Origin: Bdellovibrionota bacterium
Lineage (GTDB): Bacteria; Bdellovibrionota; Bdellovibrionia; Bdellovibrionales; UBA840
Direction of reading: 5' to 3'
DNA: 57,123 bases
Assembly (NCBI GenBank): GCA_036140815.1
Contig: JAYZXX010000223.1
Coordinates: forward strand, 1-57,123
Shown here one piece after another: positions 1 through 57,123 of the stretch. A model generated the notes under the pieces. The model saw only the letters and a program-made list of their open reading frames with translations, did not search any database and was not told the origin of the DNA. The position numbers and the translations under genes were made by a program. Every line of letters begins with the position of its first letter. Position 1 is the first letter of the stretch.

Positions 1-93
1 TCTTTTCATCGTTTGCTGGCGCGGGGGTATGGGGCGGCTTTGCCGCCGATGGCTGGTGAAGTCGCTTTGCTCTTCAAGGCGCGTTTGTTTTTT
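1..93 (-). repeat. REP-like GC-rich palindromic repeat, copy A (may extend past the window start)
   Basis: Reverse complement matches 1632-1725; 42-nt core 14-55 is identical to 1671-1712; contains hairpin GGCGGC-TTT-GCCGCC; abuts the stop codon of the FadL-like gene. Confidence 0.85.
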
Positions 94-1363
94 AGAAATA
101 GTAAGCGGAGCTTATAAGCATGCTGAAGATGTTCCTTTTGGCTTCTATTTTTTGATAGCTGTCTTCGATTAGGTGTTTTGCGTAGCCTGTGCCGCCGGTG
201 TAGTAGCCTCCGAAGGTGAATGAGGCTTTGTCTGATGTGAAGACGGCGGCGTTAGCACTGAAGCCCCACATATCGATGTGTTCTGGTTGCCAGTAGCTTG
301 TGTCGTTGTCAACGTTTTGGTGTGAGCTTAAATTGCTATAGAGACCGGTTCTGATTTTTACTTGTGGGTTTACGAAATATTCATAACCGAGGTGCACATT
401 TACAACATTAACGTATTTATAGTTTCTGCTATAGTCTTTTTCTTGAAAGTCTTGGAAGTTTCCCGAACCATATGAAACTAAATCGAAAGAGAAGACACTT
501 TTACTAGAACTTTCATAAGAAACTCCAATGGCTAGGCGAGTGGGGATGGCTTGGTCGGTGTCTACCGATTTTTCGAAGAGTTGTGTCGCTCCATCACTGC
601 TTCCAGTAGTATCTAATGTGGAGGAGTAATAGCTTCCTTTTCCGCTGATTTCGATGGGGTTAAATCGATAACTTGCGGCGATTTTCCATGAGTCGTTTAA
701 TTTATGGGTGATACCAGCAATGTACAAAAGACTGTTGTTAGTGATGGATCTTTCATCTACGGTTTGTTTGGTATCTGTTCCTGAATTTAAACTACTTTGA
801 TCCCGAGTATTAATCTGCGCATCAAGAGCTGTGTAGTATACGGAAAATCCCCAACTTGTTTTTTCTGTCCAGTTTTTACCGAAACCCACACCAACCCAAA
901 GGCTTTGATCCAATTGTTGAAAGGTGGAAATATTATCATTTTGATTGTTCACTTCCCCTTGATAGAAATTGTAATCCGGAACCAAGATAGACAAGCCAAA
1001 GGCGAAGTGACCGAAGCTTAATATACTACCAGAGCTGGCAGGTATGGATTTAAAACTTCCTTGATTAATTCTTTTTGTGGAGTCTTCAAAGGAACTTTGA
1101 TCACCGAAAGAGCTGTCATATTTATGGTAAACACTCACAGCTGCACTGAGGCTATTTCCTTTCATCAAAGAAAGGTTGGCTGGGTTGTAATAGATGATTC
1201 CCGCAGGGTCCCCAGTCATGGCAGTAAAAGCCCCACCCATCCCAGCAGCCCGATCTCCCACCATCACCGAATTATAATTTGAGTAAGCCGCCTGTGCATT
1301 ATGAGGCAAAACGTAAAACAAATAAATGGCGAAGAAGAAGATACTAAGAAGCAGTTTAAGCAT
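92..1363 (-). CDS. OmpP1/FadL/TodX family outer-membrane transporter
   Basis: Signal peptide; GDRAAGMGGAFTA...IYYNPANL hatch motif typical of the FadL family; amphipathic beta strands; C-terminal aromatic YYF. Confidence 0.85.
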   Translation of the reverse strand: MLKLLLSIFFFAIYLFYVLPHNAQAAYSNYNSVMVGDRAAGMGGAFTAMTGDPAGIIYYNPANLSLMKGNSLSAAVSVYHKYDSSFGDQSSFEDSTKRINQGSFKSIPASSGSILSFGHFAFGLSILVPDYNFYQGEVNNQNDNISTFQQLDQSLWVGVGFGKNWTEKTSWGFSVYYTALDAQINTRDQSSLNSGTDTKQTVDERSITNNSLLYIAGITHKLNDSWKIAASYRFNPIEISGKGSYYSSTLDTTGSSDGATQLFEKSVDTDQAIPTRLAIGVSYESSSKSVFSFDLVSYGSGNFQDFQEKDYSRNYKYVNVVNVHLGYEYFVNPQVKIRTGLYSNLSSHQNVDNDTSYWQPEHIDMWGFSANAAVFTSDKASFTFGGYYTGGTGYAKHLIEDSYQKIEAKRNIFSMLISSAYYF

Positions 1364-1631
1364 ATTTCTATCTTAAAAAAGAAGTGTTAAAATGACTATC
1401 TGTCACATACAAAGCTCAACCTTTAGCTAGCTAAGTTCCAAAGAGTTTTTCAAATTTTCCCATAAATTTAATCAGATAAAACGTGTTCTTAAAGATTAGA
1501 ATTCCTTAACTAATCTATTTATCATTGACTGATTGATGTTCTATTTTTTTGCATGAGTTTTATGGTTCTCAAAAACCTGAAATCAAAACTATCAACTCCA
1601 GAGGGTGGCAGCCACCCAAATGCAGGCAGAT

Positions 1632-1725
1632 AAAAAACAAAAAGCGCTTTGAAGAGCAAAGCGATTTCAACAGCCATCGGCGGCAAAGCCGCCCCATACC
1701 CCCGCGCCAGCACCAGAAGAAAATA
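1632..1725 (+). repeat. REP-like repeat, copy B, inverted relative to copy A
   Basis: Direct comparison with reverse complement of 1-93. Confidence 0.85.
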
Positions 1726-1766
1726 ACGACGAGATTTAGTACTAGAGAAATGAGAAAGAGGCCGCA

Positions 1767-1903
1767 TGAAACAAAAGTATTTTGATCAGACCTTTTTGGG
1801 CCAGGACGGCCCAAAACGAGTGACATGGACGTGAGGGGAGCAGGCGAAGCGATAGCGTAGCATGCGGACCGGAAACACGTCTGAGCAAAATACTTTTGTT
1901 TCA
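1767..1903. repeat. REPIN/MITE-like element with 25-bp terminal inverted repeats
   Basis: TGAAACAAAAGTATTTTGATCAGAC (1767-1791) pairs with 1879-1903 with one mismatch; internal hairpin TTTTGGGCC-AGGAC-GGCCCAAAA (1794-1816). Confidence 0.8.
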
Positions 1904-2059
1904 GGAGGTCGGTTCATTCGGAGCTCTACATCGAGGAGTTAAAACCACCCCCCAAATAACCACAAAAATCCCTAGCTGAAAGCCAAAAACGCTTCTGAGC
2001 AAAATACTTATGTTTCAGGGGGCCGGCTCATTCGGAGCTCTACATCGAGGAGTTAAAAC
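1880..2059 (+). repeat. 66-bp direct repeat (1880-1945 and 1994-2059)
   Basis: 62/66 identity by eye; duplicates the right arm of the element above plus its flank. Confidence 0.9.
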
Positions 2060-2264
2060 AAACCCTAAATAAAAAAAAGAATCCAATCCGAAGACGAACG
2101 AGCCTTAACCCAAAAAACAAAAGCCATACCAATCAAAAACCGCAACCAAACCCCAATCCCACCAAGAAAACCAAACCCTAAAAAATAATAGAGCGTGTAA
2201 GATCAATAAAGCCCCTAAAAAAACAAAAACCTCGCTTAAGCCTTAAGCAAACGAAATCCCCTTC

Positions 2265-2293
2265 TAGACACTAGTCCAGCCTATAGGTAGACT
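2265..2293 (+). promoter_or_regulatory. Putative sigma70 promoter giving a leaderless mRNA
   Basis: TAGACA-17 nt-TAGACT, ATG 7 nt downstream, no Shine-Dalgarno. Confidence 0.55.
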
Positions 2294-2300
2294 CCCATCT

Positions 2301-2960
2301 ATGGAATTATACGAACTTGCCTTAAAAATAACCATTTTCTTTGTGCCCTTTTTGTTTGCACTTTGTTTCCATGAGTTTGCTCATGGTTGGATGGCGCAAA
2401 AGCGTGGTGATGATACGGCAAAAATGATGGGGCGACTTAACTTAAATCCGCAATCCCATGCCGATATGATTGGTACCTATGTTTTGCCGTTGGCAGCGAT
2501 CATTTTAAATTGGGGAATGTTTTTCGGTTGGGGAAAACCGGTTCCTGTGAACGAGCGTAATTTAAAAAATCCAAAAGTGGATATGTTTTGGATCGCCTTG
2601 GCAGGTCCTTTATCAAATATTTTATTAGCATTGATTGGTGCTTTTATTTTAGTTGGTTTCAATTATTACGGAAACCAAATTAAGCTTGCTCCTTACATCA
2701 TCGAGTTTTTTAAATTTTTTATTCAGATCAATGCCGTTTTGGCAGTGTTTAATCTGATTCCAGTTCATCCCTTGGATGGCGGAAAGGTGATCGCAAGATT
2801 CCTTTCGCCCAACGCAAACCGGTGGATGGAAGAAAACCAAATGGTTTTAAGTATGATATTGATGGTGGCCATTCTAACTGGAATGATGCCTTTCATTGGT
2901 TATTTCGCTAAATTTATGTACGGCTTTTTTATCTCGATTGCGCAAATGGTGATTATATGA
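2301..2960 (+). CDS. Site-2 protease (peptidase M50) family membrane metalloprotease
   Basis: HEFAH zinc motif, AGPLSN, NLIPVHPLDG; usual position upstream of trpS-scpAB. Confidence 0.93.
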   Translation: MELYELALKITIFFVPFLFALCFHEFAHGWMAQKRGDDTAKMMGRLNLNPQSHADMIGTYVLPLAAIILNWGMFFGWGKPVPVNERNLKNPKVDMFWIALAGPLSNILLALIGAFILVGFNYYGNQIKLAPYIIEFFKFFIQINAVLAVFNLIPVHPLDGGKVIARFLSPNANRWMEENQMVLSMILMVAILTGMMPFIGYFAKFMYGFFISIAQMVII

Positions 2961-3979
2961 GTAAAGCTCGAGTGATGAGTGGAATGCGCACTACAGAGCG
3001 CATTCACTTGGGCAATTATTTTGGTGCTTTGAAAAATTGGGTCCGTCTACAAGACGAAACCGATTATGAATGTTTTTTTGGAGCTATGGACTGGCATGCT
3101 TTGACCGATGCTTTTGGTCGCGCTAATGAAATTAATGAAGTTGCCCGAGAAGTGATTGCGGATTGGATTGCTTACGGAATTAATCCTGAAAAGTCTGTGA
3201 TTTTTATTCAGTCGCAAGTGCCTCAACATTTAGAGATTAATATGATTCTTTCCAATATTACTCCCTTTGGTTGGTTAGACCGAGTGACTACATGGAAAGA
3301 TGCCAAAGAGGAACTTCAGGCCAAAGACGCCCACAATTTAGGTCGATTTGGATACCCTGTTTTACAGACCGCAGATATTCTTGCCTACCAAGGGACCCAT
3401 GTCCCAGTGGGGCGTGATCAGGTCCCTCATTTAGAGCTAAGTCGCGAAATCGTTCGTAGGTTTAATCGAATTTACAAAGCCAATCTACCAGAGATGGAAG
3501 CTCTTTTAACAGAGTCTCCTGTTTTACCAGGTTTGGATGGTCGCAAGATGAGTAAGTCTTACGGCAATCACATTCCCTTAACAGAGTCTGCTAAGAAGGT
3601 AAAAAAATTATGCAATAAAATGCTGACAGATCCAAAGCGTGAGACTAGGGAAGACCCGGGTGAGCCAGAGGATTGTCAGGCGGTTTATAAATTTCATAAA
3701 TTAGTTTCAAGTGCTGAAGATCTTAGCTGGGTTGAAGAGGGCTGTCGTACAGCTGGTATCGGATGTGGGGATTGTAAAGCACGTCTTGCTGAAAACTTAA
3801 ACAAGATTATGGAAGAACCGCGCGAAATAAAAAAAGAACTGTTGAATAACCCAAAGAATCTAGACGATATTATTCAGGACGGTTGTGCCCGCGCTCGAAA
3901 AGAAGCAAATGAAACTTTGCGTATGATGAGGGATGCAATGGGATTTAAATCGTTTGATTATCCGGGGGGGAGATCTTAA
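2957..3979 (+). CDS. trpS: Tryptophan--tRNA ligase
   Basis: SGMR..IHLGNY, YPVLQTADIL, VPVGRDQ, KMSKS motifs. Confidence 0.97.
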   Translation: MSKARVMSGMRTTERIHLGNYFGALKNWVRLQDETDYECFFGAMDWHALTDAFGRANEINEVAREVIADWIAYGINPEKSVIFIQSQVPQHLEINMILSNITPFGWLDRVTTWKDAKEELQAKDAHNLGRFGYPVLQTADILAYQGTHVPVGRDQVPHLELSREIVRRFNRIYKANLPEMEALLTESPVLPGLDGRKMSKSYGNHIPLTESAKKVKKLCNKMLTDPKRETREDPGEPEDCQAVYKFHKLVSSAEDLSWVEEGCRTAGIGCGDCKARLAENLNKIMEEPREIKKELLNNPKNLDDIIQDGCARARKEANETLRMMRDAMGFKSFDYPGGRS

Positions 3980-5548
3980 ATGTTAGTGCAGCTGGACCAG
4001 TTCGAAGGGCCTCTGGGCCTACTTCTTTACTTAATTCGCAAAGAAGAGATGGATATCTATGATATCGAAATTCATCGTATTACAAGTCAGTATCTTTCTT
4101 ATATTAAACAGCTCCCAAGTCTTGATTTAGAACAAGCGGGTGAGTTTTGTGCTATGGCAGCGAGTTTGATTCAAATTAAATCTAAAATGCTTTTGCCTAA
4201 CTATGACGAAAACGGCGAAGAAATTGAAGAAGAAGATCCTCGTAAACCATTGGTACAAAAACTATTAGAATATCAAAAATACCAAGAAGCGAGTAAGGAC
4301 TTATACGATCGTCCTCTTCTTGGTAGAGATACATGGAAGCGTGGAAAAAAAGAGCAGATCGATGGCGAAGATGGTGGTATCGAGCTAGAAGAGTCAGCTT
4401 TATTTGCTTTGATCGCGTGTTATAGAAGTGTGGTGAAAAAGGCGGCGAAAGCAAATCATAAAGTTGCAGCTAAATTTCAAACCATTGCTAGTCGAATTTT
4501 GGAATTAACAGAAAGAATTCGTCCTGGAAAAAAAGTAACTTTAAAAGAGTTAATGCGTGCGGATGAGTGGACTTCTACTAAGTATCTGATCACATTTTTG
4601 TCTACTCTGGAGCTGGGAAAACTAGGTTATGTAAGGCTTTTTCAAGCAGATGATTGTGGTGATATCCATATCGAAGGCAAAAAAGAAATTGCTGGGGATG
4701 TGGTTGCTAGGGTTGCAGAGTATGATGATGACTCTGCTCCGGAAGCCTTCCAGCAAGCGGTGATCGATCAGGTCGAAAAATCTGAGGCTCCACAGCTGTC
4801 ATTGGTTGATGATCTTGTAAGCTCTCAAGATGATGAAATGGCAAGTGATGAAGATATTTTTGCGGCTGAGCTAGAGGACCGCGGCGCTGATGATGAGTTT
4901 GTGAATCAAGCCAGAGAAGATTATTCAGAGGCAGCCGAAGACATAGACATTGATGCTATTAACGCTATTGTTGGAAAAACTCTTGATAATGGTGGTTATA
5001 AACCAGAGGAAGACAAGGAGTCTGAACTAAGCCTTGTTGAGACTGATGAGATCGAAGAACTTTCTAATGCTAGTAAAACGGATGAGAATCCTCTTGAGTT
5101 AGAACATGCTATTGAAGATGAGTCTTCAGTGCTTTTCTCTGAAGAAGACATTTCTACTGAGTATTTGGCAGCGGAAGCTGGCGCTGATGATTCAGCTGAA
5201 TTGTTTTCTGGTGGTACTGACGACGTGATTATCGAGGAAAGTGAAAGCGCCAACTTAGAAGTTCCAGACGTATTAGAGCTTCTACAAAATTCTCAGACAG
5301 AAGACTCAATGAAGGAAGAAACTTCCAATGATGTAGCTAATCAAGTGGAAAGACTTGGAGCGGCTCTTGCGATTTTTGATACAGATTTAGATGAGGCGAA
5401 AGATATTGATTCTGCTGCTGTTGTAGATGAAAGTGCAGAGCTTTTTTCAAGCTCTGAAGATGAGTCAGTAAATGAGACATCTACTGCAACTAATGATGAA
5501 ACGATTGAAATAGACAAAAAAGACGAAGTGAAGAACTTCGAGTTATAG
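3980..5548 (+). CDS. scpA: Segregation/condensation protein A (kleisin) with long acidic C-terminal extension
   Basis: FEGPLGLLLYLI, IKSKMLLP, TFLSTLELGKLG motifs in the first ~240 aa. Confidence 0.93.
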   Translation: MLVQLDQFEGPLGLLLYLIRKEEMDIYDIEIHRITSQYLSYIKQLPSLDLEQAGEFCAMAASLIQIKSKMLLPNYDENGEEIEEEDPRKPLVQKLLEYQKYQEASKDLYDRPLLGRDTWKRGKKEQIDGEDGGIELEESALFALIACYRSVVKKAAKANHKVAAKFQTIASRILELTERIRPGKKVTLKELMRADEWTSTKYLITFLSTLELGKLGYVRLFQADDCGDIHIEGKKEIAGDVVARVAEYDDDSAPEAFQQAVIDQVEKSEAPQLSLVDDLVSSQDDEMASDEDIFAAELEDRGADDEFVNQAREDYSEAAEDIDIDAINAIVGKTLDNGGYKPEEDKESELSLVETDEIEELSNASKTDENPLELEHAIEDESSVLFSEEDISTEYLAAEAGADDSAELFSGGTDDVIIEESESANLEVPDVLELLQNSQTEDSMKEETSNDVANQVERLGAALAIFDTDLDEAKDIDSAAVVDESAELFSSSEDESVNETSTATNDETIEIDKKDEVKNFEL

Positions 5549-5562
5549 GGGAGCTTTGGGTA

Positions 5563-7542
5563 ATGGCAAATTCGAAGAACAACGAAGATACAGAACAACT
5601 AGAAAGCATAGAAGAAATGTTCGAGGATGAACTAGAAGGTCAGGAAGAAGATTCCGTGGATGCTTCTGATGAATTTAAAGCATTATTTGATGATGCGGAA
5701 GATTTTGAGGACGAGGAAGAGGATTCTGATGAAGACTACCTAGAAGGTGAAGAATTATCTTTGGATGATGCCGAAGAACTTGAGCTTGATGAAGATGACG
5801 AAGATCCTTACAGCATTGAGTTAAGCGAAGCAGAGCTTGATGATGATGAAGAATATGATGAAGAGGATTTATTTGCAGACTCCGAAGACTCTGAAGATGA
5901 AGAATTAGAAGCAGACTCAGAAGAAAACGAGGAAGTTGAAGAGGGCGAAGCAGATCAAAAACCAGCTATGTCATTGAGCGAGGCATTCGAGGCTTTGACA
6001 GAAGACGCAGAAGAAGATCGCATTCGCTTGGCCAAGTTAGCTGAAGAAGAAGCTCAAGAAAATCAATCTGATGAAGATGAAGAAGATGCTGGGATGTCGG
6101 CAGACAGCTCCTTAAGCGAAGGAACTGAACTTGAGTCTTTCGAGTCACCGGAAATTGAAGAAAAAGAGTTTGTCGACGCTGACACTGTAGTTTCTATCGT
6201 AGAAAGCATCTTGTTTTCAACGGATAAAGCAGTAGGAATTGGATATATCAAAAAGGCTTTTGACGGAACCACTGTAAAGACAGACCAAATTAGAAAAGCC
6301 ATCGAACAATTACAAATCGATTATGCTGGAACTACTCGTGGTGTAAGTTTAGAAGAAGTTAGTGGTGGATACCAGCTTCGCACTAAAGTAGATAATATGA
6401 ATTTTCTACGTCGTATCAATAAAGGAAGACCGTTTAAGTTAAGTGGTCCTGCCTTAGAAACTTTGGCAATTGTTGCTTATAAACAGCCATTAATTAAAGC
6501 TGAGGTTGATGAGATTCGTGGAGTAGAAAGTGGGCATTTGATGCGTGCATTGATGGATCGATCTTTACTTCGTTTTGCTGGAAAATCTGAGCTTCCAGGT
6601 AAGCCAATGTTGTATGAGACGACTAAAAAATTCTTAGAAATTTTTAGCCTTCGATCATTAAAGGAACTACCTAGCTTAAGTGAAATTGATGAATTGATCC
6701 CTGAAGGAATTGGTGAAGAAGAAGACAAGCCAGTGCTTGGAGATGTAACAGACTCTATGAGTTTGGAAGCTGCAAGTGTTTATTCTGAAGGGGAGGAAGA
6801 GCTTACTAAAATCGAAGACACTCTTGGGAAAATTGATACGACCACCGAGTTTTTTGAGCAAGAAAAGATTCGAGAAAAGGCTCGTAGAGATAAAGAAAGA
6901 GCAGATGGAATTAGAGAAGCCTTGGATTTTGACGAAGAAGTTTCTGATAAAGACAAAAAGTGGTTAGCTCGTTATGATAAGAAAATTGAAGAAGAAAAGC
7001 TTGCGGCTGAAGAAGCAGCGAAAAAAGCGGAAGAAGAAGCTGCATTGGCTTTAGAATCTTCAGAAGAAACGGATGCATCTGATGCAGACAAAAATGCTTT
7101 GGATACCAGCGATGAATCTTCAGAACTTTTTGCGGACGCAGACGCAGATGAGACTGCTGACTTATCCACAGAAGATGTGGATAAGGATACGGAAGCGCTT
7201 TTTGCAGCAGATGAAGATACATCTGAATTAGAGCAAGAAGAAGAAGCAATTAACGATGCAGAGACTCTTGAGTTGGCTGAAGAAGATGAAGCTGATCAAG
7301 TTTTTGAGAGTGATGATGAAGAATTGGCTTTAGACTCTCAAGAGGAATCAGGGGAAACTGCAGTGGAAGCTCAGACTGATGTGGAAGGTGATTCACAAGA
7401 GAAGGCTTTAAATAGTGCTTTTGGAAATATTCAAAATGCTTTAGACGCTTTTGAATCAGAAGATGGAATCAATATTGATGCGAATCCAGTTTCTGAGGAA
7501 GAATCTACTGAAGTCGAGGCAGATAAAGAGGCTGAGCTATAA
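5563..7542 (+). CDS. scpB: SMC-Scp complex subunit ScpB with acidic N- and C-terminal extensions
   Basis: GGYQLRT, LSGPALETLAIVAYKQP, EIRGV, PGKPMLYETTKKFLEIFSL..L.ELP core. Confidence 0.95.
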   Translation: MANSKNNEDTEQLESIEEMFEDELEGQEEDSVDASDEFKALFDDAEDFEDEEEDSDEDYLEGEELSLDDAEELELDEDDEDPYSIELSEAELDDDEEYDEEDLFADSEDSEDEELEADSEENEEVEEGEADQKPAMSLSEAFEALTEDAEEDRIRLAKLAEEEAQENQSDEDEEDAGMSADSSLSEGTELESFESPEIEEKEFVDADTVVSIVESILFSTDKAVGIGYIKKAFDGTTVKTDQIRKAIEQLQIDYAGTTRGVSLEEVSGGYQLRTKVDNMNFLRRINKGRPFKLSGPALETLAIVAYKQPLIKAEVDEIRGVESGHLMRALMDRSLLRFAGKSELPGKPMLYETTKKFLEIFSLRSLKELPSLSEIDELIPEGIGEEEDKPVLGDVTDSMSLEAASVYSEGEEELTKIEDTLGKIDTTTEFFEQEKIREKARRDKERADGIREALDFDEEVSDKDKKWLARYDKKIEEEKLAAEEAAKKAEEEAALALESSEETDASDADKNALDTSDESSELFADADADETADLSTEDVDKDTEALFAADEDTSELEQEEEAINDAETLELAEEDEADQVFESDDEELALDSQEESGETAVEAQTDVEGDSQEKALNSAFGNIQNALDAFESEDGINIDANPVSEEESTEVEADKEAEL

Positions 7543-7566
7543 GCTTTTTTAAAAATTAAAAGTATG

Positions 7567-7599
7567 AAAATGCAGAGATATTTCTCTGCATTTTTTTTA
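7567..7599. terminator. Bidirectional intrinsic terminator
   Basis: AAAATGCAGAGA-loop-TCTCTGCATTTTTTTT between convergent genes. Confidence 0.85.
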
Positions 7600-7600
7600 T

Positions 7601-8470
7601 TTAAAACTCAGCGTAGAAACCGTAAAAATTGAGATAGTATTGTGAAATTCGGTCTTCTTTTAGGAAGACGCTAGAGTAGGAAAGGCTTGGAGCCCAATAG
7701 TTTCCAACTTTAAAAGCTAGAATCATTTGTCTTCGATCTTTCTTAAGAAGGCCTTTGAAGAAACCAGTGTCTCTAGGCTTAGCATAAGAGTATTTATAAT
7801 ACATTCTAAAGCTTTCATCGCTACCAAGTAGGAAGCCAGCGTCTATATGACTTTGTCCAAAAAAGTAGTCATCGCTGACTCCAAGACTAAGAAAGTATTG
7901 AAGGCTAGCGTTGAAATAGGGGCTTGTGTAGTAGCTTATTATTAGTTCGTTGGCGATATAGTTTTTTTCTTCAGAAGGCTCTACGCTGTCTAAATAAAAT
8001 TCTGAATTAAGTACATCATGAATGTTTTTTTGAACTAGGTCTAAACCATTTTCACCTAAAAGGTTATTACTTACATTCCACTGTATTTTAAAGCTTCCAC
8101 CGGTGTTTGTTGGTATACTATAGGCCATTAGTAATTGGTGACGTTGCCACTCCGCAACTTTTCCTAGAGGAGTTTCCAATAGATCCTGGTTCAAGTCGTA
8201 TTGAAAAACGGGCGTAACCAGTGTCCAAGAAGCTCGTAATTTCATTGCGAAATTTTCCCAGATATGGCCATAGGAGAGGTTTAAGCTACCTGTAACTAAT
8301 TTATCCGTTGGGCCGACGAAGTCGTTGTTTCCACTCAAAGAAAAACTCTTTTCGCTGATAGGGCTATCTGATTCACCAGGGATTGGTGCGAAGCTAGGGG
8401 TTAAGATTGAACTATTTGCTCTAGCATTCAAGGAGAAAAATATAAAAAGAAAAGTCAGCAAGTTTTTCAT
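7601..8470 (-). CDS. LpxR/DUF2219-like outer-membrane protein (possible lipid A deacylase)
   Basis: Signal peptide; NNDFVGPTDKLVTG and G...VQKNIH resemble LpxR motifs; C-terminal F. Confidence 0.6.
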   Translation of the reverse strand: MKNLLTFLFIFFSLNARANSSILTPSFAPIPGESDSPISEKSFSLSGNNDFVGPTDKLVTGSLNLSYGHIWENFAMKLRASWTLVTPVFQYDLNQDLLETPLGKVAEWQRHQLLMAYSIPTNTGGSFKIQWNVSNNLLGENGLDLVQKNIHDVLNSEFYLDSVEPSEEKNYIANELIISYYTSPYFNASLQYFLSLGVSDDYFFGQSHIDAGFLLGSDESFRMYYKYSYAKPRDTGFFKGLLKKDRRQMILAFKVGNYWAPSLSYSSVFLKEDRISQYYLNFYGFYAEF

Positions 8471-8716
8471 ATTACAAAATGATTATAGAGGTTTGTTTGT
8501 TGAATTGTAAAGAACCTGACTAAAATAATTACTTGTGGTTGAATGATGGCTTTGAGCAGTAACCTGAAATGTTAAGATTATTTCTTGTCTTAACATTTGT
8601 GGAGTTTTAAGAGTTAATACCTTTAGCGCTTAATTTAGCTAAATTTTTTAAAGAATTTTCTGTGTATTTTTGAGATTTATGTAATTCCCTAGATAAATTT
8701 GCCCGATAAGCTATTT

Positions 8717-10111
8717 ATGAAAACAAGCTTAATTCTATCGATGTTTAGTTTTGTTATTTTACTCACTTCTTGCTTTGGTGTTGATGTCGCTCAATCCATT
8801 ATTGCAGATGACAAGTTTGAAGTATCAGCTATTAACTCAGATAGCTCGGAACTTGTTCTAGAGGGGACCGATCTTTCTGATGTGACATCGGTTAAGATCA
8901 TAATCGATAATGTTGAATATGATTTAACAGTGTCTTCAAGTTCTAGTGCTTCTATCGTGCTAAGCTTAGGTAGCTTAGGTAGTCAGATTAATTTTAATGA
9001 AACCTACACAATTAAAGTATCATCGGCAAAAACATCTAAGAGTTTTAGTTTGGAGTTGATCGATTCTGAAGCTCCTGCTGATGATGGAGACCCGGTAACT
9101 ATTTATGCGGGAAAGCTTACAGATAACAATCATCTTGGAATGGATTACAGTAAAGAAAATAAGATGATTCTTCTTGCTGGTAATTCGGGTAACTGTATAA
9201 ATGCAGTAAGCATAAGAAGTATCTACAACCCGCGTGTTATAAAAAGTTTAAGCTCCTCGACTAGCCCTGCTGTTAATGCGGGGGATTGTCGTGATGTTAA
9301 ATTTATTGATTCAGGAAAAAAGTTCGTTTTACCAATTTATGATAAGACGGTTGAAGTTTGGTCTATGGGAGAGGACCCTTCAGAAACTTCTGATTGGGTA
9401 GAGCTTTCTAGTTATAGTTTTACAACAAAACAGCCGAAAAAATTTAGCCAATTTACTGAAAGTGGAAGCTCTTATGAGTTTTTGTTATCCTCTTATGGTG
9501 GATTGATTAAAATGAGCTTGTCAAAATCGGATTGGTCTTTAAGTGTAGAAAACACTGGCTCTGAGGCGATAGATACTGGATCCAGTAAACTGTATCAAGA
9601 CGCATCTCTCATTGGAAATGACTTAATTGTAGCGACTCAGGCCGGTACGGGAAAAAACGTTGAGGTTTATGATAGTAGTTCTACAGCACTAGCTACATTT
9701 ATACTAGACAATGCTTCGCGCTATATGTGGTCTTCGCAAGCTTCCGATGATTTGAATCTTGTTGCCTTGAGTGGAAATTGGCTTGCTCTTTTTACTTACG
9801 ATTCATCACAAACAGGAAGTGCTAAGTTGGATTTAAAGTCAGAGACAGCGACAACGGCCATGCATAGGCATCTTCGCTTTTTAAACTATTCTTCGGTAAA
9901 CTATTTATTGGCCAGTACTTCCTCTGGCAATGTTGTTGTTTACAATATTAATGATCCAACTAGTCCAAGCTTGGTGCGTGACTACGAAATTACTGCCTTT
10001 GATGGAGAAGCCTACGATTTGATAGTTGATAAAGAAAATGACTGGGTTTTTGTTGCTGGTACAAATGGTAAGTTTGCAATTCTTGATTTATATCAATTGT
10101 TAAATCCTTAA
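8717..10111 (+). CDS. Lipoprotein with Ig/IPT-like N-terminal domain and beta-propeller (LVIVD-like)
   Basis: Lipobox-like LLTSC; repeats such as VVVYNINDPTSPSLV; ATG at 8717 preferred over TTG at 8699. Confidence 0.6.
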   Translation: MKTSLILSMFSFVILLTSCFGVDVAQSIIADDKFEVSAINSDSSELVLEGTDLSDVTSVKIIIDNVEYDLTVSSSSSASIVLSLGSLGSQINFNETYTIKVSSAKTSKSFSLELIDSEAPADDGDPVTIYAGKLTDNNHLGMDYSKENKMILLAGNSGNCINAVSIRSIYNPRVIKSLSSSTSPAVNAGDCRDVKFIDSGKKFVLPIYDKTVEVWSMGEDPSETSDWVELSSYSFTTKQPKKFSQFTESGSSYEFLLSSYGGLIKMSLSKSDWSLSVENTGSEAIDTGSSKLYQDASLIGNDLIVATQAGTGKNVEVYDSSSTALATFILDNASRYMWSSQASDDLNLVALSGNWLALFTYDSSQTGSAKLDLKSETATTAMHRHLRFLNYSSVNYLLASTSSGNVVVYNINDPTSPSLVRDYEITAFDGEAYDLIVDKENDWVFVAGTNGKFAILDLYQLLNP

Positions 10112-10334
10112 AAAGTTACCATCATTTGCTTAAAACGATCTTGTTTAGAATTTCTATGAGTTCCTCAGTGGCTTTCGCTTATTTCAGTCGAATAAGTTTT
10201 TCAAAATTCTAATTTCACCATAAGAGTTTGGTGTAAGTATATGATATATCTTTGTTTTTTAATTACTTGTTTAGGGAATTCAATACTTGTAAAAAAGCCT
10301 AAATAAAGATCTTCATTGAGGAAATAGGCTAGCT

Positions 10335-11564
10335 GTGTTAAAGAATCTAGTCATGACGCTAGAAAAGACTGACCTTTACCCAGATCTATTTTCGGCGGGA
10401 GATAAAATTTATTTTGATCATAATGCCACGGCACCTCTGTGTCGTAAGATTGTATCTTCTGCCCCCGAACTATTGGAAGCCTTTGGTAACCCAAGTTCCA
10501 TTCATCAATTTGGTCGTAGACCTAAAAAAATCATTCGAGACGCTAGAAATCAGTTTGCTAAGTTTGTCGATTGCCATCCTTTAGAGCTAATTTTCACTTC
10601 TGGTGGTTCAGAGAGTAATTCATTGGTGCTCAAATCTGAGTTTTTACGAGCTAGAAAAGCTGGTGTTAAGAATCCTCATTTTGTGATTTCAAAAATTGAG
10701 CATCCAGCCTCTATCAAAAGCATTGAACAATTGAAAGAGCTTGGCCTAAGGGTTTCTTGGATCGAAGTTAATCGTCATGGACAAGTTGATTATTCGCAAT
10801 ATCAAGCTTTGTTTCAAGAGCCCGTTCACTTGGTAAGTTGTATGTTAGCCAATAATGAAACGGGTTGTATTCTACCTATTAAAGAAATGTGCCAATTCGC
10901 AAAAAGCCAAGGAGCGAAGTTTCACACTGATGCTGTACAAGCACTTGGTAAAATGGAGTTTAGTTTAAAAGATTTAGGTGTAGATTACGCAAGTTTTGCT
11001 GGGCATAAGTTTTATGCCATGAAAGGGGTGGGGGCTCTTTTTTCAAAACAGGGGAATGTAATCGAAAATTTAATTTCTGGTGGTGGTCAGGAACGTTCCA
11101 GACGTGGTGGCACTGAAAACACTCTAGGGATTGCTTCCATGGGTATAGTGGCAGAATTTTTCCCGCAGCAAAAAAACTATATAGAATATGTAAGAAAGCT
11201 TCGAGATTCATTAGAGGAAAAGTTAGTGTCTAGGATCTCAGGGCTTGAAATATTGGGTCGAGATTCGAATCGAGTTTGTAACACCAGCTCTGTTTTTATT
11301 CAGGGAGTGGATGGAGAGAGCTTGCTAATGAATCTAGATCTAGCCGGAATCGCCGTTAGTACAGGGGCTGCTTGTAGCTCTGGTAACCCTGAACCAAGTC
11401 CTGTTTTAATCGCTATGGGATTAAGCCATGCAGAAGCACAAAGTTCGATGCGTGTAAGTTTAGGCTGGGGATCCACTATGGCAGAAGTAGATCGTTTTAT
11501 AGAAGAATTAGAAAAAGTTGTAATACGTTTAAGAGCCATAAAAGAAAATGGTGGTGAGTTATGA
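10335..11564 (+). CDS. iscS: Cysteine desulfurase, IscS/NifS family
   Basis: YFDHNATAP, GNPSSIH, FTSGGSESN, HTDAVQ, GHKFY (PLP Lys), STGAACSSG. Confidence 0.93.
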   Translation: MLKNLVMTLEKTDLYPDLFSAGDKIYFDHNATAPLCRKIVSSAPELLEAFGNPSSIHQFGRRPKKIIRDARNQFAKFVDCHPLELIFTSGGSESNSLVLKSEFLRARKAGVKNPHFVISKIEHPASIKSIEQLKELGLRVSWIEVNRHGQVDYSQYQALFQEPVHLVSCMLANNETGCILPIKEMCQFAKSQGAKFHTDAVQALGKMEFSLKDLGVDYASFAGHKFYAMKGVGALFSKQGNVIENLISGGGQERSRRGGTENTLGIASMGIVAEFFPQQKNYIEYVRKLRDSLEEKLVSRISGLEILGRDSNRVCNTSSVFIQGVDGESLLMNLDLAGIAVSTGAACSSGNPEPSPVLIAMGLSHAEAQSSMRVSLGWGSTMAEVDRFIEELEKVVIRLRAIKENGGEL

Positions 11565-12646
11565 GTAAAGGCAGAGTTTTACTAGCAATGAGTGGTGGAG
11601 TGGATAGCTCCGCAGCTGCGGCGGTTTTAAAAGAACAAGGCTATGATGTAGTCGGTGTAACCATGCAGGTTTGGGATTACAATAAAAGCTGTGATCTTAC
11701 AATGGAAGGCAATGGTAGTTGTTGTAGTAGCATTGATGTGGAAGATGCTAGATCGGTCGCTGATACTTTGGATATTCCATTTTATGTAATGAACTGTGAA
11801 GCTAAATTTAAAGCTAGCGTAATAGATCCATTCATACAAAATTACCTGGATGGAAAAACCCCTCTACCTTGTGTGGATTGTAATACATTTTTAAAGTTCG
11901 ACCATCTACTGAAAAAGATGAATGAACTTGGTTGTGATTATTTAGCTACAGGTCACTACGCTAGAATTGATAAAGATCATTATGGAAATCCTGTGGTGGT
12001 TACTAGTGCAGATACATTTAAAGACCAAACCTACTTTTTGTTTACTCTTCCTCCTGAAATATTACCTAAGCTTTTATTTCCTGTAGGAGGAATGGAAAAA
12101 CCAAAGGTAAGAGAATATGCAGAAAGAGCTGGTTTAAGTGTGGCTAGAAAAAAAGACTCTGTGGGGATTTGCTTCGTCGGCAAAGGCAAATACGCAGAGT
12201 TTATGGAAGAGCATGGGAATTTTGATCCAAAGACCAAGCGAGGTGTTTTTAAGCAATATCCTGATGGTAAAGTTTTAGGAAAACATAGAGGCATCCATCA
12301 TTATACTTATGGGCAAAGACGTGGATTGGGCTTATCTCATCACGAGCCTTTGTTTGTAATCAAAACGGATGTTACAGACAATACGGTTTGGGTAGGCCCA
12401 GAGAAGTACTTATTTAGTCAACGTCTAGAAATGAATAATACCCATTGGCACACACAGCTAGAAGAGGGGGAAATTGTAGACGTTAAAATCAGGTACGCCC
12501 ACTCAGGAGCAAAAGCTCGAGTTTATAAAAATGAAGATGGAACGGCGAAGATTGAGTTTTTAGAATCTCAACGAGCAATTACCCCGGGGCAAGCCGCTGT
12601 GGTTTATCGAGACAACTCTCTAGTGGGTGGTGGATGGATTCTGTAG
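11561..12646 (+). CDS. mnmA: tRNA 2-thiouridine(34) synthase
   Basis: AMSGGVDS, PCVDCN, ATGHYAR, KDQTYFL, DSVGICF, TPGQAAV. Confidence 0.97.
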   Translation: MSKGRVLLAMSGGVDSSAAAAVLKEQGYDVVGVTMQVWDYNKSCDLTMEGNGSCCSSIDVEDARSVADTLDIPFYVMNCEAKFKASVIDPFIQNYLDGKTPLPCVDCNTFLKFDHLLKKMNELGCDYLATGHYARIDKDHYGNPVVVTSADTFKDQTYFLFTLPPEILPKLLFPVGGMEKPKVREYAERAGLSVARKKDSVGICFVGKGKYAEFMEEHGNFDPKTKRGVFKQYPDGKVLGKHRGIHHYTYGQRRGLGLSHHEPLFVIKTDVTDNTVWVGPEKYLFSQRLEMNNTHWHTQLEEGEIVDVKIRYAHSGAKARVYKNEDGTAKIEFLESQRAITPGQAAVVYRDNSLVGGGWIL

Positions 12647-14052
12647 TGGAAAATCAAGAAAATAGAAGCCCTAAAATTAGCATGAAAACCTATGGTTGTA
12701 AGGTGAACACTTATGACAGTGGGCTATTGCAGGAAAAACTTAAAAAAGCAGGAATTGAAAACACTTTAAACAAAGATGTTTATATTGTGAATACCTGTGC
12801 TGTAACCCGAGAGGCTACCATGGAAGCTCTTCGTCATATTCGAAAAATGAAGAAGAACAATCCAGAAAGCCTTGTGGTGGTAACTGGTTGTGCTGCACAA
12901 GTAGATTCGGATGATTTTGTAAATGAAAAGGCCGCTGATTTTATTATCGCAAATTCTCACAAGTTTTCTATGAATGAGCTATTGACGGAAAAGCTAGAAG
13001 GAAAATCAGAGGAGCGCCTTAAGCATTCAAACATTTTTGAAAAAGAGGATTTGGACGCTGAGGGTGGATTAGAAGAAGGCCGTAGTCGAGCATTTGTTAA
13101 AATTCAAGATGGTTGTAATTCCTTTTGTACTTACTGTGTGATTCCATTTGCAAGAGGGAAAAGTAGAAGTATCCCTATTCCAGGTGTGATTGATAAGGTG
13201 AATGAGCTTTCGGACAAAGGTTTTGCGGAAGGCATTTTAACTGGAATTCATATTGGTGATTATGCCTCAGTAAAGTCTGCAGATGATAATTTAAAGGTAG
13301 TTTCAGCGCGTGGAAGAACCAATCCAGATCGTTATTATTTTTTAGAAGATTTGATCGAGCAGGTTTTAGAATATACAGAAATGCCTAGGTTTCGATTGGG
13401 TAGCATTGAGCCGGGGGAACTTAGCGAACGTTTATTAAAAACTTACTCCAATCCAAGAATGTGTCCGCATTTTCATATGAGCATTCAATCTGCTTGTAGT
13501 AAAACATTAAAGGGCATGAAAAGAAAGTACGATGCTATACTAGTAGAAAAGTCATTAAAAGACATTGAGCGGCTCGTTCCTAATGCCTACGTTGGGATGG
13601 ATGTGATTGTTGGATTTCCGGGAGAGTCTAAAGAAGATTTTGAAGAAACCTATCAGCGACTTGCTTCTTTGCCTTGGACCCGAATCCATGTGTTTCCTTA
13701 TAGTGATCGCCCAGGCACCAAATCCGAAGATTACTCAGATAAGGTAGATGGCGCTGAAAAGAAAAGACGTGCTGGCTTACTGAGGGAGCTATCCTCAAAG
13801 AGACTTAAGGAGAGTGCCTTAAAGCAAATCGGTGATACTAAGGATTGTATTTTACTTTCAAAGTATAAGGACAAGAGCAAAGTTCAGGTTTTATCAAGAG
13901 ACTATTGGCAAATGGAATTGATAAACCTTCCAGAGGGATTCGATATAGATCAGATCTCGCAAGGGGAGTTTAAAGTTAAGGTTATTTCGTTTGATGATTC
14001 TAATGCCTCTCGCATGGATGGGAAGCTTGTGGGCGAATTGATTGAGGCTTAA
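12634..14052 (+). CDS. mtaB: tRNA t6A37 methylthiotransferase (radical SAM); start may be GTG at 12646
   Basis: GCKVNTYD, NTCAVT, KIQDGCNSFCTYC, IHVFPYSDRPGT. Confidence 0.9.
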   Translation: MDSVVENQENRSPKISMKTYGCKVNTYDSGLLQEKLKKAGIENTLNKDVYIVNTCAVTREATMEALRHIRKMKKNNPESLVVVTGCAAQVDSDDFVNEKAADFIIANSHKFSMNELLTEKLEGKSEERLKHSNIFEKEDLDAEGGLEEGRSRAFVKIQDGCNSFCTYCVIPFARGKSRSIPIPGVIDKVNELSDKGFAEGILTGIHIGDYASVKSADDNLKVVSARGRTNPDRYYFLEDLIEQVLEYTEMPRFRLGSIEPGELSERLLKTYSNPRMCPHFHMSIQSACSKTLKGMKRKYDAILVEKSLKDIERLVPNAYVGMDVIVGFPGESKEDFEETYQRLASLPWTRIHVFPYSDRPGTKSEDYSDKVDGAEKKRRAGLLRELSSKRLKESALKQIGDTKDCILLSKYKDKSKVQVLSRDYWQMELINLPEGFDIDQISQGEFKVKVISFDDSNASRMDGKLVGELIEA

Positions 14053-14054
14053 AG

Positions 14055-14261
14055 ATGTCTTTGATTTTAGGACGTGACTACTACTTAGAGAATGGCTTTT
14101 GGGTTTTTACGGAGAAATTTCATATCGAAAAAGGCAGCTGTTGTGAGAACCAATGCAGGCATTGTCCTTATCAATCAAAGACAGAGTTGAAAACGGAAAT
14201 AAAAGATAACTTGCAAAGCTATCTTAAAAAAGAATATTCTAATAAAGATGAGAGTAATTAG
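14055..14261 (+). CDS. Small Cys-rich protein (DUF5522-like)
   Basis: DYYLENGFWVFTEKFH..GSCCENQCRHCPY pattern. Confidence 0.75.
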   Translation: MSLILGRDYYLENGFWVFTEKFHIEKGSCCENQCRHCPYQSKTELKTEIKDNLQSYLKKEYSNKDESN

Positions 14262-14976
14262 TCTAATCCCGTCCATCACTGAAACTTTATTAGAATGTAA
14301 AGTGGATGTAGTTGCAAGAACACGCTACTGCATTCATCCCAAGGATAGCGTTCAAAGCATTCCTATTATTGGTGGAACAAAAGCTGTGGATTGGTCAAAG
14401 GCACCTGAGGCCGAGCTTGTGATTTTGGATAAGGAAGAAAATTCCCAAAAAATGGCTGAGTCTTGCCCTTATCCGCTATATGTCATGCACATTACAAATC
14501 TAGAAAGCTTAAGGAAAACTTTGCTAGATTTATCTAAGCTTTTAAAAAATCAAAAAATTATGGACCTGGCCAATAAGCTTGAGACAGTTCTTAAAAAAGA
14601 CTTGATGGATAAAAAAAAATTAAGAGATTTTCCAGGGATTATCCAAGCCAATGAAGAATTTTTTCAATCAAAGTCCTTAAGTTATTTGATTTGGAAAAAA
14701 CCCTATATGGAAATTGGTGCCAATACCTTTATTGCTGATATGATAAAGGAGTTAGGCTACTCCTCCTTTTTTTCTTTTCAAGAAAGTAAATATCCAGAGA
14801 TCGAATCTTTGGATGCTTCAAAAAATCATGGCTACATTTTAAGCTCAGAACCATATCCTTTTGCCAAGGACTATGTTGAGTACTCAAAGGCCTTTCCTTG
14901 TGCTCTTGTGGATGGAGAGTCTTTTTCTTGGTATGGTGTCCGGAGTATAGAGTTTTTATCTAAAAATAGGCTTTAG
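14248..14976 (+). CDS. Helical-backbone metal receptor (BtuF-like) without signal peptide
   Basis: RVISLIPSITETL, TRYCIHP, IGGTK, LSSEPYPF, VDGESFSWYG. Confidence 0.8.
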   Translation: MRVISLIPSITETLLECKVDVVARTRYCIHPKDSVQSIPIIGGTKAVDWSKAPEAELVILDKEENSQKMAESCPYPLYVMHITNLESLRKTLLDLSKLLKNQKIMDLANKLETVLKKDLMDKKKLRDFPGIIQANEEFFQSKSLSYLIWKKPYMEIGANTFIADMIKELGYSSFFSFQESKYPEIESLDASKNHGYILSSEPYPFAKDYVEYSKAFPCALVDGESFSWYGVRSIEFLSKNRL

Positions 14977-15081
14977 GGGCGGGTATAGATTGTGTTTTTT
15001 CATAGAGCCTGTATCATAAAATTTAAGTGACTCCTTTTAAATTCTAAGAATAATTTTTTCAACCGAGCAGGGATAAACTAG

Positions 15082-16251
15082 ATGAATAATAAAAAAGTTT
15101 ACCAACTTGCCTTCGCTAATTTTTTATGTGCATTAGGGGGCGGTGCCGTTCTTGGGCACGCTACTAAATTAGTTACTATAGGCGGAAAGCCAGTCGGTTC
15201 TATTTTTGCTTTTTTTATTGGTACAACCCTTGGTTTGATATTGATGGAAATGGCCGCAAAATATTTTAGCGAAAAGGCACCTTGTTGGTACTCCTTATTA
15301 ACTTGCCTTTGTAGTCTTTTGATTTTATCTCTATTTTATTTTTCTTCTTCTGTGGAACTGGCTGGAGTTCTCGGTATTTGTGCTTTAATAGCTCTTTCGT
15401 TTCGCTTTTGTTTTTGGTTTCTTTCCAGGATTTATCGAAGTAATGTGGCTAGTTCTGCCCCACAACTTTTACCTCTCTTTGAGGGTAGTTATGTTGTGGG
15501 AAGTATTTTAGGGCTTTTTATTTTTGGTATTGTTTTTAAAAGGGATATAGGGATCCATGGGATTCTTGCTTTTGATATTGTATGCGCTTTGATTGCTTTT
15601 GGTATCGACTACCCGGTTCTAGAGCAAGAAAAGGCAGATGAGACTTCGGGTATTGGCTTGTTACAAAGTTTATCTGCCTTTGAAATTTTTCGGCCATTGG
15701 CAATGTTTTGTTTGATTAGTGTGGGTGTGCAGGTTTGTTTGTTTCATTTGTCAAAGTTTTGGAGCAATGGTTTGATCTTAATTGTTGGTTTTTATTCTGG
15801 CATGGCACTAGCCTCTGTGTTTGTTGCGAAGCTAAAAATTGAAAGTCCAGGCTTTTTCTCAGTATTGCAATGGAGGGGGAATTCTTATCAAATTAGTTTC
15901 TGGGTTTTTAGTTTAAGTTTAATTTTATTCGGTCTAAGTTTTTATTTTTCTAATGAGTATTTGGCTGCGAATTCTGTAGGAATGTTTTTTGTGAGTTTAT
16001 TGTTTGCGTTTCTTTATGAGGTCTTTGCCCTTGGTTTGGTGCAAAACATATCAACACGATCAAGAGAACTAGGTTTTGTTAATCCAGTGGCCCGGTCCTA
16101 TGCGATCATGGCGTTTAGTTCGGCCATTGCGATTGCCAGTTATATTGCCCTAGATCTAGAGCTTTCTTCGGTGTTTGTTGTAAGCATAACTATGCTTTGC
16201 CTTAGTTTGTTAATAAATTTATTTGAAAAGAAGAGATATTTTTTCAAATAG
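15082..16251 (+). CDS. Polytopic membrane protein, possibly divergent MFS transporter
   Basis: About 12 hydrophobic segments in two halves. Confidence 0.5.
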   Translation: MNNKKVYQLAFANFLCALGGGAVLGHATKLVTIGGKPVGSIFAFFIGTTLGLILMEMAAKYFSEKAPCWYSLLTCLCSLLILSLFYFSSSVELAGVLGICALIALSFRFCFWFLSRIYRSNVASSAPQLLPLFEGSYVVGSILGLFIFGIVFKRDIGIHGILAFDIVCALIAFGIDYPVLEQEKADETSGIGLLQSLSAFEIFRPLAMFCLISVGVQVCLFHLSKFWSNGLILIVGFYSGMALASVFVAKLKIESPGFFSVLQWRGNSYQISFWVFSLSLILFGLSFYFSNEYLAANSVGMFFVSLLFAFLYEVFALGLVQNISTRSRELGFVNPVARSYAIMAFSSAIAIASYIALDLELSSVFVVSITMLCLSLLINLFEKKRYFFK

Positions 16252-16260
16252 CTCAGTGAT

Positions 16261-17118
16261 TTAATCTTCTTTTTTGTCACGAATGTATTCTATATGAACA
16301 TCATCACCGCTGCGAACTCGAAAGACAAAACTCAAGTACTTAATATGCCTGCTATCGTCTCGTATTGCAGAAATTCCCATGTCTACATCTTCGTAAGATC
16401 TGTTTTTCTTCAAAAGAGCTGTTGGTTCTGTGGGGGCTTTGCCAAGGTTTTTAGCGGTATGTACCGCTTGATTGTAACGTTTTATTGCGAACTCAGGAAA
16501 CAAAAAGATGATTGGTTTTGTAAGGATGTCTTCTGTTTTGTAGCCCAGGACTGCTTCTACCCTTTGGTTGGAATTTAATATTTTTCCTTCTCGGTCAGTC
16601 ATGATCATCATATATGGACTGCTTTCAAAGGCTTGAAAGAAAATGTCTTTGGTGTCTGTACCTTTCCAATTTTTTTCAGCATAGTCGACGGTTTCTTGCA
16701 TTTTTTCTTCTGCCTCGATGTTTTTAGGATTTAATCCCACGATAGCTCGCAAAATATTCAGAGGCGATAATACTCCCAGTGCCTTTTTTGAGCCGGATAC
16801 AACGATGAGTCGATTGCTGTTAGTATTAAGCATCATAGGAAGTATTCCATTTAAGGGTGCTGAGGCTTCAATGAATTTCGGTTCAATGTAAAGGTTAGAG
16901 AAGTGTTTTACCGTGACACTCACTGGGTCGGTGTTTTTATCTCCTAGAGCTTTTACCAGTCGAAGCTCATCCATAAGTCCTACCACTTCCTCAGAATCAT
17001 TAACGATGGGGATAAACTTATGGTTTGTGGCTAAAAATATTTGTAACAAATCATCAAGACTAGCGCTTTCCTTGCAGGTAATTGGCTTAGGTGACATTAA
17101 ATTTCTAACGTGTTTCAT
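16261..17118 (-). CDS. CBS-pair plus PAS domain protein
   Basis: VRNLMSPKPITC, IPIVNDSEEVVGLM; FESSPYMMIMTDREGKIL..N....LGY PAS signature. Confidence 0.8.
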   Translation of the reverse strand: MKHVRNLMSPKPITCKESASLDDLLQIFLATNHKFIPIVNDSEEVVGLMDELRLVKALGDKNTDPVSVTVKHFSNLYIEPKFIEASAPLNGILPMMLNTNSNRLIVVSGSKKALGVLSPLNILRAIVGLNPKNIEAEEKMQETVDYAEKNWKGTDTKDIFFQAFESSPYMMIMTDREGKILNSNQRVEAVLGYKTEDILTKPIIFLFPEFAIKRYNQAVHTAKNLGKAPTEPTALLKKNRSYEDVDMGISAIRDDSRHIKYLSFVFRVRSGDDVHIEYIRDKKED

Positions 17119-17128
17119 TTATTTCCTT

Positions 17129-17656
17129 TTAAAGATGAATCCAAAATCTCTTTTTTTTGCTTGGGCAAATTTCACAAGGCTCGCGAATGCTCTCGAATAC
17201 GCCGCCATTTTTCAGAATTACTTTTTCAGAGGATAAGTTTTCTTCATCACAGGTTAGTAATACCTTGGGTAAAAGAAGCTTTTCCTTGCTGTAGTGAAGG
17301 GCAGCCTTTAAAAGTTTCGATGCCACTCCCATGTTGCGAAATTTTGGGTCAACCACATAGCCAATATGACCGCCGACTTGCGCTAAAAAATCATTTAATT
17401 CATGTCGAATACTCACTCGTCCAATCATTTTATTGGAGCCGTTAAAGGCAAAGAGGTTTGTGGAGGGGACATGTTCTTTGGGAATTTGAATTCCAGATTT
17501 GGCCATTTCCAGGATTTCCAAATACTTTTCATAGTCTGAATTGGCGAGATCAGTAAAGTAAAAGGCCGTTATGAAGTTTGGCTCCCAAATTTCTTTTGTA
17601 GCCTCTAAGAAACTACTTTTATCTTTGTAATCTAACTCTTTAATGACTAAATCCAT
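17129..17656 (-). CDS. GNAT family N-acetyltransferase
   Basis: IGRVSIRHELN, GGHIGYVVDPKFRNMG, TCDEENLSSEKVILKNGG. Confidence 0.9.
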   Translation of the reverse strand: MDLVIKELDYKDKSSFLEATKEIWEPNFITAFYFTDLANSDYEKYLEILEMAKSGIQIPKEHVPSTNLFAFNGSNKMIGRVSIRHELNDFLAQVGGHIGYVVDPKFRNMGVASKLLKAALHYSKEKLLLPKVLLTCDEENLSSEKVILKNGGVFESIREPCEICPSKKKRFWIHL

Positions 17657-17854
17657 AGCTAAATATTAAGGGGAATTTGTTTAAATCTCACGGACTTATT
17701 GGGTATATCTCTCTGGGTGGCTTTGTGCGTTAGGTGCTTCTTGTTTTCTAGGCAAGTATTTAGTTTTTTCCCACATAAATCTCTTAAATACATACTAAAG
17801 TTCATTAAGCTTTGATAATCTTGAGACAATTATTTTCCTACAGGAGTTAGAGGC

Positions 17855-19234
17855 TTGGCGTATAAAATTTTTCGCTTCTTGGGTTCTTTGAAAATGGCGG
17901 TTATCGTAATATTAGCAATGGCCGTTTTATCTGCTATTGGTACTTTCTTAGAGTCTCGCTACAACACAGAATTTGCACAGGTTTTAATTTACAAATCCTC
18001 ATGGATGTATGTGACCATGGCCTTTTTTTTGGTCAGCGTAGTTTTTTCCGCCGTGGAAAGGCTTCCTTGGAAACGTAGGCACATTCCATTTTTAGTTGCT
18101 CACATTGGTTTAATTATGCTGGTCTTTGGAGCTTATGTTACTCAGCAAGTGGGCTTGGATGGCACTCTAACTATTCCACTAAATGGTAAAGCTAGCCTAG
18201 TGAGTATAACGCCTAAAGATTTAAGTTTATACGCTAGTATGGATGGGGATAATTTTAGATCTCTTTATGAAAGAGAAGTTGAATTCATCTCAAATCCGCC
18301 TAGTGATCAGAATATATCTATTCCCACGGATGAAGGTCGCATTGAAATTGTAGATTATTTTCCTTTTGCTGTGCCGGAAAGAAAAATCATTGAGACGGAT
18401 AAAGATTGGGATCGCCCAGGGATTCGATTTTTACTGAAAAACCCTAATGTTAATTTTAGTGATTGGTTGGTTTTAGACCGTCCCATCGTTCGCCAAGATT
18501 TGGGGCCTGTGTTGTTGGTATTTTCTCAGGAGCTGGATAAAAAATATTTTCCAAAGAAAAACACCATTTTCTTTTATATGGAAAATGGCAAAGTTAAGGT
18601 GAAAGTTTTCAAATCTTTAAATGATCGCGCTGTGATAACGGCTGAGCTTAGTTTAGGTAAGGCTGTAGAAATGCCTTGGATGGGGATGAAGTTAAGTTTA
18701 TTAAACTTTTACCCACACGCTCGTCGAATTGTTGAGTATCAAAAACGGGAATACCCAAGTGGAATAACCACTTCTGCTTTGAAAGTGAAATACCGTGATG
18801 AATTTCATTATCTGGGCTTAAATTCTATTTTAAAGTTCTTTAACCAGACAACCGCTTATATCTTGAGTTGGGGGAATCGTCAGATTGAACTTGGCTTTCC
18901 TGTGCAATTGAAGAAATTTGAAATGGATAAATATATGGGAACCAATCGTGCGGCTAGTTATGCTAGTACAGTAGTGGTTCCTGAATTGGGTGAAGTTAAG
19001 ATTTCTATGAATGAACCTTTGAAGTTCAGAGGCTACACCTTTTATCAAGCTAGTTTTCAGCAAGATGAAAATGGCACACCAAATGCTACAATTTTATCAG
19101 TAAACAAGGATCCAGGAAGAATCTGGAAATACCTTGGTTCATTGTTGATTTGTGTTGGTTCCGTGATGCTGTTTTATATGCGTAAGTATTACGCCCAGAA
19201 GAAACCTAAGAAAGAGGAGACTGCCAATGACTAA
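17855..19234 (+). CDS. resB: Cytochrome c biogenesis protein ResB/Ccs1 (System II)
   Basis: SLKMAV...AIGT, AHIGLI, ISMNEPLKFRGYTFYQAS, VNKDPG. Confidence 0.88.
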   Translation: MAYKIFRFLGSLKMAVIVILAMAVLSAIGTFLESRYNTEFAQVLIYKSSWMYVTMAFFLVSVVFSAVERLPWKRRHIPFLVAHIGLIMLVFGAYVTQQVGLDGTLTIPLNGKASLVSITPKDLSLYASMDGDNFRSLYEREVEFISNPPSDQNISIPTDEGRIEIVDYFPFAVPERKIIETDKDWDRPGIRFLLKNPNVNFSDWLVLDRPIVRQDLGPVLLVFSQELDKKYFPKKNTIFFYMENGKVKVKVFKSLNDRAVITAELSLGKAVEMPWMGMKLSLLNFYPHARRIVEYQKREYPSGITTSALKVKYRDEFHYLGLNSILKFFNQTTAYILSWGNRQIELGFPVQLKKFEMDKYMGTNRAASYASTVVVPELGEVKISMNEPLKFRGYTFYQASFQQDENGTPNATILSVNKDPGRIWKYLGSLLICVGSVMLFYMRKYYAQKKPKKEETAND

Positions 19235-20843
19235 GCTATTTTTCGTACTGCTTAGCGTTTTCCTATTAAATTTTAATAGCCATGCTCAAGCGGATGAGTT
19301 TTCTGCCTTGGGTAAATTGGCGGTACAAGATGGTGGAAGGATCAAGCCTTTTGATACTTTTGCAAAAGAGAGTTTGCAGCTAATCCATGGTAAATCAAAA
19401 CTGAATGGTCGGGAGGCTGTAGAGGTTGTTTTTACCTGGATGCTTCTACCGGATGTTTGGTCAAAAATGGAGTTTTTGAAAATAGATTATCGAAAACTAA
19501 AAGAGGATCTAGATCTTGAGCCAACGAAAAAATATTTTAGTATGGCTGAAATTATGTCTCATCCTAAGTTGCCTGCAATCATTCAAACTATGAATAATAA
19601 GGCTGAAGCCAAAGAAAGATTAAATTCTTACGATCAAGCCATTCAAATATTAAACAACCAGCTCTCGCTTTACCAGGCAATCTCTAATAACCTACATCCG
19701 GGTTGGATTCCAAGTGAGGAAGCTGAAAATAACAAGTGGAAGCATTTAGGGCAATTTACAGAAGAGCAATCAGCGGATTTTGGCCAAGTGACCAGAGCTT
19801 TTGTTGCGATCATTAAAGCGAAACAAAATAACTTAAAAGAAATTCCAACCAAGGCTCTAGACTTGGCAGTGGATTCCTTTTTTAATAAATACCAAAATGT
19901 AGAAGCCTCGTCTCAATTAGGAATTGAAATTCATTATAATAAATTGCATCCCTTTCAGTGGGCATGGATTTTATACCTTCTTGCTACCATCTTTTTCTTT
20001 CTCTCTAGCTTACTTTCAAAAGAGTCTTTGTATAAAACGGGCCTTGTTTTAATATTGGCAGCCTTCGCGATGCACATCTACGGTTTCAGTTTAAGAGTAT
20101 TGTTAACGGGTAGACCCCCTGTTTCAAATATGTATGAAACTGTAGTTTGGGTGCCATTTGGGACGGTTTTATTTGCCTTATTTTTTGAGTGGAAGAAGCG
20201 TTCACAGTTTATGTTACTAGGGGCAAGTTTAACTGGAGCTTTTTGTATGCTCCTTGCGGATTTTGCGCCAAATGTTTTAGACCCAAGTCTACAACCTTTA
20301 GAGCCAGTTCTTCGTTCTAACCTTTGGTTAACCGTGCATGTATTGACCATTACCATTTCCTATGGGGCTTTTTTCTTGGCCTTTACTCTTGGGGATTTGG
20401 CTTTGTTTTACATCATTAAAGGTGAGAAAAAGTTTAAGGATAAAATTAAGGACCTTAGTGGTGCCATTTACCGAGCTGAAAAAGTGGGTGTGGTATTGTT
20501 GGCAGCTGGAACAATTTTAGGCGGTGTATGGGCGGATTATTCCTGGGGAAGATTCTGGGGATGGGATCCAAAAGAAACTTGGGCTTTGATTGCTTTACTA
20601 GGATATCTTGCACTTCTTCATGCAAAACAAGGTGGCCACATAAAACAAGTGGGAATGATCGCAGGTTCTGTGGTGTCCTTTTCCTTAGTAATCATGGCTT
20701 GGTATGGAGTGAATTACGTTCTTGGTGCCGGACTTCATTCCTATGGTTTTGGTGCCGGTGGATTAGAGTATGTAGCTGGCTTCGTAGGGATACACATTAT
20801 TTTTGTGATCTTCGTTTTATTTGGTAGAAAGAAAGAGAGCTAA
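19227..20843 (+). CDS. ccsA: Cytochrome c biogenesis protein CcsA/ResC (System II)
   Basis: GRIKPFDT, PVSNMYE, WLTVHV, WGRFWGWDPKETW, GLHSY. Confidence 0.93.
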   Translation: MTKLFFVLLSVFLLNFNSHAQADEFSALGKLAVQDGGRIKPFDTFAKESLQLIHGKSKLNGREAVEVVFTWMLLPDVWSKMEFLKIDYRKLKEDLDLEPTKKYFSMAEIMSHPKLPAIIQTMNNKAEAKERLNSYDQAIQILNNQLSLYQAISNNLHPGWIPSEEAENNKWKHLGQFTEEQSADFGQVTRAFVAIIKAKQNNLKEIPTKALDLAVDSFFNKYQNVEASSQLGIEIHYNKLHPFQWAWILYLLATIFFFLSSLLSKESLYKTGLVLILAAFAMHIYGFSLRVLLTGRPPVSNMYETVVWVPFGTVLFALFFEWKKRSQFMLLGASLTGAFCMLLADFAPNVLDPSLQPLEPVLRSNLWLTVHVLTITISYGAFFLAFTLGDLALFYIIKGEKKFKDKIKDLSGAIYRAEKVGVVLLAAGTILGGVWADYSWGRFWGWDPKETWALIALLGYLALLHAKQGGHIKQVGMIAGSVVSFSLVIMAWYGVNYVLGAGLHSYGFGAGGLEYVAGFVGIHIIFVIFVLFGRKKES

Positions 20844-20850
20844 GAATATT

Positions 20851-22179
20851 ATGAAGTCTTTTGAAGTAAATTTTGATGGAATTGTTGGGCCTACTCACAA
20901 CTATGCAGGCTTATCCTATGGTAACGTAGCCTCATTGAATAATGCAAGTTCTGTGGCAAACCCAAAAGAGGCTATTTTACAGGGCTTAGAGAAAATGAAA
21001 GCTCTGTCGGAGATGGGAGTAAAGCAGGGCTTTCTTCCTCCTCATGAAAGACCATACATTCCAGCTTTAAAAGCAGCTGGTTTTAGCGGTACTGATTCGG
21101 AAATTTTGGCAAAGGCCTATGATAAGGCTCCAGGTATTTTAAATGCCTTTAGCAGTGCCTCTCCAATGTGGACCGCCAACGCGGCAACCGTTTCACCAAG
21201 TGCTGATTCAAAAGATAAAAAGGTGCATTTTACTCCTGCAAATTTAATTAATAAACTTCATAGATCCATAGAGTCAGAGTGTACCGGTAAAGCATTAAAA
21301 GGGATTTTTTCCAACGATCAATATTTTAGCCATCACTCTGCCTTGCCTTACCACGATGATTTTGGTGATGAAGGTGCTGCTAACCACACTCGTTTGTGTA
21401 ATGAATATGATGAACAAGGTTTGCAAATTTTTGTCTATGGAAAACAAGGTGCAGGGCGTGGGATTGAGCCGAAAAAATTTCCAGCAAGACAAACTTTATT
21501 GGCGTGTGAAGCGGTGGCAAGAGCGCATAGGCTTCGCGATGAACATGTAGTTTATTTACAACAAAATCCTCATGTGATTGATGAGGGAGTTTTTCATAAC
21601 GACGTTATTTCCGTAGGTAATAGAGATGTTTTCTTTTACCACGAAATGTCTTTTCTAAATGCTGAAGATGATATTCAAAAAATCAAGGCAGCCTACCTGG
21701 GGGAACTAAAACTTATCAAAGTTCCTTTAAGTGATGTTAGCGTTCAGGATGCCGTTAAGTCCTATTTATTTAATTCCCAATTGGTTTGGAGCGAAGGAAA
21801 GACCATTTTAATTGCACCCACGGATTGTGAAGAGAACGCAAGTGTTAAGAAGTACATCGATAAAATGCTTTCTGAAAATGTAGGTATTGATGAAGTAAAA
21901 TATTTTAAGTTAAAGCAGTCTATGCAGAACGGGGGAGGACCTGCTTGCTTGAGATTACGAGTGGCGTTGAACGAAAGTGAATTTTCAGCCATAAATCAAA
22001 AGGCCGTTTTCACTGCTGATTCTTATGAAAAACTAAAAGTTTGGGCTAACAAGCATTACAGAGATCGCTTGCAAGGAGACGACCTAAAGGATCCTAGTCT
22101 CCTCAATGAGTGCCGAAGTGCTCTTGATGAGTTGACTCAAATAATGGGTTTAGGTTCGATCTATTATTTTCAGCGCTAG
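20851..22179 (+). CDS. astB: N-succinylarginine dihydrolase
   Basis: EVNFDGIVGPTHNYAGLSYGN, GDEGAANH, GVFHNDVI, SMQNGGGPACLRLRV; ATG at 20851 matches the family start. Confidence 0.95.
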   Translation: MKSFEVNFDGIVGPTHNYAGLSYGNVASLNNASSVANPKEAILQGLEKMKALSEMGVKQGFLPPHERPYIPALKAAGFSGTDSEILAKAYDKAPGILNAFSSASPMWTANAATVSPSADSKDKKVHFTPANLINKLHRSIESECTGKALKGIFSNDQYFSHHSALPYHDDFGDEGAANHTRLCNEYDEQGLQIFVYGKQGAGRGIEPKKFPARQTLLACEAVARAHRLRDEHVVYLQQNPHVIDEGVFHNDVISVGNRDVFFYHEMSFLNAEDDIQKIKAAYLGELKLIKVPLSDVSVQDAVKSYLFNSQLVWSEGKTILIAPTDCEENASVKKYIDKMLSENVGIDEVKYFKLKQSMQNGGGPACLRLRVALNESEFSAINQKAVFTADSYEKLKVWANKHYRDRLQGDDLKDPSLLNECRSALDELTQIMGLGSIYYFQR

Positions 22180-22405
22180 ATTGGTAAAGTTAAGTTTTCA
22201 TTTCGTAGTAGTATTGGTTCCGGGCTATCTGTCTAAAGGTACTACTATATTTGGATAGGGTAGCTTATTATTCTAGAGTCTAGTGTCTATCATTGTTTTG
22301 TTAAGTATTCTTAGGATTGTCTAAAGTTTTGATAGACTTATATATAATATACATTCGAGATATTACTTTTCTCATGTGTTTAGTGCATTATGATAAAATT
22401 CGAAT

Positions 22406-23743
22406 ATGAAGATAGGCTCTTTTTTTCTTTGCGTTTTTATGTTTTCTAAGTTTGTCTTAGCTCAAGAAAACGCTCTTAAACCGAGAATATGGTACGATCC
22501 AAGTACTCGCTTTGCACAAAATTTGGTTAGAGAAATTTTGGTAGAGAAAGAGGCGAAACAGGCGGATCTATTTGACGTGGCTTTGCTCCATGAAGATGTT
22601 GGCTCTCGGTTTGGCGATCCTGTTAAAATAGAAAATCTCCGGGCGGGAGACAGTGTTATACTTAGCCAGTATTCAGAGCGTTTCTCCTGGCTTCTTGCCA
22701 AATGGGGAGAGTTCCTTCTTTATCCTGAAATCAATATTTACATAAATGTTGAAATCATGAGCTTAAAAAATATCGGCTATGGAAACAATTTTACAGAAAT
22801 GCAAATTTTGAGGGGGCTGCTGGCAAGTGGAGTCTTTCCTCATTTAAAAGTAATTGTTCATAATCGAGAAATGGCAGATTTTTTTCAAAAATATGTTCCT
22901 AGAAAACAAGTTTTGCAACTGCCGCATCCTGTAGAACTACTTGTTAAAAGCGAAGGAATCGAAAGAGCTCCCAATGATTCACGGACCTATCGTTTGCTGT
23001 ATTTAGGAACACCAGATGATTTTTATCCTGGAAGTGAATTTGATCGCTTTTTACAGCAATTGGCTAAAACTGGCCAACACATAGATTTAGTGTACGCTCC
23101 TCATCCAAATTTCTCTAATTCCAATGAAGCGCTACAGCTTCAATCCTTAGAGTTTTACTCTATAGGGGAAAGAGGAGATTCTAGGATTAAAGTTCAATTT
23201 GTGAACTCTATTGCTGAGACTGAGTTTAATAAACAAGTGGATAGAATAGTTCGAAAACAGTATGAAAATAAACCTATTGGAATTAATGACTATATGGAAA
23301 AGGACGAATCAAGAAAAGAAATAAGTAAATCTCTGATAAAAAACTATGAACTTAGCTCTTCCTATTTCACAAAGGTTGACTCTATTATTAGCAATGGCTC
23401 TACTCTTGGACATATAGCGAAAAAGCTTGGTCTTAGAGTATTTGAAGACGGAGTTGATTTTATTTTAAAAGCTGATTTTAAAAGTCGAGCCTTTGATGAA
23501 CAAAAGCTTTCCAATCAATTAGAGATCGCTAGAAGGCAAATGAATGAGTTTTACAAGGAAGCCTCCGATTTCTATTTTGATCATTTTACTGAAGTTTACT
23601 TAGAGCGAACTAATCCTTATGAGGATAGTCATAGAGCACACTATTTCCCTTTTGCAAGAAAGCTAGTCTCTAAAGGCCTTAATGTCATAGGTATATCGGG
23701 TAACTTTATATTCACTTGTATAAAGAGTGCTAGAAAAGAATAA
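22406..23743 (+). CDS. Exported protein with GT-B/TagF-like motifs
   Basis: Signal peptide ending VLA; LLYLGTP, VYAPHPN, DSIISNGSTLGHIAKKLGLRV. Confidence 0.5.
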   Translation: MKIGSFFLCVFMFSKFVLAQENALKPRIWYDPSTRFAQNLVREILVEKEAKQADLFDVALLHEDVGSRFGDPVKIENLRAGDSVILSQYSERFSWLLAKWGEFLLYPEINIYINVEIMSLKNIGYGNNFTEMQILRGLLASGVFPHLKVIVHNREMADFFQKYVPRKQVLQLPHPVELLVKSEGIERAPNDSRTYRLLYLGTPDDFYPGSEFDRFLQQLAKTGQHIDLVYAPHPNFSNSNEALQLQSLEFYSIGERGDSRIKVQFVNSIAETEFNKQVDRIVRKQYENKPIGINDYMEKDESRKEISKSLIKNYELSSSYFTKVDSIISNGSTLGHIAKKLGLRVFEDGVDFILKADFKSRAFDEQKLSNQLEIARRQMNEFYKEASDFYFDHFTEVYLERTNPYEDSHRAHYFPFARKLVSKGLNVIGISGNFIFTCIKSARKE

Positions 23744-23755
23744 ATAAGTCGAAAA

Positions 23756-26700
23756 CTACAACTTATCCGAGGCCTCAAATCCTTTGGTCAAAGAGCTTCT
23801 GCAAAAATTGGCAGGCCCTTCAAAGATTGGATAATTCCTAGCGAGATCTTCCATATTGAGAACGATGGCTTCTGTAAAAAGACTTCCACCTAATAGTATT
23901 CTGGAAAAACTTCTGGTTCCCAAGAGTGGTGTGCTCATGGATTTAAAGTTACTGAAGGCGATGTATTGAAAATTATAAAATATGGACATGAAGAAATCGA
24001 ATCCAAAGCGAAGTCTTAGCATGGAGTCTCTTACGTATTTTGAAGTGTAGGGATGAGCATGGTACTTCTCTGGGAGATCTCGAATCAACCATCCCTTGGA
24101 CTTTTCAAAGGCATTTTCGAACATCATTTTAAGCCCCATGATAGGGTTTAAAAATGCCACAATATAACCTGTAATGTATAGGTCCACATCAAAGCGTCCC
24201 ATCCAGTAGTATTGGTTTAAATTGTATAGAAAGAAAGAAGCTCCGATATTTGCCCAAACAATCTTAACATTGTAGGCCATGTTTTGGCTCCAACTATTAT
24301 CGCTGGCCCCCAGATTGTGATAAACATTTCCCCAAAAGCCTTTTTCGGCTAAGGCTCCAGTGGGAATGCTTTCAAAGCCTCCTAAGCGTTCAACTCTTGC
24401 GTACTGCTGTATTTTGTACCAAGCTTGATTTAAGAAGCTCATAACCATTCCATACATTAAGCCATTTAAAAACTGGTATCTAGATAGGTAGTTCCAAGAC
24501 TGATCTGAAAACTGTGTATCATGAATTGGCGCTAGCATTGGGTCGGTAATTGCGGCGGTAGCTGCAAAAACGAAAAGAATTTCGATGGGTTTACTTACAA
24601 TGAAATTCATTAAGGCAGAACGGGTGGCTCGGGCCATGGCCAAAGTGTTTTTCATTCCTTGCTTTACTTCTACATACCTTTTTGATTGAACAGAGCTTCT
24701 TTCGTCGAGACTTCTTGCGGATTTATATTTGTTATCCATGGCTAGGTTTACCAAAGACAGATATCCACTATAAGCTCGGTTTTTGGCCAATTGATAAATT
24801 CTTTCATCAATGCCGCTATTTTCTTTTTTGTTTACCGCATGATCATAGTTTCTCTGAAAAAAATCTTTTGTTGAGGAGTAAATTTCCTCATTTTTAATTA
24901 CAGAGTGATAGAGCCTAAGGGATAGTTCTCTTTCCATGGCGTAGTGACGATACCAGTAAAAAATGAGTCGAGATTTTAAGTTGAGACTAAAGATGGCCGG
25001 ATCTAATGCATCTGTAATATTGTTTGAGCTAAAAATTTTAAACTCATCCGTGTTTTTACTGTAACGTAGACTGGCTTTAATGCTTTCAGCAACTACAGAT
25101 TGTTCTAAGTTAATCTCTAAAGAAATTATCTCTTCTTCTAGTTGTCTACGGGCCTGTTTTTTTATGCTTTCTTTCGGAGGCGCAAGAAATCGAAGGTAAG
25201 AGATTTCACTGGCCCAATACAGGGCCTTATGAATGGGCCTAACGCCTATGATACCAGCTCTAAGTCCGCCATTTAGGTGGCTTGGTAGGTGAGCTCCTTT
25301 AAGGTAGGTGCCATTATCCGCTTTTGTTTGTGAACGCTCAAGGATCGTTGATAGATATCTAGGGTACATGACTAAATAGGCCCAAGTTCTAGGGCGAAAC
25401 GCCAAATTTGCATTTAGAAAAATATTATTCTTTAGCCATATGAAAAAGTTCTGTGTTTTTGTAAATGAAGAAAAACTAAATAAGAAGTGCATCAAAGCCC
25501 CGTGAAAAGTCCTTATTTGCTGAACACCTAGGTCTTTTTTAAAGCCTAAGCCCGACTTTAATTTTTCCACCATATTGAAGAAGCTTAGATTACTCGCAAA
25601 ATCTTTTGCTCTAGCTTGTTCTATTAATTCTAAAATTTCATGATCTTCTTCTAAGGTAAAATTGGTATGTGCACGATTGTAGGCCTTTTCCTCTGCCTCT
25701 GCCTGGAGTTTTATGTCTTTACGGCGGTCTAAGTTTTCGTTAACGATAAAGCGCTTTAATGCATTGGCTGTGCTTTCAAGGCCATCTCGAAACTTCCAGT
25801 AAAGTTTTGTTTTTTGTAGGAGTAAATATTCAGAAGCACTTCTTTGAGAGTTTCTCTCATGATTCACATTTACTAAAAAATTCTTAAGATATACTTGCTT
25901 TGTTTCTAAGCCGATTTTTACATCCAAAAATAGTTTATTGCCTAAAAGGCGGATGTAGTCAGGTCCTGTGAGATTGGAATACCTCATTGAGAAGTATAGT
26001 TCTTTAAAGAATCTATATCGAGCTTCGTCTTCTTTTTCTTTGGTCTTGTTGGTAAATTTATTCCTTAATTTGTCAATGTCTTTCAGAAGAATCACGGAAT
26101 TTACAGTGAGGTGAGCGACACCTATAATATAAAAGCCAAGTTCTATCAAAGAAGCAAAGCCAGCAGCTGTTTTTGATAAGCGTCCATCCGCAACGTAAGT
26201 TTCATACAACACATTTGGGTTAAAGCCACGCAAGGTCTTTGAAGTGGCTTCTCCGGCTAGATATAATAGGTCTGTGGTTTTATTGTAAATTGCATCGAGA
26301 CTATCACTGGCCAAGCGTAGACTCTCAAGAGTAAAGCTTGCGGTTGATTCTGGATAAAGTAGGGCAGCAGCAGCGGCAACACTTATAGCACTCCCGTAAC
26401 GAAATCTTTTAAAGCTAGCCATTTGATAAAAAGCTTCCATAAAACCTTGGTGATTTCTATCTTTGATTGCAATTGCACTTTCAATAATTGCTTCTTTAAA
26501 TATATGACTTCCGTTAGGTCTAGGAACACTAAGAAATAGTTTGAGACGCTTAAATCGATAGCTGAGTCGTCGCATTTCTTTTGCATTTTCTTGTTGTGCC
26601 ATTTGTTTGTTAGTGAATTCTTCTCCGTAGAGCTTCATTGCCTGAAGACTGCTAGCGATTTTCATTTCAATGGAGTCATCTTTAATTCGATCCATTAAGT

Positions 26701-27511
26701 CTTGGCTTTTAATCTGGGATTTTAGATCTTTGGTGATTTCAGAGACCAGGTTTTTTCGTTCACTAGAAGGGATGGTTTTGCTTTGTTCACTTTGGATTCG
26801 GTTAATATTTGTCTGAAAGCTTTCTGAAAACTCTTCGATAATATAAGAATGTTGACCAATGCGTTCTCTATCTAAGAAATTAATAGATGTAGAAAAAGCC
26901 ATTTGGTTTAAAGTGGAAATTTCTTTGAGTTGGTCTAAGTGAAAGCTTTTGTTTCCTAACCTAATTCCATAATCTTCTAGGCTCAAATTTCGCCTTAGAT
27001 TTCCACCGGGAAACTTAAAAAGAGCGAGGTCAACTTTGCCGGCTCTCTGGAAGTTTAAATCGATGAAGTGAATTTCACCTGTTTTTTCTCTTAAAAATAA
27101 AAAGCCTTCGAACAAAAGGATTTCAGAAATGGGAATAAAAAAGTCATGTACTTTTAAATTATTTATTTTGAATTGGAAGCTCTGGGCTTGTTCTTCATTA
27201 AATTGATAATGAAAGCTTCGACCGTCCAGGCGCTCTGATACTTTTGTAGCTTCAATTTCTAAGATCAGGTCTTTAAAAGACACTTCTTTTTGAATGCTAT
27301 AGGTTTTTTGTCTTAAAAGTGAGTATGGATCTAGCGGGTGTTTGCCTCGAGTTAAAATGGCCGATCGAAGACTTTGTAATTCATTTTCCGCGCTTGTTGT
27401 TGGCGCTTCATTTTCGGCGGCAACGGCTTTTGGATTTGAATGTATGAGCCCACCAAATACCAACTGAAAAATTAGTAAGTAGTTGATTAGCCCTAGGCTA
27501 AGTTTTCCCAA
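23756..27511 (-). CDS. Giant hypothetical exported membrane protein (1251 aa)
   Basis: TTG start with GAGGA SD; signal peptide ending AVA; several hydrophobic helices in central and C-terminal parts. Confidence 0.8.
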   Translation of the reverse strand: MGKLSLGLINYLLIFQLVFGGLIHSNPKAVAAENEAPTTSAENELQSLRSAILTRGKHPLDPYSLLRQKTYSIQKEVSFKDLILEIEATKVSERLDGRSFHYQFNEEQAQSFQFKINNLKVHDFFIPISEILLFEGFLFLREKTGEIHFIDLNFQRAGKVDLALFKFPGGNLRRNLSLEDYGIRLGNKSFHLDQLKEISTLNQMAFSTSINFLDRERIGQHSYIIEEFSESFQTNINRIQSEQSKTIPSSERKNLVSEITKDLKSQIKSQDLMDRIKDDSIEMKIASSLQAMKLYGEEFTNKQMAQQENAKEMRRLSYRFKRLKLFLSVPRPNGSHIFKEAIIESAIAIKDRNHQGFMEAFYQMASFKRFRYGSAISVAAAAALLYPESTASFTLESLRLASDSLDAIYNKTTDLLYLAGEATSKTLRGFNPNVLYETYVADGRLSKTAAGFASLIELGFYIIGVAHLTVNSVILLKDIDKLRNKFTNKTKEKEDEARYRFFKELYFSMRYSNLTGPDYIRLLGNKLFLDVKIGLETKQVYLKNFLVNVNHERNSQRSASEYLLLQKTKLYWKFRDGLESTANALKRFIVNENLDRRKDIKLQAEAEEKAYNRAHTNFTLEEDHEILELIEQARAKDFASNLSFFNMVEKLKSGLGFKKDLGVQQIRTFHGALMHFLFSFSSFTKTQNFFIWLKNNIFLNANLAFRPRTWAYLVMYPRYLSTILERSQTKADNGTYLKGAHLPSHLNGGLRAGIIGVRPIHKALYWASEISYLRFLAPPKESIKKQARRQLEEEIISLEINLEQSVVAESIKASLRYSKNTDEFKIFSSNNITDALDPAIFSLNLKSRLIFYWYRHYAMERELSLRLYHSVIKNEEIYSSTKDFFQRNYDHAVNKKENSGIDERIYQLAKNRAYSGYLSLVNLAMDNKYKSARSLDERSSVQSKRYVEVKQGMKNTLAMARATRSALMNFIVSKPIEILFVFAATAAITDPMLAPIHDTQFSDQSWNYLSRYQFLNGLMYGMVMSFLNQAWYKIQQYARVERLGGFESIPTGALAEKGFWGNVYHNLGASDNSWSQNMAYNVKIVWANIGASFFLYNLNQYYWMGRFDVDLYITGYIVAFLNPIMGLKMMFENAFEKSKGWLIRDLPEKYHAHPYTSKYVRDSMLRLRFGFDFFMSIFYNFQYIAFSNFKSMSTPLLGTRSFSRILLGGSLFTEAIVLNMEDLARNYPIFEGPANFCRSSLTKGFEASDKL

Positions 27512-27735
27512 TACGTCCTCGATTTTCTTAGAGGCGTAGAATAACTTATTTGACGAGCTAAAGTCTCAAAATTATTATTGAATTAGAAAATTTTCCTGGT
27601 TTGATTAGTTTCTTTTAGATGTTTACCCCTTTCTCAGCTTTGTGTAAGTGCCTAAAAATAGGTTGGATTATATTTAGAGTTGGAAAGCTTCTGGAGTTTT
27701 TAGTTTTATTGTAAAGTTTAGGGTTTAAGAAGCCC

Positions 27736-27927
27736 GGATTCATTGCAATGTTTTTCTCGAAGGACGCGTACCTCCATGTAATCGCCGGTTTCGACCGCTG
27801 GTCAACTTTGCTAATATACTAAGCTCGAGCTTCTTTGTTGGCCTAGGAATTTTTAGGAAGTATTTTTTGCGGATCGATCGCTTTTTGCAAACCGGAGGTC
27901 CTTCGAGAAAAACATTTCAATGAATCC
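27736..27927. repeat. 192-bp element with 30-bp terminal inverted repeats
   Basis: GGATTCATTGCAATGTTTTTCTCGAAGGAC (27736-27765) vs 27898-27927, 29/30 complementary. Confidence 0.85.
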
Positions 27928-28806
27928 TCTTGCTAATATCGAGAGAAATTTTGACACTTATTTGAGAAAGAATCAGATGTTTCATTTTTAATGGAAATCT
28001 TAGCTGGATACAATTGGCTTAGGGCAAGCTCGTTCGTAATTAGTAGTTTTCTAAGCTTTTTGTTGATTTAAGATTGTATAAACTAGTTCACTCAGTTACG
28101 GAAAACCCGGGTAAGCTACATAATTTCAATCTTTTTCAATTATAATCGGTTTTTTTAGTGAATTTCAAATTGATTCAATGATTTTAAAATTGTAGCTATC
28201 ACTCATTCGCAATTAAAGGGGGCAATTCCTAAAACACTCATTACTGAGTCATAGTTTTTGAATCATATGAAGACTGAAAAAACATAATTGGTGTTATTTT
28301 GTTTGGAGTTTGTTTGGAAAACCAATTTACTATGAGAAAAATTTTAAATTGAAACTCAGTGGTTGAATTTAGTAATAAGCTCTTGTTGGCCTCGGTTCGA
28401 TCTAGATAGTTAATCAGGTAAAACTTATAAAAGCGAATATTATTTTATCGCTTTCATATTGGAAAAGATTTTCGAGCCTTAGGGACAAGACCCTTTTTGT
28501 TTAAGTGGCTAGTATTGCGAGGAAAATTAGATTTTCATGATTTTAATTTTGGTGTTTAGCTTTTGGTTTTTGAAAAAGCGTTTAAAAAGAAGCTCTCAAA
28601 TGGGGCTTTGAGAGCTAAGTAATTACTACCAAGTTCATAAGCTAATTTTATGACAAATAAAATAAGAGCTAAGTTTAAGTATTTTAGAGCTTTTTGCCAT
28701 TAGAAAAACTCATATAAAAAATACCAAATTGAAAATTGTAACTGGTACAAACTAAATCTTTCTATTATTACTAACTCCTTAATAACTTTGATTGGGTGAG
28801 TGTTGT

Positions 28807-31800
28807 ATGGGGATTTTAAAACATCTTTTATCGCAAATTTTAATTTTTCAATTTTTACTTCTACCAATTCCTAGAAGTGCTTTCGCTGCGGATAATTCTA
28901 GTGGTTCTAATTCTGCTGGATATGACTCTAGCGGAGCTAATCTTGGAGGATTCAATTTTTCTGATCCAGCGGCGATGAAAGAGGCTTTGTCAGACGGTAA
29001 GCTTCAAGAGCTTTCGCCTGAGATCTATCAACACATTCAAGATCAAAAACAAATGATTGAAAAGTTTGAAAGTGGTGAGCTTTCGCAAGTGGAAATTCGT
29101 AAGTTTGACTATACGAATGTTACTCAACAGAGCCTTGAGTATTATAATTTCAATAAAGACATTTGGGTGGATATTGATTTCCATAAAGATAAAACTCGAC
29201 TTAGAAAAATTGCTTACACTCGTTTAGATTATGAAATCACCGATGGTGTTTTGAGTGTAGTTGCTTACCAAGGAAACCAAAAGGTTGCCAGGCAAATGTT
29301 CTATGGTCTGGATGTAGTAAGTGTTGTTCGTGATGCAGAGTTTTTGATGATGATTTCTAGAGATGGAAGTATGCATGCTGTATTCATGCCTCTCGCCGCC
29401 TCACATATGTTCCGATCTCCAGTTTTTGTGACTAAGAATATCATTAATCTTCCAAAGGAAGTAAATTCTAATGCTTTAAAAGCAAGTTTCTTGCACCGTG
29501 GATTACGTCCCATTGATTTTACAAATCGTCTGATATCGGAATCTTCTGAAAGTGCCATCTTTAAAACAGACCATGCCGGTAGGCCGCTCGTAGATTTTGG
29601 CGATTTGGCGGTTGAAAACTCGGAGACCGGTGAATTAGTCGGTGTGTTCTCTAGAAAAGTAATGTATTCCCGCGTTTTGAATATGGTAGAATCATTGATG
29701 CGTCAGTTGCTTGTTACTGCACCTGAAGTTCTCCCAGCGGATGTCTTGAAAGCAGCAGCTGACTCCTTTTTAAAAGCTAAGGATATAGATCTTTCTAGTG
29801 AAAAAACTGAAAGAGAGCAGGCGGAAGTCGCGCAAAGAATCATGAGTCAGAAGTTGGACAAAGGATTAATCGCCGCGGTGATGAAGGTTGCTGGTGAGAT
29901 TGAGGGCTTAGAGTCTAGAGATGTAGATCGTGCAACTTATGAAGAGTGGGTTGGCAAATGGGTTACTTATGATGAAAGAGCCAAAGAGCTTGCTAAAGAA
30001 TATGAAGATCGCAAAGGTGAAAAGTTATACACAAAGTTAAAAAAATCTGCAGGTTCAATTGTTAATAAACTTGCTGGTGAAGTGACTGCTCCTAAGGTAT
30101 TTGTTGATTCTGAGCTAGATTACCAAAATTTATTAAAACAGATCTCAGAAAAAGATTATGGTCCACGTTCAGGTGGAGCCAGTATTCTTTGGCAAGATAT
30201 CGAGAAGGAAAATAGTTTGTCTGAAGAATTGCAGGTTCGAAGTAATTTACTGCAAAGAACAGCGAGTATTTTGAAAAAACCAATGGTCGCTATCACATTG
30301 GTTGGAATTTTAAGTGGATATCATGTATTGAGCCACTATTCAGAATTACAATTTAAAGCCACGGCCTGGTTGACCAATGAGGCAATGCCAAAGGTTTTAA
30401 CAGATTTTGATTATGTTGGACCAAATGGCGAAAAAGCAAATTACGCTAAGATTCTTGGCTTGTCAGTGATTTCTCTTACTCTTCTGATTCCAATCGCTAT
30501 GTTGGTTTCTTGGGTTTCCGTTCCAAGCATGAGGTTAGTGGCTAAGGCATTAAAGAAAGTAGATCCAGAACGTTCTGCTAAATTAGAGCACGCCGCTGAA
30601 GACTGGAAAAATCTTAATGTGTGGCAAAGAATTGTAACCATGGGTTTTCGAATCTTTGCAGTGATTTGCTTGCCATTTTTCCATTACTTAGCTCTGTATA
30701 CCAATCAGAGGAATTTAATCCCTACAATGAAAATGGGATTGAATCCTTTTAAAGTAGTGAAAAATGATAAGGGAGAAAGACACTTCTTAGGGCTTAACCT
30801 TCCGATTCAAACGAAAAAAAGTATTTTGGATATGCCGGAGTCTGTTTCTAAATTTTTCAAACAATTCCAAGAGGGAAAGCTTTCTAAGGAAGATTTTGCG
30901 AGTCTCGGAAAAGACGCCTTAGATACACTTACTCCAAGTCTTGGCAAGTACGGAAGTTTTTCTGAGGCAAAGCAAGATTACAAAGATCGTTTAGGTTATA
31001 AAGGAGGTAAAGCTTGGTACTCTGCAGAAGCTTTAAAGCATCGTTTGGGAGCGCCATTTTCTGCTGAAGGAAACTCTTTCATATTTGATGCACTCCTTTC
31101 GCATGATAGTAGGACCGCTCAAATTGCTGAAATGCAAAGAGATGCTTTGGGTAAAGAAGTTGGTGCTCGTGAGAGAGCATCAAGCATTGCTTGGATACTT
31201 GCGACAAAAATTGTGGCCAGTGAAAGCAACATTGATCTAGCAACCCTTATGACGGTCACATCTGAAGGTATTGATCCATCTGAAACTGAAAAGATTTTCT
31301 CTGATCCTAACTTAAAGAGAGCTTGGCAAAAACACGTCTATGAAATTCAGGAGCTTTTGGTTAACTTTGACGTAATTTATGATGAGAAAAAAGCGCAGGA
31401 TATCGATTTAAAAGAAGTGATTCGAATTTATGAGTCTGTTTTAGAGGTGTCAGAAGAAATTAATAGCCGCTCGACCTATCAGAATGTCGTTAAAAATATG
31501 AAGATGAATTCTATCATTGGAACGAGAAAAGCCATTTCTGGTCTCGCTACTTTTGCTGTGGCCGATAATGAGTTTCTAAAAAGAAATTTTGCCAATAAGG
31601 TTGTTTCTGGTTTGGTGTCAAAAGAGTTCACAACAGATCATATGGGTGTTGTAGGTATTCCAGCTGTGCTAGGTGAAAGAGCCGATATTAATAAGCAAGG
31701 CGAGCTAAGTGCAATTAATAATCCTTGGTACTTATGGACTCACCCAGAGCACATTCAAGATGTATTGAACAATATGTCTCTTCATTTTTTCCAAGCAGGT

Positions 31801-32904
31801 TCGCAAACCGCTTTGGCTATTCAAGGAGAGCCAAAGGTAAATGAAACGAAGTATGGTCCTATGGAATTGATTCGATACGCTAGTATGGATCGTGCAGAGC
31901 CATTTTTTGAATCGAGCTATTTGTGGTTTAAGTCCATAGCTGAAAGCCGTGATGCTGGTGAGATTTTCTTTAAGAAAATGTTGTCAAAACGTCTCGTTAC
32001 AGCTCAAGGATCAATGCTTCTGAGTGTAATCTTCCGTGTGTTGGTTGCAAAGCAAAGCCTGGGTATGGCGCTTTCTGGTTGGTATTATTTTTGGATCGCT
32101 GGACCGTTACTGTACGCCTGGCCATGGACTTTAATTCTTCTTGGAATGCAAGGAGAGGAAGATCGTATTAGCGAGAATATTTCTAGATTCAATAAGGAAA
32201 AAATGAAACTTGTGAATGCTAGAAGATTAAGCTCAGACGCTGAACTCCGAAATAAGATTCGAGGATTTCTTGATTTTTATAAAGGGGAAACCGAGTTTTT
32301 ATATCGCGGTTTTGTTCATACTTTGTTAACTCATCGAGGGATTTATAATCACTCTTTGCAGAGAATTAAGACTCAAAAAGAATTTAATAAGTACCTTTCT
32401 ATGAGTGGATTTACCAAAGGGGATATCTCTAGCTATGAGAGGGATCTTGAGGAAATTATTGAAAAAGCAGATCGTAGTCAGTTAAATGAGTTAGTAGAGA
32501 GATCTTTAGAGTATTCTGTGAAACATCCTGCTGTTTATACGAATGTACATGCCGCGATTGGCTGGCTAACTGTTGTAGGGCTAGGTGCGGTCTTAACCAC
32601 GGTTTTGGCCATTAGTGTTGGGGTTGACTCCTTTAATCCTGAAACTCTCCATTGGAGCAATCTGCTTTGGTGGACTGGGGTTCACACAAGCTTTACCTTC
32701 GCAGTTAGAGCTGCGTTGAGAAATCGTTCATTGATCGATATTAGTAAAAGTTTTTATCGTTCGGTGAAGTATTCCTTGAGGTATTTAAATTCTTTCCCTG
32801 GGAAGCAAGATCGTGCAACAAGATACTATTTCGATAAGGTTAAGGAAAATGCTAAGCAGAAAGTGGAAAATGTTAAAATGGCATGTAGAAGAGCCGCCAG
32901 TTAA
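28807..32904 (+). CDS. Giant hypothetical exported membrane protein (~1365 aa)
   Basis: ATG 28807 preferred; signal peptide ending AFA; two clusters of hydrophobic helices. Confidence 0.8.
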   Translation: MGILKHLLSQILIFQFLLLPIPRSAFAADNSSGSNSAGYDSSGANLGGFNFSDPAAMKEALSDGKLQELSPEIYQHIQDQKQMIEKFESGELSQVEIRKFDYTNVTQQSLEYYNFNKDIWVDIDFHKDKTRLRKIAYTRLDYEITDGVLSVVAYQGNQKVARQMFYGLDVVSVVRDAEFLMMISRDGSMHAVFMPLAASHMFRSPVFVTKNIINLPKEVNSNALKASFLHRGLRPIDFTNRLISESSESAIFKTDHAGRPLVDFGDLAVENSETGELVGVFSRKVMYSRVLNMVESLMRQLLVTAPEVLPADVLKAAADSFLKAKDIDLSSEKTEREQAEVAQRIMSQKLDKGLIAAVMKVAGEIEGLESRDVDRATYEEWVGKWVTYDERAKELAKEYEDRKGEKLYTKLKKSAGSIVNKLAGEVTAPKVFVDSELDYQNLLKQISEKDYGPRSGGASILWQDIEKENSLSEELQVRSNLLQRTASILKKPMVAITLVGILSGYHVLSHYSELQFKATAWLTNEAMPKVLTDFDYVGPNGEKANYAKILGLSVISLTLLIPIAMLVSWVSVPSMRLVAKALKKVDPERSAKLEHAAEDWKNLNVWQRIVTMGFRIFAVICLPFFHYLALYTNQRNLIPTMKMGLNPFKVVKNDKGERHFLGLNLPIQTKKSILDMPESVSKFFKQFQEGKLSKEDFASLGKDALDTLTPSLGKYGSFSEAKQDYKDRLGYKGGKAWYSAEALKHRLGAPFSAEGNSFIFDALLSHDSRTAQIAEMQRDALGKEVGARERASSIAWILATKIVASESNIDLATLMTVTSEGIDPSETEKIFSDPNLKRAWQKHVYEIQELLVNFDVIYDEKKAQDIDLKEVIRIYESVLEVSEEINSRSTYQNVVKNMKMNSIIGTRKAISGLATFAVADNEFLKRNFANKVVSGLVSKEFTTDHMGVVGIPAVLGERADINKQGELSAINNPWYLWTHPEHIQDVLNNMSLHFFQAGSQTALAIQGEPKVNETKYGPMELIRYASMDRAEPFFESSYLWFKSIAESRDAGEIFFKKMLSKRLVTAQGSMLLSVIFRVLVAKQSLGMALSGWYYFWIAGPLLYAWPWTLILLGMQGEEDRISENISRFNKEKMKLVNARRLSSDAELRNKIRGFLDFYKGETEFLYRGFVHTLLTHRGIYNHSLQRIKTQKEFNKYLSMSGFTKGDISSYERDLEEIIEKADRSQLNELVERSLEYSVKHPAVYTNVHAAIGWLTVVGLGAVLTTVLAISVGVDSFNPETLHWSNLLWWTGVHTSFTFAVRAALRNRSLIDISKSFYRSVKYSLRYLNSFPGKQDRATRYYFDKVKENAKQKVENVKMACRRAAS

Positions 32905-32936
32905 TTTCCAATGGAATTTAAAAAAATAATTAATAT

Positions 32937-32962
32937 AAGGCATCTCTCGAGATGCCTTTTTT
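32937..32962 (+). terminator. Intrinsic terminator
   Basis: AAGGCATCTC-T-CGAGATGCCTTTTTT. Confidence 0.8.
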
Positions 32963-33009
32963 GTTTTTTATGATCTAGTCAGGGCTTGATGCTGTTTTTC
33001 TAGTTTGTT

Positions 33010-34008
33010 TTAAAACATTAAATTAAGAGCGGGGAGATATACCGCTGAACTGTCTTTCTTACGAATACTAATGTTAATTGCCACCACATCCCACCAAGTG
33101 TGTAAAAAGGCCGACTCTCTGATGCTCCAGCCATTTCTTTGAGTTAACCAACCCAAGTAGTAACCCATCGCTGCTTGGGCTATGGGAAAAGGATTATCAG
33201 AAGAATAGTGTAGAGCACCAAAGATAGCACTGGAGCTCAGGTTGGCGTAAACATTTGAATTCATTTTATAGCGAAAATAGGGTTGTAAAAAGCCTCTGAA
33301 AAGAGCTTCTTCACCTACACCAGCTTGGTAAGATAATAAACTGCCTGAGAATATTGTACTAGCATCTCCTAGAGGACGATCGTTCTCATCAAGCTCACTA
33401 TTATCATCTTGAGATAGGGCTAGGAATTGCGCTCCCAAGCCAAAAATAACAGCCAAGGGAATCCATGTGGTTTTCTTTTTAAGGTGGCTAAAATCAAAGG
33501 GCGCTAACATAATATCGCCTACTTCATCATCGCCTGTATCTTTAATAAAGGCGAACTCACCGGTGTTTTCATAGGCCTTGATTCTTGATCTAAAGCTTTG
33601 GTAAGCGCTCAAGCTACCTACGAAATCATAGGTTTTACTACCAATTACTCTTCTTTGCATATTTTCATCAAAGTACTTGAATGGATCAGAGATGCTATGG
33701 TCCACATTGTCTTCTTCGGCATTGTACATGGAAATACCAGCGGCAGCACTTAAACTGTAAGTTAATCCGGCTTGCCAATTTCCTTGAATGTATTGTCCTA
33801 ATCCAGGAAGAAACCAAGATCCTAAACTAGGCAAAAAGATTAAGCATGGTCGATCCGTCCTTGCTTTGTAGCTTGAATGAAAATACGAGATACTTTCTTT
33901 TGCTGGATCACTTTCGTTTTTAGCTTCGGAGGAAGCATTTGCTGAGTTAGCTAGGCATTGCAGACTTAATAATAATATAAGAGAAGTGGTGATTAATGAC
34001 TTTAACAA
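33010..34008 (-). CDS. CPBP (Abi/CAAX protease) family intramembrane metalloprotease
   Basis: GEEALFRG, FGALHY, HTWWD motifs; N-terminal signal peptide. Confidence 0.88.
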   Translation of the reverse strand: MLKSLITTSLILLLSLQCLANSANASSEAKNESDPAKESISYFHSSYKARTDRPCLIFLPSLGSWFLPGLGQYIQGNWQAGLTYSLSAAAGISMYNAEEDNVDHSISDPFKYFDENMQRRVIGSKTYDFVGSLSAYQSFRSRIKAYENTGEFAFIKDTGDDEVGDIMLAPFDFSHLKKKTTWIPLAVIFGLGAQFLALSQDDNSELDENDRPLGDASTIFSGSLLSYQAGVGEEALFRGFLQPYFRYKMNSNVYANLSSSAIFGALHYSSDNPFPIAQAAMGYYLGWLTQRNGWSIRESAFLHTWWDVVAINISIRKKDSSAVYLPALNLMF

Positions 34009-34397
34009 TTAAGACCCCGTGTTGAGTTTTTTTCGTAATCTATTGTAATTAGAAGTTAAAGACAAGATTGGGTCTTTGGGTACCGGCTTAATAATGTTCC
34101 TTGAGTTTTGAAAAAAATTTGTAGAGGGTAGAAGTTTAGCAGAGCGATACCGCAATGCGCTATTTGTAAATACTAAGAAAGAACCAAGTATTTAATAAAA
34201 ATTGCACATTCTATGAATTGAATATTTGGACATATTAATATTTTGCTAAAGCATTAGGCGAAAAACTGGACATCACCGATTTTCTCAATTGATTGTCAAA
34301 AAGATGATTGAAACCTCTGTAATTTCAGGTATTTTTTTGTGATATTAGAACAAGTTTATAAACCTATTAAAAAACGTTTGAGCAACAGAGAAGTATT

Positions 34398-34922
34398 ATG
34401 CCTAATAAAAACTTGAAGGTACTCGTCGGTGTTGTCGCGCTAGTGTTGATTGCTGGCCTGGCTGTTTTTATGAAACCGCCTATAGGTTACAATCAGGGCT
34501 ACCAGCCTACGCAACCAATCCCTTATGATCATTCGCTACATGCAGGAAAATTGGAAATTCCGTGTCAATATTGTCACTCCAATGCGTCCTATGCTCGTCA
34601 CTCTTCAGTGCCAGCATTGAACATCTGTATGAACTGTCACAACCAGGTGAAAACGCAAAGTGAGCACATTAAAAAGCTTGCTGATCACTATAACGAAGGT
34701 AAATCCATTCAGTGGCAAAAAGTACATTTGCTTCCTGATTTTGTTCACTTCAACCACCAAAGACACGTAAGAAGAGGCGTTGCTTGTCAAACTTGTCATG
34801 GTCCAATCGAAACGATGAAAGAAGTATTTCAATACTCGGATCTATCGATGGGTTGGTGTGTAAACTGTCACCGTAAACCAGAAAACAATGCGCCAGTGTC
34901 TTGTTCAACTTGTCACTATTAG
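34398..34922 (+). CDS. actA: Alternative complex III pentaheme cytochrome c
   Basis: One TM helix and five CxxCH motifs; QPIPYDHSLH, LPDFVHFNHQRH, SMGWCVNCH. Confidence 0.92.
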   Translation: MPNKNLKVLVGVVALVLIAGLAVFMKPPIGYNQGYQPTQPIPYDHSLHAGKLEIPCQYCHSNASYARHSSVPALNICMNCHNQVKTQSEHIKKLADHYNEGKSIQWQKVHLLPDFVHFNHQRHVRRGVACQTCHGPIETMKEVFQYSDLSMGWCVNCHRKPENNAPVSCSTCHY

Positions 34923-34928
34923 GATCAG

Positions 34929-38023
<3,095 letters not shown>

Positions 38024-38024
<1 letters not shown>

Positions 38025-39382
38025 TGCTTGGACGTAGTAAACTCGTACTTGGAGACAAATCATTTAAAGATATCACTGAGGATATCTGTGCGCCATTAGA
38101 GACTTTGCCAGGTAAGCCTTGGCTAATGATGTTTGGTGCGGCTAAGACCACTTTGTTATTCTATTTCGGTGTATTGTTTTATATCGCTTACACCGGTATG
38201 GGAACAATGGGGGTTAGTCACCCAATCATGTGGGGTACTGATATCGTAACTTTCGTATTCTGGGTGGGTATTGGTCACGCAGGTACATTGATTTCAGCGA
38301 TTCTATTTCTATTTAGACAAAAATGGCGTACAGGGATTGCCCGTGCGGCCGAGGCCATGACTGTATTTGCTGTAATGACAGCGGGTATTTTCCCACTAAT
38401 GCATACGGGGCGCCCATGGTTAGCATTTTGGTTGTTCCCTTATCCTAACCAACGTGGACCATTGTGGGTGAACTTTAGATCTCCTCTACTTTGGGACGTT
38501 TTTGCGGTATCTACTTATGCTACAGTTTCAATTGTATTTTGGTATGTAGGTTTGATCCCAGATTTCGCAACGGTTCGAGATAGAGCGAAAAACACTCTTC
38601 GTAAGAACATTTACGGTGCCCTTTCCATGGGTTGGAGAGGAACAAACCGTAACTGGCGTCATTATGAAATGGTTTACTTACTACTTGCTGGTTTAAGTAC
38701 TCCACTAGTTTTATCAGTTCATACCATCGTATCCTTTGACTTTGCTGTTGCAAACTTACCTGGATGGCATACTACGATCTTCCCACCATACTTCATTGCT
38801 GGTGCGATTTTCTCTGGTTTTGCTATGGTTGTAACTTTAATGACTCTTGTGAGAATTGGTTTTCCACAAATTAAAGACTACATCACTTTAGATCACTTAG
38901 AGGTAATGAACAAAATCATCATGACCACAGGTATGATGGTTGGTTATGCTTACGGGTCTGAGTTTTTCATTGCTTGGTATTCAGGGGTTGAGTTTGAGAA
39001 ATTTGCTTTCGTTAACCGTGCTTTCGGACCAATGGGTTGGTCATACTGGATTATGGTTAGTTGTAACGTAATCTCTCCGCAGGTTTTCTGGTTTAAGAAG
39101 TTCCGTAGAAGCATCCCAGTTATGTTTGTTGTTTCAATTATCGTAAATATTGGTATGTGGTTTGAGCGTTTCGTAATTACCATGTCTCTTCACAGAGACT
39201 TCCTACCTGCAAACTGGGCTGTGTTCCACTTTAAGTTTGCTGACGTAGGTGTATTAGTAGGTAGTTTCGGTATGTTTTTCACTTTATTCTTATTGTTCTT
39301 AAGAGCTTTCCCAATGGTATCTATGTCTGAGGTTAAACCTTGTCTAGAAGTTGGAAGAGACGGAGGTGGACACCATGAGTAA
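38024..39382 (+). CDS. actC: Alternative complex III ActC (NrfD/PsrC family)
   Basis: [57 protein letters not shown]. Confidence 0.94.
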
Positions 39383-39899
39383 GTATGTATCTGGTGTAGT
39401 TGGATTCATTGAAGACGATCATAAATTATTAGCAGCTGCTAAAAAAACTTACGCTGCTGGATACAGAGAGTTTGATACCATTTCTCCATTCCCGATTCAT
39501 GGAATGGACGCAGCAATGGGTTTAGGTCGGTCTGCAATTCCTTGGGTAACTTTCTTTGCTGGCTTAACTGGTTGTAGCTTTGGGCTTTGGTTCACTTGGT
39601 GGACTTCAGCGGTAGACTATCCAGTAAATGTTGGTGGTAAGCCTTTTATGTCTTTACCAGCATTTATCCCAATTTTATTTGAATTAACTATTTTATTTGG
39701 TGCTTTAAGTTCAGTGGGTGCAATGTTCATCCTAAATGGTCTTCCAAAGGTGAAGCCTCCGGTGATTGACCCTGATCTAACATGTAGCAAGTTTGCTCTT
39801 TTTATTCCAGAGACAGAGACTGGTTACAATCCTGAGAAAGCAGAAAGCCACCTTAAATCTATCGGTGCTACCGATATTAGAAGAGTAGCGGAGTTTTAA
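39375..39899 (+). CDS. actD: Alternative complex III ActD (DUF3341)
   Basis: [27 protein letters not shown]; ATG 39375 overlaps the actC stop. Confidence 0.9.
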
Positions 39900-40433
39900 A
39901 TGAAAAGTGTATTGCTATTAACAAGTTTGTTGTTAGGCTTGGCTGCCTGTAAGAAAGATCAGCCAAATGTGGAGTTAGTGCAAAACATGATGGACTCTCC
40001 TGCCTTTGAAGAACAAGATTTTGATCCAAATGCAAATGATGGTCGTTCTATGCGAGTTCCACCTGAGCATACAGTAGCGAGAAATAACCCTCGTTATAAA
40101 TATGCTAAGCAACCTGAGTTGGCTAAGGCGATGCCAAATCCTTTCAAAGATAAAATTGATCTAGAGAAAGGCAAGGATAAGTTCGAAACTTATTGCATGG
40201 TTTGTCACGGTCAAACAGGTAAAGGTGAAGGAACGGTCGCTGAGTACATGGCTCTTAAACCACCATCCTTAGTAAGTGATAAGATCAAAGGCTGGACGGA
40301 TGGTGAAATCTATCACATCATCGCCGCGGGTCGTGGTTTGATGGGTTCTTATGCCAGTCAAATTCGTCACGAAGATCGTTGGCACATTGTAAATTACGTA
40401 CGTGAACTTCAAAAGAAAGATTCAGGGAATTAA
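39900..40433 (+). CDS. actE: Alternative complex III ActE monoheme cytochrome c lipoprotein
   Basis: Lipobox LAAC, CMVCH, MGSYA, DRWHIVNYVRELQ. Confidence 0.9.
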   Translation: MKSVLLLTSLLLGLAACKKDQPNVELVQNMMDSPAFEEQDFDPNANDGRSMRVPPEHTVARNNPRYKYAKQPELAKAMPNPFKDKIDLEKGKDKFETYCMVCHGQTGKGEGTVAEYMALKPPSLVSDKIKGWTDGEIYHIIAAGRGLMGSYASQIRHEDRWHIVNYVRELQKKDSGN

Positions 40434-40434
40434 G

Positions 40435-41634
40435 ATGGCTCAAGATATTAATGTTCCAAAATATAAAATGAGCCCTGCTACTAAAACAGTGGTTTGGGTA
40501 TGCGCCTTGGTTGGATTACTTACTTTTCTTTTTGGGATCTACAACAATCCTGAAAGAGTTTGGTACTCTTATCTAACTAGTTTTTTCTACTTCACAAGCT
40601 TAAGCCTTTGTGGACTATTCTTTGTTGCAATCAATCACATCACAAGTGCTGGTTGGTCCGTAAATATAAGAAGGGTTCCGGAGGCCTTTACAGCATTCTT
40701 ACCATATGTATTGGTAGGGGCTATTGTTTTGATCATTGGTGCTGACTTTATTTACCCTTGGTTAAATCCTGAAATCGTTGCCGTAGATACTTTGATTCAA
40801 AAGAAAGTTTCTTACTTAAATGAAGGCTTTTTCATTTTTCGTGTAATTGCTTTTATTTTACTTTGGTTGTTCTTTGCTAAAAAGATTGTAGGGAACAGTT
40901 TGAAGCAAGACGAGACGGGCGATGTTAACTTAACACACAAAAATTTAGCCTTGAGTGTTGGTTTTATTGTTGTTTTTGCGCTTTCTTATTCTTTGTTTAG
41001 CGTTGATACTTTGATGTCAGTAGATCCACATTGGTTTTCTACAATTTTTGGGGTTTACGCATTCTCTGGTTTATTCCAGAGTGGTCTAGCAATGATGATT
41101 CTTTTTATCTTGGCTCTTAAGTCTGGCTATTTAAAATCATTCATTAACGATGACCATGTACATGATATGGGTAAGTTCTTATTTGGTTTTACAATTTTCT
41201 ATGCTTACATTGCATTCTCTCAGTACTTATTGATTTGGTATGCAAACTTACCAGAGGAAACCATTTTCTATATCCATAGAAGCCATGGAGGATGGGAGTG
41301 GGTTAGTTTATCACTTCTTTTTGGTAAATTTATTATTCCTTTTCTAGCTCTTGCGCCTGCATGGGCAAAGAAAAAACCTGGGCATCTTAAAATTGTATGC
41401 GTATGGATTTTGATCATGCAATACGTAGATTTCTACTGGCTTGTTTATCCGAACTTGCACACAAATACGAACGGAATGTTCCCAGAGACGCCAATTTTTA
41501 ACTTCTATGAAATTGGTATTTTCTTAGGATTCCTTGGTTTGTTCTTGTTTGCAGTTAATAAGTTCTTGGAAAAGAATTCTTTGATTCCAATCAAGGACCC
41601 AAGATTACATGAGAGTATGCATCACCATATTTAA
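40435..41634 (+). CDS. actF: Alternative complex III ActF membrane subunit
   Basis: MSVDPHWFSTIFG, HDMGKFLFGF, FSQYLLIWYANLPEET; ATG at 40435. Confidence 0.9.
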   Translation: MAQDINVPKYKMSPATKTVVWVCALVGLLTFLFGIYNNPERVWYSYLTSFFYFTSLSLCGLFFVAINHITSAGWSVNIRRVPEAFTAFLPYVLVGAIVLIIGADFIYPWLNPEIVAVDTLIQKKVSYLNEGFFIFRVIAFILLWLFFAKKIVGNSLKQDETGDVNLTHKNLALSVGFIVVFALSYSLFSVDTLMSVDPHWFSTIFGVYAFSGLFQSGLAMMILFILALKSGYLKSFINDDHVHDMGKFLFGFTIFYAYIAFSQYLLIWYANLPEETIFYIHRSHGGWEWVSLSLLFGKFIIPFLALAPAWAKKKPGHLKIVCVWILIMQYVDFYWLVYPNLHTNTNGMFPETPIFNFYEIGIFLGFLGLFLFAVNKFLEKNSLIPIKDPRLHESMHHHI

Positions 41635-41655
41635 TACCCCATAAATAAGAATTTC

Positions 41656-41683
41656 AAAAGGCAGCTTTTGGCTGCCTTTTTTT
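41656..41683 (+). terminator. Intrinsic terminator of the act operon
   Basis: AAAAGGCAGC-TTTTG-GCTGCCTTTTTTT. Confidence 0.9.
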
Positions 41684-41761
41684 ATATTTTTTTCATAATA
41701 CTAACTTGAGCCTTTAAAAATAAAATAAATTGAAGACAATAGAAATGAGAGGGGAATCTCA

Positions 41762-42550
41762 TTGTTTAAACTTTTATTGCTATTGGTTCTTTTTCCAGTG
41801 TTTTCGGAAGCCGTAATTTGTAAGTACGCTTCTGGAATTCGTTTAGAAGAACGCCTTCAAAAAATAGATCGTGTACAAAGCTATACTGTTCCTGAAAAGT
41901 CTTTTTTTACGGGAAAAACCAATTTTAGGCCTTTGATTAGAGATTTCATATGGCACTTTGACTTGCATCCAGAGTACTCTTTTTTATTTCCAAATGGAAA
42001 GGGTTCAAAGATCAGTGTTGCAGTTCACACTTTAAGGACGATGCGTAGGCTGAGGCATCAGATAGAGACGGGTTCAATTTCTATTTCAAAGCCACTTTTT
42101 GATAAATATGAAAGGGCCATGTATATGGCATTAATGATACATGATGTTGCTAAAACATATGCATATAAATCTGGAGACAACTTAAATCAACTGCCAATGA
42201 ATTTGAAATTAGCTAGTCGAATAACCGACAAATTTGATGGGCTTGCGTCTGAAGAGAAGCTTTTCATTAAAGCAATTTTAAAATCTGCAAAAATAGGAAT
42301 TTACCTCCAAGCCAAAGTGGGTTCAGAAGAATTACTGATGGCAAATTTTGAGGGTGCGCTCACAACGAATATGAAAAACACACAGTACCTTCGTTTTATG
42401 GAAACCTTTTTTTTAGCGGATGCAGGCTCATATTCTCACCTTGCTAGTAATATTGAAATCATGGAAATTGATCGCTTTGGGGGATTAAAAATTGCCAGCC
42501 CAGTCTGGAGAAATTTTTTATCTCGCTATCCAGAGGACTTATTTTATTAA
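41762..42550 (+). CDS. Exported HD-domain-like protein
   Basis: Signal peptide ending SEA; H...HD...D pattern (VHTL, IHDVAK, LADAGSY). Confidence 0.55.
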   Translation: MFKLLLLLVLFPVFSEAVICKYASGIRLEERLQKIDRVQSYTVPEKSFFTGKTNFRPLIRDFIWHFDLHPEYSFLFPNGKGSKISVAVHTLRTMRRLRHQIETGSISISKPLFDKYERAMYMALMIHDVAKTYAYKSGDNLNQLPMNLKLASRITDKFDGLASEEKLFIKAILKSAKIGIYLQAKVGSEELLMANFEGALTTNMKNTQYLRFMETFFLADAGSYSHLASNIEIMEIDRFGGLKIASPVWRNFLSRYPEDLFY

Positions 42551-42810
42551 GGAACCTACATTTTTTTCCATTTTCTTTCCAAATAATATTAATGAAATAT
42601 TAATGGTGACCTAGACCAAACTAAAGAATTTTAAAATTCAAGCTTAGGTCTTAGCAGTAATATTTGTATCGTTACAGACCAAATTAAAGAAAACAGCTTA
42701 TATTCTTGTTTTAAAATCTAATATTGAGATTTTTATCAAAGCTTTTTAGAAGTCCAGTTTATTTTTCATTCTAAGTAACCGAAATAATAATGAGAAATAG
42801 AATGGAGTGA

Positions 42811-44667
42811 ATGATGTCAGATAGTATCGATCAGGAAATTTTAGGACTTCTTTTAGACGAAGCCTCAGAAGCTATGCAAGAGTGGGAGCAAAGCTGCCTG
42901 CTTTTAGAAAAAGATCCAAGTCAAAGTAATTTAGATGCTTTGTTCCGTGTAGCTCATAATGTAAAGGGTGCCTCTCGCAGCGTAGGACTAATGGATTTGG
43001 GTAGTTTTGTTCATAAGGCAGAAGATTTGATTAATCTTTTGAAGGATGATCCTAGTTTGGTTAACTCTGAAAGAATTGGAGTCTTGCTCGATAGCCAAAG
43101 TTTACTCAACGAATGGATTGAAACTTTAAGAGAAGATCCGAGCTATTTACCTGATACTTCCAAGTTGGAAGCTAGTATCATGCAGGCCATTGAAGCTATT
43201 CAGGCTGGGGGAGGAAGTGCTCCAGCTCTAGAAGACGAAGTTGAAGTCGCTAAAGAAAGCGTAGCAAATTCTGCTGTGGATGATCAGTCGGATCGATTTC
43301 CATCGGTGGAAGAGATTCAAGCACAGCTTGCTGCTGAGGGAGAAGTCGAAAAGAAAGCGACTGATGAGCCTCTAGTAGTAGTCAAAGATGAACCGAAAGT
43401 ATCAGCTCCTGTTGCGAAAGCAAAAAAGGCCTCTGCTAAAAAGAAAGAAGCGGCTAGTCGTCCGGATAAAACAATCCGTGTTTCCGCTGCAAAACTTGAT
43501 GAGCTAATGCAGTTAATTGGAGAATTAAGTATTCATCAAAGTATCGTTACTCACTCAAAACAAAGGGGTGAGCTAGAAACGGAAGTTTGTGGGAATGCTA
43601 TTTACCTTAGTAATAAAATCACCAAAGATTTGCAAAACCTTACCCTTTCATTGCGTATGCAGCCGGTTGCGGGGCTTTTCCAGCGTTTAGAACGTGTGGG
43701 GAGAGACGTTGCCAAAGCTCAAGAAAAAGATATTATTTTCAATCTTGAAGGGACAGAAGTCTCTCTTGATAAAACTGTGATTGAGAGAGTCACAGATCCT
43801 TTGATTCATGTGATTCGAAATGCCGTAGACCATGGTGTTGAGGATAATGACCAAAGAGCGAATAAAGGAAAGGCGACGATCACTATTGCGGCCCATCAAG
43901 ATGCAGGTGGTGTAGTGATTACAGTTAAAGATGATGGTAAGGGGATCGACCCTGAAGTGATTTATAATAAAGCCATTCAAAAGGGCTTAATATCAGCTGA
44001 TGCAGATCTAACAAAGCGAGAAATCAATGGTTTAATCTTACTTCCTGGTTTTTCAACAAGAGAAGTGGTGACTGACATTTCTGGACGTGGTGTTGGAATG
44101 GATGTTGTAAAGCAAGCGGTGGATGAACTTGGTGGTACTATTGAAATCGATAGTGAGCTGGGTAAGGGTACTGGTTTTAGAATTACTCTGCCAACTAACT
44201 TAAGTATTATTGATGCACTAGTTGTAAAAATCGGAAGATCTAATTATGCAGTTCCAATGAAAGAACTGGTGGAAATAATCGATCTGACTGAGCATAAATT
44301 GGAAAGCTCAGGCTCTGAAGGTAAAATGATTAATTTGAGGGAAGTGATTGTGCCGGTTGAAAACTTGGTGGAATACCTTCCTGCGGTATTGGAAGCGGAT
44401 GACTTTAATAAAAACAATCTCGAGTTAGATTCCAATGCTGGAACCCCTGCATTAGTTGTTCAAGATGGAGCGCATCAACTTGCTTTTGAAGTGGATCATA
44501 TATTAGGGCAACAACAAATTGTTGTTCGGCCGTTGTCTGAGCAATTAGCCAGTTTACCTGGTTACTCAGGGGGAACTATTTTAGGAAACGGTGAACCTGG
44601 AATGATAGTAAATTTAAGTCAAATGACGAAATCATATTTAAAAAGAACAAAGAGAAAAGGGGCATAA
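42811..44667 (+). CDS. cheA: Chemotaxis histidine kinase
   Basis: HPt AHNVKG, IRVSAAKLDELM, IRNAVDHG, DDGKGID, SGRGVGMDVV, C-terminal CheW domain. Confidence 0.96.
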   Translation: MMSDSIDQEILGLLLDEASEAMQEWEQSCLLLEKDPSQSNLDALFRVAHNVKGASRSVGLMDLGSFVHKAEDLINLLKDDPSLVNSERIGVLLDSQSLLNEWIETLREDPSYLPDTSKLEASIMQAIEAIQAGGGSAPALEDEVEVAKESVANSAVDDQSDRFPSVEEIQAQLAAEGEVEKKATDEPLVVVKDEPKVSAPVAKAKKASAKKKEAASRPDKTIRVSAAKLDELMQLIGELSIHQSIVTHSKQRGELETEVCGNAIYLSNKITKDLQNLTLSLRMQPVAGLFQRLERVGRDVAKAQEKDIIFNLEGTEVSLDKTVIERVTDPLIHVIRNAVDHGVEDNDQRANKGKATITIAAHQDAGGVVITVKDDGKGIDPEVIYNKAIQKGLISADADLTKREINGLILLPGFSTREVVTDISGRGVGMDVVKQAVDELGGTIEIDSELGKGTGFRITLPTNLSIIDALVVKIGRSNYAVPMKELVEIIDLTEHKLESSGSEGKMINLREVIVPVENLVEYLPAVLEADDFNKNNLELDSNAGTPALVVQDGAHQLAFEVDHILGQQQIVVRPLSEQLASLPGYSGGTILGNGEPGMIVNLSQMTKSYLKRTKRKGA

Positions 44668-44670
44668 GTA

Positions 44671-45153
44671 ATGAGCGAAACAGATGTAGTTACAGGAGCA
44701 GAAGCAAGGTATCTACTTTTTAAAGTGGGTGAGGAAGTCTATGGAACTCCTTTGCTGGGTGTTCGTGAAGTTGTGGAACCACAACCTTGTAAAAAAATGC
44801 CAAATACGGTGAAGCACTTCAAAGGATTAATTAATATTCGCGGTGAAATCGTTGGGGTTATTGATTTAAGATCAAGGTTTAATCAAGACGATAAAATTGA
44901 GGGAAAAGCATTGATTGTTTTTGATACCGAAGCCGGAGCCGTTGGAGCTTTAGTTGATCAAGTGGATAGTGTTATCGCAATTGCAGATAATGTAATTGAT
45001 CGAAACCCCAATGTGGGCTCGATGGTACCAATTGAATACGTAGTTGGAATTGCTAAGCTTGAGAACTTATTGGTTTCATTAATTGATTTGAATAAAACCT
45101 TAGGAACTGAGGAACTATCACAATTGAGAAGTACCAAACTATCTGCGGCGTAA
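44671..45153 (+). CDS. cheW: Chemotaxis coupling protein
   Basis: YLLFKVGEEVYG, GLINIRGEIVGVIDLR. Confidence 0.95.
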   Translation: MSETDVVTGAEARYLLFKVGEEVYGTPLLGVREVVEPQPCKKMPNTVKHFKGLINIRGEIVGVIDLRSRFNQDDKIEGKALIVFDTEAGAVGALVDQVDSVIAIADNVIDRNPNVGSMVPIEYVVGIAKLENLLVSLIDLNKTLGTEELSQLRSTKLSAA

Positions 45154-45171
45154 ACAAATAAGGATTTTGCT

Positions 45172-47343
45172 ATGTTGAACTTCAAGAAATGGTCATTAAA
45201 ACTAAAAGTACTTGTACTTACAGAAGTGGTCTTATTGTCCTTGGCTGCAGTAAGTGTATTCCAAGTATATAATTTAGAGAAAACTCAAAAATTTATGAGT
45301 TCTAAAAACTTACAAAGTGTTGCTATCAATGTGGGAACGCCGATAGGGAAACTATTTCGTTTGAAGTACAATCAAATTCAAACCTTAGCATCTAATCATG
45401 TTTTTGAAACGGGAGACCGAGAAAAAATACAAAACGTTCTAAATAAATTTGCCGAATTGAATGATGGCTATACTGTTTTAATTTATGCCGACAAGGATGG
45501 GAACTTTGTGGCTTCGAACACTATGGCCAGTTCGGGAGATGAAATTAACTCTGAAGGATTCAAGGCTAATTCATTTTCAGGTCAAGTTTGGTTTGAAAAA
45601 TCAATCAAAGAAGAATTCTCAGACGATGAGGACAAATTACTTTTAGGAACCTATGTAGAGGCTTTTTTAGAGGATAAAATAAAAAAAGATGCTGGTTTAG
45701 AGAAAATCATGGGTAGTGGGTTTTCTACTGTTGTTAAAGACTCAAATGGCGAAAGCATTGGAGTAGTTACAGCTCGTATCCGACCAAGTTGGATTGAAGA
45801 TGGTTTTGTAGAAATGTACAATTCCCTTTCTCGTGATGGCCTGAAAAGTGCTCGATTACTAATTGTAGATAAAAATGGGAAAATTGTTTTAGACTTTGAA
45901 CCTTCCGAAAATGAAGGAAGTTTTGAACTTGACTATTCGAAAGCCGGGAAAGAACTAGAAGCAGAATATGCTCAAGCATTTGAGGGGATTAAAGAGGGGA
46001 ATGCCTCTTTTTTTGAAGTTACTGATAAAAATGGAGTGGATCGTGTAGTGGGTTATAGTTCTTTGATCTATGATGTTCTACAGGACATGGGCTGGGGGGT
46101 GGTAGTTACCGCTGACTCTGGTGAACTTTTAGGACAACTTAAGAATAGCATTTTTTTATTTTATATCGCAGTTCTTGGGATTTTGATTGCGAGTATGGTT
46201 GTAGTTTGGTTTGTAGTTGATAAAATTTCGAATTCATTGATTTTGGTGATGCAAAGTTTAAAAGCTAGAGTAGACATTTCTATGGACACTAGTAAAAACC
46301 TATCACATGTAAGTGATGAATTAGCAGCTGGTAGTACTGAACAGGCAGCGGCAGTTCAAGAGACTGTGGCGTCGATGACTGAAATGACATCTATGATTAA
46401 TCAAACTGCTTTGCATGTTGAAGAATCTGAATCATTGGCTATGGAAGTAAACCATAGAACTCAAAAAGGTTCTGAGATCATGCAAAACATGGTTAGTTCC
46501 ATGGAAACGATTCAGCAGGCAAACGAAGAGCTTCATGAGATGAAACAAATTATTGAAGAGATTGCTGACAAAACCAAAGTGATTAATGACATTGTTTTTA
46601 AAACTCAACTTCTTTCTTTTAACGCATCTATAGAGGCCGCGCGTGCTGGTCAACACGGTAGAGGATTTGCTGTAGTTGCTGAAGAAGTTGGTAATTTGGC
46701 ACAGATGTCTGGAAATGCTGCTAACGAAATTGCCGCTTTACTTTCTAAGTCTCAATCGCAAGTTGAACAAATTGTTGAGAACACAAAAGTTCGTGTCAGT
46801 GAAGGACAAAGTGTGTCTGGTCAGGCGATGGAAACTTTTAATGAAATTGCAGAGGAAATTGAATTAATCACTTCCAAAGTAAAAAGCATTCAAGATGCAA
46901 CGAGAGAGCAAGAAGAGGGTGTTAAGCAAGTATCTATTACTATGAGGCAGATTGATGAAACCACTCAAGCAAATTCTAACTTAGCAACTTCAGCTTCAAA
47001 CCACGCTGTTGGGGTCAAACAAGAGGCGGAGGAGTTAGAGAAAATTATGAAAGATATGACTGGAGTGGTAATGGGCGGGGGAGTTGCTGCGCCTATAAAG
47101 AAAGTAAAAAAGAAAAGAGCTAAGAAAGTCGTATCCGACGATTCTTTTGAGGATATGGATTCCAATGATGAATCAAAAGAAGTGGTGGGAAGGTTTGTCG
47201 AACATATTAAACATCATGATGAAGAGGAGTTCGAAATCTCTGAGATTGATTTGCATGATGACATTGAAGATTTAGAAGATGAGCTAGTGGTTGATATAGA
47301 TGAGATTTCAGCAGATGATGACAGCTTCGGTAGTGCTGTATAA
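45172..47343 (+). CDS. Methyl-accepting chemotaxis protein with periplasmic Cache-like sensor and acidic tail
   Basis: Two TM helices; [29 protein letters not shown] hairpin. Confidence 0.95.
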
Positions 47344-47352
47344 GGGAGTACA

Positions 47353-49317
47353 ATGAATATAAACCTATCACACGAAGAAAGAGAAATGGTCTTTCTTCTC
47401 GCCTCTCAATTAACAGGTACCTGCCAGGAGGGTAACTTCCGTCATGAAATTTTGGTCACTAATGTAATTCGTCGAATGCATAAGGTGAACGTTGAAGATT
47501 TGGAAACTTATCTTGAGTATGTTGAGGAACATTCCAAAGAGATGCCGCACCTATTAAGCGCTCTAACGATTCACACAACCAATTGGTTTCGTGAAAAACC
47601 TCACTATAATAATTTTGTAGAATTATTAGAGAAGTACCACAAAGAACATCCAAAGCAAAAGTTTGTCATGCTTTCCGCGGCCTGTTCTACGGGTGAAGAG
47701 GTTTGGTCTTTTGCATTGGTTTGTGAGTGGTTTCGTCAAAAGAATCCAGGCTTTGAATTTGAAGTTCATGGAAGGGATATTGATCCTGTGAGCGTGGCAA
47801 AAGCTAAAAAGTGTATTTATAATGCTTCTGCGATGAAAGATATTCCAAGTGAGTATCAAAGAAATGTATTAAAGGGCTCTGGTAAGACTAAAGGGCTTTT
47901 TACCATGAGCAAAGAGATTAGAAACCGATGTTATTTTGAGGCTAGAAGTCTAACAGACAATATTGCTTCCACCGAAAATAAATTTAACTACGTAGTTGTT
48001 AGAAATGTTTTAATCTATTTTTCCCCAGAAGAGGTGGATGGAATTATTAAAAGACTATTGGGTAGTTTAGTAAATGATGGAATTTTAACAGTGGGCCATA
48101 GTGAAGCCATTGACTATCGTAAGTACAATATTAGTTTGATGGGGAATTCTACCTATAGCAAAGTTCTTACTGAAAAAGACAAAGAACGTTCTAGTGGTGC
48201 TTCTTTTCGCTCAAGAGCCAGTGTTTCCAAGCCTAGCCAATCAAGTTCAGTGACTAGCACTAGACCCAGTGCAAATATTAAAAAATCTAAGTATAAAGTT
48301 TTGGTCGTTGATGACTCGCCTACTGTGCGAAGTATGATGTGTAAAATGATCGATGGTCTTAAGTTCGTTCCAACGCCAGTAGAGAGTGCAAAAATGGCTG
48401 ATGAAGCTCTAGCTAAAGAAGACTATGACATCATTACTTTAGACTTGCATATGCCTGAGAAAGATGGGCACGAATGGTTACAAGAAAAACGTCGTAAAGG
48501 TTTAAAAATTCCAGTAATTATTGTGAGTGATGCAAATCCTGCGGAAGCCCAACAGGTGTTAAAAGCCTTAGGTGATGGCGCCCAAGATTATATTGAAAAG
48601 AAAAATTTGGGCACCCAAAAGCAGGCCATTCAAGATCGTTTATTAGCATTACTTGAAAATGATGAAATGGTTAGGCAGCAAAGTTCTCAGATGAAACAAG
48701 TTGAGAGTAGTCCAGAAAAGGTTTCTGTCTTTCAGCCAGAAATAATAGTATTGGGCGCATCAACAGGAGGAACAGAGGCCTTAGTAAGGGTTTTAAGAAA
48801 TATGCCTAGGAATTCTCCGCCAGTGATGGTTGTCCAGCATATTTCCGAAGATTTTGCCGAAGCCTTTGCCAAGAGGCTTGCGGAAGTTAGTGGCCTCAAA
48901 CTCGCTAGTCATGAATCTCAAGAGCTTTTGCCTGGGCATCTCTATATGTCAATTAAAGAAGAGCATATAGGAGTTAAAAAATCCGGAAGTAAATATGTAA
49001 GTTACTTTGAAGATAGTCCAAGGGTATCTTCTCATAAGCCAAGTGTTGATTTTCTATTTAATAGTTTATCTGAATTACCTGAAGTTCCTGCCTTAGCAAT
49101 ACTTTTAACCGGTATGGGAAAAGATGGAGCACAGGGACTTTTAAAATTAAAAAGAAATTCAGTGGTAACTATGTGTCAGGATGCGGATAGTTCTGTGGTT
49201 TGGGGAATGCCTGGAGAAGCCACTAAAATCGGAGCACCAGTCTTTTTAGGGGATACGACGAAGATTCGACAAGTTATTGATCGAGCATTGATGTCTTCTG
49301 TAAAAAAGTCAGCATAA
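47353..49317 (+). CDS. CheR-REC-CheB fusion protein
   Basis: CheR: TNWFRE, ACSTGEE, RNVLIYF, GHSE; REC: VVDDS, TLDLHMP; CheB: GASTGG, VQHI, HKPSVD, LTGMGKDG. Confidence 0.9.
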   Translation: MNINLSHEEREMVFLLASQLTGTCQEGNFRHEILVTNVIRRMHKVNVEDLETYLEYVEEHSKEMPHLLSALTIHTTNWFREKPHYNNFVELLEKYHKEHPKQKFVMLSAACSTGEEVWSFALVCEWFRQKNPGFEFEVHGRDIDPVSVAKAKKCIYNASAMKDIPSEYQRNVLKGSGKTKGLFTMSKEIRNRCYFEARSLTDNIASTENKFNYVVVRNVLIYFSPEEVDGIIKRLLGSLVNDGILTVGHSEAIDYRKYNISLMGNSTYSKVLTEKDKERSSGASFRSRASVSKPSQSSSVTSTRPSANIKKSKYKVLVVDDSPTVRSMMCKMIDGLKFVPTPVESAKMADEALAKEDYDIITLDLHMPEKDGHEWLQEKRRKGLKIPVIIVSDANPAEAQQVLKALGDGAQDYIEKKNLGTQKQAIQDRLLALLENDEMVRQQSSQMKQVESSPEKVSVFQPEIIVLGASTGGTEALVRVLRNMPRNSPPVMVVQHISEDFAEAFAKRLAEVSGLKLASHESQELLPGHLYMSIKEEHIGVKKSGSKYVSYFEDSPRVSSHKPSVDFLFNSLSELPEVPALAILLTGMGKDGAQGLLKLKRNSVVTMCQDADSSVVWGMPGEATKIGAPVFLGDTTKIRQVIDRALMSSVKKSA

Positions 49318-49343
49318 AGTAAATTTAAAAAGTATTTAATAGG

Positions 49344-49376
49344 AGAGCTTTTAGTCCACGTACTAAAAGCTTTTTT
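49344..49376. terminator. Intrinsic terminator between convergent genes
   Basis: AGCTTTTAGT-loop-ACTAAAAGCTTTTTT. Confidence 0.75.
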
Positions 49377-49383
49377 ATAGGGT

Positions 49384-50037
49384 TCAATAGATTAAAACTA
49401 TGGGTTCGGCTTTTTTCCCAAAAAAATCATTTGGAATTTTTAGTGGAGAGCCTTCATAGACTTGTTCGTTTTCCTGAGACAAGTTTAGACCAATCAAAAC
49501 TTTTCTTTTTGGAAAATATTTTTTCAGTTCATTCAAAGTCTTTTCTAATCGATAAGGTGTTTCTAGAAAGAAAACGGGGACCTTGAAATTGGCCAGCTCT
49601 TGCCATTTTTTTGCTCTCAGCTCAGACTTTGCAGGGGGAAAGCCTAAAAAATAGAACTCATCGATTCTTTGTGAGCTTAAGCTTAGTAAATACATCAAGC
49701 TGCTTGCGCCAGGAGCGACTTTAATCTTTAAATTTTTATCTCTAGCAGCTTTTACAAGCAAATGTCCAGGATCACAAAAACCAGGGGTCCCACAGTCAGA
49801 GATTAAAGCAACGTCTTGTGTTCGAATTAGATCAAGAAGTTCCTCAGAGTCTCCCTTGTCGCTGTGTTCATTGATGAAGTAAAGTTCTTTTCTGCCAAGC
49901 TTTAGATTGCTTAATATTCTTTTACATGCTTTAGGTTCTTCGCCAATTACGACTTCAACCTTTTTCAGTACTTCTAGAGCCTGAAGACTAATGTCTTGTG
50001 GATTTCCAATAGGAGTAGCAACGATATATAGAGCCAT
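49384..50037 (-). CDS. rsmI: 16S rRNA C1402 2'-O-methyltransferase (short form)
   Basis: LYIVATPIGN, ISDCGTPGFCDPG, PGASS, ETPYRL. Confidence 0.88.
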   Translation of the reverse strand: MALYIVATPIGNPQDISLQALEVLKKVEVVIGEEPKACKRILSNLKLGRKELYFINEHSDKGDSEELLDLIRTQDVALISDCGTPGFCDPGHLLVKAARDKNLKIKVAPGASSLMYLLSLSSQRIDEFYFLGFPPAKSELRAKKWQELANFKVPVFFLETPYRLEKTLNELKKYFPKRKVLIGLNLSQENEQVYEGSPLKIPNDFFGKKAEPIVLIY

Positions 50038-50163
50038 GAACAATTTATAGACTCATTTTAGATGTAGGTCATGCAAAGTCTTGAAAAATGTAAGGCTTAT
50101 AGGGATTTAGAAGCTGGACGAACGCGTAAAAATCTCGTAGATTAGTTTGGCTAAGAAAGGACA

Positions 50164-52107
50164 TTGTTGAATATGGTTAAAATTCAGTTGCCAGATGGAA
50201 ATTTTAAAGAATTTGAGAAAAACCCCAATACTTTAGAAGTTGCGGCTAGTATTTCCGAGCGTCTTGCTCAGGACACTATCGCTGGTAAATTAAATGGGGA
50301 GATTATTGATTTTCGTAGACCTTTAAAAGATGGCGATCAAATTACCATTATCACCAAAACCAGTCCTGAAGCCAATGAAGTGATCCGTCACTCAGCGGCT
50401 CATGTCATGGCGCAAGCAGTTCAAGAATTATGGCCCGAGGTTAAGGTGACCATCGGCCCGGTTATTGAAAATGGTTTTTACTATGATTTTGATTCACCAT
50501 TTAATTTTACAGATGAACACCTAGGGCAAATAGAAAAACAAATGAAAGAGGTGATTTCTCGAAAACTTCCAATCAAAAGAGAAGTATGGGAAAAGAGCGA
50601 AGCCATTTCAAAATTTGATAAGATGGGTGAAAAGTATAAGGTTGAGTTAATTGAAAACCTGCCAGCGGATGAAGAAGTGGGTGTATATACCCAAGGAGAT
50701 TGGTTAGATTTATGTCGTGGCCCTCATATTCAACACACAGGCCAGATCAAAGCTTTTAAAGTTTTATACCAGGCGGGTAGCTATTGGCGTGGGGATGAAA
50801 ACCGCGAACAGCTTCAACGTGTTTATGCAACGGCCTTTAGTGATAAGAAAGAGTTAAAAGAATATCTTCACAATCTCGAAGAAGCTAAAAAACGTGATCA
50901 TAGAAAACTAGGTAAAGAATTAAAACTTTTTACTTTTAGTCAACTTAGCCCGGGTGCGCCTTTTTTCTCTCCTCGTGGTGCTAAAGTATACAACCTTCTG
51001 CAGGAGTTGATGAGAGATAAGTATGAGGAGTATGGCTACGATGAAGTGATTACTCCACAAATTTTTGATGTGGAATTATATCACCAATCAGGGCATTACG
51101 ATAATTACCAAGAAAATATGTATTTTACAAAAATTGATGATCGAGACTTTTCAGTGAAGCCAATGAATTGCCCTGGCCATTGCGTGATGTTTGCTGGAGA
51201 AAAGCATTCTTATCGTGATCTTCCTCTCAGAATTGCCGACTTTGGAAGACTTCATCGTTATGAGAGAAGTGGTGTTATGCATGGTTTAACCCGTGTGCGT
51301 ACTTTCTGTCAGGATGATGCCCATATTTTTTGTACACAAGATCAACTGCAAGAAGAAATTGAGCGTTTCGTAACTATGTTGAACGAAATTTATGAAACAC
51401 TGGGTATGACAAACTACAAAATTTTCTTGGCGACTCGCCCAGAAAAACGCGTTGGTAGTGATGAAGTTTGGGATAAAGCGGAAGGCTCTTTGGAGCAAGC
51501 TCTTAAGAATCTAAATCTAAATTACGGAGTGAATGAAGGAGATGGTGCTTTTTATGGTCCTAAACTAGATATTGTTTTTACGGATGCCATTGGCAGGCCT
51601 TGGCAGCTAGGCACTCTACAATGTGACTTTAATATGCCAGAAAGATTTCAGTTGAAATACACTGGAGCAGATGGAGATGAACATCGTCCGGTAATGTTGC
51701 ATAGAGCGATTTTAGGCTCTTTGGAGAGATTTATAGGCGTATATCTTGAGCATACCGCTGGAAAACTGCCTACTTGGTTGTGTCCTGAGCAAGTTTCTAT
51801 TTTAAATGTGACAGATAATCAGGCAGAGTTTTGTGAAAAACTAGTTAAAGATCTAAAAAACCTAGGTATTAGGGCGGTTTTTGATTCACGAAACGAGAAG
51901 TTAGGCTTTAAAATTAGAGAGGCCCAACTGCGTAAAGTACCATATATGTTGACAATCGGCGACAAAGAGGTAGACAGTGGGAATCTATCTGTAAGAAATC
52001 GTCTCGGAGAAGTGATAGCAAGCATTTCTACTGAAGACTTTAAAAAGCTCATTGTGAAGGAAAACAAAGAGCGCTCATTAGAGTTAAGTATGCGTAATGA
52101 AAACTAG
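50164..52107 (+). CDS. thrS: Threonine--tRNA ligase (start may be ATG 50173)
   Basis: RHSAAH, DLCRGPH, KPMNCPGH, GAFYGPKLD, HRAILGSLERF. Confidence 0.98.
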   Translation: MLNMVKIQLPDGNFKEFEKNPNTLEVAASISERLAQDTIAGKLNGEIIDFRRPLKDGDQITIITKTSPEANEVIRHSAAHVMAQAVQELWPEVKVTIGPVIENGFYYDFDSPFNFTDEHLGQIEKQMKEVISRKLPIKREVWEKSEAISKFDKMGEKYKVELIENLPADEEVGVYTQGDWLDLCRGPHIQHTGQIKAFKVLYQAGSYWRGDENREQLQRVYATAFSDKKELKEYLHNLEEAKKRDHRKLGKELKLFTFSQLSPGAPFFSPRGAKVYNLLQELMRDKYEEYGYDEVITPQIFDVELYHQSGHYDNYQENMYFTKIDDRDFSVKPMNCPGHCVMFAGEKHSYRDLPLRIADFGRLHRYERSGVMHGLTRVRTFCQDDAHIFCTQDQLQEEIERFVTMLNEIYETLGMTNYKIFLATRPEKRVGSDEVWDKAEGSLEQALKNLNLNYGVNEGDGAFYGPKLDIVFTDAIGRPWQLGTLQCDFNMPERFQLKYTGADGDEHRPVMLHRAILGSLERFIGVYLEHTAGKLPTWLCPEQVSILNVTDNQAEFCEKLVKDLKNLGIRAVFDSRNEKLGFKIREAQLRKVPYMLTIGDKEVDSGNLSVRNRLGEVIASISTEDFKKLIVKENKERSLELSMRNEN

Positions 52108-52116
52108 GAGGAAAGC

Positions 52117-52746
52117 ATAAAACCTAATAAAAGAAATCACCGCGGCAAGGTGGATCGCGGTCCAAGAATGAATGAAAGAATCAAGGCTCCAGAAATTCGT
52201 GTGATTGGATCTGATGGAAAGATGTTGGGGATTTTAAGTCCTAGGGAAGCCTTAGCGATCGCAGAGAATGAAGGTTTAGATTTGGTGGAAGTTGCACCAG
52301 AGGCAAAACCGCCTACTTGTAAAATTTTAGACTACGGTAAATATCTATATGAGCAAAAAAAGAAAGCTCAGGAGTCTAAAAAGAAACAAGTACAAGTTCA
52401 GATTAAAGAGATTCAGGTTCGTCCTAGAACGGATCAGCATGATATTGATACGAAGCTAAGAAAGTCTCGCAAGTTTTTACTTGATGGAGATAAGGTTCGT
52501 TTAAATATGCGCTTTAGAGGTCGTGAAATGGCTCATAAAGAAGTTGGTAGAAAGCTTCTTATGGGTATGGTGAAAGACCTTGAAGACATCGCTGTAGTTG
52601 AAATCGAGCCAAAAATGGAAGGGCAGCATTTGTTCTTGATCATGGTTGGTGATAAGAAAAAAATTGAATACTACAAAAAGACCAAAGCTGAAGCGAATAA
52701 TGCGGAATCTTCTTCAGATTCTAATGCGGAAGCTTCTGCTAAATAA
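52117..52746 (+). CDS. infC: Translation initiation factor IF-3, probable AUA start
   Basis: NERIKAPEIRVI, DLVEVAP, DYGKY, FRGRE; AGGAGG at 52106-52111 then in-frame ATA at 52117. Confidence 0.95.
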   Translation: MKPNKRNHRGKVDRGPRMNERIKAPEIRVIGSDGKMLGILSPREALAIAENEGLDLVEVAPEAKPPTCKILDYGKYLYEQKKKAQESKKKQVQVQIKEIQVRPRTDQHDIDTKLRKSRKFLLDGDKVRLNMRFRGREMAHKEVGRKLLMGMVKDLEDIAVVEIEPKMEGQHLFLIMVGDKKKIEYYKKTKAEANNAESSSDSNAEASAK

Positions 52747-52770
52747 GTTTTTAAAATATTTGTCTTTTAT

Positions 52771-52804
52771 AAAAAGCCTAAGCTTTATTGCTTAGGCTTT
52801 TTTT
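52771..52804 (+). terminator. Intrinsic terminator after infC
   Basis: AAAAAGCCTAAGC-TTTATT-GCTTAGGCTTTTTTT. Confidence 0.9.
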
Positions 52805-52918
52805 GTCCAGTTTTATATGTGTAGGTTTTTACACAAAATATAAATAAACCAAGGTATCGCTTTGTTTGATTTCACCATATTCTTTAAGAGTCAATTTAAA
52901 TGAATACTAGGGGGGAAC

Positions 52919-53091
52919 ATGAGGCTGGCAATAGTAATTTTCTTCGGACTACTTTCTGTCTTGAATCTCAGAGCAGAGAATCTTCTGCTATGTGTGAGTA
53001 ATCTACAAGATAAGCAGGGTGGTTCAATCGTCAAAGCTGAACTTCAGTTTAAAAATAGGGATTTTTATTATGAATCCTATTGATAAGGCTT
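52919..53091 (+). pseudogene. 5' part of a small secreted-protein gene interrupted by the IS3-derived element
   Basis: G-rich SD, MRLAIVIFFGLLSVLNLRA signal peptide; stops at 53083, alternative frame runs GIFIMNPIDKA up to the element end. Confidence 0.6.
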
Positions 53092-53136
53092 CGAGGCAAC
53101 CCCCTAATTCCGGAATTTTTCGTTACTCAGAAACGT

Positions 53137-53235
53137 CTAGTATCGTAGTTTCTCCTCGCTCAAATTTTCCCGAGAATCTACCAGACACATAAAATTTAAT
53201 GATTGGTGGATTCTTTCTTCGTTGTAGAATTTTAT
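53137..53235 (-). pseudogene. IS3 OrfB C-terminal remnant
   Basis: KFYNEERIHQSLNF matches the IS3 integrase-end motif YNxxRxHxxL. Confidence 0.75.
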
Positions 53236-53421
53236 GGTGATAGCTGAGATCAATGATATTAGGCTTTTTAAGTAATCGAGATTATTATTTAAGAGCTGCT
53301 TTTTGAGTAAATCTAGCGATATTTTTAAGTTTCTCAAAAGAAGACATTTGTTTTTTCTTAGCATATAGCTCACCCGAGGTTTTTTACTTTAGCTCGAACT
53401 AAATTAGGCCGATCTAGAACC

Positions 53422-55863
53422 ATGAGGAATGTCTCGCTGTTAACACTTTTTCTTGTCCCCTTTTTAGCAGGTTGCTTTGTAAACGTTGACGAACGGCAAA
53501 CTGAGTTGGGAAAAAAGGAAGTTTTTATTTCCTTGAATAGTTCAAAAGAAAAACCAACTAAAACTAGGATAGAACTAAGCAAAGGAGAAACTTATCGGCT
53601 TTACCTGCTGCACGAGGTTAAGGGCAATATCAATGGGGAATGGACTGCAACTGGTAGTGGTATTACGGCTGTGGAAAGTGCGGATGGTAAATTTTTGGAT
53701 ATCTCTGTAAGTGAAGTGGGAATTGCACGATTGGTTGTTGAATCCAAATATGGTTCTGTCGATCTTACCTTAGATTTAGTACCCAATAAAGTTCCAAGTG
53801 TAGGCTTTCAAGATTCTGAGTTTAACACTACTACTTTGAGTGGCACTGTCAAAAACTTTGAATTGTCAGTGGATGATAAAGAAGAATCCGCAGCGCTTGA
53901 AGTATACCTAAAATCGAATTCTACAGGCGATTGCAGTGATGGTGATTTAATTCTCTCTGACTCTGAGTATAAAGCGAAGCGAAATTTCGATGTTGATACA
54001 ACAGCATTAACCGACGGAAGCTATTACCTTTGCATAAAGACAATGGATCCTAATGGCGATACGATTAGTTACTCATCACCTTTCTATATAGCAAAATCAG
54101 GTGTTTGCAATTGGCTTGGGCAAAAAGATAGTAATTGGAGCGATGCAGAGAATTGGGTCGGTTGTCCAGATGGTAGTGGCTTACCTCAATCAAGCGACGA
54201 GGTTTTGTTGTTGGCTCATGCTACAAATGACTTATCTATAACTGGAACAAAAGCTTTTTCTCGATTCTCTCTTGGTAAGGGAGGCGGTCGAGTAATCCTT
54301 CAAGAAGGTTCTGAACTAAGGATCACAGCTACAAACAATTTAGTACGCTCTGATGTGCACTTAGAGGGTGTAGATGATTGTGCTTCTTGTCGTTTTAATT
54401 CACCAACAGACGAAGCCCTTACGATAGTGGACGGAGCAACTTTGTCTATCGGTAAAAGGGTTGATTTTGATTTTAATGAGGTTTTAAATGTCGGGAGCTC
54501 ATCGACAGCAGGGCATTTAGTCATTGATGTCCCAGGGGCCTTGGAAGGCGACCGGCCCGGGGGCTTGCCAAGGATATGGGTTGAGGGACCTAGCCTCTCA
54601 AATAAAAGCTCTTTGTCCGCTAACGGCATAACTTCCTGGGTTAATTGGTGCTGCTACGGTCAAAACGAATATGGGGCAATATTGTTTATTAGGAATTATG
54701 ATGTTCGAGGATTGGATAATCTTACTTTTTATACCGGACAAGCTATTTACCAGGAATCAGCAATCCAACTCAGAAATTGCCATACGGCTAGCATTTCTGA
54801 TACTCACTGGGAGGGCTTAACCTTCTATAGTGGTGGGTCTCGCTGGGGAGATTCAATCAAGCTGCAAGACTGTAGCGGACTACCGGCTGGGAGTATTCGA
54901 GTGAGTGAAGTAGGTCCCAGAAATGGAAGCGTCATGGACTCCGATCCAAACAATATTCTAGATTGGACAGATGAAACCGCTACTAAATTTACCTGTTTAT
55001 TCAATGGTTCTGTGGATAGTAATTTTAGCAATGTGGCTAATTGGAGCAATTGCAATGATCGTTCAGGCTTGCCAGATGCCTTCGATGATATTGTTATACC
55101 AGATGGTTTGGAACTAGTTGTAGATGGTCCATTTATGGCTCGAGCTATTGCCAATAGCCCAGGTAATGCAAGTGTTAAAATTTTATCTGGTGGTTCCAGG
55201 TATTTGATTCTTCGAGATAGTGGGCCGGGACAGATTCGAAGTAATATTACTCTTAAAGCGGAATCACCAACTTGTACTTCCTGCAACTTATATATTGCAG
55301 GTCATTTAAATATACTTGGTGGTGAGCTGAACCTAGAGAGTGGGACACAGTTAAAAATGGGTGCTGATCGTAATATCTACGTTGGTAATGTAACAACTTA
55401 TGGCGCATTTAAGAGCATACATAGTTCAGGTAATAAGCCAATGATTGCGAAATATGGACAAGGCCTTACTTATTTTGGTACTACCATAGTGGGTGGGCCT
55501 AGTTCAACCCCATCAGTCATTGATTTTAGTGGCATAACCTATCAAGATAGTCCATGGGAATACGATATTTTTCAATTCAGCAATGCCTATAGAATTACGA
55601 ACTTTGATAATGTAACCTTAAATGCAGGTGGATCCTACAGAGATGCAAACGTTTTTAGTTTTCTTGATTGTACAGATGCTGATGTCGTTGATTTAGATTG
55701 GAAAAATATTTATTTTCAAAAAGGAACCTATGTTGCGCCCTTTAACTTTGATGTTAGCGGAACCAATTGTGACCTAATTTCGCCTATCAGTGTGCAAGGT
55801 TCAGGACCGGGTGCTGGTGCAGGCGATGAGAATGATCCTTTCAATAAAATCAATTGGTATTGA
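53422..55863 (+). CDS. Surface lipoprotein with Ig-like N-terminus and two tandem beta-helix-like modules
   Basis: Lipobox LAGC; duplicated starts CNWLGQKDSNWSDAENW..C..GLP / CLFNGSVDSNFSNVANWSNC..GLP and ends DPNNILDW / DPFNKINW. Confidence 0.75.
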   Translation: MRNVSLLTLFLVPFLAGCFVNVDERQTELGKKEVFISLNSSKEKPTKTRIELSKGETYRLYLLHEVKGNINGEWTATGSGITAVESADGKFLDISVSEVGIARLVVESKYGSVDLTLDLVPNKVPSVGFQDSEFNTTTLSGTVKNFELSVDDKEESAALEVYLKSNSTGDCSDGDLILSDSEYKAKRNFDVDTTALTDGSYYLCIKTMDPNGDTISYSSPFYIAKSGVCNWLGQKDSNWSDAENWVGCPDGSGLPQSSDEVLLLAHATNDLSITGTKAFSRFSLGKGGGRVILQEGSELRITATNNLVRSDVHLEGVDDCASCRFNSPTDEALTIVDGATLSIGKRVDFDFNEVLNVGSSSTAGHLVIDVPGALEGDRPGGLPRIWVEGPSLSNKSSLSANGITSWVNWCCYGQNEYGAILFIRNYDVRGLDNLTFYTGQAIYQESAIQLRNCHTASISDTHWEGLTFYSGGSRWGDSIKLQDCSGLPAGSIRVSEVGPRNGSVMDSDPNNILDWTDETATKFTCLFNGSVDSNFSNVANWSNCNDRSGLPDAFDDIVIPDGLELVVDGPFMARAIANSPGNASVKILSGGSRYLILRDSGPGQIRSNITLKAESPTCTSCNLYIAGHLNILGGELNLESGTQLKMGADRNIYVGNVTTYGAFKSIHSSGNKPMIAKYGQGLTYFGTTIVGGPSSTPSVIDFSGITYQDSPWEYDIFQFSNAYRITNFDNVTLNAGGSYRDANVFSFLDCTDADVVDLDWKNIYFQKGTYVAPFNFDVSGTNCDLISPISVQGSGPGAGAGDENDPFNKINWY

Positions 55864-55934
55864 AGTTTTTGAGTCGTTGCATGTTCCGAGGATAGTTAGG
55901 TCTGCCTAGGTAAAAAAATACTTTGTTAATAATA

Positions 55935-56601
55935 TTAGGTCATATATGGTTTTTTTTCTGTGATTTTAGGGTTCGTTTTAACTTTCTTTTTATTTCGGAG
56001 AAGCAAGAGCTTATTCTGTTTACAAAGTCTGTAGAGCTTTTTATGGTTCACACGAAAACCGAAGTCTCTTCTTAGATAATACTTAAGCTTCTGATAGCCC
56101 CCGCCATTGGAAAGCTCTGGACGCTCACGATACTTTTTTGAAGTAGCAATGATCACTTGGTCTGGAGTAATCGTCCGTTTGGGTTTTGGGTAAAACCAGG
56201 AATAGGTCTAACTGGGCCCCTAGCTTTATCAGATGGCTTTGCAGAGCCCTTCTTTTGGTAGTCGTTCCAAGTCGAACTAGGGGCTTCACAAAGCGACAGA
56301 ACTAGTCCGACTGGATATTTTTTATCAATGAATTCTTTTGCTATGAAAAACCGATCTTCTCTCGTCGATGGCTTTCTTTAAAAGGGCTTTCAAGATTTCT
56401 AGCTCTAAGTTAGATTCATACAATTCTTTTTCCAGTTGCTTTACTTTCCTCTTTTCCTTCTTTAGATCGCTTACAGGCTCAGCCTTCTTTAGCCAATGAC
56501 GGATACGATGAGCTGGTCGCAACGAAAGCAACATTATGAATCTCTTTTACTTCTTTTAGAATCTGAGCCTTAATCTCTTCTGTGTGTTTTGACTTAGTCA
56601 A
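55935..56601 (-). pseudogene. IS3 orfA and 5' orfB remnants, frameshifted
   Basis: AGGAGG plus TTG 56601: MTKSKHTEEIKAQILKEV; LELEILKALLKK; IAKEFIDKKYPVGLVL; GGYQKL..YLRR..GFRVNHKKLYRLCK. Confidence 0.85.
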
Positions 56602-56668
56602 TCTTGGACCTCCTAGGCTATTCTAACATAACAAATTGTCCGGAGTATGTAGGGGGCTGGATTGACTT

Positions 56669-56877
56669 TGGTTCATTGTAGAAACGAAGATCTATCAAGC
56701 CTAATCGTAAAACTACAAACTACAAAACTAATAAATGGAAGTTCAAAGCCGATAGAGTCTTTCACAAAAACTCTAATTATAAAGATAAAGCGCAATGATT
56801 CCGTAGTTTTTGGGGATTATGATCATCGTAGTTTTGATTGCGAGATTAGCCACAGAGAACTAAATCTACGTCTATGA
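56669..56877 (+). pseudogene. 3' part of the interrupted secreted-protein gene
   Basis: LVHCRNEDL...RELNLRL joins in frame to ...NPIDKA when the element and one CTT are removed. Confidence 0.55.
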
Positions 56878-57123
56878 TTTGTAGCGCTGAGATTAATAGC
56901 TTCAAAGGAAAATCAACTAATTCTGAGCGGGGCAACTGAAGAATATTAAATGTAAATCTTTATTGGTTCTCTTTATTTAGGGATGAACTGCGCTAACATA
57001 TAAAATATAATCTGGCCCCTTTAATTGCGGGTAAGCCTTGCTGACATAAAAAACTCATTAGGAGTTACTGGTTTATCTCGATCTGCTTTCTAGTTACTTA
57101 TTATTTATCTCAGCTAAATCAAA

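Follow-up and report, generated by a model that had tools for sequence, protein, structure and literature searches.

Unrelated exported proteins of a Bdellovibrio-like bacterium apparently share a one-cysteine motif at either end

According to recent work on these systems, MYXO-CTERM, JDVT-CTERM, Synerg-CTERM and CGP-CTERM are sorting signals paired with myxosortases of the CPBP family, Rce1-type enzymes cleave short tails behind a lipidated Cys, and cleavage by MrtX requires an invariant Cys (Haft 2023 preprint; Guo, Haft and Wall, mBio 2025). Here we analysed a stretch of 57,123 nucleotides from a Bdellovibrionota bacterium (the window), in which a CPBP protease gene adjoins three genes for exported proteins with a Cys close to the C-terminus (Table 1). 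A literature search found no description of the motif around this Cys, and the either-end Cys tag described below is apparently a previously undescribed address or attachment label.

Table 1 Features of the window and their coordinates
Feature	Position	Strand	Description
Gene A	22406..23743	+	445-aa exported orphan protein, C-terminal tag
Gene B	23756..27511	−	1251 aa, signal peptide and several hydrophobic segments
B-C intergenic region	27512..28791	no strand	1.28 kb, AT-rich, divergent genes on either side
Gene C	28807..32904	+	1365 aa (or from a TTG start at 28792), signal peptide and hydrophobic segments
CPBP / Rce1-like intramembrane protease gene	33010..34008	−	332 aa, PF02517 match
N-tagged exported orphan protein	41762..42550	+	262 aa, CKYAS directly behind the signal peptide

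The reading frames and Cys-bearing C-terminal ends that the initial annotation had assigned to genes A, B and C all proved correct. Gene A ends in CIKSARKE (23717-23740; Cys codon 23717-23719, Cys at -8), and its sole further Cys sits inside the signal peptide. The tail of gene B, CRSSLTKGFEASDKL, holds the single Cys of the whole protein (residue 1237, codon 23801-23803, at -15), and gene C carries CRRAAS at its C-terminus (Cys codon 32884-32886, Cys at -6) together with one additional Cys within a hydrophobic segment. The three proteins are mutually dissimilar (best BLASTP E values 0.34 and 11). Given their several hydrophobic segments, the tails of B and C could face the cytoplasm. Profile searches assigned gene A to no Pfam or NCBIfam family; it had no match in genome G001 and a single weak one in G005, with the tail CSKVY... 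The protein at 41762, likewise without a Pfam or NCBIfam family, contains one Cys only (residue 20, codon 41819-41821), within CKYAS, which is retained in the G001 orthologue. Another N-terminal example proposed earlier, LLLCVSNL at 52919, falls where no ORF of at least 60 aa was called. The B-C intergenic region contains a 30-nt inverted repeat (27736-27765 / 27898-27927) and no ORF longer than 55 aa, and an Rfam search of the entire window returned nothing at gathering score.

Simple rules of our own gave 2935 ORFs with a length of 100 aa or more across the genome, and signal peptides were called by our own hydrophobicity heuristic rather than by a trained predictor. The C-terminal motif, scored as C-x-x-[ST]-[AGST] wherever its Cys stood 5-9 residues before the end, was present in 42 of the 2935 ORFs, compared with 4.83 +/- 2.21 (maximum 14) when the last 60 residues were permuted 1000 times, and with 0, 7, 4, 4 and 3 matches at five control offsets. 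Twenty ORFs had the Cys of C..[ST][AGST] at -6, 11 had it at -7 and 7 had it at -8, with about 1.15 expected per position from the interior rate. A hydrophobic N-terminal core preceded the tag in 33 of the 42 and was absent in 2, the remaining 7 being cut by a contig end. The residue at +1 was R in 15/42 and K in 10/42, and most +1 and +2 residues were K, R, S or N; those before the Cys were often small, chiefly Ser, and only 4-14 residues, predominantly polar or basic, followed it. At the other end, 65 non-lipobox matches lay 0-25 residues past the hydrophobic core (10.5 expected), 50 of them 5-14 residues past it, and CKYAS at 41762 belongs to this class. The annotators' idea of a mark usable at either end, and their proposed excess of terminal Cys over shuffled background, are thereby both borne out. 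The three tails of the window are instances of a short linear motif that recurs throughout the genome, with its Cys within ~10 residues of either mature end, and this bacterium has it on ~100 unrelated proteins predicted to be exported. Tagged genes also tended to lie close together, with 11 having a second tagged gene no more than two genes away (3.3 expected, P 0.007).

Chance, composition, an ORF-calling artefact or a DNA repeat could be the source of such a pattern, and our home-made ORF and signal peptide rules leave some room for it: a few matches are probably false (e.g. C2:102-740 and C115:5126-5860). However, the shuffle and offset controls exclude chance, and orthologues taken from independent assemblies and from a protein database retain the motif. 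The +3 Ser of the tags is encoded by TCN in 29 cases and AGY in 12, all four Ala codons are used, and the DNA downstream is unrelated from gene to gene; because of this synonymous codon diversity and unrelated 3' DNA, the tag is selected as a peptide and is not a DNA repeat. An origin of this kind is already refuted as far as computation can refute it, and we assign it a negligible probability.

The Cys is also kept across Bdellovibrionota orthologues, where its loss would have counted against the tag as first proposed. Same-genus counterparts retained it in 9/9 cases, some at just 43-58% overall identity, and the gene B family retained it 5-34 residues from the end in 12/12 members from 12 loci (own genome included). 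Conservation extended to an exported FtsH-like family (15/15 loci among relatives, 12/14 further loci across the phylum and 35/37 database homologues) and to an N-tagged PrkA-like family (3/3). For gene C, the G001 tail is identical, and all five more distant orthologues end in tails of the C-x-x-L-[FN] type (CVELF, CYGLF, CRLNY, CSRLF and CASLF).

The residues after the Cys vary by lineage, from C-[KR/x]-x-S-[AS] in this genus to C-x-x-[LAVM]-[FL] in other Bdellovibrionota. In this genus S-[AS] is seen at both termini, and the +3 Ser is present even in gene B, whose family reads CRSSL or CRHSL here and C-x-x-[LVA]-[FLI] elsewhere. G004 combines the N-tags CRYLF and CVRLF with the C-tags CKSLF and CYGLF, G029 combines CRDLF and CVSLF with CSRIF and CRSLF, and the tags of G012 are CKAAL and CQKAL. 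As judged by eye from a handful of genomes with shared ancestry, the N- and C-terminal copies change together by lineage, implying that one partner recognises both. In G004, G007 and G029, samples of 320-390 kb contained no convincing C-tags and only 1-2 N-tags; because the tag is this rare there, outside this genus it could belong to a few families rather than act as a general signal.

We give an even chance to the explanation that the tags are a recognition site offering a single thiol to a lineage-specific partner for a covalent step after Sec export. Sec export, for which signal peptides are predicted heuristically, would come first; a putative shared partner would then recognise the tag with its lone reactive thiol, and the cargo would be covalently tethered or routed, either through a mixed disulfide to a carrier or through S-lipidation. 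Clustering of 281 ORFs neighbouring tagged genes yielded no recurrent enzyme, the largest cluster being 6 response regulators, and the flanks of distant orthologues had no gene in common.

The cargo itself is diverse and poor in other cysteines. After tag removal, 51 tagged proteins fell into 48 BLAST clusters, and 69/95 tagged proteins had no second Cys past the core, compared with 265/1242 untagged ones (odds ratio 9.8, P 3e-24). The portable Cys tag on unrelated, Cys-poor, Sec-exported proteins, first suggested from the window, thus holds genome-wide, is selected at the protein level and is conserved. Cys counts in the exported proteins lean towards even numbers (0:301, 1:153, 2:198, 3:63, 4:109), which suggests an oxidising periplasm where a lone Cys is unusual. 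Many tagged proteins combine a signal peptide with a domain of cytoplasmic type. The cargo includes AAA+/M41 proteases, in which Walker A/B and HExxH are intact and a second membrane segment is missing; a J-domain that has HPD; kinases of the ABC1 and PrkA types; PLD (twice); a GT1 glycosyltransferase; an OlsF-like acyltransferase; an APP1 phosphatase; UDG; and M49 and S8 peptidases. Because many of these proteins need ATP, Hsp70, acyl donors or nucleotide sugars, they would likely act, in the end, inside a prey cell, in its cytoplasm or inner membrane. A second export step into prey is therefore plausible from domain content, and the tag may mark proteins bound for prey cells.

The same one-thiol property would also be expected if the tag played no part in sorting and served instead as a redox switch or as a handle for oligomerisation. 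The Cys would then either link two copies of a protein into a homodimer or enter a reversible disulfide by which effectors stay inactive in the oxidising periplasm until they reach a reducing compartment. [quoted passage not shown] We consider such a switch or handle unlikely; should the disulfide be made with a common carrier, it overlaps with the preferred recognition-site explanation.

A slightly less probable account is a non-canonical lipoprotein signal, with one of two Lgt paralogues diacylglycerylating the tag Cys, so that membrane-anchored cargo could reach prey when membranes touch. Myxobacteria exchange lipid-anchored toxins having cytoplasmic targets, which offers a precedent; two tandem Lgt genes are present on contig C83, and the small residues, mainly Ser, frequent ahead of the Cys are compatible with such a signal. 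However, Lgt copy number does not track the tag, since genomes throughout the order, those of family f10 among them, have two copies, and a 400-kb sample of the one f10 genome covered (G104) lacked consistent tags. Moreover, charged residues separate the hydrophobic core from the N-tags, which lack a lipobox, and the C-terminal tags have no membrane segment that would present them to Lgt.

The CPBP gene was identified correctly in the initial annotation: residues 222-309 match PF02517 with 53.3 bits (cut-off 22.4, E 3.5e-14), one of two PF02517 matches in this genome. The CPBP family has Rce1 as its founding member, and a CaaX-like pathway can be envisaged in which, once the terminal Cys carries a lipid, the neighbouring protease trims the tail, as myxosortases do on MYXO-CTERM proteins. 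The gene lies beside the three tagged genes, an arrangement kept in a same-genus relative; a search for exosortases or sortases gave no match in a genome with just two CPBP genes; and the properties of Rce1-type enzymes and MrtX given above would fit such processing. Nevertheless, the CPBP gene and gene C are convergent (gap 105 bp) and hence not co-transcribed, and close matches to this CPBP protein (E 1e-38 or better) occur in only 8/40 relatives. The 7 outside the genus have unrelated neighbours, none of them tagged, so the linkage expected in relatives is missing there. PF02517 is absent from 19/41 genomes, and among 19 relatives with a tagged family a close CPBP match is found in 3, while 11 are PF02517-free (G005, G014, G016, G023, G025, G031, G032, G034, G037, G039 and G040); conversely, 5 genomes have the close match and none of the tagged families searched. 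The protein also stayed below the cut-off of every myxosortase-type NCBIfam model (Mrt_core 14.5 vs 100, MrtJ 31 vs 75, MrtS 28.3 vs 130) and falls outside the MrtX/C/P core, MrtJ and MrtS subfamilies. Finally, a C-terminal CaaX-type protease cannot account for the ~65 N-terminal tags, where cleavage after the Cys would mean loss of the entire protein. The CaaX-like pathway thus appears improbable, the role of processing or neutralising enzyme once proposed for this gene finds no support, and the protease next to the tagged genes is unlikely to be their cognate enzyme.

Like MYXO-CTERM-type signals, the tag places an invariant Cys in a brief signature at the end of dozens of exported proteins that are unrelated to each other within one genome, here with a CPBP gene nearby. 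It differs in that no membrane helix follows, the tail being just 4-10 residues, and in that K/R residues stand directly after the Cys and form no Arg-rich stop-transfer cluster. It also occurs at the mature N-terminus, lacks the glycine-rich signature, and is tied to CPBP proteases neither by phylogeny nor by neighbourhood. No curated NCBIfam signal model matched genes A, B and C or 39 C-tagged and 21 N-tagged proteins, in searches whose hmmscan filters can miss very short models. The eukaryotic CaaX box, processed by a prenyltransferase and Rce1, similarly has an essential Cys in a helix-less tail near the C-terminus. The tag Cys, however, lies at -5 to -15 and never at -4, polar or basic residues occupy +1/+2 where the box has aliphatic ones, the proteins are predicted to be exported to the periplasmic side, and N-terminal copies exist. 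Like the bacterial lipobox (Lgt, LspA, Lnt), the N-tags have an invariant Cys, with small residues around it, close to where the mature part of a Sec-exported protein begins, but they lack a core-joined [LVI][ASTVI][GAS]C, having charged residues in between, and the motif is used at the C-terminus too; 133 ordinary lipobox-like proteins coexist with the tagged proteins, and the N-tags were counted after lipobox exclusion. As a functional analogy only, the tag may resemble the host-targeting motifs that follow the signal peptide in eukaryotic pathogens, namely RxLR, PEXEL and, in powdery-mildew effectors, the Y/F/WxC motif (PMC2886064): although the organism here is a bacterium and the motif is also C-terminal, in each case a short motif behind the signal peptide, in one of them containing a Cys, is carried by many fast-evolving, unrelated effector candidates.

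The three adjacent exported-type genes A, B and C and the CPBP gene beside them matched their description in the initial annotation, which had proposed that a short motif with a single cysteine near either end of exported proteins (hereafter the tag; C-tag when C-terminal, N-tag when it follows the signal peptide) might be processed by the CPBP protein. Each of A, B and C begins with a signal-peptide-like segment; the three are mutually dissimilar in sequence, none matched a Pfam or NCBIfam family, and an ESM Atlas lookup with B gave no usable match. The CPBP and C genes are convergent and are therefore not co-transcribed. In the closest named relative, the MAG 'Bdellovibrionaceae bacterium UBA6502' (placed by NCBI in Bdellovibrionota, Bdellovibrionales, Pseudobdellovibrionaceae), the CPBP-C-B order and the tails are kept and gene A is missing. 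B and C are transcribed divergently, and the 1.28 kb that separate them contain no ORF but an inverted repeat, perhaps a regulatory hairpin or small mobile element; Rfam returned no match anywhere in the window. Directly adjoining the CPBP gene is a row of genes, kept in a same-genus relative, which, judging by its translated sequences, may resemble an alternative complex III (multihaem cytochrome c, molybdopterin/FeS subunit, membrane subunits and lipoprotein cytochrome). The same-genus relative G001 has an extra signal-peptide ORF immediately upstream of its CPBP gene, on the same strand and without a counterpart in the window.

Coordinates of the features discussed (G000, the genome of the window; G001, a same-genus relative; G178, a further Bdellovibrionota relative; C and L numbers, contigs and loci)
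Feature	Location	Strand	Description
Gene A	window 22406-23743	+	445 aa; tail CIKSARKE; Cys at -8
Gene B	window 23756-27511	-	1251 aa; tail CRSSLTKGFEASDKL; Cys at -15, the sole Cys of B
Gene C	window 28807-32904	+	1365 aa; tail CRRAAS; Cys at -6; TTG start possible at 28792
CPBP/Rce1-like protease	window 33010-34008	-	PF02517, 53.3 bits vs cut-off 22.4
Inverted repeat	window 27736-27765 / 27898-27927		30 nt; arms 97% complementary; spacing 132 nt
Gene row beside CPBP	window 34398-41634
N-tagged protein	window 41762-42550		tag CKYAS
FtsH/Hsp100-like giant, L071	G000 C16:23146-27297		1383 aa; signal peptide
FtsH/Hsp100-like giant, L081	G000 C103:9698-14074		1458 aa; signal peptide
N-tagged gene array	G000 C215:17470-27485		five consecutive genes of ~620 aa
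C-tagged gene adjoining the array	G000 C215:14319-15326
Second CPBP gene and two Lgt paralogues	G000 C83:4073-4786, 10196-10987, 11285-12019
Extra ORF	G001 L015 775-1500		241 aa
FtsH-like orthologue, L220	G178:C210:12394-15603		two in-frame TGA codons

Across the 3.66-Mb assembly of the window's own genome, in which 2935 ORFs (minimum length 100 aa) were called, a cysteine within the last 15 residues was observed 191 times among signal-peptide-like proteins, where their own Cys content predicts 126, and 246 times among the remaining proteins, where 295 were expected, with the terminal enrichment peaking at position -6. The pattern C..[ST][AGST] had its Cys at -6, -7 and -8 in 20, 11 and 7 ORFs, respectively (~1.15 expected per position). 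Taken from -5 to -9 it occurred in 42 ORFs, compared with 4.83 +/- 2.21 (maximum 14) when the last 60 residues were permuted 1000 times and with 0-7 ORFs at each of five control offsets, so that the genome-wide enrichment check proposed in the initial annotation came out in favour of a terminal motif. Its consensus reads [S]-C-[RK]-x-S-[AS]-x(1-3)-end. A hydrophobic N-terminal core is present in 33 of the 42, seven are cut by a contig end, and two have no core, at least one of these looking false. Together with nine relaxed variants picked by eye, B and C among them, these ORFs make up a C-tagged set of 51 proteins, which fell into 48 BLAST clusters after removal of the tag. Tagged genes also cluster along the genome, 11 having a second tagged gene within two genes (3.3 expected, P = 0.007). 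The conserved tag Ser is encoded by TCN in 29 cases and AGY in 12, all four Ala codons are in use, and the DNA past the stop codons is unrelated from gene to gene; this diversity rules out a DNA repeat as the source of the tag and indicates that it is maintained at the protein level.

The proposal of an either-end tag was likewise borne out. We found 65 non-lipobox matches to C..[ST][AGST] at 0-25 residues past the hydrophobic core, against 10.5 expected from the interior rate; they include the window protein with the tag CKYAS, and 50 of them lie 5-14 residues past the core, approximately the signal peptidase I cleavage zone. Lipobox-like proteins formed a separate class (n = 133). One protein carried both an N-tag and a C-tag where ~2.5 were expected, and mutual exclusivity of the two was not significant. 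The tag Cys is the sole Cys after the core in 46 of the 65 N-tagged proteins, and 69 of 95 tagged proteins have no other Cys, compared with 265 of the 1242 untagged proteins that have a hydrophobic N-terminal core (odds ratio 9.8, P = 3e-24). Exported proteins of this genome overall are biased to even Cys numbers, as is typical of an oxidising periplasm. On contig C215, five consecutive genes are all N-tagged and adjoin a C-tagged gene; their similar sizes suggest that the five are paralogues, and the arrangement looks like an effector-type gene array.

The tag Cys is kept well outside this genus. Within the genus it was retained in all nine counterparts compared, seven of which fit C-x-x-S-[AGS]. 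The terminal Cys is present in 12/12 members of the B family, outside the genus as C-x-x-[LVA]-[FLI] and at times with a longer tail, and in 5/5 distant orthologues of C (CVELF, CYGLF, CRLNY, CSRLF and CASLF). An exported FtsH-like family ends in C-x-x-[LAIVMF]-[LF] outside the genus and keeps the Cys at 15/15 loci in relatives, in 35/37 database homologues (as the sole Cys past residue 30 in 27 of the 37) and at 12/14 further loci phylum-wide. At the other terminus, N-tagged PrkA-like proteins have it in 3/3 cases, with CAQLL and CDQLF behind the signal peptide outside the genus and CTKSA in a close homologue. By sampled genomes, the FtsH-like family reached into another order or class (9/20 of family f15 and 1/1 of f20), whereas f10 had it in 0/20. 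In one FtsH-like orthologue (L220) the reading crosses two in-frame TGA codons, which could reflect pseudogenisation, a sequencing error or recoding. At loci L128/L134 (relatives G014 and G034), the ORF that follows the FtsH-like gene encodes a signal-peptide protein of 196 aa whose C-terminus reads ...TCSYLFR; C-x-x-L-F therefore also occurs on small proteins in other genera.

As judged by eye in related genomes, each genome has one tag variant, common to unrelated proteins and to both termini. The window's genome and G001 have C-x-x-S/T-[AS] at both ends (CRSSL / CRHSL in B), relative G004 has CRYLF and CVRLF as N-tags and CKSLF and CYGLF as C-tags, and G029 has CRDLF and CVSLF as N-tags and CSRIF and CRSLF as C-tags; for G012 the C-tags were CKAAL and CQKAL and no N-tags were sampled. 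Parallel motif change of this kind in unrelated proteins, seen by eye and among related genomes, would be expected if these proteins had a recognition partner in common. Dense tagging is confined to this genus: a 240-kb sample of G001 contained one C-tag and six N-tags, samples of 320-390 kb each from G004, G007 and G029 contained 0 convincing C-tags and 1-2 N-tags, and a 400-kb sample of G104 (family f10) showed no consistent tag. The apparent absence of the tag from G004 and G007, obtained with a genus-specific regular expression, was overturned when orthologue tails revealed the other-genus variant.

The comparison with relatives also bears on whether the CPBP protein beside A-C is the processing enzyme of the tag. 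Its gene adjoins three tagged genes in an order preserved in the genus, and the window's genome has only two CPBP matches and none to exosortase or sortase; rhomboid matches numbered two, one of them being a short fragment. However, close CPBP matches (E 1e-38 or better) occur in only 8/40 relatives, the seven outside the genus have unrelated, untagged neighbours, and PF02517 was not found in 19/41 genomes. Among the 19 relatives with the B, C or FtsH-like tagged family, three have a close match and 11 lack any CPBP match, while five genomes have a close match without any of these families. Moreover, N-terminal tags are impossible substrates for a tail-trimming protease, and the protein scores under every curated myxosortase model. 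The link drawn in the initial annotation did not hold up: the CPBP protein is most likely a bystander, a genus-specific role being less likely, and adjacency alone is poor ground for assigning CPBP proteases to Cys tags.

No Pfam family was assigned to 31/43 C-tagged and 15/21 N-tagged proteins, and the families found were mostly of kinds that work in the cytoplasm. They comprise three FtsH-like giants that combine Hsp100-type AAA+ with M41 protease domains, a J-domain with HPD that follows the signal peptide immediately, ABC1 and PrkA kinases, two PLD enzymes, a GT1 glycosyltransferase, an OlsF-like acyltransferase, an APP1 phosphatidate phosphatase, a UDG-like domain, and M49 and S8 peptidases. 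Two of the giants (L071 and L081) are complete, with Walker A/B and HExxH; a signal peptide combined with the lack of a second membrane segment suggests that both are ATP-dependent proteases that are exported. No hydrophobic 19-mer past residue 40 was present in 33 of the 51 C-tagged proteins. Cargo that depends on ATP, Hsp70, acyl donors or nucleotide sugars and is nevertheless Sec-exported probably acts in another cell. Tagged proteins also diverge fast, counterparts within the genus being 43-90% identical.

These data fit a tag that is a terminal, accessible, single thiol within a short recognition motif, acting after Sec export. In our preferred reading the Cys would be captured covalently, through a mixed disulfide to a shared carrier or through S-lipidation, and capture would route or tether the cargo, probably towards prey; we give this proposal an even chance of being correct, and the data favour neither chemistry. 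Within 5 kb of the 51 tagged genes nothing recurred except common regulators, and no conserved neighbour was shared around the distant orthologues of B, C and the FtsH-like proteins. The window's genome has two DsbA-family matches, and its second CPBP gene and a tandem pair of Lgt paralogues are 5 kb apart. An Lgt match was found in 38/41 genomes, mostly two or three per genome; a second Lgt paralogue was dropped as the tag's partner because at least two Lgt matches occur order-wide, family f10 included, and Lgt copy number therefore does not discriminate. These Lgt, DsbA and neighbour searches, and the topology of B and C, which is ambiguous by hydropathy, bear weakly on mechanism.

A more specific version of covalent capture, which we regard as rather improbable, would make the tag the bacterial analogue of the motifs with which eukaryotic parasites target proteins to the host: with the terminal thiol as a handle, Sec-exported, Cys-free effectors would be joined by a disulfide to a shared carrier or translocator, carried over the prey envelope and set free once the disulfide is reduced in the prey's cytoplasm. 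This carrier might be a pilus-like or membrane-inserting protein, for which the tagged giants B and C are candidates, and the effectors would be the Hsp100/FtsH-like unfoldase-proteases, the J-protein, kinases and lipid-modifying enzymes. We know of no account of how Bdellovibrio-like predators move hydrolases or effectors from their own periplasm into prey; disulfide-coupled delivery, if true, would point to this long-sought protein route and provide a sequence rule for listing predator effectors. The motif marks ~100 exported proteins, ~3% of called ORFs, most of them orphans and the others enzymes that would make sense only within a different cell, and is both a ready list of candidate effectors and an experimental handle.

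A literature search, subscription-journal papers and preprint supplements aside, found no description of the motif, and the Haft preprint contains 0 mentions of Bdellovibrio or Bacteriovora. With MYXO-CTERM-type signals the tag has only an invariant Cys and portability in common; it shows neither the membrane helix nor the basic cluster of those signals, matches none of their models and has no cognate CPBP. It differs from a CaaX box in that its Cys is never at -4 and the next residues are non-aliphatic, and it is not a lipobox. In function it may come closest to the motifs that follow the signal peptide in effectors of eukaryotic parasites, among them the Y/F/WxC motif of powdery-mildew effectors (PMC2886064). 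The tag extends bacterial sorting or anchoring tags to a form without a membrane helix or a cognate CPBP and usable at either terminus; it belongs among the terminal Cys-containing tags on exported proteins, and is unusual there in its placement at either end, its lack of a helix and its lineage-tuned sequence.
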